Position numbers and translations under genes: made by a program. DNA of 60,204 nucleotides, the filler included. It is 4 parts of 4 records of this genome, joined end to end, with 100 filler letters (N's around TTAATTAATTAA, not from the genome) between each part and the next. Parts side by side here need not be neighbours in the genome. Positions count along the whole stretch, not along the records: positions 42,638 to 55,058 come from SRR31156797_3559; 3 more parts are not named here. One strand, written 5' to 3'. A model generated the notes under the pieces. That model searched no databases. It was not told the origin of the DNA and saw nothing but the letters and a program-made list of their open reading frames with translations. This document shows positions 1 to 60,204 of this stretch, one piece after another. How positions within the stretch are numbered: position 1 is the stretch's first letter; each line of letters begins with the position of its first letter.

Positions 1-1566
<1,566 letters not shown>

Positions 1567-1675
1567 TTATTTTTGTGAACATTACCTTTGATATATTACA
1601 TGTTTCACTTATACATGTCAATAATTTTTGCTTACAATATTGATTTTAAGTAAAATATCAAATACTAAAACATAA

Positions 1676-1707
1676 AAAATGAGATTACTCTTGAATAATC
1701 TCATTTT
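1676..1707 (-). terminator. Intrinsic terminator downstream of the solute-binding protein gene
   Basis: 12-bp stem AAAATGAGATTA/TAATCTCATTTT followed by T residues on the minus strand. Confidence 0.6.
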
Positions 1708-1720
1708 ATTAATAATTAAT

Positions 1721-3274
1721 TTACTTAATATCCAATACCATTGCCCTTTGCAGCACCTCCTTAGATGCTCGGGAAACGTTGAATGTATTATAGCAGTAAT
1801 CAACAAACTCATCCCATTCCTCGTCAAATCCCGAGGAAGTCATTATCAGCTTGTAGAATTCTTCATTAGCTACCTGTTCAATATTGAGCAAGCATAACTC
1901 AGGTGTTATCATACCATTTGTAAATAACTCTGTCTCATAGCTGTATGGCCAAACATCATACCACAGTGTCTCAATGCATTGCTTTTGAAATTCACTTACA
2001 GGAATTGTTGTTGTTACCAAATCCAGATTCCAGCTTGCCAGATTCTCAATTGGCTTAAGCGATACATTCTTCTCACTAAAAAACTGTGTATCTCCCTCAC
2101 TCTGGCTGATAGGAGTGATTGTATCTCCGACAAACATATAGTCAATATTCTCTTCACCATACTGCATATACATTCTGCCTTCCTCACTATAAAGCCAGCC
2201 GAAGAGCTTAGCAATCTTTTCTAGCTTATCATCATCAACCTTGCTGGAAATCAAGCTGACAGTATCAAAAGACTCAACCTCATTATAATGGTACCCGTCA
2301 GGTGCAGTATATACTGGTATTATCCCGACTGTATTACTAATAATTGATGTATTAGAACTCTCCCATTTATCTTCAATATCATTAACTTCCTCAGGATATA
2401 TACTGATAAGAATTGAACCAGCTCTGCCGCTGCAAAATGCATCCAGTGCTTCATCCTTGGTATTTGAAGTGAAGTTAGGGTCTATTAGTCCCTCTTTATA
2501 TAGCTGTGAAGCCCATGCAATAGCTGTCTTTGCCTTACTGCTAAGCATTCCTGGCTTCCACTCACCATCTTCAAATTCCCATTCACGAATTCCAAACTTC
2601 TGCAAAAACAAAGTATTAATGAAGTCATAGCCTCCGTAACCTGTCACACCAAATGTATCCTTCTTATTATTTGTATCAGGGTCATTTGCAGTAAAAGCTC
2701 TAATCATCTCGGTGTAGTCAAAAAAATGCACATCAGCAGGCAAAGTGGTCCTAGTTGTCTCAGCCCAATCTTTTCTGTACAATATTACACTTGAAGCACC
2801 ATGAGTCTGATTATATGTCTGATAAGTTCTTGGAATAAAATACATCTTTTCATCTATGCCGTAAATATCCTCGTACCAGCTTATTACACGGGATAGATTG
2901 TCTTCCTTAGTCCATATGCTCTTTGGAATATCTCGTATTAGCCCAACATCAAGAAGCTGTTTATATTGTATAGTTTCTGTCTCAATGTCATGATAAAAAA
3001 CATCAGGTAAGTTATTTGTATTAATCAAATTCTGGATTTCATCGTAGTATGTTTCTTCTGAGAAGACTAATAATTCCAATTCTATTCCAAACTCTGTTTT
3101 TATCTTTTCACTTATTCTTTGGGTTGTATCATTGCCACCATCAGTAATAGGCTCACCAATCATAGCCACGGTGACAGTATCTATATTCTTTGAAGTTGTA
3201 TTATTATCTGTGGATTTACTGCAGCCTGATAATAATAGAGTAAATATCACAATTATTGCAATAGCTTTTTTCAC
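1721..3274 (-). CDS. Extracellular solute-binding lipoprotein (family 1, carbohydrate ABC-type, LplA-like)
   Basis: Lipobox LLSGC; motifs LPDVF, YFIP, YRKDW, DPDTNNKKDTFG, YKEGLIDP, YGEENIDY. Confidence 0.85.
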   Translation of the reverse strand: MKKAIAIIVIFTLLLSGCSKSTDNNTTSKNIDTVTVAMIGEPITDGGNDTTQRISEKIKTEFGIELELLVFSEETYYDEIQNLINTNNLPDVFYHDIETETIQYKQLLDVGLIRDIPKSIWTKEDNLSRVISWYEDIYGIDEKMYFIPRTYQTYNQTHGASSVILYRKDWAETTRTTLPADVHFFDYTEMIRAFTANDPDTNNKKDTFGVTGYGGYDFINTLFLQKFGIREWEFEDGEWKPGMLSSKAKTAIAWASQLYKEGLIDPNFTSNTKDEALDAFCSGRAGSILISIYPEEVNDIEDKWESSNTSIISNTVGIIPVYTAPDGYHYNEVESFDTVSLISSKVDDDKLEKIAKLFGWLYSEEGRMYMQYGEENIDYMFVGDTITPISQSEGDTQFFSEKNVSLKPIENLASWNLDLVTTTIPVSEFQKQCIETLWYDVWPYSYETELFTNGMITPELCLLNIEQVANEEFYKLIMTSSGFDEEWDEFVDYCYNTFNVSRASKEVLQRAMVLDIK

Positions 3275-3310
3275 TATATCTTTATCCTTTCTAAAGTGAC
3301 TTACTAATCT

Positions 3311-3339
3311 ATTTTATCTACATAGATATATTGTGTCAA
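3311..3339 (-). promoter_or_regulatory. Sigma-A promoter of the solute-binding protein gene
   Basis: Minus strand TTGACA (3339-3334), 17 bp, TAAAAT (3316-3311). Confidence 0.65.
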
Positions 3340-3405
3340 CTTCCACAGTAAGTCAGATTATTGCATTTTTTCACCACTTTTGTTTAATTCTCTTAATATT
3401 AGTAA

Positions 3406-4080
3406 TTATGTGTGATTGTTTATTAGGTTTTCATTGATTACTATGTCAAATTTACATCCTAATAGTTCTGCCGCTTTTTCACACATTGCCATTCTCGGTA
3501 AGAAAATCTCCAAAAACTCCATTACTGATGATGTAGAATCCATAGTCAGTTTATACTGAATTATTTTCTTTTTATTATCAACAAGCAGTACATTCTGCTT
3601 AATGGAGTAATTAACCCTGTCATGAATATCGTTGCTGTTGTATTGATTTCGTCTTACTCTTGTTCTGTGAGCATCACTTTTGTCAGCAATAATAAGCGCT
3701 GCTGACACAGGACTGACAGGCAGTCCAGTCTCTGCTTCATGATTACCTACTGCGGCTAGAATAATAGCTGTTTCCTCAATAGGAAAGCCTATTTCATTCA
3801 AAATTGAGTACAGCATTGAAGCACCATTTAACCCATGAAAATTTCTATTTATTGCATTGCCCACATCGTGTACCCATCCAGTAATAGCAGCAAGCTCTAC
3901 TGTTCTTTCATCATAACCTAAAGTTTTCATTATGTCTGCTGCAACCTTGCTTACATATCCAACATGACGCAGTCCATGTTCAGTATATCCCATTGATTCC
4001 AGAACTTCATTAGCAGTCCTTATCAATACTTTTATTTTTTCGTTTGACTTAACATCTTCTAGTGTAATTACCCTACTCAT
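3406..4080 (-). CDS. HD-domain metal-dependent phosphohydrolase
   Basis: EHGLRH...HDVGN...GNHE...ADKSD, the HD superfamily pattern. Confidence 0.85.
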   Translation of the reverse strand: MSRVITLEDVKSNEKIKVLIRTANEVLESMGYTEHGLRHVGYVSKVAADIMKTLGYDERTVELAAITGWVHDVGNAINRNFHGLNGASMLYSILNEIGFPIEETAIILAAVGNHEAETGLPVSPVSAALIIADKSDAHRTRVRRNQYNSNDIHDRVNYSIKQNVLLVDNKKKIIQYKLTMDSTSSVMEFLEIFLPRMAMCEKAAELLGCKFDIVINENLINNHT

Positions 4081-4123
4081 TCCAAATCTTACACCTTTCT
4101 AGTAATTTGTATTTTGTTTATTG

Positions 4124-4975
4124 TTATTGCTCAATATGCTTTAGTGATTCATAATAATTATCACCAGAAAAGTCTCTTTCGTGTTTTACTTCTTCTCCTA
4201 ATTCGTCAAGTGCTTGTTTTATTTCTAGATAGTCAATATAGCTGATTTCCTGCCAGTCAAGAGCTTCATTTAGTATATCTACTGCTCTATCATCATTATA
4301 TTTACCTAAATAAGCAGCATAGAGACCAGTGTTATTAGAATTAGTAATAAACATCTCCTTAAGGAAATCAAATACTCTGGAATCCCCAGGATAGTGTACT
4401 AAGATATCCGCATATCTTTCCTTTATAGCATCCTCTTTATCTTCTTTCAATATTTCAAATATCTTATCCAGAATTGCTTTATCGCCATATTCTAATTTTT
4501 CAACCAAAAGTATAGCTAATTCATTGTCAAGCTTGCTGTCTGAAAGCATATCCACATAAATATTATGCATAAAGCTATCATCTGATTCTGATAATAGATT
4601 CACTGCCAGCATCTTAATTTCTATAGCATCATCGTGTGAGAAACCAAAATCATCATTTACCAGATGAGCCAATTCTTCCTTAACATCCTCACCTGCTTCA
4701 GAAATACTATCTAGAAGCAAATCTGGTATAGTGACGTCTGATTTCTTGTATTCCAATAGAATATCTATCAGTTCCTTAGGATTGTCTACCCTTCCAAAGT
4801 AATCGATAGGGCATATCCCATCAATAAAATCGGCAGGAGTATTGAGCCAATTTGCATATACATCTATCACATCAGCTTCCATTTCAGCATGGTCTCCATA
4901 GTTTTTAGAGTTTTCTTCTATCCATTTCTCTATATATTCTCTGAATTCTTTGTCAAAATCAATTATCTTCACCAT
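4124..4975 (-). CDS. Hypothetical acidic helical (HEAT-like) protein
   Basis: 283-aa ORF whose start overlaps the upstream stop by 17 nt; no recognised motif. Confidence 0.7.
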   Translation of the reverse strand: MVKIIDFDKEFREYIEKWIEENSKNYGDHAEMEADVIDVYANWLNTPADFIDGICPIDYFGRVDNPKELIDILLEYKKSDVTIPDLLLDSISEAGEDVKEELAHLVNDDFGFSHDDAIEIKMLAVNLLSESDDSFMHNIYVDMLSDSKLDNELAILLVEKLEYGDKAILDKIFEILKEDKEDAIKERYADILVHYPGDSRVFDFLKEMFITNSNNTGLYAAYLGKYNDDRAVDILNEALDWQEISYIDYLEIKQALDELGEEVKHERDFSGDNYYESLKHIEQ

Positions 4976-6623
4976 CTATCAGCTCCTTATCTTTTTGTAT
5001 ACGCTTTATTGTTGCAATCAGTGATGCATATGACAAACTATATTCTTCAGCCAGTTCTCCTTTGTGGATATCATTGCCTATCTCTTCGTTTGCTACACAT
5101 GATAGTGCAGCGGCCCATAGATCTGTATTGTTTATCTTTTTTTTATTGACTATATATCTGACGACTAACTTACTCCACAGCTTTGATATTACTTGTTTGA
5201 GATTATCGCTGTTTTCTGCCATTTCAAGAGCACGGCTTATTACTTCAACAAAAACCTTCTTTTGCTCTTCGTCAACTGTTACCACATTTACAGCTACATC
5301 TACCAATTGAAAATCTGTCATCATAAGATATGGTTCTTTTGCATTTAATCTGTTTAGGCTCGCTAGTATTTCATTCTTACTCTCATCTGATATATAATCA
5401 GTAAGCAATAGTTTTCTTAATATATGTTCTCTGTCTTCTCCTGCACATTTCATAATAATTTGCAGAAATTTAAGCTGCATATCTGTATTGCTTTCCTCAA
5501 TCCCCCAAAGTATTATGTTTCTGAATTCATCATACTCCCATAGCTTTTCATTTACTTCACCACCATTTTTACGAACCATCTGCTCAATATATGCCATCTT
5601 TTGAACAATAATATCTCCTGGAATCTGTTCAGTGTACTCTAACTTTTTAAAATCACTCTTCGCAACATTTTGTGCATTTTCCAGGTACCATGAATATATA
5701 TAGCTGTCTTTAACTATTTGCTTCATCATATACCATAGTTTTTCGGCCTTCAGATAACTGCCGGTATTATAATATGCAATGGCTAGATAATGATTTATCT
5801 TCTCACTGTAGGGATATAGCTGCTTAATCTTAGACAATGTATCAACAACTTCATCATCTAAATTCATAATACACAGCACATAACACACCCTAAACATATC
5901 AGAAGCGGAAGCATCCATTTTTTCAGCTACTTCCTTTATCATTTCTATGCCCTTATGTTCTTCACCATTTTTATATTTCGACAATGCTAATGTGCATTTT
6001 ATACTGTAATCATTAGGAAGTTTTTTCAGTACTTTTTCACAGATTTTAATAGACTCATCATATTCATTCTTAGAATATGCCATCAATGCCTTCATATTCT
6101 GTTCCTTACTCCAGATGTCAACATCCTCTTTCATCTGTGTAGCCGCAATATTTGTTATGTCTGATTTAGATGAATATATATGTCTTGGAAATATGCTCTC
6201 TTCCTCTATAGCAAGCTCCATCATATTATCTATACTATCTAAATAGTAGTATACCATATCTGAGTAATTAGCTTCATCTTCCTCATGCATATATCTCTCA
6301 AACATATTTAAAGCTTTTACATAGAAACCCAGTTCATAGTAATTACAGCCAAGTATAAAGAAACATTTAGGTTTTATATCCTCTTCAATTAGGATAATAT
6401 TCAGCATTTCATCAATTGAGCGTTTATAATAGCCAATATCACTTAATAGCTCACACAATGTCAATCTGTATTCCGTATTTCTGGGATCTGAATCAATAGC
6501 CATATAAAGCATATTAATACCACGCACTATTTCCATATCTTCAATCAGCTTCTTTGCCCTATGATAATAATGCTTATGGTCTCTATTAAAATCTATTATA
6601 TTGCTGCCCATCATATTTTTCAT
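4959..6623 (-). CDS. Tetratricopeptide repeat protein
   Basis: TPR-like helices (FFILGCNYYELGFYVKALNMFERY; HYLAIAYYNTGSYLKAEKLW); ATGA overlap with hslO. Confidence 0.8.
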   Translation of the reverse strand: MKNMMGSNIIDFNRDHKHYYHRAKKLIEDMEIVRGINMLYMAIDSDPRNTEYRLTLCELLSDIGYYKRSIDEMLNIILIEEDIKPKCFFILGCNYYELGFYVKALNMFERYMHEEDEANYSDMVYYYLDSIDNMMELAIEEESIFPRHIYSSKSDITNIAATQMKEDVDIWSKEQNMKALMAYSKNEYDESIKICEKVLKKLPNDYSIKCTLALSKYKNGEEHKGIEMIKEVAEKMDASASDMFRVCYVLCIMNLDDEVVDTLSKIKQLYPYSEKINHYLAIAYYNTGSYLKAEKLWYMMKQIVKDSYIYSWYLENAQNVAKSDFKKLEYTEQIPGDIIVQKMAYIEQMVRKNGGEVNEKLWEYDEFRNIILWGIEESNTDMQLKFLQIIMKCAGEDREHILRKLLLTDYISDESKNEILASLNRLNAKEPYLMMTDFQLVDVAVNVVTVDEEQKKVFVEVISRALEMAENSDNLKQVISKLWSKLVVRYIVNKKKINNTDLWAAALSCVANEEIGNDIHKGELAEEYSLSYASLIATIKRIQKDKELIDGEDN

Positions 6624-7507
6624 TTCTTGCCTATCTTTATTATATTAAGTATATCATCTTTGCTATAGGAATATTCCTTGTTACAGAAATGACATGATAT
6701 TTTTGTCATTTCCTGTGTATTTGCCATATCCATCAGTTCATTCTCGCCCATGCTAAGGAGTACTTTTTCTATCTTTTCTTCAGTGCAGTCGCATCCATAG
6801 TATGGATAAGTAGTCTCTGAAATCTCTAAATCCATATCATAGAACAATGCACGCATAAATTCTTCAATTGAAAGAACCTCTAGCTGTTTACTTATGTCAC
6901 TCATTATCATAGAACGAAGTTCTAATTCATTTATTATACCATCATCACATTGAGGCAGTGCCTGCAGCATAATGCCTCCTGCTTTGGTAATCAAACCATC
7001 ATTATCAAATGATACACCAAGCGCAATAAGTGATGGTACCTGCTCAGACTGTAGATAATACAACGCTAAATCTTGTGCAATTTTTCCGTATTCTATTTCG
7101 CTCTGCCCTGTATAGGGCTGTCCAAACCCCATGTCTTTGATAACTGTAATTTTCCCATTAGTACCAACGAATTCCTTTGTATCCAAAGAACCATCACTGT
7201 TCTGAGCCGTTTCTGCTAAAGGATTGCTTGCATAAACCTTTACTAAACCTCTTTTAAAAGCTGAACAGATAAGGTTTCCGCCTGAGCCTCCTCCATTAAC
7301 AGTAATAGTCAGTACATCATTATCATTTTTTAAAGCTGCACCCATTAATGCACCTGCTGATAGCAATTGTCCCAGTACCACTGTAGCTGTATATGAAGTA
7401 TTATGCGTCAAACGCATTTCTTTTACCATCTTAGTTGAATCAATGGCAAAGAAACGTACCTGATGCTTTCCGATTGTACCTCGCAATAGTATGCCATTAT
7501 TATTCAT
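6620..7507 (-). CDS. hslO: Hsp33 redox-regulated chaperone
   Basis: YYLQSEQVPS, AGGIMLQALP, C-terminal zinc motif CDC...CHFC. Confidence 0.95.
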   Translation of the reverse strand: MNNNGILLRGTIGKHQVRFFAIDSTKMVKEMRLTHNTSYTATVVLGQLLSAGALMGAALKNDNDVLTITVNGGGSGGNLICSAFKRGLVKVYASNPLAETAQNSDGSLDTKEFVGTNGKITVIKDMGFGQPYTGQSEIEYGKIAQDLALYYLQSEQVPSLIALGVSFDNDGLITKAGGIMLQALPQCDDGIINELELRSMIMSDISKQLEVLSIEEFMRALFYDMDLEISETTYPYYGCDCTEEKIEKVLLSMGENELMDMANTQEMTKISCHFCNKEYSYSKDDILNIIKIGKK

Positions 7508-7529
7508 ATAGTACCTTTCTATACCGATA

Positions 7530-7557
7530 AAACCCCGCTGTTAAATAAGCGGGGTTT
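7530..7557 (-). terminator. Intrinsic terminator after the PrsA-like gene
   Basis: AAACCCCGCT-loop-AGCGGGGTTT stem. Confidence 0.75.
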
Positions 7558-7582
7558 AAAGTCAATAAATTATGGAGTAGTA

Positions 7583-8800
7583 TCAATCCAATATCTTGTC
7601 GTATTTTACATTGATATCAAGTGATTCTTTCCACTTAGTCAATTCCTCGCTAAAATATTCATTTTGCTTATCACTAAGCAAGCCATCATATAAATCATCA
7701 CTAACATTATCATAGTTTACAGCACCGCTTAGTTCATCACCATAATATTTAATGATATGATAGCCGTAATCTGATGCTACCGGCTCGGATATATCACCAA
7801 TTGAATCAAGTGCAAAAAGACCTTCAGCAAATTCTGAAACATACTGTTGTGTCTCCTCAATTACCAGATAGTAATCTTTGCTATCCATTCCAGTATCTTC
7901 GCCTAACTCTTCCATCAACTGAACGAAATCTTCACCTGCTATAGCTCTGTTGTATGCATCATCTGCCTGAGGTTTAATTGCCTCAAGAGCTTCCAACTTA
8001 GCTGCATCTGCTCCTTCAGTATCTCCGCTATCTGTTAATTCAGATATCTTTTCTGAATCTTCATCAGAAATCATAATTAAAATATGCTGAGCTTGACGCA
8101 CTCCCTCTGGTGTATAATATACTGTGTCAGTACCAGATGCTACAGATTCATATGACATAGTGCCTTCATCAAATCCAACCATCTGTGCTTCTACTTCTTC
8201 ATCATATTTTGCCTTAACTTCATCTTCTGATACTTCTATAGATGCAGTTGTTGTCTCGTATAGTTTATCTAATACCAACTGATCTGTATACTCATTAATT
8301 AATTCATCTTTGGTAATACCATAATTAACTAAGTAATCATCAATATTATCAGATGCAATTTGTTTTAATTGCTCTTCATCAGTATCTGCATACTCATCTT
8401 CCATTGATAATTCACTTTGGTACATAGAGATATAAGAATCAAGCAGTGAATTAACCTGTTCCAATACTTCTGCACTATCTTCGTCAGACAGTTCATATAA
8501 ACCTAATTCCTTTGCCTTGCAGACTTGTACTTTGTCATCAACAAGCTGATCTATTAATGCAGTAACTATGGTATCATAGTAACTGCCATAAGTAGAATCA
8601 TCTTTCCAATCAGATGAAACTTGTCCATACATTTCATACATACTAAAAATTTCTTGGAAATCACCCTTGGTTACTACTTCGTCTCCTACTTTTGCAATAA
8701 CCGTCTGCATATCACGTTCTTCATTGACTTCAATCATATTGCAGCCAGAAAATATTAAACCCATAACCAATAATACAGCTATGATCTTGTAATTCTTCAT
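7583..8800 (-). CDS. PrsA/SurA-like parvulin peptidyl-prolyl isomerase lipoprotein
   Basis: Lipobox FSGC; AQHILI, GEDF, EFAEGLFAL..GDISEPVASDYGYHIIK rotamase motif. Confidence 0.88.
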   Translation of the reverse strand: MKNYKIIAVLLVMGLIFSGCNMIEVNEERDMQTVIAKVGDEVVTKGDFQEIFSMYEMYGQVSSDWKDDSTYGSYYDTIVTALIDQLVDDKVQVCKAKELGLYELSDEDSAEVLEQVNSLLDSYISMYQSELSMEDEYADTDEEQLKQIASDNIDDYLVNYGITKDELINEYTDQLVLDKLYETTTASIEVSEDEVKAKYDEEVEAQMVGFDEGTMSYESVASGTDTVYYTPEGVRQAQHILIMISDEDSEKISELTDSGDTEGADAAKLEALEAIKPQADDAYNRAIAGEDFVQLMEELGEDTGMDSKDYYLVIEETQQYVSEFAEGLFALDSIGDISEPVASDYGYHIIKYYGDELSGAVNYDNVSDDLYDGLLSDKQNEYFSEELTKWKESLDINVKYDKILD

Positions 8801-8839
8801 TGTATCTTCCTTCCGTTTATCTTACTAAAAGCAATTGAC

Positions 8840-8868
8840 ATTATAACAAATAAAAATACATTTTGCAA
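8840..8868 (-). promoter_or_regulatory. Sigma-A promoter of the PrsA-like gene
   Basis: Minus strand TTGCAA, 17 bp, extended -10 TGnTATAAT. Confidence 0.6.
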
Positions 8869-8904
8869 TTAAATGTGATTCAATTCTTCTTGTACTCATT
8901 TTAA

Positions 8905-8933
8905 TTGACATTTATCTAATATATTATTATAAT
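8905..8933 (+). promoter_or_regulatory. Consensus sigma-A promoter
   Basis: TTGACA (8905-8910), 17 bp, TATAAT (8928-8933); GGAGG RBS before ATG 8976. Confidence 0.8.
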
Positions 8934-8975
8934 TACTTAAGTTATAAGTAAGAATTTTTCTTTTATGGAGGAAAC

Positions 8976-10544
8976 ATGAGAAATATAAAACTAAGCATTT
9001 CGGTGCTGGTTATAGTTGTACTGTTAGGCTCTGTTTTCATGCTCTCTGGATGCGTATTCAGCAAAGAGCCAGAAGCAACAGCAGTACCTACTGAAGACCC
9101 AAACGCAGTGCAGGTCACAGACTTAGGTAAATTCATAAGCGTGGTACCTGACGATGGTGATGCAGTAGACTATACAGCAGGCAACGAAATTGCAAAACAG
9201 AAGATTATAGAAACTATAATGACTGATAGAGGGGTCAAAATTGATTTTGAAGTGGTAGAGCTTCCTTTGGATAATTATTATAATGAATTTAACAATTTAC
9301 GAGCAGCTACAAACATTGACTCAATAACAGTTGATGAATCATTGTACAATGCTTTTATTAATACATCTGGATCTATTAAACCTCTAAACGATTTGCTTAC
9401 CTACTATGGAAGCAATTTACAGACAAATATTGAGCAGTATGCTTGGGATGAAGTAACTGAGAATGGTCAGATAATGGCTGTTCCAAGTATGAACTACCCA
9501 GAAGAAACCATTCTGGTTGGACGTGCTGATAAATTAGCCTATATTTACACAGAGCCAATCACTGACATTACACAGATTCAAGGTGCATGTAATGGTTTAA
9601 TTGCGCTTGGCATACAGAATCCTTTAGCTGTTACATGGGATCAATTAATAGATATCTTTGGTTCAACATATAGAATAATGCCCAATGACTATGGCATTAT
9701 AGACGGCGGCTTCTATATGCGTGAGCAATTAAATGAATTTAAGTACGATTTCTTGGGTGATATGAGAGAATACTATGAAAAAGGTTTCTTTCAAACTGAT
9801 TTATTTACAGCAACAGCTGAGGATATGAAGTCAAGATTTATGTCAGGAAATGCAGGTTTCTATGCAGCAGAATATGACAGCTTAATTGCAGACAGAGCAC
9901 AGCTTCGTCAGGCATTCCCGGAAGGCGAGCTTACAGTCTTACCTTTACCTGTAAGTCCAATAGTCAGAGACCCAGAGCTGTCTGCTGAAGACTTAGTTGA
10001 ATCAAGACTAATAGTCCTAGCTGATTCACAGCATAGTGAAGCACTAATGACATACTTAGACTGGTCATATTCTTCACAATTAAATCACACAATGCCTGAA
10101 CTTGGTGCATATGGTTCACAAATAATGTACAACTATACAATCAATGAATATGAGTATGTTGATGAGACCCAAGATTATTATAATAAGCCATATAACGGGT
10201 TGTATGAGCTTGGTTTGTCTACTGACAAGCTTTATTCACCAATAACCCACAGAGAATATACTTATGACTTTATGTCAATAAACTCATTGTTGACTCAATC
10301 ACACGAAGTTTTGATGGGTGACTATGATTATCAGCTGACTGTTGATTTGAATGAGACTGCACAGTCTGCATACGACCAGTATAAGTACAAGATAAATGAA
10401 GGTGTACAAAGATACGTAAGCGGTGAAATTGATTTTGACGATTATAAAAAGTATGAGTACGACTGTAGGGAAAGCGGGCTTATCGCTACTTTATCTCAGG
10501 AAATTGGTGTTCCTCTCATGTATCAATTAGGAATGTTTGACTAA
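8976..10544 (+). CDS. Divergent extracellular solute-binding lipoprotein
   Basis: Lipobox MLSGC; IKPLNDLL..YG.NL, NGQIMAVP, MREYYEKG, ALMTYLDW, typical of family-1 SBPs. Confidence 0.75.
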   Translation: MRNIKLSISVLVIVVLLGSVFMLSGCVFSKEPEATAVPTEDPNAVQVTDLGKFISVVPDDGDAVDYTAGNEIAKQKIIETIMTDRGVKIDFEVVELPLDNYYNEFNNLRAATNIDSITVDESLYNAFINTSGSIKPLNDLLTYYGSNLQTNIEQYAWDEVTENGQIMAVPSMNYPEETILVGRADKLAYIYTEPITDITQIQGACNGLIALGIQNPLAVTWDQLIDIFGSTYRIMPNDYGIIDGGFYMREQLNEFKYDFLGDMREYYEKGFFQTDLFTATAEDMKSRFMSGNAGFYAAEYDSLIADRAQLRQAFPEGELTVLPLPVSPIVRDPELSAEDLVESRLIVLADSQHSEALMTYLDWSYSSQLNHTMPELGAYGSQIMYNYTINEYEYVDETQDYYNKPYNGLYELGLSTDKLYSPITHREYTYDFMSINSLLTQSHEVLMGDYDYQLTVDLNETAQSAYDQYKYKINEGVQRYVSGEIDFDDYKKYEYDCRESGLIATLSQEIGVPLMYQLGMFD

Positions 10545-10576
10545 CAAAAAAATATAAATTACTTATGAAAATATTT

Positions 10577-10605
10577 ACCCAGCAGCGTTTGTTGCTGGGT
10601 TTTTT
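10577..10605 (+). terminator. Intrinsic terminator
   Basis: ACCCAGCAGC-GTTT-GTTGCTGGGT followed by TTTTT. Confidence 0.8.
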
Positions 10606-10627
10606 AATGTAACATTTTTCATTGTTC

Positions 10628-10690
10628 ACTACTTGACAATACCAAGTAGTAACGATATTATTATCTTACCTACTTGGCAATACAAAGTAG
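10628..10690 (+). promoter_or_regulatory. padR promoter with two palindromic operators
   Basis: TTGACA (10633-38), 17 bp, TATTAT (10656-61); ACTACTTG-N7-CAAGTAGT (10628-50) and CTACTTG-N7-AAAGTAG (10670-90). Confidence 0.75.
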
Positions 10691-10704
10691 AGGGGGGCTA
10701 ATGA

Positions 10705-11034
10705 ATGACACAAGCTACACAATTACTAAAGGGGGTATTAGAGGGTTGTACACTTACAATTTTATATAACGGCGAAATGTATGGCTACAAAATTGTAGAA
10801 GCATTGCGAAAATCCGGATTTAAAGATGTACAGGAAGCAACTGTCTATCCACTATTAACTCGACTAAATAAAAAAGAATTGTTGACGTACAGTAAACGTC
10901 CTTCAGAATTTGGTCCTCAAAGAAAATACTATAGATTGACTGACAAGGGAATAAATGAACTAGAAACATTCTATAAAAACTGGAACACTATTAATAAGAA
11001 CGTTACAAATATTATTAAGGAGTATAAACTATGA
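10705..11034 (+). CDS. PadR family transcriptional regulator
   Basis: QLLKGVLEGC, MYGY, TVYPLLTRL, GPQRKYYRLTDKG. Confidence 0.95.
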   Translation: MTQATQLLKGVLEGCTLTILYNGEMYGYKIVEALRKSGFKDVQEATVYPLLTRLNKKELLTYSKRPSEFGPQRKYYRLTDKGINELETFYKNWNTINKNVTNIIKEYKL

Positions 11035-11879
11035 ATAAGCTAACAAAAAAGTCTCGCTGGATGATATATTTATCACTCTTCTTATCAGGATTCATTATCT
11101 TTTCTGCCATTATCTACTTTTCTGCTGCAAAAAACGGTATTGATGATAGAACCCAAAATAAACTACTTCTTGTAATAATAATTATTGCAGTACTAGCTGT
11201 AATAGGTATAGTAATCACAAGATTAAAACTATACAAAAATACTAAAAATCTTTCACCGGAATATTTCAAAGCATATGAAAACATTTCAGATAAACTGACA
11301 GGTATAGCAGTTAGTAATCTGGAAAAGAAAGAAATACTAAACGATATACTGGATATATTTCTACTTGCAGATAAGGACAATCGCAATATATCAGACGTTG
11401 TTGGAGAAGATATTGACAGCTTTGTTAATCAAATATGTGAATCGTTAGGCTACAGGAACAACATTATATTCTCCTTTTTAACAGGGCTGCAGTATACAGT
11501 TATTTATGTATTTATGCTTCAGGTATATCAAGCTCTAACTTATGCTCAGTATGGCTTTTTTAATCAAAAAATAAGCATATCAATCATTTTCTTACTAGCC
11601 GCAACGGCATTCTTCGGCATTCCTCTTATTAATAAATTTATAAGAAAAAATAATATCCTTGCCGTAATCGCTGTACCAGTAGCAATTATGGTTCTGTTTA
11701 TAAGTCTAATGGAAACACTAAGTAAATTTTTCGCTGATATTCCTTGGGTATATTCATTTACTGATGGAGATATTAACCTGTTTCCTAATATTTATATGCT
11801 AATGCTTTGGATAGTAATAATCATATCTGCAACACTTCTGAAAGCTCTTCAAAGACGACTTTCAATAGCAAAACTATAA
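11031..11879 (+). CDS. PadR-associated membrane protein (DUF1048/DUF1129-like)
   Basis: ATGA overlap with padR; several TM segments; soluble segment EILNDILDIF..A....ISDVVGEDIDSFV. Confidence 0.7.
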   Translation: MNKLTKKSRWMIYLSLFLSGFIIFSAIIYFSAAKNGIDDRTQNKLLLVIIIIAVLAVIGIVITRLKLYKNTKNLSPEYFKAYENISDKLTGIAVSNLEKKEILNDILDIFLLADKDNRNISDVVGEDIDSFVNQICESLGYRNNIIFSFLTGLQYTVIYVFMLQVYQALTYAQYGFFNQKISISIIFLLAATAFFGIPLINKFIRKNNILAVIAVPVAIMVLFISLMETLSKFFADIPWVYSFTDGDINLFPNIYMLMLWIVIIISATLLKALQRRLSIAKL

Positions 11880-11887
11880 TATATCAA

Positions 11888-11917
11888 AAAAGAGCTTTGC
11901 ATCAGCATAGCTCTTTT
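11888..11917. terminator. Bidirectional terminator between convergent genes
   Basis: AAAAGAGCT-TTGC-ATCA-GCAT-AGCTCTTTT. Confidence 0.65.
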
Positions 11918-12518
11918 ACTTTAAATTCTTGATAGTTTTCAAAACATAGTATCCTTTATCCTTATCAATAAATTCACAGTTACCATAGATTTCAATCAGT
12001 TTGTTCCTAGCCGATGGTGCTCCCTGCTTTTTTTGAATTACACAATAGAAACAGCCTTTATCATTTAGATAATTAACGCTTTCTTCAAACCATTTATAGT
12101 AAACATCTTTACCAGCCCTAATAGGCGGATTTGTGACTATAATATTGAATGTATCTTTGATATTTGTGAAACCGTCGGATTTAACAACCTTTGCATTATA
12201 TTTTTCTGCATTTTTTTTAGTAAGCTCAATAGCTCTTTCATTAATATCAGCAAGCGTAGCCTGGACCCCAAGCAAGTCACTCAATACAATGCCTATCACA
12301 CCATATCCGCAGCCCATATCCAGCAATTTACTGCATCCTGATACATCGGCAGACACTGTCTTTATTAATAAATCTGAACCAAAGTCCACTGAATGCTTAC
12401 TAAATACACCAGACGCAGAAGTGAATTCATATGACTTATTTCTAATAAAATAACTTAATTCATGCTTCTCATATTCACTGGTTGGATTTTGAGTAAAATA
12501 ATGCTCATTGTTTTTCAT
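11916..12518 (-). CDS. Class I SAM-dependent methyltransferase (RsmC/YbxB-like)
   Basis: GVFS..VDFGS, LDMGCGYG, TNPPIRAGK, QKKQGAPS. Confidence 0.92.
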   Translation of the reverse strand: MKNNEHYFTQNPTSEYEKHELSYFIRNKSYEFTSASGVFSKHSVDFGSDLLIKTVSADVSGCSKLLDMGCGYGVIGIVLSDLLGVQATLADINERAIELTKKNAEKYNAKVVKSDGFTNIKDTFNIIVTNPPIRAGKDVYYKWFEESVNYLNDKGCFYCVIQKKQGAPSARNKLIEIYGNCEFIDKDKGYYVLKTIKNLK

Positions 12519-14161
12519 CAGCCTCTACCATATATCTTCTTACCAGTAACAGATTTGTAGACATCCTGACTGACCAGAACTGATTCAACCAGTACGCCGT
12601 TCTCATAATAGTCTCTATAAGTTTCAGTTTCCTTGCCGTTAATTTTATTCTTTTCAATTACAGTTTCACCAGTTTTTACATTATCACTAAATGAAGTTTC
12701 CCATCCACCAGATGTAGAACTAATGACTTCTACCCTCGCAGCAACCAGCTTAGTTGGATCCGGAGCTGTGCCATAAATATTTATTGTGAGAGTATTAAGC
12801 GTATCACCATATTCATCCGGTTCATTATCGGTAACATAGGATGTGATATACAGCGGTGCGCCTGTATTATTGGTGAACTTAAAGTCTTTTTCTGTATTAA
12901 AGTCTACCGTCGCATCACGTCCAGGAGGCAGATATGATACAGTAAAGGAATGATTATGCCTTTCCACAATCTCAATATCAGTATCAAGCAATGCTGAATA
13001 CAAAGTGGAAGCCACTTGGCAAACGCCGCCTGCAACTGAATCAATTAATTCACTTCCATCAGCTATTGCATGTGCAACCTTATAGCCGCCCGATATCGTT
13101 CTCTCGCCTGTTGTAGAATTAAATGAGAATGTTTCACCGGCTTGTACTATACCCTCTATTGTAAAACTTGCCAAATCCACGTTACTGGTTCTATCTGGGT
13201 CATCCTCTAATTCTGTTGTACAGGTGGCAATCAGGGTAGTTTGATTCTGAATATCAGCCAATAGTACATTTGGCTCAACAGCTTCAGTAGTAAAATTTAA
13301 ATCACTGAATGCCATAGAATCCATATTATTTTTTAATGCTTGAATAATCTCATCTTTATCTATCACTGCCCCCACTTGGTCACTGATATAACTGAACCCT
13401 CCCTCAGCTTCAGCATTGAATTCAAATGAAGCATCAACAGCCTGCTTGGTATATGTATTTACAATGTTTTGTGCAATAAAATCAATATAATCCTCATTCT
13501 GTGTATAGGTAATATTAAAAACTTTAGGTTCAGATTTCAAAGCAAATATCTCTGCTATTCTATTGTATTTGCTGCTGACTCTGCCATAATTATACGCTTC
13601 ACTAAGTACCTCGTCAGCATCAGAATAGATGCCCAGATCATCAGAAGTATATATTGTTTGTGTACCGTCAACTGTAATACTTTGGCTTATACCAGCCATT
13701 TTATCCTTATCATAATTCAGTATTATTTCTCTGGCTTCTTCATATGTTAGGTTAGATAAATCACATTCATCGACAAACACGCCTTCGTAAATCTTATCAT
13801 AATCCAGATATTTATTCGTTACAAATGTATAACTGATTATTGAACCTATTAGCAGCACTATCACGAATACAAATAAGTTAGTAAAAAGTATACCTGCCTG
13901 CTTATCCTTAAATGGTTTATTTGAATACTGCTTCTGTGCCAATGATAGTAGAATATGAAAAACTATACCTATCACTACTAAAGCTAAAGATATTAACATA
14001 GCCAACGTAAAATCCGGCATAAAATCAATAGCAAAGTATATACCGGCTGATACAGCACCTACCAGCAAAATATTAATTAACCAATACACAATTGGGAAAA
14101 ACTGTGTATTGGCATTATTAGAATTATTTCTATTATCAATTTTCTTTCGTTCTCTCGACAT
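12518..14161 (-). CDS. VanW family protein with N-terminal TM helices and PG-binding region (YoaR-like)
   Basis: GETFSFN..TGER, GGVCQVASTLY, ERHNHS..VSYLPPGRDATV, DFKFTNN. Confidence 0.9.
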   Translation of the reverse strand: MSRERKKIDNRNNSNNANTQFFPIVYWLINILLVGAVSAGIYFAIDFMPDFTLAMLISLALVVIGIVFHILLSLAQKQYSNKPFKDKQAGILFTNLFVFVIVLLIGSIISYTFVTNKYLDYDKIYEGVFVDECDLSNLTYEEAREIILNYDKDKMAGISQSITVDGTQTIYTSDDLGIYSDADEVLSEAYNYGRVSSKYNRIAEIFALKSEPKVFNITYTQNEDYIDFIAQNIVNTYTKQAVDASFEFNAEAEGGFSYISDQVGAVIDKDEIIQALKNNMDSMAFSDLNFTTEAVEPNVLLADIQNQTTLIATCTTELEDDPDRTSNVDLASFTIEGIVQAGETFSFNSTTGERTISGGYKVAHAIADGSELIDSVAGGVCQVASTLYSALLDTDIEIVERHNHSFTVSYLPPGRDATVDFNTEKDFKFTNNTGAPLYITSYVTDNEPDEYGDTLNTLTINIYGTAPDPTKLVAARVEVISSTSGGWETSFSDNVKTGETVIEKNKINGKETETYRDYYENGVLVESVLVSQDVYKSVTGKKIYGRG

Positions 14162-14201
14162 TTTTATTATAAACCTTTCTTAAATGCTGTGAGACTATAT
14201 T

Positions 14202-15188
14202 TTATTTTTTTGAAATCATATGAATTGCATCAAACTTACATATATCAACACATGCATTACAGCCTACGCAGATTTCGGGATCGACTTTATGAGCACTTCT
14301 AGGCTCACCTTCTATAGCATCAAAGTTACATGCTCTCTTACAGGCTGTACAGCCAACACATTTACTCTCGTCAATATATGCTGTCTGTAGCTTATCAAGT
14401 TCCAATGTAATACAGTCTCGTGGGCATTTCACAGAACATTGTCCACACCCTACGCACTTATCATAATCTATAACAGGTAAATTGTCTACTATCTTTATTG
14501 CATCAAAGTTACATGCTTTTACGCACAGCTTACATGTAATGCAGCCAGTATTGCATGCCTTTCTGACAACTGCACCAGTATCATGTGCGCGACACTTTAC
14601 AGTAACGGCAGCTGATATAGGCAAAAGACCAATAATCCCTCTGGGACATACTGCTGCACACTTACCGCAGGCTATACATCTGTCTTTATTAATAGAAGCC
14701 AATCCGTCTTCAATAGTAATTGCATCTGTAGGACATACTTTTGCACAGGTACCCATACCCATACACGCATATTTACATTCTTTATATCCGCCTGCTAACT
14801 GAGAAGCGGCAACACAATCTTGTATGCCTTCATACAAATATCTCTGCTTTGTTGTAGATATTTTCCCCTGACACCTTACAACTGCTACTAAAGGCTCAAC
14901 ATCCTCAGCTTCAACACCCATAATGCTAGCCAATTCATCAATCTGCTCCTGAGAACATACAGGACAGCCATTGATTTGCGCTGCACCTTCTACTATAGCT
15001 TCAGCAAAGCCATCACAGCCCGGATAACCACATGCACCGCAATTTGCTCCAGGTAATGCTTGCCTGACCTTGATTACCTTTGGATTGCCTTCAACTGCAA
15101 ATAGCTTTGACGCAACAGCAAGTAGAATACCAAATATTAATCCTAATAGTCCAATTATTAATGCCGGAACTAAAATTTCACTTATCAT
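14202..15188 (-). CDS. rnfB: Rnf complex subunit B (polyferredoxin type)
   Basis: LPGANCGACGYPGC plus multiple CxxCxxCxxxC motifs. Confidence 0.95.
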   Translation of the reverse strand: MISEILVPALIIGLLGLIFGILLAVASKLFAVEGNPKVIKVRQALPGANCGACGYPGCDGFAEAIVEGAAQINGCPVCSQEQIDELASIMGVEAEDVEPLVAVVRCQGKISTTKQRYLYEGIQDCVAASQLAGGYKECKYACMGMGTCAKVCPTDAITIEDGLASINKDRCIACGKCAAVCPRGIIGLLPISAAVTVKCRAHDTGAVVRKACNTGCITCKLCVKACNFDAIKIVDNLPVIDYDKCVGCGQCSVKCPRDCITLELDKLQTAYIDESKCVGCTACKRACNFDAIEGEPRSAHKVDPEICVGCNACVDICKFDAIHMISKK

Positions 15189-15203
15189 TTTGCTTTTCCC
15201 TTC

Positions 15204-15824
15204 CTAACCAATCAGACCTGCGAAGCCCATAAATGCCATAGACATCAAACCTGCAGATATCAGTGCAATGGGGAATCCCTTAAATGCTTCCGGAATATCC
15301 GCATCCTCTAGTCTCTCGCGTACACCAGCAAATAAAACCAGAGCCAATCCAAATCCAAGAGCTGCACCAATACCATTAAATAATGACTCAACCAAACTAT
15401 AACTCTCCTGAATGTTGATTAATACAACACCCAGTACTGCACAGTTTGTAGTAATCAATGGCAGATATACTCCAAGTGCTGAATACAAAGACGGATTTGT
15501 CTTTTGAATCAACATCTCAACAAACTGTACCAAAGATGCTATAACTAGGATAAACGCAATAGTCTGCAGAAAGCCCAAATCTGGAATATTTACAACTCCA
15601 AAGGCTGAAAGCCAAGATGGTTCCAGAAGTACTTCCTGTACTATCCATGTAAAGACTGATGCCAATGCCATAACAAATGTTACAGCTGCACTCATGCCGA
15701 TAGCCGTTTCTACCTTTTTACTCATTCCAAGGAACGGACATATACCAAGGAATCTGCTCAGCACAAAGTTATTTACCAATGCTGCTGAGATTATTATTAA
15801 AACAATGTTCTGAATACTTTCCAT
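15204..15824 (-). CDS. rnfA: Rnf complex subunit A
   Basis: [29 protein letters not shown]. Confidence 0.96.
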
Positions 15825-15835
15825 AATGTCCTCCC

Positions 15836-16432
15836 TTAATTACTTGTCTGCATGCTGTTGATTAATGCCAGCAGCAATCCAAGAGCAATAAAACCACCGG
15901 GGGCTAGTATAAATATCAGTGCTGGCTGATATGATGCTCCCAATACACTAATGCCAAACAATGTACCATTTCCAAGAAGTTCACGAATACTTGCAAGGAG
16001 TGTCAGAGCTATTGTAAATCCAAATCCCATACCAAGTCCGTCAATAACTGACTGAATAGGTTTATTCTTTGACGCAAATGCCTCTGCTCTCTGCAGTATA
16101 ATACAGTTAACAACAATCAATGGAATAAACAAGCCCAGAGACTTATATAATTCATACATATACGCTTTCATTACCAGCTGCACTATTGTTACAAATGCAG
16201 CAATGACGACAATGAATGCTGGAATTCGTATTTTTTCAGGTATTATATTCTTTATAAGAGAAACAACTAAATTGGAACCTACCAATACAAATGTTGCAGC
16301 CAATCCCATTCCTATACCATTAGTTGCTGATGTAGTAACAGCAAGCGTAGGACACATACCAAGCATTAGTTTGAAAATTGGGTTTTCCTTGGTAATACCA
16401 TTCATAAATATTTTTTTATTATTCATATGCAC
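15836..16432 (-). CDS. rnfE: Rnf complex subunit E
   Basis: [27 protein letters not shown]; true start may be one of the next Met codons. Confidence 0.95.
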
Positions 16433-17003
16433 CCTCCATACTGCTTACTAATTCCATAGCTACATTAGTACCATTAACTACTGCATTGCTTGTGATAGTA
16501 GCTCCTGTCAAGGCATCTATTGCTTGATCGCTGTCAGGTTCATTCTTTTTTAGTACCGGACTGAATTTACCTCTGAACTGATCTCTGAATGATGCGTTTG
16601 TTGCGTTTGCACCAAGCCCTGCTGTCTCATTGTGATTGCCGACTACCAGTCCGGTTATATACTTATCCAGTCCTACTCCTACTATAACCTCTACTGCTCC
16701 GCCATATCCATTTGATTCAGCAGTAATCACGTATCCTGCCAATTTATCCTGTCTTATTGCCTTATACACCTCTGTAATTGTTCCGGTGCTTTCACCTGAT
16801 GTAATAATGAATTCACTCCATTCTTCCTCAGGTATCAATTCAAATTCTGCACCAGGGAATGCTTCTTGTCTGGATAATTGTGACTGATATGCCATCTGCT
16901 CGGCAATAGGTTCTGCTGTCAGCATATTTGTAACACCTAGCAATAATCCAGCAATAAATGTAATTAATAATAATTTCAGTGGTAATTCTAATGATTTAAC
17001 CAT
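16419..17003 (-). CDS. rnfG: Rnf complex subunit G
   Basis: GYGG, HNETAGLG, covalent-FMN motif DALTGATITS. Confidence 0.95.
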   Translation of the reverse strand: MVKSLELPLKLLLITFIAGLLLGVTNMLTAEPIAEQMAYQSQLSRQEAFPGAEFELIPEEEWSEFIITSGESTGTITEVYKAIRQDKLAGYVITAESNGYGGAVEVIVGVGLDKYITGLVVGNHNETAGLGANATNASFRDQFRGKFSPVLKKNEPDSDQAIDALTGATITSNAVVNGTNVAMELVSSMEGAYE

Positions 17004-17946
17004 TGCTCTTCACCTCACCGAATACTTTTGGTCTTGTCATTCTGTCAATTAAAGGCACACATACATTCATAAACAGTATTGAATAGCTTACGCCCTCAGG
17101 ACTCTTACTGTATATACGAATTATCGCAGTTAACAGTCCACATCCAATACCCATTATAAGCTGACCTCTAGGTGTAACAGGTGATGTGGTATAGTCTGTT
17201 GCCATATAAATAGCTCCAAGCATTAATCCGCCGCTTAGAATTCCTGCAACTGACCAATTGATATCAAATCCGCCTAATAGAAAACTTAGAACAAATACAG
17301 TTATTATATATGTAACAGGTATTCTCCAGCGAATTACTTTCCTTGCAAACAAATAAATACCACCTAACAATAGTGCAATAGCTGATGTCTCACCGATACA
17401 TCCTGCAATATTACCTATTGCAGAATTCATCAGAAATTGACCAGAAACATCTATACCCGATTTTAACTGAGCCATAGGTGTTGCAGAAGATATTACATCT
17501 ATTGCTCCCGGCTCATTGTACATATTCAGCATTGCAACCGGCCAGCATGCAACTAGGAATATTCTTCCCGCCAGTGCAGGATTAACGAAATTGTGTCCTA
17601 ATCCTCCAAAGGGGTGTTTTACAATAATAATGGCAAATACGGATGCTACTACAGGCATCCACCATGCTACCGTCGCAGGTAAATTCATACCAATTAATAG
17701 CCCCGTAACAACTGCTGATAAATCTCCTACAGCACCAGGTCTATTCATTAGCTTTACTATCAAATATTCACACACCACTGAACTTATTATTGCCAGAGCC
17801 AGTACAATTGCTGCACGATATCCGTTAAAATATATTCCTACTAATGAAGCAGGAATTAGTGCAATAATTACATCCAGCATAATAGATGATGTACTCTTTT
17901 TGGCAAAAACATGGGGTGATGACGAAACAAACAATTTGGATTCCAT
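16996..17946 (-). CDS. rnfD: Rnf complex subunit D
   Basis: SSPH, FGGLGHNFVNPA, FMN motif SSATP, MATDYTTSP. Confidence 0.96.
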   Translation of the reverse strand: MESKLFVSSSPHVFAKKSTSSIMLDVIIALIPASLVGIYFNGYRAAIVLALAIISSVVCEYLIVKLMNRPGAVGDLSAVVTGLLIGMNLPATVAWWMPVVASVFAIIIVKHPFGGLGHNFVNPALAGRIFLVACWPVAMLNMYNEPGAIDVISSATPMAQLKSGIDVSGQFLMNSAIGNIAGCIGETSAIALLLGGIYLFARKVIRWRIPVTYIITVFVLSFLLGGFDINWSVAGILSGGLMLGAIYMATDYTTSPVTPRGQLIMGIGCGLLTAIIRIYSKSPEGVSYSILFMNVCVPLIDRMTRPKVFGEVKSNG

Positions 17947-17963
17947 TTATTAATATATCCTCT

Positions 17964-19289
17964 CTAGATTTTTGACTTTCTTATAGCATTTCTTGCAAGT
18001 CTTATTGACTGCATCAGCGGTCTTCTGGCAGGACAAATAAATGTACATGCTCCGCATTCCACGCAATCCATTGCATTATATTTCTGTGCTTCCTCAAATC
18101 TGCCTGCATTAGCTGCAGCTGCAATCGCCAAAGGCATTAGATTAACAGGACAGGCATCTACGCATTTTGCACACCGTATACAGTTACCAGCTTCATGTAT
18201 ATAAGTCTCATCATAGCTTAAGGCAAGTATTCCTGAAGTTCCTGCTATAACTGGAGCATCAGTATTTGGTTGTGCAATACCCATCATCGGACCGCCTGAT
18301 AATATTTTTGCTACCTCATCGGAAGTGCCTCCACATGCATCCAGACAATCTTTCATACTTGTACCAAATCTTACTACCAGATTCCTAGGATTCTTTACAC
18401 AGGAACCAGATACAGTAACTATTCTCTCAATCAGAGGCATTCCTGTAGTCAAAGCTCTGTAAATAGCTGCTGCAGTACCTACGTTAAGTACGATTACTCC
18501 TATTTCAAGCGGCAGACCACCAGCTGGTACACGTCTGCCTGTCAGAGCATGAATCAGCTGTTTCTCAGCCCCCTGTGGATATTTAGGCTGTAAAGGAACA
18601 ATATCAATTTTGTCATCATCACTGATAAATGACTGTATCAGCTCGATAGCATTATATTTATTGGTTTCAATACCAATCTTTCCTCGCTTTACATCAAACA
18701 TCCTCATGACTAGCTTCAAGCCATTTAATACATCATTCGGACTTTCCAACATCAGCCTATGGTCAGCTGTAAGATAGGGTTCACATTCAGCCCCATTAAG
18801 TATAATATAATCAATTTTTGTCTTTTCACCGGGCATCAGCTTCACATGTGTCGGAAATGTAGCTCCCCCCATTCCAACAATACCCAATCCTTTAACAGCA
18901 TTTACAATATCTTCATTTGTCAGTGCATCAATATTTCTTGGCTTAACTGTGTCAGCTATTTCATCCTTATAATCATTTTCAATAACTACTGCCAGCCTCT
19001 CAACCCCCGTAGGATGAGGGCGCATTTCAATCTTTTTGACTGTTCCAGATACTGAAGAATGTACATTAGCCGATATAAAACCTTGAGCTTCACCAATTAA
19101 CTGCCCCATCTTCACTTTATCGCCAACCCCTACAACCGGCTTAGCTTCTTTGCCGATTATTCTCGACAAAGGAATTACTAATTCTTTAGGCACAGGTGCT
19201 TTCTTTGGTGCTTTGTCCTCAGTCAAAGACTTACCATGATAGATATGTGATAGAGGATGTACCCCACCTTTGAATGTCTTTTTCTTCAC
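17964..19289 (-). CDS. rnfC: Rnf complex subunit C
   Basis: TFKGGVHP, GMGGATFPTHVK, ECEPYLTAD, GGPMMG, two 4Fe-4S motifs. Confidence 0.97.
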   Translation of the reverse strand: MKKKTFKGGVHPLSHIYHGKSLTEDKAPKKAPVPKELVIPLSRIIGKEAKPVVGVGDKVKMGQLIGEAQGFISANVHSSVSGTVKKIEMRPHPTGVERLAVVIENDYKDEIADTVKPRNIDALTNEDIVNAVKGLGIVGMGGATFPTHVKLMPGEKTKIDYIILNGAECEPYLTADHRLMLESPNDVLNGLKLVMRMFDVKRGKIGIETNKYNAIELIQSFISDDDKIDIVPLQPKYPQGAEKQLIHALTGRRVPAGGLPLEIGVIVLNVGTAAAIYRALTTGMPLIERIVTVSGSCVKNPRNLVVRFGTSMKDCLDACGGTSDEVAKILSGGPMMGIAQPNTDAPVIAGTSGILALSYDETYIHEAGNCIRCAKCVDACPVNLMPLAIAAAANAGRFEEAQKYNAMDCVECGACTFICPARRPLMQSIRLARNAIRKSKI

Positions 19290-19412
19290 TTTCGTATACT
19301 TCCTTATTTTGTTCTATCTCCATAGCTGGAAATAGTAATTTACCTAACAATAATGTTTAAATTTACTATAAAAATATTATTGACATATGACCTTTACCAA
19401 ACAAACACTGAT

Positions 19413-19491
19413 ATTATAGCACAAATGTCAATACTTTTGTATACAAAATGACAAATTAGTTAGTATGCTTCGTATGTGATTTTTTTAACAA
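19413..19491 (-). promoter_or_regulatory. rnf control region: extended -10, 14-bp palindrome and Rex-like box
   Basis: Minus strand TGCTATAAT (19421-19413); TTTTGTATACAAAA (19435-48); ATGTGAT-TTTT-TTAACAA (19474-91). Confidence 0.5.
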
Positions 19492-19617
19492 ATTATTAGA
19501 AATTTTTCTGCTCGATTTTTGCATATTTCACACCATATTTACATATATTTGGGTCAATATTAGTATTTTATGACTAATGGCTAGGACAGACACTATGTTA
19601 TATGATATAATTATGTC

Positions 19618-20841
19618 ATGAATATCTTATATGTTTCATTCTTAACAGAGGATAATCTCTTTGAGGAAATCTTTAATAAAAGTAAAATCAAGCCAGGACA
19701 GCAGGTTCAGAAGTTTAACCGCCTTTTAGCTATTGGTTTATCCGAAAACAAATATAATGTTACCGCACTTTCTACTCCACCGATTTCAATGTCTACTTGG
19801 AGGAAATTGTTCGCAAGAGGTTCAAAGGTAAATACACAGGGTATTAATTTCAATCATATAGGATTCATTAATCTTCCGATAGTGAAGCAGATATGCGTAC
19901 TGATATCCGGTTTTTTTAAGATGCTTAAATGGGCAATAAGAACCAAAGGAAACAAAGTAATTCTTTGCGATACAATCGCTGTTACATTGTCATCCTTGTG
20001 TGTTTCTTTCGGTAAAGCCTTTGGAATAAAAACTATAGGACTTATAACTGATTTACCAGATTTTCTTGATATGTCATTAGATAATAATAATAATCTATCA
20101 TTTTCTAAGAAAATGTACATCAGACGGTCTGAAAATGCCCTTAGTAAATACAGCGGATATGTACTGCTTACAAAACATATGAATAGTGTAATTAATCATA
20201 GTAATAAACCATATATTGTTATGGAAGGTATGGTAGATTCTCAACAGAAAATAATCGACAATCAAGCAGACAATAAACTAGACCCTCCAATTGTGCTATA
20301 TGCCGGGGCACTATTTGAGAAATATGGTTTAAAAATGCTCCTTGATGCATTTAAGAATATTACCTCCAAAGCAGAACTTTATATCTACGGTGATGGAGAT
20401 ATAGCAGAGGATTTCATGCAGGCTGCCAGAGAAAACGACAATATTAAATACTTTGGTGTGGTAAAAAATGATATAGTTGTTAATATGGAAGTGTATGCTA
20501 CTCTCCTGATTAATCCAAGGATGAGTACACAGGAATTCGCATTATACTCTTTCCCATCAAAGAACATGGAATATATGCTCTCGGGCACACCCGTATTAAC
20601 ATGTAATCTGCCGGGAATGCCCGAAGAATATCGGGAATATATATATGTATTAGAAGATGAATCCATAGAAGGATTAACACACAAACTTGACAAAATATTA
20701 TCAACTGATAGGAATACACTTCATGAGAAGGGCAAGAGAGCACAGGCTTTTGTAATAAATAATAAAAGTAACATCAAGCAGGCAAAACGCATTGGTGACT
20801 TTATAAATGAAAACTTATTTCAAGTAATAGAAAGGAAATAA
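19618..20841 (+). CDS. Glycosyltransferase (GT-B fold, GT4-like)
   Basis: YAGAL..KYG, YGDG, LINPR....YSFPSKNMEYMLSGTPV. Confidence 0.88.
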   Translation: MNILYVSFLTEDNLFEEIFNKSKIKPGQQVQKFNRLLAIGLSENKYNVTALSTPPISMSTWRKLFARGSKVNTQGINFNHIGFINLPIVKQICVLISGFFKMLKWAIRTKGNKVILCDTIAVTLSSLCVSFGKAFGIKTIGLITDLPDFLDMSLDNNNNLSFSKKMYIRRSENALSKYSGYVLLTKHMNSVINHSNKPYIVMEGMVDSQQKIIDNQADNKLDPPIVLYAGALFEKYGLKMLLDAFKNITSKAELYIYGDGDIAEDFMQAARENDNIKYFGVVKNDIVVNMEVYATLLINPRMSTQEFALYSFPSKNMEYMLSGTPVLTCNLPGMPEEYREYIYVLEDESIEGLTHKLDKILSTDRNTLHEKGKRAQAFVINNKSNIKQAKRIGDFINENLFQVIERK

Positions 20842-20842
20842 T

Positions 20843-20965
20843 ATGGGAAAGTTCGGAGATTTTATTAGAGGAGAATTTATTAACATTATCGAGTGGACTG
20901 ATAGTTCAACTAACACAATGGTTTATCAGTTTCCTGTACATGACAATGAAATAAAAAATGGTGCA
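20843..20965 (+). CDS. SPFH/band-7 (YdjI-like) protein, N-terminal fragment at the contig end
   Basis: Translated by hand: MGKFGDFIRGEFINIIEWTDSSTNTMVYQFPVHDNEIKNGA; RBS GAAAGG. Confidence 0.75.
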
Positions 20966-21065
20966 NNNNNNNNNNNNNNNNNNNNNNNNNNNNNNNNNNN
21001 NNNNNNNNNTTAATTAATTAANNNNNNNNNNNNNNNNNNNNNNNNNNNNNNNNNNNNNNNNNNNN
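20966..21065. other. Artificial contig linker
   Basis: N44-TTAATTAATTAA-N44 (stops in all six frames); composition changes abruptly across it. Confidence 0.99.
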
Positions 21066-21066
21066 C

Positions 21067-21549
<483 letters not shown>

Positions 21550-21561
21550 GCGAGGTAATTC

Positions 21562-21981
21562 ATGGCCACATTGAAACTTGAGATCGTCACTCCCGACCGG
21601 AAAGTACTTTCCGAGGACGTGGATTACGTGGGCGCACCCGGTATCATGGGTGAATTCGGTATCTTGCCGAACCACGTTCCCTTCCTGTCCGCTCTGGGAA
21701 TCGGCAATCTCCATTATAACCAAGACGGCAAGGCGCATTACGTCTTCGTCTCCGGTGGATTCGCCGAAGTCAGCCACAACAAGGTCACTATTCTGGCCGA
21801 AGTTGCTGAAAAGGCCACCGAGATCGATACCGACCGCGCCAAATTAGCCAAGGAGCGTGCTGAAGAGCGTGCTACCGCGGCCAAGGAAAAGATCGACGCC
21901 ATCCGCAACCAGACTGCTCTGAAGCGTGCAATCATGCGCATCAACTGCAAGTCCAGCGGTAAGGACGCAGGCACCTGCTAG
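21562..21981 (+). CDS. atpC: ATP synthase epsilon subunit
   Basis: [26 protein letters not shown]; follows atpD. Confidence 0.97.
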
Positions 21982-22006
21982 TCAATCTGATCCTCACCCT
22001 ACAAAT

Positions 22007-22040
22007 AAAAGGGCAGGCTCTCATGAGCCTGCCCTTTTTT
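22007..22040. terminator. Bidirectional terminator of the atp operon
   Basis: AAAAGGGCAGGCTC-TCAT-GAGCCTGCCCTTTTTT. Confidence 0.9.
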
Positions 22041-22073
22041 ATGTGATATTTACTCACAAAAACACTGCTTGAA

Positions 22074-23111
22074 TCAGACACCGAGCTTCTTTCGAAGAGT
22101 CTCCCAAACCATATCAGGTGTAACCAATTTCATGCATTTGAAATGTCCTTCCGGACATTTCTTGGGGCCATGCAGACCACAAGGCCGACAAGCTAATTCT
22201 GTTTCCATGACAGTGGAGTTGTCCCCACGCGGAAAAAAACCAAGAGAACGGACGGTTGGACCAAACACGGCCACCAAGGGAACATCCTGTGTCCACGCCA
22301 AGTGCATCGGTCCAGAATCATTGCTCAAATATGCATCAAGCTTCCCAAGATAAGCTGCCAATTCTGGCAAGGAAAGCTTTCCCGCCAGATTCGTCACATG
22401 GGCAAAATCAGTTTTTGCTCCCTGTTCCACTTGTCTGGCTACGTCTTCTTCTCCGGGACCTGCAAAAATAAGGACATGCGCCCCGCTCTCCACAGCTCGG
22501 GACGTGATCTCGCTGAAATAATCGACAGGCCAGCATTTTGTCGGCCACGTAGAGCCGGGGTGAATCCCAAGCACAGGTCTGCCAAAATTGGTCGTATCCC
22601 AATACGCCGAAGCCGCGCCGCGAGCTTCTTCTGAAAGCACCAACTCCGCTTTTGGAGCCGAGACATCAATACCCAAGGGCTTGACCAATTCCATGAGTCG
22701 TTCAATTTCATCCAACTCATTGAATTTTCTGTCAACAGTCTCAGTGTACGCAAAACGGTTAAACCATGGCCTGTCATACCCGATACGCCGATCGATACCA
22801 GTTGCACCACTCACCAAAGCTGAACGGAAACTTGTATGTGTCGATACCCACAGATCAAAGCCTTGTTGTCCAACGGCTCTTCCATAACGAACCGCAGCGT
22901 TCAGAGACTTCTGTGCTCCGCGTTTGGCAAAACCATGAACAGCGGTGATTTCTGGCTGTCCGGCAAAGATTGATTCAAAACCGGTACGCACAAAAAAGTG
23001 TAGTTCCGCGTCAGGAAAACGGTCCTTGATTGCACGGAGCATGGGCAGGGTCAGTACGGCGTCGCCCAGAAAAGCAGTCTGCCAAACGCCAATTTTCTTG
23101 TATTCACTCAT
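22074..23111 (-). CDS. waaF: LPS heptosyltransferase (GT9, WaaF-like)
   Basis: QTAFLGDAVL, HPGSTWPTKCWP, SNDSGPMH, FGPT, CRPC. Confidence 0.85.
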   Translation of the reverse strand: MSEYKKIGVWQTAFLGDAVLTLPMLRAIKDRFPDAELHFFVRTGFESIFAGQPEITAVHGFAKRGAQKSLNAAVRYGRAVGQQGFDLWVSTHTSFRSALVSGATGIDRRIGYDRPWFNRFAYTETVDRKFNELDEIERLMELVKPLGIDVSAPKAELVLSEEARGAASAYWDTTNFGRPVLGIHPGSTWPTKCWPVDYFSEITSRAVESGAHVLIFAGPGEEDVARQVEQGAKTDFAHVTNLAGKLSLPELAAYLGKLDAYLSNDSGPMHLAWTQDVPLVAVFGPTVRSLGFFPRGDNSTVMETELACRPCGLHGPKKCPEGHFKCMKLVTPDMVWETLRKKLGV

Positions 23112-23205
23112 CGGAATCAGGTGTATCCTGTCTGGGACTCTCAGGCAACAGGTTGATCTCGCGCCGTGTTCCCATTAGTGTGACGCTCACTTAAGGAGAC
23201 GCCCC

Positions 23206-23445
23206 ATGAAATACATAATGTTTGAAGATTTTTCCGGTACCGCTGTTCCCGTCATCTTTCCCAACCGTATCAATTTTGACGAAATGCGCGAACAAATGCC
23301 GTACACCAAGGTCATTTCCGCTGGCTATGTATCACACGGCCCGGAAGGTTTCGCCTGTCACGGAAAATCCAAGGTTCTAGATGTCACAGCTCGCGAAGAT
23401 GACGGCGCAATCATCACAGCCAGATTCGAAGACGCAGAAAGCTAG
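23206..23445 (+). CDS. Small hypothetical protein
   Basis: Strong RBS AAGGAG; 79 aa; fills the gap and its stop overlaps the convergent gene. Confidence 0.7.
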   Translation: MKYIMFEDFSGTAVPVIFPNRINFDEMREQMPYTKVISAGYVSHGPEGFACHGKSKVLDVTAREDDGAIITARFEDAES

Positions 23446-24152
23446 GCAAACCACCTCGGAACATACTTCCCGCCATGCTTTACCTCGTCTTCAAGGCGCA
23501 GGTAATCAGGCTCATAGGACGCCACCAAAGCCCAATACCGCTTTGAGTGGTTTAGCTGTCTGGTGTGGCAAAGCTCATGAAGGAGCAGGTGGTCGACCAA
23601 CTCAATCGGCAAAAAAAGCAACTTGGCGTTAAGAGAAATCGTTCCCCGAGCAGAACAACTGCCCCAGCGCGTTTTCTGTCGCCGTATGCGCAAAGCCGAA
23701 TACGTCAATCCAGTGTGCCGACACATTAATTTCAGACGTGGCAACAAAAATTCACGTGCTTTTTGAGCCGTAAATATTTGCAAGGCCTCGAATATGGATC
23801 GCCGATCTTCAACAATACCATTTACCTGAAGCCGGCTCACATTCTCAATGACCTTTACGGAACCGGATCTATCCAAATAATCCACCTGATACACCCGATC
23901 CCATGCCTTGAAATCAATAACATTGGGCAAATCAGGCAACTCGCCTGAGAGATCACGTCCTTCAGCCAGTAGGCTGTCACGAGTGCGCTCAATCCACCGC
24001 TGCTTTTCAAACAAAATATCCGGGACTAACGCATGATCAAAGCCGCGAGGAACGACCACTTCCAACCCAACGCCTGGTACCAGTTTAACCAACACTCGCT
24101 TGGCTCGCGGATTTGTTTTAATGGTCAACGGTAATCCAGCAAACTTGGTCAT
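23442..24152 (-). CDS. YgjP/DUF45 zinc metalloprotease-fold protein
   Basis: QKTRWGSCS, LLHELCH....NHSKRYW. Confidence 0.9.
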   Translation of the reverse strand: MTKFAGLPLTIKTNPRAKRVLVKLVPGVGLEVVVPRGFDHALVPDILFEKQRWIERTRDSLLAEGRDLSGELPDLPNVIDFKAWDRVYQVDYLDRSGSVKVIENVSRLQVNGIVEDRRSIFEALQIFTAQKAREFLLPRLKLMCRHTGLTYSALRIRRQKTRWGSCSARGTISLNAKLLFLPIELVDHLLLHELCHTRQLNHSKRYWALVASYEPDYLRLEDEVKHGGKYVPRWFA

Positions 24153-24580
24153 TCAGGCAAATCCTCTTCGGTACGGATAGTAAACCCGTTCTCCTTGAGC
24201 AATCTGGCAAACAATCCGTCACCCGCAACACGGGTTGATGAAAACGTGCCGTCATAAATTTTACCGCTCCCACATGAGGGAGAGTTGGCTTTGAGAATCG
24301 CTTCATGACTTCCGACAAGTCGCGCCAGACGAAGCCCTTCTTCTGCCCCGCGTTGGAAGGCTTCGGTACGATCGACGCCATCACTATCAACAACTTTGTT
24401 CTCCCTTATTTCACAAGGTGCACGCGGCGTTGATAGACCACCGTGCACTTCAGGGCAAAATGGAATGGCCTGTCCCTGACTGACAAGCTCAATAATAGTT
24501 TCGTGAGGCTGTGTATCGCCATTGTAACGACAGTACATACCCGCCAGACAAGCGGAGACAATTATAGGTGCTTCTTTCAT
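24149..24580 (-). CDS. DUF523 protein (TudS-type 2-thiouracil desulfidase)
   Basis: SACLAG..CRYNG, CPEV.GGL.TPR, LKANSPSCG. Confidence 0.88.
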   Translation of the reverse strand: MKEAPIIVSACLAGMYCRYNGDTQPHETIIELVSQGQAIPFCPEVHGGLSTPRAPCEIRENKVVDSDGVDRTEAFQRGAEEGLRLARLVGSHEAILKANSPSCGSGKIYDGTFSSTRVAGDGLFARLLKENGFTIRTEEDLPE

Positions 24581-24649
24581 GACACGATTCTATACTTGAT
24601 TTTTCACATGTCAAAGACCTATTGTCGCCCCTCATCAAAAAGGACTTCA

Positions 24650-25807
24650 ATGACTGATCAACTTAAAAAACGCCGAATGTATATTTTTCTCCTCGTACTC
24701 ATGGTGGGTACGGGTGTGGCTTTTCAGGGATGGCGTACCCTGCTCAACAACTTTGCCGTAGATGTCGCAGGCCTCGACGGGCTGGGTATGGGCATCGCGA
24801 ACTCCATCCGCGAAGTCCCGGGCTTCCTGGCAATGCTTGCTATATATGTCATCCTGATCATCAGGGAACACCGACTGGCCGCCTTATCCGTCGTTATCAC
24901 CGGGGTAGGAGTTGGATTGACCGGACTTTTCCCCTCCCTAGCCGGCATTATCTGCACCACTTTGCTCATGAGTTTCGGTTTCCACTACTTCGAAACCATG
25001 AACCAATCACTCACATTACAATATTTCAATCACACGGAAGCACCACTGGTTATGGGACGGCTCAGAAGTATCGGAGCGCTGACAAACATCACTGTCGGTG
25101 GGTTCATTTACTTCCTTGCAAAGACGCTCGGATATACCGAAATGTTCGCCCTCTTCGGCGCCGTGGCAATTTGTGCCGGCCTGTGGGGATTGACGCGAGA
25201 TCCATCTCGGGAAGACCTTCCCCTCCAGCACAAGAAAATGGTCCTGAAAAAAAAGTACTGGCTCTTTTATGCTTTGACTCTCATGAGCGGGGCTAGACGA
25301 CAAATATTCGTGGCCTTTGCCGTATTTCTCCTCGTGGAAAAATTTGATTACTCTATCCAACAAGTCACCATTCTTTTTGTCTGCAACAACGTGATCAACT
25401 ATTTTGCCAACCCTCTCATCGGCAAGGCGGTTAATCGCTTCGGAGAACGATCCGTTCTCAGTGTGGAATACTCTACGTTGATTCTGGTTTTCCTCGGATA
25501 CGCATATACTGAAAGCGCTCTTCTGGCTGGCGGGCTCTATGTCGTCGACAATGTGGTCTTCAACTTTTCAATGGGTATCAAAACATTTTACCAAAAAATC
25601 GCTGATCCCAAAGATATTGCATCCGGTATGGCCGTTGGATTCACCATCAATCATATCGCCGCGGTCTTTATTCCGGTGATGGGCGGTATTGCCTGGATCA
25701 CGAACTACAGAGCCGTATTTATCGGTGCAGTCGTCATGTCATTGGTTTCACTGGTTTTGACACAAATCATTCCCGCACAGCTGCACAAGATTCGAGCAAC
25801 CGGTTGA
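24650..25807 (+). CDS. MFS transporter
   Basis: About 12 TM segments; IREVPGFL, GARRQIF, GFTINHIAA; start moved to MTDQ after an AAGGA RBS. Confidence 0.88.
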   Translation: MTDQLKKRRMYIFLLVLMVGTGVAFQGWRTLLNNFAVDVAGLDGLGMGIANSIREVPGFLAMLAIYVILIIREHRLAALSVVITGVGVGLTGLFPSLAGIICTTLLMSFGFHYFETMNQSLTLQYFNHTEAPLVMGRLRSIGALTNITVGGFIYFLAKTLGYTEMFALFGAVAICAGLWGLTRDPSREDLPLQHKKMVLKKKYWLFYALTLMSGARRQIFVAFAVFLLVEKFDYSIQQVTILFVCNNVINYFANPLIGKAVNRFGERSVLSVEYSTLILVFLGYAYTESALLAGGLYVVDNVVFNFSMGIKTFYQKIADPKDIASGMAVGFTINHIAAVFIPVMGGIAWITNYRAVFIGAVVMSLVSLVLTQIIPAQLHKIRATG

Positions 25808-25882
25808 CTTAGCGCGTCATGATGATAGCTTTGACATACAAACTGTCCGCAAAGCGGACTCTCAGATCGAACGGATAGACGA

Positions 25883-26428
25883 ATGAAAGGACTTGGACAG
25901 GGACTCCCAAAAGTATTTCTCCAAACAGGTGACTGCTTCTTCGGCGTGCAACCAACATTGGTTTCCACGGTGTTGGGATCATGTCTGGCCGTAACCCTGC
26001 ACTCTCCCAAATTGGGGATTGGTACAATCTGTCACGCCTTCCTACCGGACAGCCTACAGGACAAACGACAAAACACCCCTGAACCGCAAGTCTGTCGATT
26101 TGTCGACACAGCGCTACAAAACATGTTGGAAACAATGGACAAAGTCGGCATCCCCCGACGCGATCTGATCATCAAAATGTTCGGAGGCGGAAGTGGCATG
26201 GTTGCCTGCAAGACCCCATCAGGCGGCTTCAACATTGGCAAACGCAATATAGAAATGGCTCGGCGACTTCTCAAATTTGCCCGACTCCCCATCCAAGTGG
26301 AAGACGTGGGCGGTTCTCAGGGACGCAAACTCATGTTCCATACCCAGACTGGAGAAATCTGGGTCAAAAAACTACGAAAATCAGAATGTAGCGGAGACGC
26401 GTCAGGCAACGCCGGATCCAAATTCTAG
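25883..26428 (+). CDS. cheD: Chemoreceptor glutamine deamidase CheD
   Basis: TVLGSCLAV, CHAFLP, KMFGG, IGKRN, DVGG..GRK. Confidence 0.92.
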   Translation: MKGLGQGLPKVFLQTGDCFFGVQPTLVSTVLGSCLAVTLHSPKLGIGTICHAFLPDSLQDKRQNTPEPQVCRFVDTALQNMLETMDKVGIPRRDLIIKMFGGGSGMVACKTPSGGFNIGKRNIEMARRLLKFARLPIQVEDVGGSQGRKLMFHTQTGEIWVKKLRKSECSGDASGNAGSKF

Positions 26429-26436
26429 GAGAACTC

Positions 26437-27234
26437 ATGAAGACCACGTTGAAACACCTATACAGCCTCCTGCTCCTCCTTACTTTAACAACATTTTCCA
26501 GTGGTCTGGCCGTTGCTGGCGATTCCCTTTATCAATATTCCACAATCGACGCTTTGCTGGCAGGTCTCTATGATGGTGAGTTGACTATCAAGAACCTCAT
26601 GTTCCAAGGAGACTTTGGTCTCGGGACGCTCAACGGCATTGACGGCGAATTGGTGGTACTAGACGGCACCCCTTACCATATCAGTGCAGGGGGCAAAGCA
26701 ACCGTCCCCGCCGACAGTGCTAAAGTACCTTTTGCCACGGTTTCATTTTTCGACGAAGACATGATCCTCAAATTGGACCGAATACAATCATTACACGACC
26801 TCAACGAGGCCATAACCCTCGGGTTACCCTCAAAAAATGCCTTCTACGCCATTCGCATTGATGGTCGATTCTCCTTTGTAAAGGCCCGGGCCATCCCCAA
26901 ACAGAACCCGCCTTACGAACCATTACACGAAGTGGTCAAACATCAGGTGGTCGTCCAGTTCTCAGGAGAAGGTACCTTGGTTGGTTACTATTCCCCTTCT
27001 TTTGTCAAAGGCGTTAATGTCCCTGGCTACCACTGGCATTTCATCACTAATGACCGCACAGGTGGCGGGCATGTTCTGGACTGTTCATTCGCTCCGACCA
27101 CCGCTCGGCTGGATTCCGTGTATGCTTTTTCCGTCAAATTGCCTGAATCTCCTGAATTCAGTGAACTGGACCTTTCTGAAGACAAAAGCAAAGAATTGGA
27201 CAAAGTGGAAAAAGCCCCCGCCCAAAAGGAATAA
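26437..27234 (+). CDS. budA: Alpha-acetolactate decarboxylase with N-terminal signal peptide
   Basis: YQYSTIDALLAGLYDG, GDFGLGT..GIDGE, Zn motif GYHWHF...GGH. Confidence 0.9.
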   Translation: MKTTLKHLYSLLLLLTLTTFSSGLAVAGDSLYQYSTIDALLAGLYDGELTIKNLMFQGDFGLGTLNGIDGELVVLDGTPYHISAGGKATVPADSAKVPFATVSFFDEDMILKLDRIQSLHDLNEAITLGLPSKNAFYAIRIDGRFSFVKARAIPKQNPPYEPLHEVVKHQVVVQFSGEGTLVGYYSPSFVKGVNVPGYHWHFITNDRTGGGHVLDCSFAPTTARLDSVYAFSVKLPESPEFSELDLSEDKSKELDKVEKAPAQKE

Positions 27235-27293
27235 TACTTCTTTAAAATCAGGATAAACTGAACCTGCACCGATACAGGGAGCCGTCTCAAAAC

Positions 27294-28256
27294 ATGCGCA
27301 TTCTCATGCTCGCCATAAACGACCCCGCTGGAACGGCTATCCAGTTTACCAAGGCCATCAATCGGCATACTCCTCATTCGGCCCGACTGGTTACACTGGA
27401 AAGCCGATATACCCACTCTTGGGAAAAAGACATGCACGTCCCAGACCTTGGCCCGGACGGCATGGAGGAGGTATCCATCCTCATGCAGGAAGCGGATGTC
27501 TTTCATTTCCACATGACCTGCGATGAAAATCAATCCTTTGGTCATCTGTTGCCTGTTGATTTCATCAAAGGCAAAGCCATCGTCCACCACCATCATGGAC
27601 ACCACGATTTCCGGTCAAACCCTGAATCCTTCCGTCAAAAATATACTGCATTGGGACGACGTAACTTGCTCGTTTCCACGCCGGACTTGATGAAACTCCT
27701 CCCCGAAGCCCAATGGCAACCCAACCTCGTCCCTATAGACGAACCGCTGTTCACCCCCCTATGGGGCCGTTTCGATGACGATGGGCCTCTCAAAGTCTGC
27801 CACTCCCCGACCCGTAAGGATCTCAAAAACACCGACGAATTTCTGAATGTCGTCAACACCATCAATAAACGCAAGGTCCACATGTCGGTCGACCTTATCG
27901 ATGATGTTCCCAACACGGAGTGTCTGGCCCGAAAACGTCGATGCCACGTTCTTTTTGATCACATGCAGGGATACTATGGAGTTTCCAGCCTTGAAGGCCT
28001 TTCACAAGGCGTCGCGGTTATTGCAGGGCTCGACGAATGGAATCGCGCTCAAGTAGCTAAATTCGCGAGGACTGAAGAATTACCGTGGATATTAGCACAC
28101 ACAGAAGAGGATTTGGCGGACAGGCTTATGGAATTCATCCATAACCGCCCGGCATGCAAAGCCGCAGGTAAAAAGGGAAGGACATTCATGGAAGAGCGGT
28201 GGTCTGACAAACACGTCATCGAACATCTCACACAGTTTTACGATTCCCTCGACTAG
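27294..28256 (+). CDS. Putative glycosyltransferase (GT-B)
   Basis: HSPT...KNT, FDHM..YYGVSSLEGLSQG, C-terminal GRTFMEERWS. Confidence 0.7.
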   Translation: MRILMLAINDPAGTAIQFTKAINRHTPHSARLVTLESRYTHSWEKDMHVPDLGPDGMEEVSILMQEADVFHFHMTCDENQSFGHLLPVDFIKGKAIVHHHHGHHDFRSNPESFRQKYTALGRRNLLVSTPDLMKLLPEAQWQPNLVPIDEPLFTPLWGRFDDDGPLKVCHSPTRKDLKNTDEFLNVVNTINKRKVHMSVDLIDDVPNTECLARKRRCHVLFDHMQGYYGVSSLEGLSQGVAVIAGLDEWNRAQVAKFARTEELPWILAHTEEDLADRLMEFIHNRPACKAAGKKGRTFMEERWSDKHVIEHLTQFYDSLD

Positions 28257-28306
28257 AGAACTGAAACCCCGTCTTTGCCATTTATAACTGATTTGCGTAT
28301 ATTACA

Positions 28307-28993
28307 GTGATTCAATTTCAAAAAGGGACTTGCATGTCGAAAACATTTGGTAAATGGGCCATTCTTCTGGGACTATGCGTTGCCATAGCCTTCATGGCGA
28401 ACACACTCCTTGTCTCTTCCTGTGGCGCAGAGACTCCTGTACGCAATGAATTACGTATGAATGTGGATTTCACGATCCTTCCCATGGTTTTACCCGATGG
28501 AACGGAAACTCCGGCACAGTCCACTGAAGACCAAAAGCTTGGTGAACCAGAAGTCATCACCTCTCCTGAAGAGCCGCAAGCCATTACAGTTCCAGATCAG
28601 GAAATCGCAAAACCGCAACCCGAAATCACACCGCCACCTCCTGCTCCCATAACCGAAACGCCCACACAAACACTTGGTAAAGTAAAAAGTGTCGCCGTGA
28701 AAGAATCGGACACAGGTTTCGTCATAACCATTCAAACAGACCGCCCTGTGACCGATACCAGTTATATTAACCTGACCGATCCTCGACGGCTGGTCTTCGA
28801 TCTGATCGGACCATGGAAATATCATAATGCAAATGTGTTCAGACTAAACGGCTCGGTCAAACATATCGTAGTGGGAGAACACCCTGACCGCCTCCGGCTT
28901 GTGGTTCACTTCCGTACCCCGCCCGCAAACAGCGTGAAACCTGTTGTGAATATCGCTGACACGACACTGACAGCGACAATCGCTCTCCCGTAA
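28307..28993 (+). CDS. AMIN-domain envelope protein
   Basis: N-terminal TM, Pro/Glu-rich linker, L.DPRRLVFDL, GEHPDRLRLVV; start may be ATG 28334. Confidence 0.8.
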   Translation: MIQFQKGTCMSKTFGKWAILLGLCVAIAFMANTLLVSSCGAETPVRNELRMNVDFTILPMVLPDGTETPAQSTEDQKLGEPEVITSPEEPQAITVPDQEIAKPQPEITPPPPAPITETPTQTLGKVKSVAVKESDTGFVITIQTDRPVTDTSYINLTDPRRLVFDLIGPWKYHNANVFRLNGSVKHIVVGEHPDRLRLVVHFRTPPANSVKPVVNIADTTLTATIALP

Positions 28994-29001
28994 TATTAAC
29001 G

Positions 29002-29045
29002 CCGTCACGCAATTGTAACATCCAAGTCATTCTGACGTAACCGGT
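29002..29045 (+). promoter_or_regulatory. Pho box (four 11-bp direct repeats)
   Basis: GTCAC 29004, GTAAC 29015, GTCAT 29026, GTAAC 29037, exactly 11 bp apart, upstream of pstB-phoU. Confidence 0.8.
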
Positions 29046-29112
29046 AAGAGGTAGTCGTGTTTGGTCGTATCGCTGGTACGACAAATCTCTTTTGAATGGA
29101 GAACGAACAGAC

Positions 29113-29874
29113 ATGACAACCGCCATCAAGGTGGCTTCCGACAACCTCGACTTCCATTACGGCGAATTCAAGGCTCTGGAAGACATCAGTATTCAATTCG
29201 AGTCGAACAGGGTCACCGCCCTCATCGGCCCGTCCGGTTGCGGCAAGTCCACATACTTGCGCTGCATCAACCGCATGAACGACCTCATTCCCGGCACCCG
29301 TGTGGATGGCAAAATGACTCTCGACGGTCAGGACGTCTACGCATCTGGTATTGATGTAGTTTCACTGCGTCGCCGCATTGGAATGGTTTTCCAGAAGCCC
29401 AATCCCTTCCCTAAATCCATTTTCGAAAACGTGGCGTACGGGCTACGCGTCAATGGAGTGAAGGACAAACAATTCCTGGAACAAAAAATAGAAGAGAGTC
29501 TGCTTGGTGCCGCCTTGTGGGATGAAGTCAAAGACCGACTTCATACATCAGCCCTCGGGTTATCCGGCGGTCAGCAGCAACGGCTATGCATCGCCCGCGC
29601 CCTTGCTGTTGAACCGGAAGTACTCCTGATGGATGAACCGGCTTCAGCTCTGGACCCTATCGCCACCCAAAAAATCGAAGACCTTATTCACGAGTTAAAA
29701 AAAGAGTTCACGATTATTATCGTCACCCACTCCATGCAACAGGCTGCCCGTGTTTCCGACAAAACCGCGTTCTTTTATATGGGCAAACTCATCGAAGTGG
29801 ATGAGACCAAGGCCATGTTTACCAATCCGGCCAACAAGCAGACTGAAGATTATATTACGGGCCGTTTCGGTTAA
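29113..29874 (+). CDS. pstB: Phosphate ABC transporter ATPase
   Basis: [44 protein letters not shown]; alternative start 29092. Confidence 0.97.
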
Positions 29875-29900
29875 ACCGGCTCCAAGGACGGGATTTTTTT

Positions 29901-30566
29901 ATGGAACAACGCGCACATTTTTCAAAAAAACTTGAAGACCTCAAGGTCATGGTCCTGCGCATGGCAGCCCTGTCGGAATCCGCCGTGCACAAGGCGATCA
30001 AGGCCTACCTCGAAAACGACGCTGATCTGGCCGAAACGGTTATAGTCGGCGACGATGTCATTAATGAAATGGAAGACGAAATCGACAACTTCAGCCTTGA
30101 ACTGCTCGCACTTGACCAGCCCATGGCTGTGGATTTGCGAACCATTGTCGGTGCTCAACGAATCACGGTGAACTTGGAACGTCTTGGCGACGAAGCCTCC
30201 AACCTGGCGCACAGGGCAATGTTCCTGTCCACTCGGCCGCCCATGCCACACAATCCAAAAATGGAAGAGCTGGCGAACATCGTCAAGCACATGCTTTCCG
30301 ACGCCCTCAAGGCCTATATAGATAACGATGTCGCCTTGGCTGGACAGGTATGCCGTATGGATGACAGGGCTGACGATCTAAATATCGCCATCTTGCGACA
30401 ACTTGCCTCTGAAATGGTGACTGAATCACGCATCGTGGAACGCGGCATACACGCCATTATCGGGGCTCGCCACCTTGAACGGATCGGAGATCTCGCCACG
30501 AATGTCTCCGAGTCAGTGGTCTTTATCGTCGAGGGTACCAGCATGAAACACAACTGCAAAGGGTAA
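29901..30566 (+). CDS. phoU: Phosphate signalling protein PhoU
   Basis: QPMAVDLR, LERLGD, HLERIGDLATN. Confidence 0.96.
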   Translation: MEQRAHFSKKLEDLKVMVLRMAALSESAVHKAIKAYLENDADLAETVIVGDDVINEMEDEIDNFSLELLALDQPMAVDLRTIVGAQRITVNLERLGDEASNLAHRAMFLSTRPPMPHNPKMEELANIVKHMLSDALKAYIDNDVALAGQVCRMDDRADDLNIAILRQLASEMVTESRIVERGIHAIIGARHLERIGDLATNVSESVVFIVEGTSMKHNCKG

Positions 30567-30577
30567 CACTGCCAGTT

Positions 30578-30619
30578 AACAAAGTCCCGGCACAGTCTAC
30601 ACTGTACCGGGACTTTGTT
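30578..30619. terminator. Bidirectional terminator
   Basis: AACAAAGTCCCGG-CACAG..CTGTA-CCGGGACTTTGTT between convergent genes. Confidence 0.8.
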
Positions 30620-30628
30620 TAAGAAAAT

Positions 30629-31033
30629 TCAAAGCGCGGCAACTTCAGCCGCGAGTCGGGACACTTCTTCTTCAAGCTGAGCAATAAGTCGAACACACAT
30701 ATCAGTGTCCCCTTTCTTCGCTACCGATTCCAACGCGGCAACGACTTCTCGCGTGGCTCTGGCCCCGATAGAAGCAGCCACACTCTTCAATGTGTGGCTA
30801 TGAAGCACTATATCATTCAACGCATTGGTTTCCACACTTCTCCGAATCAAATCAAGCCGATATTCGACTTCCTCAATGGCCTTGGGGACAAGCATCATAA
30901 TCTCGTCACGCGTCAATTCCATGAACTCGCAAATTTCATCAAGTTCAAGGGCGGGATATGTTCGTACAATGGGAGTATGTGAATCCAACATCTGAGACCT
31001 CCATGAATGAGGCCTACATACAGCATATGGCAA
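30629..31033 (-). CDS. Stand-alone Hpt phosphotransfer protein
   Basis: HSHTLKSVAASIGA; likely start at MLDSH (about 30991) after GGAGG. Confidence 0.82.
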   Translation of the reverse strand: MPYAVCRPHSWRSQMLDSHTPIVRTYPALELDEICEFMELTRDEIMMLVPKAIEEVEYRLDLIRRSVETNALNDIVLHSHTLKSVAASIGARATREVVAALESVAKKGDTDMCVRLIAQLEEEVSRLAAEVAAL

Positions 31034-31065
31034 TCCGAGGAAAGGAAAAGAGGATATATCGGAGA

Positions 31066-31443
31066 CTAAACGACCTTATCCGCAACCGTCTGCCCTTCAA
31101 ACCACCGAGCGTAATCCGCCCCCCATTTGCACAAACTCTCTATTACCGGCATGACGCTTAGCCCCAAATCCGTCAGGGAATACTCCACTTTTGGCGGCAC
31201 CTGCGCATAGACCTTGCGTGAGACGACACCGTCCGCTTCCAATTCACGTAACTGCTGTGTCAGCATCTTCTGCGTAATATTAGGAATGGACCTTTTCACT
31301 TCGCTAAACCGCAAAGTTCCGTCATTCCCCAATCGATGAATAATGATTGGTTTCCATTTTCCACCGATGACCTGCAATGTCAGTTCAACAGTACAAAAAT
31401 ACTTTTTTTCACCACAAAATTTCATGGAACATTCAGTCCCCAT
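31066..31443 (-). CDS. HxlR family transcriptional regulator
   Basis: YFC.VE.TL.VIGGKWK, QKMLTQQLRELE.DG, PPKVEYSLT. Confidence 0.93.
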   Translation of the reverse strand: MGTECSMKFCGEKKYFCTVELTLQVIGGKWKPIIIHRLGNDGTLRFSEVKRSIPNITQKMLTQQLRELEADGVVSRKVYAQVPPKVEYSLTDLGLSVMPVIESLCKWGADYARWFEGQTVADKVV

Positions 31444-31508
31444 ACAAAACTCCGTTTATTCTTTTACTCATTGCCCTGCCTATGTATTATAAAACAAAGA
31501 GGCCAATG

Positions 31509-31548
31509 GTTTCCTTTTGGTAACTATAGTACTTTAAAGTGCGTACTT
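31509..31548. promoter_or_regulatory. Candidate HxlR operators in the divergent intergenic region
   Basis: Imperfect palindromes GTTTCC-TTTT-GGTAAC, GTACTTTAAAGTGC, AAGTGCGTACTT. Confidence 0.5.
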
Positions 31549-31623
31549 GATCTTTTATCACCATTAGCAGAAAAGGGTAAGACAGTAAACAACGTCACAT
31601 CCCACAACAGGAGGAAAAGACAT

Positions 31624-32133
31624 ATGGATATCATGGAAGCCCTGCTCACCCGCAGAAGCATACGAAAATTTGAAAACAAACCGGTCCCGGAAGTGATGGT
31701 CAAACAAATTCTTGAGGCCGCCATGATGGCTCCAAGCGCTGGTAACGCCCAGCCATGGCGGTTTATTGTCGTCGATGATCGAAAAAAACTCGATGGTATG
31801 GCCGGTATTCATATTCATATGAAAATGGTCACTCAGGCCGCTCTCGGAATCATCGTCTGTGCAGACTTGAGCAAAGAAAAATTTCCGGGATACTGGGTGC
31901 AGGATTGTTCCGCAGCCATGCAAAATCTCCTGCTTGCAGTGCATGGCCTTGGTCTCGGAGCTGTCTGGACTGGTATCCATCCCGTTGAAGAAAGACTCAA
32001 GGCTTTTAAGGAAATGTTCAATTTGCCGGAACATGTTGTTCCTCTCGGATTCGCCCCTATTGGCTGGCCTGCTCAACAACTTAAATCCGAAAGCCGTTTT
32101 CAGGCTGACCGGGTTCATTACAACACATACTAG
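31624..32133 (+). CDS. Nitroreductase family protein
   Basis: RRSIRKF, APSAGNAQPW, QNLLLA..GLGAVW; start moved to MDIMEA after AGGAGG. Confidence 0.93.
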   Translation: MDIMEALLTRRSIRKFENKPVPEVMVKQILEAAMMAPSAGNAQPWRFIVVDDRKKLDGMAGIHIHMKMVTQAALGIIVCADLSKEKFPGYWVQDCSAAMQNLLLAVHGLGLGAVWTGIHPVEERLKAFKEMFNLPEHVVPLGFAPIGWPAQQLKSESRFQADRVHYNTY

Positions 32134-32142
32134 GAATACATC

Positions 32143-32715
32143 ATGAAAGTAGTCGCTTTTAATGGTTCAGCCCGCAAGGGTGGCAACACCACTGAAATGA
32201 TCAATCGTGTTTTCACGGAACTCGAAGCTGAAGGTATTGAGACAGAACTCATCGAACTCGGCGGCAAAAAAATGCACGGTTGTATCGCCTGCATGAAATG
32301 CTTCAAAAACAAGGATCGCAAGTGTGCCGTAAAGAATGACTTCGTCAATGACTGTATTGCAGCCATGGACGATGCTGACGGCATTATTCTCGGCTCCCCG
32401 ACCTATTTTGCCACCATCTCCACGGAAATGAGCGCACTCATCGACCGGGCCGGGATGGTCGCCAGAGCCAATGACGACATGTTCGCCCGCAAAGTCGGCG
32501 CAAGTGTCGCGGTGGCTCGTCGCGGCGGTGCCATCCAGACCTTCAACACGTTGAATGCCTTCTTTTTCATCGGGCAAATGATTGTCCCTGGTTCCCATTA
32601 TTGGAACATGGGGTTTGGCATGAACAAAGGTGAAATCACACAAGATACTGAAGGCATGGAGACCATGGACATCCTTGGTAAGAACATGGCGTGGCTCATG
32701 AAAAAACTCGCATAG
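32143..32715 (+). CDS. Iron-sulfur flavoprotein / flavodoxin family protein
   Basis: NGSARKGGNT, CIACMKC.....KC, GSPTYF, RRGG. Confidence 0.9.
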   Translation: MKVVAFNGSARKGGNTTEMINRVFTELEAEGIETELIELGGKKMHGCIACMKCFKNKDRKCAVKNDFVNDCIAAMDDADGIILGSPTYFATISTEMSALIDRAGMVARANDDMFARKVGASVAVARRGGAIQTFNTLNAFFFIGQMIVPGSHYWNMGFGMNKGEITQDTEGMETMDILGKNMAWLMKKLA

Positions 32716-32794
32716 TTTTTTAACACTCCTCCATAAAGAACGGCGCCCCCTGTCAGTCAGGGAGCGCCGTTCGCATTGTGAAAAAAACAAACGA

Positions 32795-35092
32795 TCAGAC
32801 GGGCAGGGTCACAACCACACAAGTTTGACCGGGAACATCAGTTTCCACGATAATATCGCCGCCATGTGTCCGCGCAATAAGGCGGGCGGAATACGTCCCA
32901 AGCCCGGACCCACCGGGCGTATTCGCGGTTGAATATTTATCAAAAAAAGTATCGCGGAGATGGTGAGCTACTTCTCCCTGATTACGGATAGCAAGCGTCA
33001 AAACTCCATTCTTCTCCAAAACTATGGAAACAGAACCAGACTCTGGTGAAGCTTGTAATGCGTTAATAATCAGATTCGAAAGCATGGAACGAAACAATTC
33101 CTCGTCCACTGTGGCAAAAAAAGAATCAGCGTGTTGACCGGAGCGTACTTCAATACCCACACTGATTCCCTTGCTCCGGATCTGTGGCATGGCCTCGGCC
33201 TTAATACGCTCCACCATCCGCAACAAATCCACTTCAGACTTGGCAAGAACATACGTCCCGCGCTCCATTTTATACAAATCAAGAGAACGGTTAATGAGTT
33301 GAAGCATGGTCTCCCCTGCATCCTCAATCGTCTCCAGCATGGCATCCTGATCAGTGTTCAACCCACCCAAACGACGGACCTCACCGGGAAGACTGATTAC
33401 CGCACCCAACGGGGTTTTGAGATCGTGTCGCGCTATGCGTTCAACATCCTCACGCAGAGCTTCAGCCAGCTTGCGGTCAGTAATATCACGCCCAACACCC
33501 TGCACGCCCAACTTCTCTCCTTCCTCATTCAGCAAAATGCCCAAATGACACTCCAACCAAACGGTAGAACCGTCAGCACACAAGAATTCCAAACTTTCGG
33601 TAGTAGACGGAGGTTGAGCAGGGTTCTTATTCTGTTCTTCCAAAAAGAGGAGAGTTCCCCTAAAACGTGTCCGGGATGATGGGGTCAGAAAATCGTCAAG
33701 AAAACGCCCCAGTACATCATACCTTTTATATCCACGTACAACTTCATCTGACGGACTGATGTAGGTAAAACGCAAGTCCGCATCGAGTCCCCAAATAACA
33801 TCTGTTACATTCTCGGCCAGAAGACGATACTGCTTTTCCCGTTGCCTGAGGGCTTCTTCCATAAGTTTACGGTCAGTGATGTCTGTCCCCACACACAGGA
33901 GGCCGACCATGGTCTTATCGCGGGTCAACACCGAATCATTGGCCCAAGCGACCCACACGATTTCGCCGTTCTTACGAACATTCATTATCTCATTGAAGGG
34001 ATGAGCGGACGGATTCTTGAGCAGCCGGCCAAGATACCGTTTCATGGACTGCCCTTCCATGTCTTTTTTGGGAATCAGGGTGCCAATCAGCGGCTTACCG
34101 ATAAGCTCCCCGCGTTTGTACCCATAAAACTGCTCGGCGTACTCGTTACAGAAAACGATCTCACCAGACATATCGATACGTAAAATAATAGATTTCGCAT
34201 TTTGGACCAGATTTCGATATTTCTCCCGATCAGCGAGCCGCCCCATAATCATGGCCAGAACAGCCCAAAAAGAAATCGGAACCAACAGGATACAAATAGT
34301 TCCACCGACGAGAATATATGTTTTGTACGGTGACGAGGTCCACCCTCCCCGCGGCACCGCAGCTAATTCCCATGCCCCCGTGGGAACCGGAATATTGTGC
34401 ACGAGAGGAGCCATATCGAAAACCATGGGCACACCAGCCAACATCACTTCTTTAGACGGCGGGTTCTCAGGCTTCCTCAATCCAAGCAGAATACCCGGAT
34501 GGGCATCGGAAAAACCGGCTTTGCTATAAAAAGCCCGAATATCGAGACAGATGACAACCTGCCCCCAATAGGAGCTACTTCCATCCGGCAAAATGACTGA
34601 CACCGGAGCAAAAAACATAATGTCAGTGACTTCCTTGCTGTCCTGACTCGGAACAATCATCTGGATAGTCCCGGTCTCCTGAGCTCGCACGGCCAAGCCT
34701 CGTGCCAACACCGGCCCACTTCTGAGCAATGAACGTCCCACGGCTTGTTCAGCCCCGGTGGCAGGGTAAACATGACTCACCACATTGTCTTTGGCGAGCC
34801 ACACCGAACGAACGCTCCCAACGTGAATAAGTAACCCTTTGGCCAGGGTCTGAAACAATTCCTGCTGTATTTCCGGATTCGCCTGAACCGATGAACGCAA
34901 TGCCGTAATCAAATGCTGTTTGGCGTCAAGAGCCCCTTCAAGCCTGGTAGCTACGTCGGCGAGGACATGAAGAACTTCTGCCCGATTTTTTTCAATGTGA
35001 TTATCCCGATCAGCCACATACCCAAAAGCCACGATCGCCGCCACGGCCAATCCAGCAAGCAAGGGAATCAAATAAATAAATCGTTTAAGCAT
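32795..35092 (-). CDS. CHASE-like/PAS/PAS sensor histidine kinase
   Basis: Two TM segments around a periplasmic domain, two PAS/PAC, RHDLKTPL H-box, NLIINA, GSGLG; start set at MLKRF (ORF track gives 35146). Confidence 0.9.
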   Translation of the reverse strand: MLKRFIYLIPLLAGLAVAAIVAFGYVADRDNHIEKNRAEVLHVLADVATRLEGALDAKQHLITALRSSVQANPEIQQELFQTLAKGLLIHVGSVRSVWLAKDNVVSHVYPATGAEQAVGRSLLRSGPVLARGLAVRAQETGTIQMIVPSQDSKEVTDIMFFAPVSVILPDGSSSYWGQVVICLDIRAFYSKAGFSDAHPGILLGLRKPENPPSKEVMLAGVPMVFDMAPLVHNIPVPTGAWELAAVPRGGWTSSPYKTYILVGGTICILLVPISFWAVLAMIMGRLADREKYRNLVQNAKSIILRIDMSGEIVFCNEYAEQFYGYKRGELIGKPLIGTLIPKKDMEGQSMKRYLGRLLKNPSAHPFNEIMNVRKNGEIVWVAWANDSVLTRDKTMVGLLCVGTDITDRKLMEEALRQREKQYRLLAENVTDVIWGLDADLRFTYISPSDEVVRGYKRYDVLGRFLDDFLTPSSRTRFRGTLLFLEEQNKNPAQPPSTTESLEFLCADGSTVWLECHLGILLNEEGEKLGVQGVGRDITDRKLAEALREDVERIARHDLKTPLGAVISLPGEVRRLGGLNTDQDAMLETIEDAGETMLQLINRSLDLYKMERGTYVLAKSEVDLLRMVERIKAEAMPQIRSKGISVGIEVRSGQHADSFFATVDEELFRSMLSNLIINALQASPESGSVSIVLEKNGVLTLAIRNQGEVAHHLRDTFFDKYSTANTPGGSGLGTYSARLIARTHGGDIIVETDVPGQTCVVVTLPV

Positions 35093-35207
35093 GGTGATAA
35101 AAGTCCGTAATGGCCATAAGATTACACGACAACTTCGCGGCACCATAACAAAAGTACCGTCAAAGTGGAATCTATTCCAAAACGCCTACTGGAATTGTTC
35201 AGAAAAA

Positions 35208-36119
35208 TCAGCCAGCGACAGTTGCCCCGAGAGAAGGGGCAGAACAAATAACGGGACGAGCGATATCCGTCAGGCTTTCATGCGGGTGAAATTTGATAGT
35301 AGGAATCAGAGCGCCAGCCTGCCGTTTTATGCGAATATCACGAACCCGACGCAAATTCCCGCTCCCTATAGGATCAAATGAGACGGCAGGTGAAGCTTTG
35401 GGATCCGTCAAAAAATCAAAAATAATATTTTGAGACAAAGTGAACATTTCATCCAAATGAAGGTTGACGCGAGGTCCGGGCAATATTCTGTCAGCCAGCC
35501 TCAAAGAGGTGCCCCATGTTTTACGACCAGTCACGGTCAGACTGCCCTTGAGAATCTGTTTTTTAACCACAAACGGGAACCGCCGTTTGTCCATGGCCGA
35601 AAGCAACGTATCGTCTGAATCACGATTAGGCCTACGGAACAGGGATAAAGCTGTCTCCTGTTCACGTCTAAAACTCCGGTCAGCCTGCGCCTCAACATAG
35701 ACGTGAGACAATTTTGAGCCGGAATTCATATCCATGAGCGCGTTGGGGACATAATAATTATGGGCGACAACGTCAGCAGCCAGATGTGTCAGGTAACCAT
35801 AGCCGTAGGCAAGCACTCGGGCATCTTTGGCCGAATTGAGGAGTTTGAATCCCGTAACCCAGTTATGACTGTGACCGGGGCGAAAATTTGTCCCCTTGCC
35901 AATAAAAATATCAGCGGACAAACAACCATACAAAAAAGCATTCCGATGCCGATCTAGCAAGGCGGCCACCAAAGGCGGCAGGCACCCCATATCGGCCAGC
36001 ACGGAATTACCCAACGCAAGGTGTACGCCGGGACCCCAGGCATATGCCATGTCAGGAATCAGGGCGGTTACGACAAAAGCTATTATAGCAAAAACACATT
36101 TCTTTATTGGTGTGCTCAC
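35208..36119 (-). CDS. Zinc-dependent phospholipase C family protein
   Basis: Signal-like N-terminus then AWGPGVH; GYLTHLAADVVAH; HVYVE. Confidence 0.82.
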   Translation of the reverse strand: MSTPIKKCVFAIIAFVVTALIPDMAYAWGPGVHLALGNSVLADMGCLPPLVAALLDRHRNAFLYGCLSADIFIGKGTNFRPGHSHNWVTGFKLLNSAKDARVLAYGYGYLTHLAADVVAHNYYVPNALMDMNSGSKLSHVYVEAQADRSFRREQETALSLFRRPNRDSDDTLLSAMDKRRFPFVVKKQILKGSLTVTGRKTWGTSLRLADRILPGPRVNLHLDEMFTLSQNIIFDFLTDPKASPAVSFDPIGSGNLRRVRDIRIKRQAGALIPTIKFHPHESLTDIARPVICSAPSLGATVAG

Positions 36120-36236
36120 GGCCAGAAAGTAAGGCCCTGTGGGGAAAAGTCAATGAAAATCGTGTGACGATTCCCCAGACGATCCGCCGCCTGCAAGTCT
36201 CTGGAGATCACCACCGTTTGGGGACTAAAAAGAAAC

Positions 36237-37088
36237 TCAATCCAAACAGGTGGATGACAAACCTTGTGCAAACTTCCCCGGTGTCATGCCCATGATCTTT
36301 TTAAAACAACGGGTCATATGACTCTGATCAGAAAATCCGGCTTCAACGGCACTATCGGCCAAACTTCTGCCTTCGCGGATACTCGTTTTCACAATACGCA
36401 CACGTTGCATGGCCTGATATTCGTGTGGAGGCATCCCCACAACCGAAGCAAAATCCCGATTCAATCGACAAGGACTACATCCAGCCAACCGGGCAAGAAT
36501 TTTAAGTGGGATATCCTCGACACACCGCTCTTCCAATTCATGTCTGACTCGGGCGATTCGATCCGGCTCTGGCATATGAAGCCCTTCACGACAGTCACTG
36601 GCACAAAGAAGCTCCAACATACGCATAAAAGCGCCCTGCCGTTCCAGTTGCGAAGCCGATTCCCCGACCATCTCAGCCAATCCAATAACGGCCCCAAAAC
36701 AGGCCGGATCATCGCTGACCGGCTTTATCCCACGCAGACTCGCTAAATCGAACCCCACTGCCTCAAGACAGGAAAGAGGGATGCTGACCATACAATATTC
36801 GCATTCTCCGCCATCGGGACAGGCATGGGGAATGTCCGGAGGAATTATCATGACCTGTCCAGCCAAGACCGTATACCAAAACTCTTCGACCTTAAGCGGC
36901 CTGTCGCCAGACAACACCGCACCGACACATAACGATTGGTGCATGTGGCGCGCCCCGGTCGGAGAAGGCCCAGCGTGGCGAACCACGCTGACCCCATCCA
37001 ATCCTGGTATTTCGACAAATGTAGTCGTACTCACTGTCATTGAATTTGTTATTCCATCAGAGCCGGCACAAACTTGGCTAATAGACAC
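36237..37088 (-). CDS. AraC family transcriptional regulator
   Basis: Cupin-like RHMH, VGMPPHEY, GFSDQSHMTR.FKK..GMTPG; start uncertain. Confidence 0.9.
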   Translation of the reverse strand: MSISQVCAGSDGITNSMTVSTTTFVEIPGLDGVSVVRHAGPSPTGARHMHQSLCVGAVLSGDRPLKVEEFWYTVLAGQVMIIPPDIPHACPDGGECEYCMVSIPLSCLEAVGFDLASLRGIKPVSDDPACFGAVIGLAEMVGESASQLERQGAFMRMLELLCASDCREGLHMPEPDRIARVRHELEERCVEDIPLKILARLAGCSPCRLNRDFASVVGMPPHEYQAMQRVRIVKTSIREGRSLADSAVEAGFSDQSHMTRCFKKIMGMTPGKFAQGLSSTCLD

Positions 37089-37438
37089 AACCCTGCTTCA
37101 CCGGCCTGCACACTATGGGGTACGCTTTCCGGCATAACCGCAGCTACACCGGGGGCATATTCTACACGTCGGCCATCAAGCAGGCACACCCCGCTCCCAT
37201 CAGCGACTTCGTGCAGTTCCCAGTTCTTTTCGTGAACATGATCGCCTATTTCCGCACCGGGCTCAAGACGCACCAGATGCATACTGAACTGACCGCCCGT
37301 GTCTTTGCCGGTCATCAGATGCTTCATTGCTACCCCAATAAAAGTCGGATGAGGATTCCATTTAAGTGATCCGGCATCAATCTCGGCGTTCAGACCGGTC
37401 ATCCGGCCAGAATCAAATGCTGTAAAGATATTGCTCAT
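37049..37438 (-). CDS. Cupin domain protein
   Basis: HVH...ELH....G, PH.V cupin motif. Confidence 0.85.
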   Translation of the reverse strand: MSNIFTAFDSGRMTGLNAEIDAGSLKWNPHPTFIGVAMKHLMTGKDTGGQFSMHLVRLEPGAEIGDHVHEKNWELHEVADGSGVCLLDGRRVEYAPGVAAVMPESVPHSVQAGEAGLCLLAKFVPALME

Positions 37439-37504
37439 TACTTCTCCTTCAATTTCGAAAGAGAATAGGCAATGAAAGTCTGTTGATCTTGTACGATCTT
37501 GCCG

Positions 37505-38278
37505 CTAACCGGACAGGCCATTGGATTCGATTTCAACGACAAACGCTTCCACAAGGTCGGCATCAAGTGTTGAACCGGCCAGACTGCGGAGAATATCAAC
37601 AGCTTCAGTCACAGGCTTACCTTTTTGATAGGACCGATCCGTGGTCATGGCATCAAAATAATCCGCCACACTGATGATACGCGCACCAAGCGGGATGACA
37701 TCCCCCTCAATTCCTCGCGGATACCCTGTACCGTCCACATGTTCATGGTGGGCATAAACATACTCCAATGCAGGACCGAGAAAGTCGAGATTCTGAAGAA
37801 TATCCCGTCCCCACTCAGGGTGTTTATGAATTTCCTCAATCATGTCTTGAGACAAGGGAGTATTGCCGCTCGTAAAGATTTGATCGCTGAAACCGATTTT
37901 CCCGATGTCATGGAGCGTTCCGGCAATACGAATACGCTCCACTTCATCATTGGGCAGTCCGACGCGTTGGGCAAGACGTCTGGCATAGACGCCCACCCTC
38001 TCACCATGCCCTTCGGAATAAGAATCCCGCGCACCAAGAGCATGAACAACCGCAGTCACAGTGTTCACCGTATCGCGTCGAATCTTGGCAAGAAGCTGCT
38101 CCAGTCGGTCTTCTCTGGCTTCGATCTTGACCATCATCAGCCCTACGGCCTCGGCCAATTCCTGAATTTCCGGCGCACATTCAGGGCCGGTCAAATTCAG
38201 TATTTCATCGCTGTAGTTTCCGGCGGATATCTTGCGGATCATCCGCAGCAGTTCTTCCTGCCCCTTAAGCGGCGCCAT
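37505..38278 (-). CDS. HD-GYP cyclic dinucleotide phosphodiesterase
   Basis: LHDIGK, HHEHVDGTGYP, ADYFDAMT.DR; start moved to MAPLKG to avoid overlap. Confidence 0.9.
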   Translation of the reverse strand: MAPLKGQEELLRMIRKISAGNYSDEILNLTGPECAPEIQELAEAVGLMMVKIEAREDRLEQLLAKIRRDTVNTVTAVVHALGARDSYSEGHGERVGVYARRLAQRVGLPNDEVERIRIAGTLHDIGKIGFSDQIFTSGNTPLSQDMIEEIHKHPEWGRDILQNLDFLGPALEYVYAHHEHVDGTGYPRGIEGDVIPLGARIISVADYFDAMTTDRSYQKGKPVTEAVDILRSLAGSTLDADLVEAFVVEIESNGLSG

Positions 38279-38283
38279 GAATA

Positions 38284-39144
38284 TTACTTCCAGACTGACG
38301 CGTTCTCGGCAACGAAATCGTCGAAGGTCCGTGCAGGTGCCCCGGTCAGATATTCCACAGCCTTGGTCACATTGCCAGCCATACCGAGTTTGACCACACG
38401 GGTCAGGCTGACCAGCATGTCGATATTCCACTGGGGAAGACCTTTACCCTGCAGGGCGGCAATAAAAGCCTCTTCGGCAGCCGGAGTATAGGTCACCTCG
38501 CACCCACTGGCCGCTGCAATCTTTTCCGCAACCTGAGACAAGGTCAGCCCTTCAGGCCCGGTCAACGCATAAAAACTGTTCTCGAAACCGGCGTTGTCCA
38601 GCAACAATCGAGCGGCACAGTCCGCAATGTCCTTCGCATCAATGTAGCTGACGGCGGCATCTTCTTCCGGCAGGGCGATGACACCCGCCTTGATCATTTC
38701 GGCATAGGGACCAACAAAATTCTGCATGAAAGAGTTAGGACGAAGCACCGTATAGGTGATTTTTGAATCTTCCACGAACTGATCAACCATGCCATGCTCA
38801 CGACCGAGTCGCCAGTGAGCGTCCGAAGAGGAGCCATACCCGGACGAACGGACAATATATTCAATCCCGGCCTTCTTGGCGGCTTCCACAGCCAAATGGC
38901 CATACCGAGTCAACTTTTCCTGCAAGGGAATGGACAAAAACATTCGGTCACAACCAGCCATGGCCTGAGTGATGGAATCGACATCCTTGAAGTCGAAAAC
39001 ACGGGCTTCAACACCTTCTTGTGTCACGGCCTCACCCTTTTCCGGGGAATGCACGCCTGCGACCACTTCGGCCTTTCCATCAAGGGATTCAATCAAAGCT
39101 GTTCCAAGGAGTCCGGCGCCACCTGCGATGAAAATCTTGCTCAT
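38284..39144 (-). CDS. NmrA-like / atypical SDR oxidoreductase
   Basis: AGGAGLLG Rossmann motif, LRPNSFMQN, SYIDAKDIA, LTGPE. Confidence 0.88.
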   Translation of the reverse strand: MSKIFIAGGAGLLGTALIESLDGKAEVVAGVHSPEKGEAVTQEGVEARVFDFKDVDSITQAMAGCDRMFLSIPLQEKLTRYGHLAVEAAKKAGIEYIVRSSGYGSSSDAHWRLGREHGMVDQFVEDSKITYTVLRPNSFMQNFVGPYAEMIKAGVIALPEEDAAVSYIDAKDIADCAARLLLDNAGFENSFYALTGPEGLTLSQVAEKIAAASGCEVTYTPAAEEAFIAALQGKGLPQWNIDMLVSLTRVVKLGMAGNVTKAVEYLTGAPARTFDDFVAENASVWK

Positions 39145-39339
39145 GTATAATCTCCTCCCCTCGCTCCGGGCGGGGGTCTCGTTGTTGTGAACTTCCGCAC
39201 GCTACACGAACATGACGGCATAAGGCAAACATGAAGACCACTCCTCTGCCGATTTCGACCACTGACCGATTCCACGGTTGCGCCTTTGGCGCATGGAGTG
39301 CTAAATCCAGCCCATGCTTGAAAAATTTCAGGAGACAAG

Positions 39340-41043
39340 ATGCTGTTAGGAATCGACGTCGGCGGTACCCATACCGATGCAGTGGCCATGGACCTGAGTC
39401 AGGGAATGCAGGTCGTTGCATCCTGTAAGGTTCCCACCCGTCACGAGGACCTACTGTCCTCGGTTACAAAGGCTTTGGAAACAATACTCGCGAGTATCGG
39501 CAAGGCATCGGTATCGCAACTCAACCTGTCCACGACACTATCCACCAATGCCATTGTTCAAGGCAAGACAGAAGACGTTGGCGTCATTGTCACGTCCGGG
39601 CCGGGCATAGACCCGCACAATTTCATGCCATGCAAAGATTTCCACGTCATTGACGGCTCCATTGATCATCGCGGCAACGAAGTGCGCGCCCTGTCCAATC
39701 GTCAGCTGTCAAAAGCCATTGATTCATGCCGCGACAACGGCGTTCGAGTTTTTGCGTCAGTGGGGAAATTTTCCACCCGCAACCCGCGCCATGAAAATTT
39801 CATTCGCCGCATGGTCTGTAATTGCAAAGATATTGACGTCTGCGACCATGCCGACTTTGTCACCCTCGGACATCAACTCGGCGGGGCACTCAATTTTCCA
39901 CGCCGAGTTGCCACGGCTTATTTCAACTGTGCGGTCTGGCGTCTGTACAATGACTTCGCCACTGCCGTGGAAAAAGCATTGGCCGACATGGGACTGAGTC
40001 ACGTCAAAGTCAACATCCTCAAAGCGGACGGCGGAACCATGCCGTTGAGCCAATCACGCACCATGCCCGTGCAGTCAATTTTCTCCGGCCCTGCCGCTTC
40101 GGTTATGGGCATCATTGCCCTGACGGACATCTTCCACGATTCAGTGATTCTCGACATCGGAGGCACCACCACGGACATCGCGGTTTTTGCCGACGGAGCA
40201 CCACTCATCGAGCGCGAAGGGATTTCCATCGGTTCCCACCCCACTCTTGTCACGGCCCTCAAAGTCCACTCCATCGGTATCGGCGGAGACTCTGCCATCT
40301 CCATCGTCGGGGATGACGTCCGAGTAGGACCAAACAGGCTTGGGCCATCAGTCTGCATGGGCGGAGAACAGGTCACGCTGACCGATGCCCTCAACTGCAC
40401 GGGAATTGCCGAAGTAGGCGATGTCGCAACATCAAAAAAGGCCATGGCAACATATGCGGATCGCCATTCCATCCCAGCTGACACTCTGGCTGAAAAAGCC
40501 GTGGCGTATGCAGCAGATGCCATTCACTCGGCCACACGAGGACTGATCGACGAGATCAATTCCAAACCGGTCTACACCATCCACGAACTGCTCGACGCAA
40601 AGAAGGTCGTGCCCAAAAAGGTCTATCTCATGGGCGGTCCTGCAAAAGCCATGAAGATGGAAATGTTTCAACGATTCCAGCTTTCCACCGAAGTGCCGGA
40701 AAACTATGATGTCGCCAATGCCATCGGCGCAGCCTTGACCCGCACGACATGGGAGTTGGAACTTTTCGCCGACACCCAGCGGCATGTAATGTTCATACCG
40801 ACCCTGTCATACCGCGAGAACGTCCCCACCAGTTACGACCAATCGGATGCAGAAAAAGACGCGGTCAATCAATTGACCATGCAGCTCGATTCCATGGGCG
40901 TTTTTCTCCAGTCGGAAGATGCGCAAATCACTCACACCTCCAGTTTCAACATGGTTGAAGGGTACGATCAGGTTGGTAAAAATATCCGCGTGAAGTGTCA
41001 GGTGAGACCCGGCGTGGTCAAGACCTTCGTGGGGAGGAAATAA
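39340..41043 (+). CDS. Hydantoinase/oxoprolinase A-type (ASKHA ATP-binding) protein
   Basis: GIDVGGTHTD, LSTTLSTNA, SGPAAS, LDIGGTTTD, SIGIGGDS, ANAIGAA. Confidence 0.9.
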   Translation: MLLGIDVGGTHTDAVAMDLSQGMQVVASCKVPTRHEDLLSSVTKALETILASIGKASVSQLNLSTTLSTNAIVQGKTEDVGVIVTSGPGIDPHNFMPCKDFHVIDGSIDHRGNEVRALSNRQLSKAIDSCRDNGVRVFASVGKFSTRNPRHENFIRRMVCNCKDIDVCDHADFVTLGHQLGGALNFPRRVATAYFNCAVWRLYNDFATAVEKALADMGLSHVKVNILKADGGTMPLSQSRTMPVQSIFSGPAASVMGIIALTDIFHDSVILDIGGTTTDIAVFADGAPLIEREGISIGSHPTLVTALKVHSIGIGGDSAISIVGDDVRVGPNRLGPSVCMGGEQVTLTDALNCTGIAEVGDVATSKKAMATYADRHSIPADTLAEKAVAYAADAIHSATRGLIDEINSKPVYTIHELLDAKKVVPKKVYLMGGPAKAMKMEMFQRFQLSTEVPENYDVANAIGAALTRTTWELELFADTQRHVMFIPTLSYRENVPTSYDQSDAEKDAVNQLTMQLDSMGVFLQSEDAQITHTSSFNMVEGYDQVGKNIRVKCQVRPGVVKTFVGRK

Positions 41044-41045
41044 TC

Positions 41046-42380
41046 ATGCTCAAATCAAACAACCGCCTTGGTATCATCTTTTTCCCGGCATTTGACTGGG
41101 CCATCTCCCCGACCCACCCAGAACGACAGGAACGACTGCTCTACACTCAAGATCAACTACGAGAAGAAGGCATCTTCGACATTGAAGGTGTAGGCGAATA
41201 CAAGCCCGATGTAGCGGCCATCGAAGACGTTGAACGCGTCCATTTCTGCTTCCCGGAAGTCTCAAGCGTAGCGACCCGATCGCACCTCATTTCAGCAGGC
41301 GGAGCCATGAAAGCCGCTGATCTGGTCATGGAAGGCGAGCGGGATTGCGCTTTCGCCATGGTCCGGCCTCCAGGCCACCACGCCATGAAAGTTGTGCATG
41401 GTTCTCGAGGGTTCTGCACCATCAATATTGAAGCGGTGATGATCGAGCACATCCGTGAAAAATACGGGCGGAAGAAAGTCGCTATTATCGACACGGACTG
41501 CCATCACGGTGACGGGACACAGGACGTTTACTGGCACGACCCGGACACGTTGTTCATTTCCATTCATCAGGACGGGCGGACCCTGTACCCCGGTTCCGGC
41601 TTTCCGCAGGAACTTGGCGGTCCCAACGCCATGGGCAGAACGCTTAACATTCCACTGCCGCCCAATACTTCGGATGAGGGATTCCTTATGGCAATGGAAC
41701 GGATTGTCATGCCCATCCTCGACGATTTTAAGCCGGACCTGATCATCAACTCCGCAGGACAGGACAACCATTTTTCGGACCCGATCACCAATATGAACTT
41801 CTCAGCCAAAGGGTATGCGACCCTCAACGAGATGCTCAAACCAGATATCGCGGTGCTGGAAGGCGGCTATTCCATTCAGGGTGCGTTGCCCTATATCAAC
41901 CTCGGTATCTGTCTGGCCATGGCCGGAGTGGATTATTCCCACGTCAAGGAACCAAATTACAACGCGGAAATGATCGCACAGGACGCACAAACTACAGCAT
42001 ATATTGAAGAGTTGTGTAAACAGTTACCCAAGTTATATTTCAATCCCCCGCCATTTGATGCCAAAGGGGATGGCAAACAGGGAGTTGTTTCGGGTGAAAC
42101 CTTTATCCGGCCCAAACAGATTTATTACGACACCGATGGCATCAATGAAGTGCAGCAGGAAACAGTCACGGTCTGTGATACCTGTCGCGGGTTATACAAG
42201 GTCGAGACCCGTGCTGATTCCGGGCCGCTTTGTCTTGGTGTAGAAATACCGATTGATGCCTGCCCGACCTGTCGGAGTAAAGGGTATCAAATTGTCGAGG
42301 AAGCACAGTTGAAGGGAACGTACCGGTATATTCAGATGATTAACCGATTAGACAAAGAGTACTTGAGGTACGGTTTCTGA
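41046..42380 (+). CDS. Histone deacetylase family amidohydrolase with Cys-rich C-terminal extension
   Basis: RPPGHHA, GFC, DTDCHHGDGTQ, SAGQDNH..DP, LEGGY; CDTC...CPTC tail; RBS GGAGG. Confidence 0.92.
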   Translation: MLKSNNRLGIIFFPAFDWAISPTHPERQERLLYTQDQLREEGIFDIEGVGEYKPDVAAIEDVERVHFCFPEVSSVATRSHLISAGGAMKAADLVMEGERDCAFAMVRPPGHHAMKVVHGSRGFCTINIEAVMIEHIREKYGRKKVAIIDTDCHHGDGTQDVYWHDPDTLFISIHQDGRTLYPGSGFPQELGGPNAMGRTLNIPLPPNTSDEGFLMAMERIVMPILDDFKPDLIINSAGQDNHFSDPITNMNFSAKGYATLNEMLKPDIAVLEGGYSIQGALPYINLGICLAMAGVDYSHVKEPNYNAEMIAQDAQTTAYIEELCKQLPKLYFNPPPFDAKGDGKQGVVSGETFIRPKQIYYDTDGINEVQQETVTVCDTCRGLYKVETRADSGPLCLGVEIPIDACPTCRSKGYQIVEEAQLKGTYRYIQMINRLDKEYLRYGF

Positions 42381-42430
42381 AAAGAGAAGTCGCGTTTGCT
42401 CAAAAGATATTCTTCGTTTTGATTGTATGG

Positions 42431-42466
42431 AAGACGAATCAGCCTATTGGTTGATTCGTCTTTTTT
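42431..42466 (+). terminator. Intrinsic terminator
   Basis: AAGACGAATCAGCC-TATT-GGTTGATTCGTCTT followed by TTTT. Confidence 0.85.
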
Positions 42467-42537
42467 ATGTGTATAACCGCTGAGATGAGGGGAGAAGAAA
42501 GGACATCTTTTTTTGATGAGCGTTGCGTGCTTCGCAA

Positions 42538-42637
42538 NNNNNNNNNNNNNNNNNNNNNNNNNNNNNNNNNNNNNNNNNNNNTTAATTAATTAANNNNNNN
42601 NNNNNNNNNNNNNNNNNNNNNNNNNNNNNNNNNNNNN
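42538..42637. other. Artificial contig linker
   Basis: N44-TTAATTAATTAA-N44. Confidence 0.99.
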
Positions 42638-42728
42638 AAAATTAGAACCTTTGCATCGATTTTTGCGGTACTTTTTCTAAAAAAGTAGTAAGTAGAACAA
42701 TGCCAGTGACAATCCTCAATAAAACATA

Positions 42729-43892
42729 TTAAATTCTATTTTGTCTTGTATCAAAAACTCTCAATAAACTCTCTAAAACCTCTCTCTTATCTTCACTCTC
42801 TTCATAAATTAATCGTCCCTCAATCTCATCCCTGACTTGAAATAAAGCCACTTCACACTCATCTATAGCCACATCTAACTCTTTTTGAGTCAATCCACAA
42901 GTTTGAGTCCCAAATCTCTTTAAATACTTTTTATCCCACCACTTTTTACTTCCAAGTAATAATAATGCAGGAATATCATTTTTAATATATACTACAGTCG
43001 ATACCACATCATAAGCAGGAGCTAGTCTTATATTATCAATTCCATCATATATAAGTCCAAAATTCTTAAGATGTGCATCACCATTTTTCACTAGATAATT
43101 TATATAGATCATTTTAAAAAACTGTGTTATTGAAGATTTTTTATATTTCCTTGATACAAATATTTTAATATTTTTCACCACTTGTTCATAAGAGCCTTCA
43201 TATTTATCATCTCTTTGTTTCCCCATTAATACACACATATCTTCAAAACCAATATATTTATCTCCAACCTTATCAAAACGTTTCATAATAAAAAGCTTCT
43301 CATCATCCGAAATATAAAACTCTGGAACTTCTACTCCTGCACCTTGTACTATTTTCATACAATAGTATTCATTGAGAGCAAGCTCCTGATACTCATCTCC
43401 CCATGATTTTACTATATAGTCATCACATCTTAGAGTAGCTTTATCTTCTATTGTTGCTAAAATTTTTGGTTGTACCCCACTAAGCGCTGAATGAAGTGCA
43501 AATCTATTTACAAGTTCATCAAAAAGATCATCACTTTTTGGATGAAGTAATTGATCTAGTGTTAAATCACTTTTTATAAAATGGTGCTTTGATTCATAAG
43601 AAATTCTTCCTTTAATAGAACCTGCCATAATATTTAACAGTCCAAAATCATCTGTTTTGGTCAATTTTGAAAAATGTTTTTTTATAATAGAAAGTAAAAA
43701 TCCCTCAGGTAAGTGCATTTCAAAAATTGGATGAAGTTTTTTATATATAAAAGGTTTTTGTCGTACTGGCATAATTAAAGAGATATAACTCTCTTTATCT
43801 TCTACTTCATAAGAAAAAAGATACTCGTCATTTTCTTTAATAAGCTTTCCTATTTGCCTATCATCTACTTTTATATTTAGTCCATCAGCCAT
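42729..43892 (-). CDS. hipA: HipA family kinase toxin
   Basis: N-terminal coupling domain (ISLIMP..LHPIFEMHLPEG), SGVQPK, KRFD, GFED, NGDAHLKNFG, LAPAYD. Confidence 0.93.
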   Translation of the reverse strand: MADGLNIKVDDRQIGKLIKENDEYLFSYEVEDKESYISLIMPVRQKPFIYKKLHPIFEMHLPEGFLLSIIKKHFSKLTKTDDFGLLNIMAGSIKGRISYESKHHFIKSDLTLDQLLHPKSDDLFDELVNRFALHSALSGVQPKILATIEDKATLRCDDYIVKSWGDEYQELALNEYYCMKIVQGAGVEVPEFYISDDEKLFIMKRFDKVGDKYIGFEDMCVLMGKQRDDKYEGSYEQVVKNIKIFVSRKYKKSSITQFFKMIYINYLVKNGDAHLKNFGLIYDGIDNIRLAPAYDVVSTVVYIKNDIPALLLLGSKKWWDKKYLKRFGTQTCGLTQKELDVAIDECEVALFQVRDEIEGRLIYEESEDKREVLESLLRVFDTRQNRI

Positions 43893-44124
43893 TTACAATA
43901 TCCTCAAACACAGGAAAAAGAGCTTTTTCTTTTAAAACAAATTCATACCCCAAATAGTCTGCTATTTGTATCACTTTATTCAATCCAATTTCATGGCTAG
44001 TGCCATTTTCAAAATTACTAATAGTAGCTCTTGAGATATGTAAATCTTTACTCATAGTTTGTTGTGAAATATTTTTAACTTTTCGTAAACTTTTTAGTTC
44101 ACTTCCCAATTCATAAAAGTCCAT
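43885..44124 (-). CDS. hipB: HipB-like XRE antitoxin
   Basis: HTH LRKVKNISQQTMSKDLHISRATISNFENG; overlaps the hipA start by 8 nt. Confidence 0.88.
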   Translation of the reverse strand: MDFYELGSELKSLRKVKNISQQTMSKDLHISRATISNFENGTSHEIGLNKVIQIADYLGYEFVLKEKALFPVFEDIVNG

Positions 44125-44138
44125 TTAGTCTTCCATTT

Positions 44139-44197
44139 TGAATAATATATTAGTCATTATATTATATTTATATCTTATTGTCAAATATTTTAGTCAA
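44139..44197 (-). promoter_or_regulatory. hipBA promoter with two palindromic operators
   Basis: Minus strand TTGACA (44184-79), 17 bp, TATAAT (44161-56); TGAATAATATATTAGTCA (44139-56) and TGTCAAATATTTTAGTCA (44179-96). Confidence 0.7.
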
Positions 44198-44213
44198 TTA
44201 AATTTATAACAAT

Positions 44214-44244
44214 AAAAAAGCCCCATCAAAAAGATGAGGCTTTT
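44214..44244 (-). terminator. Intrinsic terminator ending the lsr-like cluster
   Basis: Minus strand AAAAGCCTCATC-loop-GATGGGGCTTTTTT. Confidence 0.8.
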
Positions 44245-44265
44245 CAAATAAGTTCTCTAAAGTTC

Positions 44266-44556
44266 TTATCCAAGAATCTCCAACTCCTCAGTATACTTAT
44301 CATCACAATAAGGCTCAAAAGAAGACTTATACACAGCATAATGCTCTGTTTGTTTATGCCCCTCTAAAGCCTCTTCACTCTCCCAAGACTCCACTGCGTA
44401 AAACTTTCTTTTATTCTCAATACACTGATAAATATCATAAAAAACTACACCAGGTTCTTTTTTAGAGGGTTCAACCATCGCTGTTAAAAGCTCTTTCATC
44501 TTCTCTTCACAACCCTCTTTTGCTATAAATGTTACTCTTTTTGTTATACTTGCCAT
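44266..44556 (-). CDS. ABM-family (antibiotic biosynthesis monooxygenase fold) protein, LsrG-like
   Basis: S..EPG..YD, FY..E.W, HKQTEHY (compare LsrG HKTTPHY); 96 aa; context downstream of lsrK. Confidence 0.75.
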   Translation of the reverse strand: MASITKRVTFIAKEGCEEKMKELLTAMVEPSKKEPGVVFYDIYQCIENKRKFYAVESWESEEALEGHKQTEHYAVYKSSFEPYCDDKYTEELEILG

Positions 44557-44574
44557 ACTTTTCCTTTTATAATT

Positions 44575-46191
44575 TTATAGATCTTCTTTTGGGATTCCAA
44601 AATAGTACCCTTGTGAATAATCGATCTCCAAGTCAATCACTTTATTAAATATCTCTTCACTACTTACATACTCAGCTACAGTTTTTATCCCCATCTCTTT
44701 TGCAAAAGAGACTATCGCTTTTACGATTGATTGGGAAGAGAGATCATAATCGATTTTTTCGATTAAACTTCCATCGATCTTAATAAAATCTGCTTTTAAT
44801 TTCATAAGATAGGTAAAGTTTGAATACCCACTTCCAAAATCATCTATTGCTATCTTACATCCTAGACTTTTAAGCTTGGAGATCACTTCAATGACTGTTT
44901 CATAGTTATTGATCTCTTCTGTTTCTGTTATCTCTAAAGTAGCTTGTTTGGCTAGTTTTGTATCTTGAAACACATCTAAAAGAAGATTGACTGTTTTTTC
45001 ATTTTCAAAGTCTTCTATTGAGAGATTGATAGAAAAGTCTAGATTATTATCTCGAAATTTTTCTACGGTATCTTCTAGGATCTTTTTTGTAAGGTATGAG
45101 TAGAGTTTCGTTTGTTTTGAGATAGTTAAAAAGTGAAATGGTGAGACAATATTACCATTTTCATCGATCAGTCTTACTAAAGATTCATACTTTTTATACT
45201 CCAGTGTTTTATTATCTACGATTGGTTGATAAAACGCTTTAAGTTTATTATCGAAGATCGCTTCATTTAATCTTTGGGTCCATAAAAGATTTTTTTCTAT
45301 CTCTTTTTGTAAGTTTATCTCTTTTGAATAGACTTGGAGTCTTTTTTTATTTGCTTTTGCATATTGGAGTGCTACATCTGCATATTGGTAGATCTTCTGT
45401 TTATTCTCATATCCTGCTAGACCACTTACTACATTTACGTAGATATGACTATTTGATATAGTGATAGGTTTTGAAGCGATATATTGAGTAAACTCTAAAA
45501 CAAGATTTTTTAACTTCTCTATTGGCTCTTGAGTTAAAATAGCAAAAATATCTATTGGCAATCTATAAAGGTGACAATCAAAATTTTCAGTAAAAGTTTG
45601 AAGCTCTTTACTAAGTATTTGTAAAAGTTTATCCCCTATCACATGTCCATAAAAATCATTGATATGTTTAAAGCTTGCTATATCTATAAGAGCAAGGTTA
45701 TGATCTACATCAAAATCTGTATCTTCAAGGAGTGCTGTTCTACTTTTTAGATGAGTCACTTCATCGATTCTTGCTTTTTCTAAAAGTTTTTGAGTCTCTA
45801 GTAGTTGAGTGATATTATTTCTAAGCCCTATATACTCTATGATCTCTCCAGCATCATCAACTATAGGGATGATCATAGTATCTACATAGTAGTATGAACC
45901 ATCTTTTGCTAGGTTTTTAACGATCCCTTTCCATACTTTTTTTGCCCGAATCGTCTGCCATAGCTCTTTAAATAATGTAGGGGGAGACTCAGGATGTCTA
46001 ATGATATTATGATTTTTTCCAAGAAGCTCTACTTTGGAGTATTTGGATATCTCTATAAACCGTTCATTTACATAAGTAATGACCCCTGATGGATCTGTTT
46101 TTGATACAATCATAGAAAGATCTACAGCATTTTTATATTGTTCTAAAAGTTGTTGTGGTGAAGCCTCGTGTTTGATCATGCAGTTATCCAA
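44575..46191 (-). CDS. PAS / degenerate GGDEF / EAL c-di-GMP phosphodiesterase
   Basis: Aer/NifL-like PAS (NHNIIRHP, LWQTI), GGDEF replaced by PIDIF, ESLVR, DDFGSGYS, KIDG, AEYV; start may be ATG 46179. Confidence 0.9.
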   Translation of the reverse strand: MDNCMIKHEASPQQLLEQYKNAVDLSMIVSKTDPSGVITYVNERFIEISKYSKVELLGKNHNIIRHPESPPTLFKELWQTIRAKKVWKGIVKNLAKDGSYYYVDTMIIPIVDDAGEIIEYIGLRNNITQLLETQKLLEKARIDEVTHLKSRTALLEDTDFDVDHNLALIDIASFKHINDFYGHVIGDKLLQILSKELQTFTENFDCHLYRLPIDIFAILTQEPIEKLKNLVLEFTQYIASKPITISNSHIYVNVVSGLAGYENKQKIYQYADVALQYAKANKKRLQVYSKEINLQKEIEKNLLWTQRLNEAIFDNKLKAFYQPIVDNKTLEYKKYESLVRLIDENGNIVSPFHFLTISKQTKLYSYLTKKILEDTVEKFRDNNLDFSINLSIEDFENEKTVNLLLDVFQDTKLAKQATLEITETEEINNYETVIEVISKLKSLGCKIAIDDFGSGYSNFTYLMKLKADFIKIDGSLIEKIDYDLSSQSIVKAIVSFAKEMGIKTVAEYVSSEEIFNKVIDLEIDYSQGYYFGIPKEDL

Positions 46192-46259
46192 ATTAATTTT
46201 AAATATTGTATTATTATTTGTTTGAAAAAGTTATAAAAACAACCCTTTTTAGGGTTATT

Positions 46260-47819
46260 TTACACTCCTGGAGCTTTCCACATAGAAGTGGTAAGTCCAT
46301 TGTCTACTAATTTTAGCTGTTCATTATATATCTCTTGCCATTTCTGCTTTATCTTTTTATATTCTTGATAGTTTTGCATATTTGGAAGATACTCTTTTTC
46401 CCATACTACTAGCTCCTTTGCTGCAGTTTGTAAAGAATCATATATCTTTGCTCCAACTCCTGCAGCCATCGCAGCTCCTAAAGCTGTCGCTTCAGTAACT
46501 TTTGGGATCTCTACTTTACATCCTGTTACATCTGCTAAGATTTGACACCAAAGCTTTCCTTTACTTGCTCCTCCTGCAAATACTATTTTATCAGTTTTTA
46601 TTCCAGAAAAAAACTCTATTTTTTTTAGATTAATATCACTTACAATCGCTGCATTTTCTTGTAAACTTCGAAACATACTCGCTTTATTGCATATATTTGG
46701 ATCAAGGCTTAAATTTATAAAGCTAGGACTTGCATGGTACCATTTTCCATACTTCATACTATCACTAAAAATAGGGATGATACCGTTTGATCCTACAGGA
46801 ATTTTACTCGCTTTTTCTTCCATAATCTCATATACATCACACCCTTTTTCTTTTGCTTCTAGTTTTTCAAGATCACAAAAAGCATCACGAAACCATCTCA
46901 TAATAAGTCCACTAAAAAAAGTGATCCCCTCAGCTTGAGAGAGCATAGGGATCACATGAGGATTGACTCGTATCTCCATATCTTTTGGAGGCAGTGTAGA
47001 GGAAGAGATATTGACAACTTGCTGCCAAAATGATCCACCTAAGATCGCCACATCACCAAGCCCGACTACTCCAAGCCCTGCACTTCCAAGCTGTACATCT
47101 CCACCACCTTGAACCACATGTGTAGAGCTATCCAGTCCACTTGAGTTATCACTTACCTTTGCGATCACTTCCCCTACTTCTAAAACCTCTGGAAAAATAT
47201 CCTCTTTTATCCCCACTTGTTTTGCCATAGAGCTTAGCCAGCCTCTATTTTCTAGAGAAAATATCCCTGAAGTTCCTCCATTACTTGGATCACTAGTGAG
47301 CTTTCCACACAATTTATATAGTACCCAATCACTGATCATAGAGATCTTGTCTATTTTTTCATAAAGTTCTGGTTTATTATTTTTTTGCCACAAGATTCTA
47401 GGAAGTGCTCCAAGAGCAAAGGTTTGCCCTGAGAGTTTATAAAACTCCTCTTCAATTTCGGGGAAATTTTCTTTTAAATACTTGACCTCTTTATCTGCTC
47501 TTGCATCTACATTTGCCACTGCAAAAAGCTCACATCCATCTTTATCATAAAGAACGATCCCCTCACGCATACTAGTAGAACTCACTGCTAAAATATCTTT
47601 TGGATCAATGTTTCCACTTTGAAGCGCTTCTTTTATACACTCTTTTGTTAGTTCCCAGTTTGTATCACAATCAAAGCTCATAGAGTTAGAAACCCCATCC
47701 TCTTCAATATGAGTCCACTCCCTTTGCCCTATAGATATTTGATCCCCTTTAGTATTAAAGATCACTGCTCTTATACTTCCAGTTCCTGCATCTAGTGCCA
47801 TCAAATATTTTTCCATCAC
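46260..47819 (-). CDS. lsrK: Autoinducer-2 kinase (FGGY family)
   Basis: YLMALDAGTGSIRAVIF, SMREGIVLY, ANVDARA, SGQTFALGALPR, GGSFWQQVVN, RVNPHVIP, GLTTSMWKAPG, segments I recall from enterobacterial LsrK. Confidence 0.92.
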   Translation of the reverse strand: MMEKYLMALDAGTGSIRAVIFNTKGDQISIGQREWTHIEEDGVSNSMSFDCDTNWELTKECIKEALQSGNIDPKDILAVSSTSMREGIVLYDKDGCELFAVANVDARADKEVKYLKENFPEIEEEFYKLSGQTFALGALPRILWQKNNKPELYEKIDKISMISDWVLYKLCGKLTSDPSNGGTSGIFSLENRGWLSSMAKQVGIKEDIFPEVLEVGEVIAKVSDNSSGLDSSTHVVQGGGDVQLGSAGLGVVGLGDVAILGGSFWQQVVNISSSTLPPKDMEIRVNPHVIPMLSQAEGITFFSGLIMRWFRDAFCDLEKLEAKEKGCDVYEIMEEKASKIPVGSNGIIPIFSDSMKYGKWYHASPSFINLSLDPNICNKASMFRSLQENAAIVSDINLKKIEFFSGIKTDKIVFAGGASKGKLWCQILADVTGCKVEIPKVTEATALGAAMAAGVGAKIYDSLQTAAKELVVWEKEYLPNMQNYQEYKKIKQKWQEIYNEQLKLVDNGLTTSMWKAPGV

Positions 47820-47825
47820 TGCTCC

Positions 47826-48434
47826 TTATTTTAGCTTTGGTAAAGTCCAATTGTATTTTCTAGCAACCACCCGTAATGCTACCCCTATACAAAATACCAT
47901 TAAAATTGTTGCAAAATTTAAGATCTGGGAAATATGTAAAAGATACATTAAAATAGCAATGATAATAGCAACAGTTCCATAAAAGTCTTTTGAGAGTACA
48001 AGAGGGACATGATTGATAAGTACATCTCTTATGATCCCTCCTCCCACTGCTGTAATAAATGAAAGAATGATCACTCCAAAAAAGTTTGCTCCCATCCCAA
48101 TAGCCACTAATGCTCCAGAGATACTAAAAGAGATAAGTCCAATGGAATCACTTAGGACAAAAAGCTCTTTTCGATCAAGATTCTCTTTATGATGAAGTTT
48201 TAAAGCCATTGCAAAAAGAAGGGTGAGAAGAACTATCAAAGGAAGAGTAGAGTCTACAAATGCATATGGAATCTCTCCAGCTATAGTATCTCGAATAATC
48301 CCTCCACCAAGAGCAGTCACAAAAGCCATTAAAAAAACACCAAGCATATCAAGCTCATGTTTTATAGATATCAAAAACCCACTCAAAGCAAAAGAGATGA
48401 TCCCAATAATATCTATAAAATAAAAGAGTTCCAT
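47826..48434 (-). CDS. TRIC / YadS (UPF0126) membrane protein
   Basis: Duplicated FALSG..TALGGGIIRD / FSISG..TAVGGGIIRD. Confidence 0.92.
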   Translation of the reverse strand: MELFYFIDIIGIISFALSGFLISIKHELDMLGVFLMAFVTALGGGIIRDTIAGEIPYAFVDSTLPLIVLLTLLFAMALKLHHKENLDRKELFVLSDSIGLISFSISGALVAIGMGANFFGVIILSFITAVGGGIIRDVLINHVPLVLSKDFYGTVAIIIAILMYLLHISQILNFATILMVFCIGVALRVVARKYNWTLPKLK

Positions 48435-48458
48435 ATATTTTTACTTTTTACTATTTTT

Positions 48459-49628
48459 CTACTTTTTTAACTTCGCTTGCTCAAGTTCCCAATATTCCAT
48501 ATCAAAACTATCTCTTAAAGAGATCGATTCATATCCACCAAGGAGATCAGATCGTAAAACAGCATTCATAGTATGCTCTATCACATCATTGATGATATTA
48601 GCCTCTTTCTCATTTTTTCCAAAAGAAACTACTCCATAGTTTTCTATTACAGCATAATTTGGAGCTGGATTTAACATCACCTCATCTTTTGCAAACATTT
48701 CAAAATATTCTATGTAATCCTTTTTATACTCTTCAAGTTTTGCTTTTATGTCATCCCCTTGTTTTATAATAAGTGGATGTCGTTTTGTTCGGATAATATG
48801 TTCTGGTGTTAAAACTCCACGTGTGAGCATTTCTGATTCAAGTGAAGCATAATAGAGTGCAAGTGGAGTTTGATTGATATTACAAACTATTTCACACCTT
48901 TTTTCTTTTTCCACTTCAGCTTTTAAGGTTTTTATATTAAACTCTTTTATTTCAATTGTTGGAAGTTCAAGATTTGCATATTGATCTAAAAACTCTTCTG
49001 CTAAACTTACCGCTTCTATCATCTTATCATACGATTTTTTCGCATCATCATCAAAAGTAAATATCCCATGATTATGTAAGATGATCCCCTCACACTTCTC
49101 CCAATCAAGATCTTTTAGCATCTCATAAATAGTATGAGCTAAGATAAATCCTGGCATCACATAAGGAACTATTAAAAAGTTTGGATAGATCTTTTTAATA
49201 TTTTCTATTCCATTGACATTATTCGAAATAGTCACCACTGCATCAGCATGGGTATGATCTACAAACTTAAAAGGAATGATTGCATGAAGTATCGCTTCAA
49301 CTGAAGGATTTGGTGCAGTTTTATGGATCATAGCTTCCCTCTGAGCTGCTACCATTTCACTATCACTAAGCTCTTCTACTTTTGCCATATCCTGAAGCAT
49401 AGTAAGCTCAACTGGAGCAAATCCCTCCTCTTTGATACTCACTAGATCCCATCCACTACCTTTTACAAATAAAATATCTTGTCCATCAACTTGAGACTTT
49501 ACAGAAGTATTTCCTCCACCATGAAGTACAAGTTCATCACTTCGTCCTAAAAGATTTGATGTATATACTCTTAGCTCTAAATCTGTTTTATAATGTTTTG
49601 ATTCTTCTTCAGTCCATAAGTTTTTCAT
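48459..49628 (-). CDS. Class II aldolase/adducin family protein (aldolase half of RhaEW/YuxG-type bifunctional enzymes, no SDR domain)
   Basis: GGGNTSVK, KGSG, PSVEAILH, HTHAD, HNHG, TPEH, ends FDMEYWELEQAKL. Confidence 0.88.
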   Translation of the reverse strand: MKNLWTEEESKHYKTDLELRVYTSNLLGRSDELVLHGGGNTSVKSQVDGQDILFVKGSGWDLVSIKEEGFAPVELTMLQDMAKVEELSDSEMVAAQREAMIHKTAPNPSVEAILHAIIPFKFVDHTHADAVVTISNNVNGIENIKKIYPNFLIVPYVMPGFILAHTIYEMLKDLDWEKCEGIILHNHGIFTFDDDAKKSYDKMIEAVSLAEEFLDQYANLELPTIEIKEFNIKTLKAEVEKEKRCEIVCNINQTPLALYYASLESEMLTRGVLTPEHIIRTKRHPLIIKQGDDIKAKLEEYKKDYIEYFEMFAKDEVMLNPAPNYAVIENYGVVSFGKNEKEANIINDVIEHTMNAVLRSDLLGGYESISLRDSFDMEYWELEQAKLKK

Positions 49629-49647
49629 TGATTATCCCTTTTTTATT

Positions 49648-51072
49648 TTAACTATTATCTTCTAAACTATCACTACTTAGTGCATTATCCACCAAGTTTG
49701 TATCAAGCTCTTTTTTTGGTTTGATATTTGATATCTTTTTTAACATCGTTGCTTGAGAGATAAGATTTCCTCTTCCATCACTCAGTTTTTTAAAAGCTTC
49801 ATTATATGTATCATTAGCTTTTGATATTGAATCTCCTACTTTTTTTAGATCCTCTACAAAACCATGAAACTTTTTATACAACTCTTCCGCTCTATAGTAC
49901 ACATCGCTGATACTTTGAGCTTGTCTCTCATATCTCCAAGTATTCTCTACGGCTCTGAGCGCTACTAAAAGAGTGGTAGGACTTACTAAGATGATCTTTT
50001 GTTTAAAAGCTTCATCATAAAGATTGATGTCATTTTCAAGGGCTAATAATAGTGCCCCTTCAATCGGCACGAACATAAAGATAAAATCTAAACTATTAAT
50101 AGTTTTTAGATTCTCATATTTTTTCTCACTTAGAGACTTTATATGATTTTTTAAAGCCATTATATGATTTTTTAAATGAAGTTGTTTCATCCCCTCATCT
50201 TCAGCTGAGACAAACTCATTATAACTATTTAATGAAGTTTTTGCATCAATAATAATATGTCTATCATCAGGTAAATTAATGATCACATCAGGACGAAAGC
50301 TTTTATCCTCTTCATCTTTAAGACTCACCTCTCTTTCATATTCATGTCCTCTACGAAGTCCAGAGCTTTCAAGCACTCGCTCTAGTACCATCTCACCCCA
50401 ATTTCCTTGAGTTTTCTTTTCACCTTTAAGCGCATTGGTAAGTTTAGTAGCATCTTCACTCATCTTAAGATTAAGCTCTTTTAATGTCTTTAGTTCATAT
50501 TGAAGTGCACTTCGCTCTTTTGCTTCTTTTTCATATACATCTTCTACTTTTTTCTTAAACTCACCAATTTGATTTTTCATAGGTGTTAAGATAAGCCCAA
50601 GGGATTCTTTATTTTGTTCACTAAACTTTTTACTATTTTCACTAAAGATCTTATTAGCAAGATTTTCAAACTCTACTTTTAGCTTCTCTTCACTATTTTG
50701 CAAGATTTGGATCTTCTCTTCAAAACTGTTTTTTTGCTCATCAAGTTTTGTTTGAAGAGTTGAGTTTATAGATTTATATTCGGAAAGTGTTTCATTTTGA
50801 TTTGCAAGAGTTGTTTGGAGTTTTTCTATCTGCGTTTTATACTCTAATTCTCTTTGTGTTTGAGTTATTTTTAGTTCATTAAAATACTCTTTTTGCTCAC
50901 TTAAAGTAGTTTGAGTAGTTACATTTTGTAGTTTAAGTTCATTTATCTCTTGCTCTTTTAGAGAAATTATCCCTTGAAACTCTTCTATTTTTTTTACAGC
51001 TACTCTTTGTCTATAGATAAGATATCCACTTAAAAGTGCTAAAGTTACACTTATAGCTATTGCTATTTCCAT
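49648..51072 (-). CDS. rmuC: DNA recombination protein RmuC
   Basis: N-terminal TM, coiled coil, QGNWGE..LERVLE.SGL, RPDVII..IIDAK, MFVPIE, SPTTL. Confidence 0.95.
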   Translation of the reverse strand: MEIAIAISVTLALLSGYLIYRQRVAVKKIEEFQGIISLKEQEINELKLQNVTTQTTLSEQKEYFNELKITQTQRELEYKTQIEKLQTTLANQNETLSEYKSINSTLQTKLDEQKNSFEEKIQILQNSEEKLKVEFENLANKIFSENSKKFSEQNKESLGLILTPMKNQIGEFKKKVEDVYEKEAKERSALQYELKTLKELNLKMSEDATKLTNALKGEKKTQGNWGEMVLERVLESSGLRRGHEYEREVSLKDEEDKSFRPDVIINLPDDRHIIIDAKTSLNSYNEFVSAEDEGMKQLHLKNHIMALKNHIKSLSEKKYENLKTINSLDFIFMFVPIEGALLLALENDINLYDEAFKQKIILVSPTTLLVALRAVENTWRYERQAQSISDVYYRAEELYKKFHGFVEDLKKVGDSISKANDTYNEAFKKLSDGRGNLISQATMLKKISNIKPKKELDTNLVDNALSSDSLEDNS

Positions 51073-51147
51073 GCCGATCCTTTGGTGATTTTAAAAGATT
51101 GTAACATATTCTTTTAAAGAGAAGAAAAATGATGGCAAAATGCCATC

Positions 51148-51885
51148 TTAAAATCCAAAGTGTGCAAACTCTTTAGGCTCTCTTGCTTCAAACTCATAAT
51201 CAAAGATCCGAGTGATCTTACTATGTAAAAGCATACGTTGAACTTGATTTGAAGATTTTCCATACATAAGATCTCCTACGATTGGAAGCCCAGCATGCTG
51301 AAGATGCACCCTAATTTGATGGGTTCTTCCATGTTCGATCACTAGTTTTATTTTTGATCTTCGCCCCTCTACCATATCAGGATATACATATGTTTTAGCT
51401 GGCTTTCCATTGAGCATATCTATTCTACTTTTTGCAGACTTTCCTTTAATAGTTGAGATTGGCACATCGATCACTTGCTCCTCTATCACTTTCCCCTCAA
51501 CTACTGCTGAGTACTCTTTATACACACGGTTATTTTTAAACTCTTTTATGGCTCGCTGTTGAAACTCTTCATTTTTTGCTAACAGCATCACACCACTAGT
51601 CTCACGGTCAAGACGATTGAGTAAAAAAGCTCTTGGATATTGTTCCTCTACCTCAGAAGCATTTAAAAATGCTGGTTTATCTACTACTAAAATATCATCA
51701 TCTTCAAAGATCACTCGCGCAGTTTGAATCTCTTTTATTTTAAACTTCGAACTTTCACTTAACATTCCTCTTGCAATAACTAGTTTCTTTCCATTAACAG
51801 ATACTACACCTTTATCAATTAACTCTTTTGCTTTTCCATTTGATATACCCTCTTGTTGGGCTAATAATTTATATGCTTTTTCCAT
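51148..51885 (-). CDS. RluA family pseudouridine synthase with S4-like N-terminus
   Basis: VDKP, RLDRETSG, GRTHQIRVH, PIVGD..YG, LHS. Confidence 0.93.
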   Translation of the reverse strand: MEKAYKLLAQQEGISNGKAKELIDKGVVSVNGKKLVIARGMLSESSKFKIKEIQTARVIFEDDDILVVDKPAFLNASEVEEQYPRAFLLNRLDRETSGVMLLAKNEEFQQRAIKEFKNNRVYKEYSAVVEGKVIEEQVIDVPISTIKGKSAKSRIDMLNGKPAKTYVYPDMVEGRRSKIKLVIEHGRTHQIRVHLQHAGLPIVGDLMYGKSSNQVQRMLLHSKITRIFDYEFEAREPKEFAHFGF

Positions 51886-51899
51886 ATACTAAAATCCTC

Positions 51900-53072
51900 T
51901 TATTTTATATCTTTTATATAATTTATGATTGGTTCAATATCACCTTGCTTCCCTATATGAGAAGATTGTAACCTATCTATGTTTAAAAGTGTTTCTTTTA
52001 ATTCCTCATTCTCTACTAACTTATAATTTTCCACGCACTCAAAAAGTGACTTTTGATTAAATATAGTTTTTCCACTAATCAGCTTACATCCAAAATATGC
52101 AGGCTCAATTGGATTATGTCCACCAGCTGTTTTTATAAAACCTCCACCCAATATCACCACATCACTTATGGCATAGATATTATTCAACTCTCCCATTACA
52201 TCCACAAGTATTACATCACTTGAAAAATCTTTTTTCTTTGAGTATCTATGAAAACTTATTTCACTTTTTTCATATTTTGATTTGATCAGATTATATACAC
52301 TTTCAAATCGCTCAGGATGCCTTGGAACTATTACGAGTTTTCCCATACTTCTTTCCCAAGCATCTAAGATCAGTTCCTCTTCTCTTTCATGGGTACTTCC
52401 AGCTGTTATCATTACTCCATCAGGCTTGATAAGTTCTTTTGTGATCTTTGGAAGATTTGCAAGCTTTAGGTTTCCTATCACTTCAACATCTTTTGCTCCA
52501 AGTGATTCTAACCTTTGTTTATCAAGTTCACTTTGAGCAAATACTTTATCTATATGCTTAAATATCTGTTTATAAAAAAAGCTAAATTTTTGATAGCTTT
52601 TATTGGATCTATCATTGATCCTTGCATTGATAAGTGCTGTTTTTACCCCTCTTTTTTTAGCAACTAAAAAAAGCATATACCAAAGCTCTGCTTCCATTAC
52701 CAATAAAACTTTTTGTTTTGTGATCCAAAAAGGCAAAAATATTTCAAATGGAAGATACCTTACATTTGAAACTAACTCTTTGGCTTTTGCAAATCCTGTA
52801 TTGGTAATAACTGTAAGATTAATATCATCTTTATCAAACTTTTCTAAAAGAGGTTTTAAAGCAGTAGTTTCCCCTTGTGAACAACTATGAAACCATATTT
52901 TATTTACAGGGAGTTTTGGATTATTTTGTAAAAAAAATTTTGCAGGAATTGCCTCTTTGTATTTTGGTTTTCTTAATTTAAAAAGGAGATAAGGGATAGC
53001 CAAGATATAAAGAAACACAGCTAAAAGATAATATAGATATTGAAACAAAATAATCTCCAAAATCAATTTCAA
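51900..53072 (-). CDS. waaA: Kdo transferase
   Basis: WFHSCSQGE, EAELW, INARI, GSTH..EE, VPRHPERF, GGHNPIEPA; start uncertain. Confidence 0.93.
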   Translation of the reverse strand: MKLILEIILFQYLYYLLAVFLYILAIPYLLFKLRKPKYKEAIPAKFFLQNNPKLPVNKIWFHSCSQGETTALKPLLEKFDKDDINLTVITNTGFAKAKELVSNVRYLPFEIFLPFWITKQKVLLVMEAELWYMLFLVAKKRGVKTALINARINDRSNKSYQKFSFFYKQIFKHIDKVFAQSELDKQRLESLGAKDVEVIGNLKLANLPKITKELIKPDGVMITAGSTHEREEELILDAWERSMGKLVIVPRHPERFESVYNLIKSKYEKSEISFHRYSKKKDFSSDVILVDVMGELNNIYAISDVVILGGGFIKTAGGHNPIEPAYFGCKLISGKTIFNQKSLFECVENYKLVENEELKETLLNIDRLQSSHIGKQGDIEPIINYIKDIK

Positions 53073-53108
53073 AAGAAATTGATTTTTGAATAGTTAAAGA
53101 AGTTTTTC

Positions 53109-53825
53109 TTAGTTCTCTTCTTCAGCAGCTTTATAGATAATTCTTCCACAATGTGGACATGTCATAATTTCATCACTTGTAATAAATTCACTATAGAATC
53201 TATCACTTAATTTCATATGGCATCCATAACATGCTTGTTTTTTAACAGGAACAACAGCACTCTCATTTGCCCATCTTTTGATCTTTTCATAAAAAGCCAA
53301 TACTTTAGAATCAACTTTTGAAACTAAAACAGACTTCTCTTCATAAAGCTCTCCTCGAGATTTTTCTAAGGCTGCAATATTTGTATCAATCACATCTTTA
53401 AGCTCTTTTACTGACTCTTCTTCTTCAACAAGTTTTGCTTTAAGCTCTTCAAGCTCAGCTGTTTTTGTCTCAATTAAGTTATCAAGTCTTGCAATCTCTT
53501 CATTTGCAAAACTCACTTGCTCTTTTGCGATCTCTTCTTCAAGTTGAAGTGCTTTTACTTCTTTTTCTGTTTTTACAACTTTATGTTTTCCAGCAATCTC
53601 TTCAAGCTTATCTGAAAGCTCTTTTAAGTGGATGTCATTTTTGATTCTTTTATTTTTTGTTTCATCAATTAATTGATAAAGTTTTTCAACCTCACCATTT
53701 ATCTCATCTACAACTTGACTAAAAGCTTTAAGTTTTTCTTCCTCATTTTCTATTTGAGGTTCAAACCCAACAATATCTTTATCAAACTGAGATAGTTTTA
53801 CTAACTGTGTTAAATGCTCATTCAA
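53109..53825 (-). CDS. Coiled-coil C4 zinc-ribbon protein (HP0958/CT398-like)
   Basis: Long coiled coil, then CYGC...CPHCGRI; nif3-adjacent context. Confidence 0.9.
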   Translation of the reverse strand: MNEHLTQLVKLSQFDKDIVGFEPQIENEEEKLKAFSQVVDEINGEVEKLYQLIDETKNKRIKNDIHLKELSDKLEEIAGKHKVVKTEKEVKALQLEEEIAKEQVSFANEEIARLDNLIETKTAELEELKAKLVEEEESVKELKDVIDTNIAALEKSRGELYEEKSVLVSKVDSKVLAFYEKIKRWANESAVVPVKKQACYGCHMKLSDRFYSEFITSDEIMTCPHCGRIIYKAAEEEN

Positions 53826-53848
53826 TGTTCATTTCCTCTTTTTTATAC

Positions 53849-54583
53849 TTATTTAAAACTAAACGGATTTTGTGAAGCTGTGATTATAGCTTTTTTTTCA
53901 TTTTTTTGCAAATATTCTTCTAACAACTCAATTACTAGTGTACTAAAATGTATTTCACTCTCATAGTGCATAATATCAATTAATGAAATATTTCTTGTAT
54001 ATGCTTCCATCGCTTCATGATATTTTATATCACCAGTTAAAAAACAATCAGCATCAATATATGGCAATAAACTCATCCCAGCCCCAGTAGTTAAAGCTAT
54101 AGTTTTAATCTCTTTTTTTACTTCTACAACTTTAAGTGTATCCATACCAAGCTTCTTTTTAATAAGCTCAACTAAGTCATCAAAACTCATATCCACATTT
54201 GCTATTTGAACAAAATCATCTTTTGTCTCAAAAGGAAGCCCTAATATTTTTGTTCCCACATAATGATTGAGATGAGTTTTATCAATATTGGTATGAAGTG
54301 AGATTAAAACAATATCTTTTTTAATAAGCTCTTTTACGATCATTGAACTATAATCACTATAGTTAATCGTTTTTAATGGTTTAAAGATCAAAGGATGATG
54401 AGTAATAATTAGACTGTTACTTTGAATATCTTTGATCATTTCAAGATCAAGATCCAAAGAGATATAGATATTTTCAAACTCGTCATCCATATTTCCCACA
54501 ATCAATCCAGAATTATCCCATTTTTCTTGCAACTCAAATGGACTAATTGAGTCTAATTGTTGGTAAATATCTCTTACTTTCAA
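53849..54583 (-). CDS. Nif3-like dinuclear metal protein
   Basis: WDNSGL, THHPLIF, HTNID, TGDIKYH, H.ESE. Confidence 0.93.
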   Translation of the reverse strand: MKVRDIYQQLDSISPFELQEKWDNSGLIVGNMDDEFENIYISLDLDLEMIKDIQSNSLIITHHPLIFKPLKTINYSDYSSMIVKELIKKDIVLISLHTNIDKTHLNHYVGTKILGLPFETKDDFVQIANVDMSFDDLVELIKKKLGMDTLKVVEVKKEIKTIALTTGAGMSLLPYIDADCFLTGDIKYHEAMEAYTRNISLIDIMHYESEIHFSTLVIELLEEYLQKNEKKAIITASQNPFSFK

Positions 54584-55058
54584 TTAATATCCTAATCTTT
54601 TAAGTCGCTCAGGCTCTTGTTCTTTATACATAGTTGCACATCCTAAAGAGAGTTCTCTTACTTTTAAAATATAGTTTTGTCTACTAGTTACACTAATTGC
54701 TTTTCTAGCATCTAGTGTATTAAAAGCATGAGATGCTACCATACATTGATCATATGCAGGAAGTGGAAGACCAGCTTCTAAACATCTCTTACACTCATTA
54801 AAAGCATCATCAAAGTGTTTAAAAAGCATCTCAGTATTTGCTACTTCAAAGTTATACTTACTAAACTCTATCTCACCTTCTAGATGGATATCTTTATAAG
54901 TGGTTTTCCCATACTCATTTTCATTCCAAACGATATCAAAAACCGTATCAACCCCTTGTAGATACATAGCAAGTCTCTCTGTACCATAAGTGATCTCAAC
55001 AGCAACTGGGTCACATGCTAGACCTCCAACTTGTTGGAAATAAGTAAACTGTGTTACT
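54584..55058 (-). CDS. glyQ: Glycine-tRNA ligase alpha subunit, C-terminal part
   Basis: [41 protein letters not shown]. Confidence 0.96.
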
Positions 55059-55158
55059 NNNNNNNNNNNNNNNNNNNNNNNNNNNNNNNNNNNNNNNNNN
55101 NNTTAATTAATTAANNNNNNNNNNNNNNNNNNNNNNNNNNNNNNNNNNNNNNNNNNNN
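55059..55158. other. Artificial contig linker
   Basis: N44-TTAATTAATTAA-N44. Confidence 0.99.
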
Positions 55159-55159
55159 C

Positions 55160-55291
55160 AAAACCAATTTAAGCTGGTGGATATTCGCGCTGGCAGGAGT
55201 GTTGGCATTGGGCATTGCGTTGTTAACGGTGAGTTGGCAAAGTTGGAAGGCAGCCACGCGAAATCCTGTTGAGGCACTCCGATATGAATAA
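55160..55291 (+). CDS. C-terminal end of a MacB/FtsX-type ABC permease (truncated by contig start)
   Basis: KTNLSWWIFALAGVLALGIALLTVSWQSWKAATRNPVEALRYE*. Confidence 0.9.
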   Translation, partial: KTNLSWWIFALAGVLALGIALLTVSWQSWKAATRNPVEALRYE

Positions 55292-55297
55292 TATTTT

Positions 55298-55430
55298 ACC
55301 CCAAACCCCTTAAGGGGCTTAAAAAGGTTAGCCGATAATTGAAGAGTTATGATTAGAAAAGAAAAAATAAAAGAAATGAACGCCATTTCAACCGGAGATA
55401 CATAAAGTCCCCTTTAGGGGATATAGGGGT
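55298..55430. repeat. REP/MITE-like element with palindromic, mutually inverted ends
   Basis: ACCCCAAACCCCTTAAGGGGCTT (55298-55320) and AAGTCCCCTTTAGGGGATATAGGGGT (55405-55430; reverse complement ACCCCTATATCCCCTAAAGGGGACTT). Confidence 0.65.
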
Positions 55431-55438
55431 GGCAAAAT

Positions 55439-55498
55439 AGCTGGCGAAGTAGGCGGGCTGCTACACGAAATCTCGTGGAAGCCTTGAGGTATGAATAA
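55439..55498 (+). pseudogene. Orphan remnant of a permease 3' end
   Basis: Translates SWRSRRAATRNLVEALRYE*, versus SWQSWKAATRNPVEALRYE* in the neighbours; no upstream permease sequence. Confidence 0.85.
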
Positions 55499-55600
55499 AA
55501 GCAAGTCCAAAAGGGACGGAGTTATGGTAGAAAATGGTATTGAGAATATAGATAAAATCGCAGGGCGTAGCAGTTAGAAAATTGTAAAAACAAAATAAAA

Positions 55601-58021
55601 ATGAAAAGATTACTTAAGCCAATTTACCGGAATTTGAAGAAGAATAAGGTTTTTACAGCAATTAATATTGTAGGGCTAAGTATTGGAATTAGTGTGTTTT
55701 TTATACTTACCCTGTATTTTGTGTATGAAAACAGTTACGATAAAAATATAGCAAATGCCGATAATACCTATAGAATTCAGCTTAAATTACAAAAGAACAA
55801 TCAAACCCTTTTTAATAAAGCAACTTCGACCTATAATATTGGTTCATTGGTGAAAGAAAATATTCCGGAAGTGGAAGACTATGCTCGAGGCGCATTTAAT
55901 AAATGTATGGTATATCATGAAGACACTTATTTAAATTCAGTGGAATTATTTTGGGCCGATTCAAATTTTTTAGACATAATAAAATTGGAAATGCTGCAAG
56001 GAAATAGTAAAAATGCCCTTTCGGTACCCTATACAGCCGTATTGTCGGAAGAATTAGCAAAACAATATTTTGGAGATTCAGACCCTATAAATAAAATTAT
56101 TCATGTAAACGAAAGACTACCCTTTCGAATTACAGGAATATTTAAAGGCCTACCACAAAATAGTCATTTAAACTTTAAGATGCTGTTGTCGCTATCAACC
56201 GGAAATGTTTTAGCACCAGGTTGGGGGTCAGACAATAGAAGCTGGGGCGGCTATGAATGGATTTACACCTACGTTAACCTTGTACCCGGAGCCGATCCAA
56301 AATTAGTAGAAAATAAAATTGCTGAATTGGTTAATAATAGTACCCCTGATAAATTGGTAGCTGAAAATTTACAATTTGAATTCAAACTTCAAAAAATTTC
56401 CGAAATCCATTTGAATTCAAAGCTTGAAAATGAAGTTAAACCTAACGGATCGAAGCAAAATGCATATATATATTTGCTTTTAGGCATTATAACCATAATA
56501 ATCGCCTTGATAAATTTTGTGAATTTATCCATTGCCAATGTTTATGAAAAAGTAAAAGAAGCGGGTTTACGAAAGGTAATTGGTGCCACCCGAAAGCATT
56601 TGATAATCGGCTGCATTACTGAGGCTTTTATCGTGAATTTATTAAGTACTGGTCTGGCAATTATTATAGTTACCATTTTTATTCCCTATTTTTCATCGCT
56701 AAGTGATAGTTCTTTAGCGTTATTCCTGCAAAATAGTAGTACTTATTACCTGGGTTTTCTTATCGTGCTACTGGTTGGCACAATTGTTTCTGGTATTTAT
56801 CCGGGTATTTTAATGGCCTCGTTTAAACCGGAAAAAGCAATTCGATCAAATTATACCAATGGTAAATCGGGAGTAGCTTTTAGAGATATTCTAGTAGTTT
56901 TTCAACTATCAGCATCAATCTGTTTAATTATTACAGTTGGTACAATATTTAAGCAAATGCAATATATTGGTAATAAAGATTTAGGCTATAAGGCTAACTC
57001 CGTTTTGGTTTATGATGCCCCCAGTGTATTAAATGATAGTCCAGAAAAATTTAAAAAATATAAGCACTTTAAAGAGACTGTAAAACAAATCAGTTCAGTA
57101 AAAAATGTTGCCAGTACAAGTTTTAGTATGGGAACAGAGCTTATTGATAACCGAATACTAAATCGTGTTAATAATAAAAAAATTGAAGATGTAAATTTTA
57201 AAAGAAATTATATTGATGAAGACTATTTAGATGTTTTAAATATTAAACTGCTGGCTGGGAGTAATCTAACCTCCTCGGATTATAGAAATCATAATCGAAT
57301 ACTAATCAACGAAAGTGCCTGTAAATTATTAGGCTTTAATAGTCCTAAAAATGCGGTTGGCGCCTTTGTGTCGAATAATGGTAAGTATCCTTCAGAAATA
57401 ATTGGTGTTATGGCCGATTTTCATCAAGAAAGCTTAAAAACTCCGGTTAGGCCTATGTTTTGTGTAAATGATCACCCACAAGACTTTGGTAGATACTTAA
57501 TTTCCATAAATAGCCACAACTTTAAGAAAACCATAAAGCAAATTAATACCGCTTGGGATAATAATTATGTTGATGCTCCCAAAGTATATTCCTTTATGGA
57601 TGACCAATTACAACAACTATATTTATCGGAATTGCGCTTTGGTACATTGCTGATTATTTTTACTTGTATTACTGTCTTTCTGGCCTGTCTGGGCCTGTTG
57701 GGATTAGTTTTGATTGTTACCCGAAAAAGCATTAAAGCTATTGGGGTACGAAAAGTAAACGGGGCCTCCATTACTGAAATTATTGCATTTTTAAATGCCG
57801 ATTATATAAAGCAAGTAATAATTGCCCTATTAATAGCGATACCAATTTCAGCATATTTCATGACACAATGGTTAAATACTTTTGCTTATCATACTCTATT
57901 AAGTTGGTGGATATTTGCCTTTGCAGGAATATTAATTCTTGGCATTACCTTACTTACAGTTAGTTGGCAGAGCTGGAAGGCGGCGACTCGCAATCCTGTG
58001 GAAGCACTTCGTTACGAATAA
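55601..58021 (+). CDS. MacB/FtsX-type ABC transporter permease (duplicated, about 800 aa)
   Basis: INIVGLSIG, INFVNL..KEAGLRKVIGA, SGIYP, LVVFQ, DFHQESL, LACLGLLG, IGVRKVNGA, NPVEALRYE. Confidence 0.95.
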   Translation: MKRLLKPIYRNLKKNKVFTAINIVGLSIGISVFFILTLYFVYENSYDKNIANADNTYRIQLKLQKNNQTLFNKATSTYNIGSLVKENIPEVEDYARGAFNKCMVYHEDTYLNSVELFWADSNFLDIIKLEMLQGNSKNALSVPYTAVLSEELAKQYFGDSDPINKIIHVNERLPFRITGIFKGLPQNSHLNFKMLLSLSTGNVLAPGWGSDNRSWGGYEWIYTYVNLVPGADPKLVENKIAELVNNSTPDKLVAENLQFEFKLQKISEIHLNSKLENEVKPNGSKQNAYIYLLLGIITIIIALINFVNLSIANVYEKVKEAGLRKVIGATRKHLIIGCITEAFIVNLLSTGLAIIIVTIFIPYFSSLSDSSLALFLQNSSTYYLGFLIVLLVGTIVSGIYPGILMASFKPEKAIRSNYTNGKSGVAFRDILVVFQLSASICLIITVGTIFKQMQYIGNKDLGYKANSVLVYDAPSVLNDSPEKFKKYKHFKETVKQISSVKNVASTSFSMGTELIDNRILNRVNNKKIEDVNFKRNYIDEDYLDVLNIKLLAGSNLTSSDYRNHNRILINESACKLLGFNSPKNAVGAFVSNNGKYPSEIIGVMADFHQESLKTPVRPMFCVNDHPQDFGRYLISINSHNFKKTIKQINTAWDNNYVDAPKVYSFMDDQLQQLYLSELRFGTLLIIFTCITVFLACLGLLGLVLIVTRKSIKAIGVRKVNGASITEIIAFLNADYIKQVIIALLIAIPISAYFMTQWLNTFAYHTLLSWWIFAFAGILILGITLLTVSWQSWKAATRNPVEALRYE

Positions 58022-58035
58022 CACAAAATATATTT

Positions 58036-60204
58036 ATGAAAACATTTAATAACATAAGACTAATAGTACGAAGTTTGTCCAAAAACAAAACGGTTACTTC
58101 CTTAAACATTTTTGGTTTAACCGTGGGCTTAACCGTTAGTTTGCTCATTTTTATTTTTGTTATTAACCAAAAAAGTATCGATGGATTTCTTCCCGGAATC
58201 GATAACATTTACAGCTTAACCAACAACGGTGACATTTATTTTTCGCAAAACCAAATTAACCTGATTAAAAACCAGGTGCCGGATATGGACAAACTGACCT
58301 ACTGTTCGGAAGATTGGTCGCCACAAGTTTTCCTTAAAGAGGGTGAACACTCTTTTAAAACCGAAAAAATGTTTACCGCCGACTCGTGCTTTTTCCGCGT
58401 GTTTGCATTCGATGCCGTTTATGGAAATTTGACAGACGCGCTTGATGCCAAAAACAAGGTTGTTCTTACCCGTTCTTTATCGGAAAAGATTTTTGGAAAC
58501 GAAAACCCGGTAGGAAAAACGCTTACGTATAACTCCACTTATTTGCAAGGCGAACTGCTTGAAGTTACAGCCGTAATTGAAGATTTACCATCCAACTCGT
58601 CCTGGGATTTTGAGGCCATTCTTTCGTTTCAAACCAATTATAATATCGATTGGTATGTAGGAAATATGAAACACTGGGGTACCTGTAATTACATGGCTTT
58701 TGTTCGAGTAAACGAAAATACAAGCAAGGAACAGCTTGTGGCCAAAATGCAAAATATTTCCATGGAGAACGTGCCGGAATGGGTAGCAAAAAACTTTAAA
58801 CCCGGGCTTTTCCCTTTTTCCGAAGTTTATTTTGATTTGCCACAAGTGAGTTTGGTGAAACATGGTAATCGCCTAACCGTTTCCATTATTGGTATTACCG
58901 GAATTCTGGTTTTGTTATTGGCTTGTGTTAACTATGTAAACATGGTAACCGCCCAACGCGAAAAGCGCAACAAGAACATTGGGATTATTAAAATTTTAGG
59001 TGGTAACAGGCGTAAAATCATTCAAATGATTACCGCCGAATCCTTAATTCAGGTTCTTTTTTCGGGTATCGCGTCTATTTTTCTTATTTGGATACTTATG
59101 CCTGTGTTTAACAATTTAACCGCTATAAACATCAATAGTTCAGAAATTTTTAAGCCTGTTCATTTTGTTGCAGTAGCTGCTGTTTTTGTGGTAATGATTG
59201 CCGTTACCGGATGGTTTCCGGGAGTAGTTTTTAGCAAAAAAATACCGCTTCATTTAATGAAAAAACAAGGCAGTTCGGGTACGAAAAATACTTCACGAAA
59301 TGGCTTGTTGGTATTTCAATTTGCAGTAACCATTGCCTTAATTGCCTCAATTCTATTGGTGAATAAACAAACCTCTTACCTCAAAAATCAGGGTTTGGGT
59401 TTTAACAAGCAGCACATAGTTTATGCCTATACCAACGAAACACTGGAGAAAAAAGCGGAGGCCTTTAAAAACGAATTGCGAAGCATTGCCGGAGTGGCCG
59501 ATTTTAGCTACTCGGAGAGTGTGCTGGTAGAAAACGACCAAAACTGGGGACGCGATATTGTAAATAAAGGAAAACGAGAGAACATCCATTTCTCGAAACT
59601 TTCGGTGGCTCCAAATTTTTTCGAGTTTTTTGGCATTCAACTGAAAGAAGGCAGGTTTTTTAACGAATTATCGAAGAAAAAACAAGAGTTTATATTTAAC
59701 ACTACAGCCCAAAAGCAGTTTAATATCGATAATCTTGAAGAGGTGAAGATGGCCACAGAGAAACCGGAAAACGGTAAAATTGCAGGGATTATTGAAGACT
59801 ATAATTTTGAATCACTGCATGTTCCCATTCGTGCAGCTGGTTTTATGTGCTCGTCGGATTTTGATGAAGTGATTTACTTAAAACTAAATGCTGTAAATGC
59901 TAAGGATGTGAAAGAGACCATGCAGGAAGTGGAGCTGGCCTGGAATAATCTTTCGCCCGATTTCCCGATGGAATATGAATTTTTGGATGAAAAGCTGGAA
60001 ACCAGTTATGCCAAAGATCAACAGTTTCAGAAGATAATCTCGTACACCACACTTGTTTCCATTTTGCTGTCGTGTTTGGGATTAATTGGTTTAACCTTTT
60101 TTGTAATGGAGCAGCGAATAAAAGAAATTGGCATTCGCAAAGTAAATGGCGCAAAAGTATCAGAAATACTTGCTATGCTAAATAAAGACTTTATAAAATG
60201 GGTA
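58036..60204 (+). CDS. MacB/FtsX-type ABC transporter permease (runs off the window end)
   Basis: Translated by hand, absent from the ORF track: MKTFNNIRLIVRSL..LNIFGLTVG..ACVNYVN..LVFQF..LSCLGLIG..KEIGIRKVNGA..NKDFIKWV. Confidence 0.93.
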   Translation, partial: MKTFNNIRLIVRSLSKNKTVTSLNIFGLTVGLTVSLLIFIFVINQKSIDGFLPGIDNIYSLTNNGDIYFSQNQINLIKNQVPDMDKLTYCSEDWSPQVFLKEGEHSFKTEKMFTADSCFFRVFAFDAVYGNLTDALDAKNKVVLTRSLSEKIFGNENPVGKTLTYNSTYLQGELLEVTAVIEDLPSNSSWDFEAILSFQTNYNIDWYVGNMKHWGTCNYMAFVRVNENTSKEQLVAKMQNISMENVPEWVAKNFKPGLFPFSEVYFDLPQVSLVKHGNRLTVSIIGITGILVLLLACVNYVNMVTAQREKRNKNIGIIKILGGNRRKIIQMITAESLIQVLFSGIASIFLIWILMPVFNNLTAININSSEIFKPVHFVAVAAVFVVMIAVTGWFPGVVFSKKIPLHLMKKQGSSGTKNTSRNGLLVFQFAVTIALIASILLVNKQTSYLKNQGLGFNKQHIVYAYTNETLEKKAEAFKNELRSIAGVADFSYSESVLVENDQNWGRDIVNKGKRENIHFSKLSVAPNFFEFFGIQLKEGRFFNELSKKKQEFIFNTTAQKQFNIDNLEEVKMATEKPENGKIAGIIEDYNFESLHVPIRAAGFMCSSDFDEVIYLKLNAVNAKDVKETMQEVELAWNNLSPDFPMEYEFLDEKLETSYAKDQQFQKIISYTTLVSILLSCLGLIGLTFFVMEQRIKEIGIRKVNGAKVSEILAMLNKDFIKWV

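Follow-up and report, generated by a model that had tools for sequence, protein, structure and literature searches.

A conserved association of LsrK with a class II aldolase-like enzyme and an ABM protein points to a probable alternative route for AI-2 precursor recycling in Campylobacterota

The described system closest to the locus reported here is the Lsr system of Escherichia coli and Salmonella (lsrRK and lsrACDBFG), for which the chemistry of LsrG and LsrF is set out in the available part of PMC8016206. There, LsrG is an isomerase, and no other ABM enzyme is known to use phospho-DPD. LsrF is a CoA-dependent thiolase with a class I aldolase fold. A second relevant system, the 5-deoxyribose/DHAP shunt (kinase, MtnA- or DrdI-type isomerase and class II aldolase Ald2/DrdA), converts a SAM-derived waste sugar to DHAP and a C2 fragment (PMC6079011 and PMC12632272, in the sections available), with the aldolase as the last step of 5-deoxyribose salvage in the former. 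In the L-threonate/D-erythronate pathway (OtnI isomerase, OtnK kinase and 3-OtnC), the Aldolase_II decarboxylase 3-OtnC acts after the isomerase and the kinase, on a 3-hydroxy-2-oxo-1-phosphate skeleton that loses its C3 substituent, a C1 unit, to give DHAP (available portion of bioRxiv 10.1101/2025.05.18.654769). Bifunctional aldolase/short-chain dehydrogenases (PRK08324 group; RhaD-ADH type) are also related to one of the proteins described below.

The window, meaning the whole stretch of DNA analysed (60,204 nucleotides), consists of four contigs joined via N44-TTAATTAATTAA-N44 linkers, and the cluster's own contig, which is 12.4 kb and Arcobacteraceae-like, occupies only 42638-55058. The preliminary description listed lsrF, lsrR and lsrACDB as missing. 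As the window is four joined contigs, this holds for the cluster contig and the related genomes, and not for the window taken as one genome. The five genes are all on the minus strand, and the end of rmuC is 19 bp upstream of the first of them. In the order aldolase-like gene, TRIC-like gene, lsrK, PAS-GGDEF-EAL gene and ABM gene, the gaps are 24, 6, 68 and 18 bp. An intrinsic terminator (44215-44245, minus strand; 13-pair stem with 5 G-C pairs and a T-run) is found 3' of the ABM gene and closes the cluster, and both the ORF calls and this hairpin agree with the arrangement first described. Between lsrK and the PAS-GGDEF-EAL gene, and overlapping the stop codon of lsrK, there is a weak terminator-like hairpin (46236-46261, minus strand; 11-pair stem with 3 G-C pairs and a T-rich tail), identified only as a consensus match, which may partially separate the first three genes from the last two. 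Promoter-like matches did not exceed those in shuffled sequence (29 found, shuffle mean 29.0). For hipB, the next gene past the terminator, a separate sigma-70-like promoter match (12 of 12) is present at 44184-44156. A contig from another assembly (L001) has the identical gene order from kdtA to the ABM gene, with 97-100 % protein identity, and contigs from a run of a second study (X2) cover the PAS-GGDEF-EAL gene, lsrK with the TRIC-like gene, and the aldolase-like gene with rmuC at ~98 %.

Judged by its sequence, the product of lsrK (46260-47819, minus strand; 519 aa, FGGY_N and FGGY_C) is a true LsrK, the AI-2 (DPD) kinase of the FGGY family, as the preliminary description had proposed. 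It scored 843.3 bits against the NCBIfam AI-2 kinase equivalog NF008187 (cut-off 528), and the next model, XylB, gave 188.6 (XylB, fuculokinase and rhamnulokinase all ≤189 bits). The top structure match was PDB 5ya0, E. coli LsrK (616 bits; next best glycerol kinase, 109), and identity to the orthologous E. coli K-12 LsrK is 54 % over the full 519 residues.

The aldolase-like protein (48459-49628, minus strand; 389 aa) contains an N-terminal Aldolase_II domain (residues ~1-216; PF00596, 77.3 bits, cut-off 22.2) and a conserved C-terminal domain (~220-389). Like the PRK08324 group, it is colinear with positions 1-400 (aldolase and middle domains) of the 657-position aldolase/SDR model NF006196; however, it has no SDR domain and reaches 431 bits against a cut-off of 831. 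In a quick tree, 51 short lsrK-linked aldolases grouped together as a separate clan (SH-aLRT 97) that excludes the fused forms. In fold comparisons (VIA) with an AF2 model (pLDDT 90.4), Z was 29.7 to 3m4r and 15-18 to FucA, YgbL, APIP, AraD and RhaD (YgbL 17.6, at ~18 % sequence identity), and the best value for the C-terminal domain was 4.2. The aldolase fold is shared with FucA, AraD, MtnB and YgbL, which provides a precedent for the chemistry. The motifs HGGGNTS, KGSGW, PNPSxE, DHTH and H187-G are invariant across 36 sequences; the metal ligands were read from these motifs, and the MAFFT placement of FucA H92/H94 is ambiguous. We propose that this short-form class II aldolase-like protein is the terminal C-C cleaving enzyme and would yield DHAP.

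We think it fairly probable that DPD made by LuxS is phosphorylated, isomerised and then cleaved to DHAP without CoA. The core of such a route would be LsrK, a class II (metal-dependent) aldolase-like enzyme and a small enediol-handling protein (ABM or cupin). DPD (4,5-dihydroxy-2,3-pentanedione, the AI-2 precursor), formed inside the cell via LuxS, would be phosphorylated at C5 by LsrK, and the ABM protein would then move the carbonyl via an enediol, as LsrG does, to give 3-hydroxy-2,4-pentanedione-5-phosphate, the 4-keto analogue of 5-deoxyribulose-1-phosphate. The aldolase-like enzyme, with the DHAP-enediolate on its metal, would break the C3-C4 bond to release DHAP and a C2 unit. For the short form this unit would most likely be acetate, with water attacking the ketone, and for the aldolase-SDR fusions possibly acetaldehyde, after reduction. 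We know of no hydrolytic retro-Claisen cleavage among the activities of class II aldolases. The expected end product, DHAP, is that of the Lsr system, but the enzyme replacing LsrF would have a class II metal-type fold with an extra C-terminal domain. The kinase-isomerase-aldolase logic is shared with the DHAP shunt. However, LsrK, an FGGY kinase, takes the place of MtnK or DrdK, and an ABM or cupin protein is the candidate isomerase in place of MtnA. The substrate would have a ketone where 5-deoxyribulose-1-phosphate has a hydroxyl, so that either water, giving acetate, or a prior reduction would be required for cleavage. The L-threonate/D-erythronate pathway likewise has an Aldolase_II-fold enzyme giving DHAP, but its kinase and isomerase belong to other families and the leaving group is CO2, whereas an acetyl unit is proposed here. 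We found no paper on an LsrK-aldolase-ABM route.

The preliminary description had suggested an alternative AI-2 recycling pathway, possibly salvaging the cell's own LuxS by-product, and all of the genomic tests it proposed gave results in favour of such a pathway. The luxS gene was present in 356 of 401 sampled Campylobacterota genomes, including 50/50 that are LsrK-positive, and in all five genomes related to the window. It adjoins the cluster in five genomes, lying directly beside the aldolase gene in four (G369, G236, G179 and G289) and within a same-strand run ald-lsrK-cupin-luxS-metK in G135; metK follows lsrK in 13 of the 80 related loci. This adjacency, seen in several lineages, sets the cluster apart from the Lsr system and suggests an internal source of substrate. 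The LsrACDB importer, LsrR and LsrF were not found in the five related genomes: E. coli LsrF, LsrB and LsrR queries each gave 0/5, as did the DeoC family (LsrF-type; control positive in 13 of 14 genomes) and the SorC family (LsrR-type).

The same enzymes might instead break down another small sugar, such as a 5-deoxy- or 1-deoxy-pentulose derived from radical-SAM or methylthioadenosine waste, as in fucose or rhamnose catabolism, with the ABM or cupin protein as mutarotase or isomerase, the FGGY kinase, and the class II aldolase giving DHAP and acetaldehyde. Cupins are common sugar isomerases. The ABM protein scores below the LsrG threshold, and the aldolase family corresponds to the N-terminal part of models named bifunctional rhamnulose-1-P aldolase/SDR. 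Aldolase-SDR fusions were found in at least seven genomes, within Campylobacterota only in LsrK-positive ones, and in six of these genomes the fusion is in an mtnK-mtnA operon apart from lsrK; the family therefore clearly serves 5-deoxy- or methylthio-pentulose phosphates too. The known 5-deoxyribose pathway is also made up of a kinase, an isomerase and a class II aldolase (PMC6079011, available part). Nevertheless, we regard another sugar as unlikely. The kinase exceeds the LsrK equivalog cut-off by a wide margin and is over half identical to a proven DPD kinase, luxS accompanies LsrK as described above, and MtnA was not found in any of the five related genomes or in 33 of 49 aldolase-positive genomes. 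This scarcity of MtnA indicates that the LsrK/aldolase system of the window's relatives is not fed by the DHAP shunt.

The two remaining genes bear on whether the AI-2 comes from other bacteria. The TRIC-like/UPF0126 protein (47826-48434, minus strand; 202 aa) matches Gly_transporter (PF03458, 139.6 bits, two repeats), and could possibly allow passage of DPD/AI-2. The 538 aa PAS-GGDEF-EAL protein (44575-46191, minus strand; EAL 207.6, GGDEF 62.7 and PAS_3 54.5 bits) has a degenerate GGDEF site, PIDIF, and retains the EAL motifs ESL, EITE, DDFGSGYS, KIDG and QGYYF when the translation is read by eye. On these motifs, it is probably a c-di-GMP phosphodiesterase (PDE). A cell quenching or eavesdropping on foreign AI-2 could use TRIC for entry and the PDE to turn the level of phospho-DPD into a c-di-GMP output, and the positions of the two genes fit this, with lsrK flanked by TRIC on its aldolase side and by the PDE gene on its ABM side. 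Linkage of TRIC to lsrK was seen in 5/80 related loci, at the matching position in L001, L002, L008 and L025 and downstream of lsrK in L077 (46 % identity), and L065, L104, L097/L098 and L108/L110 also have GGDEF/EAL genes close to lsrK or to the aldolase gene. GGDEF/EAL genes are numerous in Campylobacterota genomes of this kind, so that adjacency to lsrK by chance is likely. Moreover, TRIC is absent from 75/80 loci and a PDE from 77/80 (L001 and L002 are the only related loci with a PDE gene in the position seen here), which means that neither is needed for the conserved function. An LsrB-like binding protein was not found in the five related genomes, the adjacent luxS and metK provide an internal source, and the terminator-like hairpin intervenes between lsrK and the PDE gene. 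Use of foreign AI-2 is, in our view, quite improbable. TRIC and the PAS-GGDEF-EAL protein are later, lineage-specific insertions that the pathway does not need. The caution in the preliminary description about co-transcription of unrelated genes fits these two, and of the five genes it grouped together only those for LsrK, the aldolase and the ABM protein are retained as conserved parts.

The ABM protein (44266-44556, minus strand; 96 aa) belongs to the ABM family (PF03992, 58 bits). NF007791 (LsrG) is its sole NCBIfam match, with a score of 34.8 bits that falls short of the cut-off of 135. Comparison with E. coli LsrG using hhalign gave a probability of 94 % with 28 % identity over 68 columns. 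H67-K-Q-T-E-H72-Y73 corresponds to HKTTPHY in E. coli LsrG, and the HKxTxHY motif is thus common to both. The invariant E56, H67 and H72 align with LsrG E54, H65 and H70, though E/H/H residues of this type are also common in generic ABMs. The ABM profile is closer to uncharacterised ABMs (PA3566, 57 bits) than to LsrG (36 bits, rank 7), while with E. coli LsrG as query the top match was the lsrK-linked ABM in 5/5 related genomes. The earlier description of this protein as LsrG-like is borne out by fold and motif and does not extend to membership of the LsrG family by threshold; we propose it as a candidate phospho-DPD isomerase. Orthologues were found in 10/171 genomes, all LsrK-positive, and not in G059, G135 and G261, which have LsrK and the aldolase, so the ABM protein is not obligatory. 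In three ABM-less genomes a cupin gene adjoins lsrK, and a cupin replaces or joins the ABM protein in some relatives. Both families include oxygenases acting on enol or aci-reductone substrates, and the proximity to generic ABMs would also suit a cofactor-free or metal oxygenase that cleaves the enediol of DPD or phospho-DPD oxidatively, in the style of acireductone dioxygenase or ActVA-Orf6, with the aldolase otherwise employed. Many of the hosts are microaerobic or anaerobic sulfur oxidisers, and an O2-dependent core step fits them poorly. This reading also leaves the strict co-occurrence of aldolase and LsrK unexplained, and LsrG, whose model is the sole NCBIfam match here and which alone among ABM enzymes is known to use phospho-DPD, is an isomerase (PMC8016206, available part). 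We consider an oxygenase very unlikely.

The proposed salvage route draws further on linkage and co-occurrence. Of the 80 related loci, 48 were assessable (lsrK flanked by at least 3 kb on the upstream and 2 kb on the downstream side). Within 5 kb of lsrK, 38 of these have both partners, four the aldolase only, three the ABM only and three neither, placing an ABM gene near lsrK in 41/48. The neighbourhood of kinase, aldolase and ABM named in the preliminary description is conserved in Arcobacteraceae, Sulfurimonas, Sulfurovum and Sulfurospirillum, in three gene orders (ald-lsrK-abm; abm-ald-lsrK; luxS<>ald-abm><lsrK). The conserved unit is three genes, LsrK, aldolase and ABM, not five. Among the 401 sampled genomes, 50 have LsrK, and the aldolase was found in 49/50 of these and in 0/351 LsrK-negative genomes, counts that are not corrected for shared ancestry; in the single exception, G392, lsrK is cut by a contig end. 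The LsrK family search (E 1e-100) gave no match in the E. coli control, so that genomes are scored as LsrK-negative with less than full certainty. Synteny inherited without a common function, with LsrK acting alone, e.g. to trap DPD as phospho-DPD, is already disfavoured and highly improbable: unrelated genes are tightly packed in Campylobacterota, as rmuC illustrates, and the counts are uncorrected, but linkage persists through three rearranged orders and down to ~48 % aldolase identity, flanking genes vary between clades (rmuC in 3/80 loci only), and co-occurrence extends to genomes in which the aldolase gene is distant from lsrK.

From the gene identities, linkage, co-occurrence and luxS adjacency observed, we infer the chemical steps, the C2 product and a role in salvage rather than eavesdropping. 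The finding of LsrK beside an aldolase and an ABM protein in many free-living relatives of Campylobacter, with no known importer, repressor or final enzyme, makes it probable that these bacteria return the AI-2 precursor they make to central metabolism by an undescribed route. Such a route would salvage or detoxify the LuxS by-product within the cell and would limit AI-2 release as well.

The window is not a single contig: three linkers of the form N44-TTAATTAATTAA-N44 (20966-21065, 42538-42637 and 55059-55158) divide it into four pieces (1-20965, 21066-42537, 42638-55058 and 55159-60204). The cluster is carried by the 12.4-kb piece 42638-55058 (GC 32.1 %), and this piece only is its real context. 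The piece 21066-42537 has a GC content of 50.6 %, compared with 32-36 % in the other pieces, and may come from a different organism in the bin. Its genes encode a GT9 heptosyltransferase, CheD, alpha-acetolactate decarboxylase, PhoU, a nitroreductase, a PAS histidine kinase, a Zn phospholipase C-like protein, an HD-GYP-type HD_5 protein, hydantoinase A and an HDAC-like protein.

Reading of the ORFs agreed with the earlier account of five minus-strand genes separated by 24, 6, 68 and 18 bp (44266..49628), with rmuC 19 bp upstream, and Pfam assigned the ORFs to Aldolase_II, Gly_transporter (TRIC-like), FGGY_N and FGGY_C, PAS with GGDEF and EAL, and ABM. The terminator said to close the cluster corresponds to a strong hairpin at 44245-44215, and another, weak one (46261-46236) is situated between lsrK and the gene for the phosphodiesterase. 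Promoter-like matches were not more frequent than in shuffled sequence. The cluster is not a misassembly, as L001, a near-identical contig of another assembly, has the same gene order from kdtA to the ABM gene with 97-100 % protein identity, and contigs from a run of another study span the phosphodiesterase gene, lsrK-TRIC and aldolase-rmuC at ~98 %. A hipBA toxin-antitoxin pair (42729-44124; hipA, 42729-43892; hipB, 43885-44124) is located directly downstream, and a separate, perfect promoter match (12 of 12; TTGACA-17-TATAAT, 44184-44156) belongs to hipB. L074, a further locus with an LsrK relative, likewise has a hipBA pair (53-64 % identity) after lsrK.

Relatives of LsrK were sought in one genome per species, and the best 80 of the 240 found were analysed. 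By their record titles, all of these best 80 are from Campylobacterota (Arcobacteraceae, Sulfurimonas, Sulfurovum and Sulfurospirillum). A locus was considered assessable if lsrK was flanked by 3 kb or more on its upstream side and 2 kb or more on its downstream side, as was the case for 48 of the best 80 of 240, the other 32 being too short. Both the aldolase and the ABM gene were found no more than 5 kb from lsrK at 38 of these 48 loci, and the remainder had the aldolase only (4), the ABM gene only (3) or neither (3). The five-gene cluster first described is therefore upheld in respect of the kinase, aldolase and ABM genes, whose linkage is kept across Arcobacteraceae, Sulfurovum, Sulfurimonas and Sulfurospirillum in three gene orders. 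The order is ald-lsrK-abm in Arcobacteraceae, including the window, and abm-ald-lsrK in Sulfurimonas, Sulfurovum and Sulfurospirillum. A deep branch, in which LsrK is merely 54-55 % identical to that of the window, has luxS<>ald-abm><lsrK. The other two genes are not part of what is conserved: among the best 80 of 240 loci, TRIC was near lsrK at 5, and a PAS-GGDEF-EAL gene was at the window position at 2, with one additional distant homologue. rmuC was linked to lsrK at 3 of the same best 80 of 240 and was ruled out as a member of the cluster. Because TRIC, phosphodiesterase and rmuC genes are seldom linked to lsrK, we consider the unit to be the trio of LsrK, aldolase and ABM, and the TRIC and phosphodiesterase genes are insertions into the ald-lsrK-abm arrangement in the lineage of the window.

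Other genes were also seen in or beside the cluster. Six loci (L022, L025, L027, L036, L053 and L064) contain, at differing positions inside or beside it, a two-gene cassette that resembles a mobile defence cassette, consisting of an AAA_15/AAA_21 ATPase (top PADLOC match AbiLi, 172 bits; also PDC-M38A) and a 186 aa partner protein with a weak PDC-M38B match. In L106, a VapC-like toxin gene (121 bits to a VapC model) with a small upstream ORF is found between the ABM gene and lsrK (7831-8491).

The identification of the kinase as LsrK was borne out. On NF008187, the NCBIfam equivalog model for the AI-2 kinase, its score was 843.3 bits (cut-off 528; the runner-up model, XylB, gave 188.6), and it scored 145 bits on FGGY_N and 79.6 bits on FGGY_C. 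Against the structure of E. coli LsrK (5ya0) it scored 616 bits, with glycerol kinase second at 109, and over 519 residues it shares 54 % identity with LsrK of E. coli K-12. On this basis we accept it as LsrK, and ATP-dependent phosphorylation of DPD at C5 is predicted.

The aldolase had been described as a Zn class II enzyme. Its Pfam score (Aldolase_II, PF00596; 77.3 bits, gathering threshold 22.2) and predicted fold place it in the class II aldolase/adducin superfamily. The AF2 model (pLDDT 90.4, pTM 0.86) matched 3m4r in a Foldseek search (E 2.8e-18), and in structural comparison its N-domain gave Z 29.7 to 3m4r and Z 15-18 to FucA, YgbL, APIP/MtnB, AraD and RhaD. The C-domain resembled no known fold clearly in a wide PDB structure comparison (best Z 4.2), and sequence searches gave nothing. 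This domain is nonetheless conserved, with T274-P-E-H277, R280, K282, H352 and E378-Y-W among its residues. The protein is colinear with positions 1-400 of the 657 in the bifunctional aldolase/SDR model NF006196 (431 bits, cut-off 831) and lacks the SDR domain. The motifs HGGGNTS, KGSGW, PNPSxE, DHTH and HG are invariant and fit, at the level of pattern and with an ambiguous residue alignment, the phosphate site, catalytic Glu and His triad of FucA. DH125-T-H127, H187-G and PSxE111 are the ones that fit the His triad and catalytic Glu by pattern; we take the metal-binding triad of FucA to be H92, H94 and H155, and its catalytic residue to be E73. An alignment made with MAFFT against E. coli FucA paired H155 with H187 and N29 with N40, and split the HxH pair in a misaligned region, and hhalign of the aldolase profile against FucA was uninformative (probability 0.5 %). 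For these two reasons the putative metal ligands are read from the motifs.

The last gene of the trio had been called LsrG-like, and this is true of its fold and motif. The protein scored 58 bits on Pfam PF03992, and its sole NCBIfam match was the LsrG model NF007791 at 34.8 bits, under the cut-off of 135. With hhalign, the match between the ABM and LsrG profiles had a probability of 94 % and covered 68 columns at 28 % identity. ABM and LsrG have the motif HKxTxHY in common, and all 36 orthologues keep E56, H67 and H72, the counterparts of E54, H65 and H70 of LsrG in the alignment, though residues of this type are frequent in generic ABM proteins too. The three LsrG residues are reportedly important, according to a 2011 JBC paper on LsrG. 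Among ABM proteins in the PDB, the profile ranked PA3566 above LsrG, whose structures were 7th and 9th. In each of the five related genomes (relatives of the lineage of the window, including the one holding L001), the top match of E. coli LsrG was the ABM gene linked to lsrK (~30 % identity). The protein is outside the LsrG family by threshold, yet these similarities make it a good candidate for the role of LsrG, the isomerization of phospho-DPD.

Three genomes, G059, G135 and G261, have LsrK and the aldolase without an ABM orthologue, and in each a cupin of 122-124 aa is encoded directly after lsrK (L108, L109 and L110). A Cupin_2 gene for a protein of about 122-124 aa is also found directly downstream of lsrK at 8 of the best 80 of 240 loci (L020, L028, L033, L045, L052, L078, L079 and L080), and 6 of the 8 have the ABM gene also. 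This cupin may act as an enediol isomerase, either in place of the ABM protein or in addition to it.

Of the two inserted genes, one encodes a TRIC/UPF0126 protein (PF03458, 139.6 bits, two repeats). In the sequencing run X1, a low-depth contig (7.3, compared with about 215) jumps over 491 bases of the TRIC gene (window 47913-48405); the short side of this contig is 21 letters only, and it may be an artefact or represent another strain that lacks TRIC. In the translation of the second gene (EAL, 207.6 bits), ESL, EITE, DDFGSGYS, KIDG and QGYYF can be read, and, taking these to have their usual meanings, the EAL motifs are intact. Cyclase activity is unlikely because the GGDEF site reads PIDIF, and the protein is probably a c-di-GMP phosphodiesterase with a cytoplasmic PAS sensor. 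Its sole tie to DPD is the position of the gene. Genes resembling it adjoin lsrK or the aldolase gene in several unrelated arrangements (L065, 5624-6823; L104, 8128-9879; L097, 11458-13302; L098, 3535-5529; L108, 2665-4836; L110, 2210-4381), which could be due to chance in genomes rich in such genes.

Co-occurrence was examined in 401 Campylobacterota genomes, and the counts are raw and uncorrected for shared ancestry. LsrK was above the cut-off in 50 of the 401, and the aldolase (profile A1, E ≤1e-30) was detected in 49 of these 50 and in none of the 351 LsrK-negative genomes. The one exception, G392, has an lsrK truncated by the end of a contig. The NF008187 search, at E 1e-100, gave no match in the E. 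coli control genome, though K-12 carries lsrK. However, many false LsrK negatives are disfavoured, because the aldolase search matched LsrK-positive genomes only. ABM orthologues (E ≤1e-15) were found in 10 of the 171 genomes searched, every one LsrK-positive. LuxS was present in 356 of the 401 genomes and, when the two tables were compared, in all 50 that are LsrK-positive.

A link to luxS is also seen at the level of gene position. The pathway had been suggested to salvage the by-product of the cell's own LuxS, and luxS was found in all five related genomes. In G369, G236 and G179, luxS (188 bits) directly adjoins the aldolase gene in divergent orientation, and in G289 it is ~100 bp away. 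In G135, which has no ABM orthologue, five tightly packed genes on the same strand (L109, contig C14, 123-4948) have the order ald-lsrK-cupin-luxS-metK, with identities to the Pfam-checked queries of 65 % for LuxS and 71 % for MetK. This locus apparently unites DPD production, S-adenosylmethionine (SAM) synthesis and the proposed breakdown of DPD in one operon. Two further genes are often found after lsrK and on its strand (L061, L075, L105, L106 and others), namely the SAM synthetase gene metK, at 13 of the best 80 of 240 loci, and a radical-SAM CofH/MqnC-like gene, at 21 of the best 80 of 240. In loci of the Sulfurimonas type they are followed by GT2 and PglB glycosylation genes.

The canonical Lsr system includes the LsrR repressor and the LsrACDB importer, and here neither lsrR nor lsrACDB was found on the 12.4-kb contig. 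In agreement with the reported lack of lsrF, lsrR and lsrB, none of these was matched on that contig, and E. coli LsrF, LsrB and LsrR, used as protein queries without a positive control, had no match in the five related genomes. Pfam family searches with positive controls were added. The DeoC/LacD family PF01791, to which LsrF belongs, was found in none of the five (control positive in 13 of 14 genomes), nor was the SorC sugar-binding family of LsrR. PF13407 proteins were present in three of the five and were not matched by E. coli LsrB. LsrF is a thiolase of class I aldolase fold, a DeoC/LacD TIM barrel, whereas the aldolase of the window belongs to PF00596 and has the class II fold. As LuxS makes DPD in the cell and no importer was found, internal salvage of DPD is favoured over eavesdropping. 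DPD or AI-2 could perhaps be taken up by some other route, which in the lineage of the window might be TRIC.

The possibility that the aldolase is supplied by the DHAP shunt (MtnK or MtnP, MtnA and Ald2) has to be considered, since relatives of it are found in that setting. In G218, G250, G397, G171, G299 and G308, the sole aldolase copy is a 653-aa fusion that retains the C-terminal SDR of the NF006196/PRK08324 bifunctional group (1021 bits) and is found in an operon with mtnK (488 bits) and mtnA (417 bits), apart from lsrK. In these six genomes lsrK is beside metK, and in L106 the ABM gene is close too. When 64 aldolase domains were compared in a quick maximum-likelihood tree, the 51 short aldolases linked to lsrK made up one clan (SH-aLRT 97), the four linked to luxS made up another (100) and the nine fused forms grouped together (89). 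As the fusions are in mtnK-mtnA operons and in a separate tree group, the aldolase family serves 5-deoxy- or methylthio-pentulose phosphates in some genomes. For the aldolase of the window, this source was ruled out, as MtnA (TIGR00512) was found in none of the five related genomes (control positive in 9 of 14) and was absent from 33 of the 49 aldolase-positive genomes. MtnA was present in 20 of the 401 genomes, 16 LsrK-positive and 4 LsrK-negative, and aldolase presence in Campylobacterota tracks LsrK, not MtnA.

Returning to the salvage of internally made DPD, known steps suggest how the trio could work. LsrG turns phospho-DPD into a 2,4-diketo-3-hydroxy isomer or the hydrate of this isomer, after which LsrF transfers the acetyl group to CoA and leaves DHAP (PMC8016206). 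The substrate of the salvage aldolase is 5-deoxyribulose-1-phosphate (PMC6079011), and its 4-keto analogue is what LsrG produces. Class II aldolases hold the DHAP enediolate on their metal, and if water then attacked the C4 ketone, acetate and DHAP would be released, with CoA not needed. The SDR domain of the fused forms could instead reduce C4 first, in which case acetaldehyde would be released. A close precedent for the proposed step is 3-OtnC, an Aldolase_II enzyme that, as described in a preprint (bioRxiv 10.1101/2025.05.18.654769), decarboxylates 3-oxo-tetronate-4-phosphate to DHAP after isomerase and kinase steps.

We therefore advance, as a tentative proposal that we regard as possible and by no means probable, that the aldolase would catalyse a metal-dependent, CoA-independent deacetylation of 3-hydroxy-2,4-pentanedione-5-phosphate to DHAP and acetate, a reaction new to the superfamily. 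LsrK, an isomerase of the ABM or cupin type and this aldolase would together make up a 'DPD shunt', a third route for salvage of SAM by-products, that would close the LuxS branch of the methyl cycle within the cell. Release of AI-2 would then be a regulated overflow and not a dedicated signal in about one-eighth of Campylobacterota species. In the lineage of the window, a channel of the TRIC type and a phosphodiesterase with PAS and EAL domains would have been added to the route, and through them the control of biofilm and motility by c-di-GMP might be linked to DPD flux.

The fate of DPD in LuxS-positive bacteria without AI-2 receptors is a long-standing debate. LsrB and LuxP were not detected in Epsilonproteobacteria by surveys, in which LuxS was argued to be purely metabolic there (PMC2561040). 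The passages on lsrK in this AI-2 receptor survey and in a 2012 follow-up (PMC3386761) do not speak of an orphan LsrK, and we found no paper that ties LsrK to a class II aldolase or concerns LsrK in these genera. In the present system the kinase is known and so is the type of isomerase fold, the putative terminal enzyme is not homologous to LsrF, and the proposed physiological logic differs. The trio would be a candidate answer to the fate of DPD, namely a compact, phylum-wide gene set that converts the cell's own DPD to DHAP without the Lsr importer, the repressor or the CoA-dependent thiolase. If this is true, the aldolase would be a non-homologous substitute for LsrF, the class II aldolase superfamily may gain a new reaction type, and AI-2 turnover would be tied to the pathways that salvage by-products of SAM. 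The way in which AI-2 'production' is read would then have to change for Arcobacter, Sulfurimonas, Sulfurovum and related bacteria of vents, sediments and niches associated with animals.
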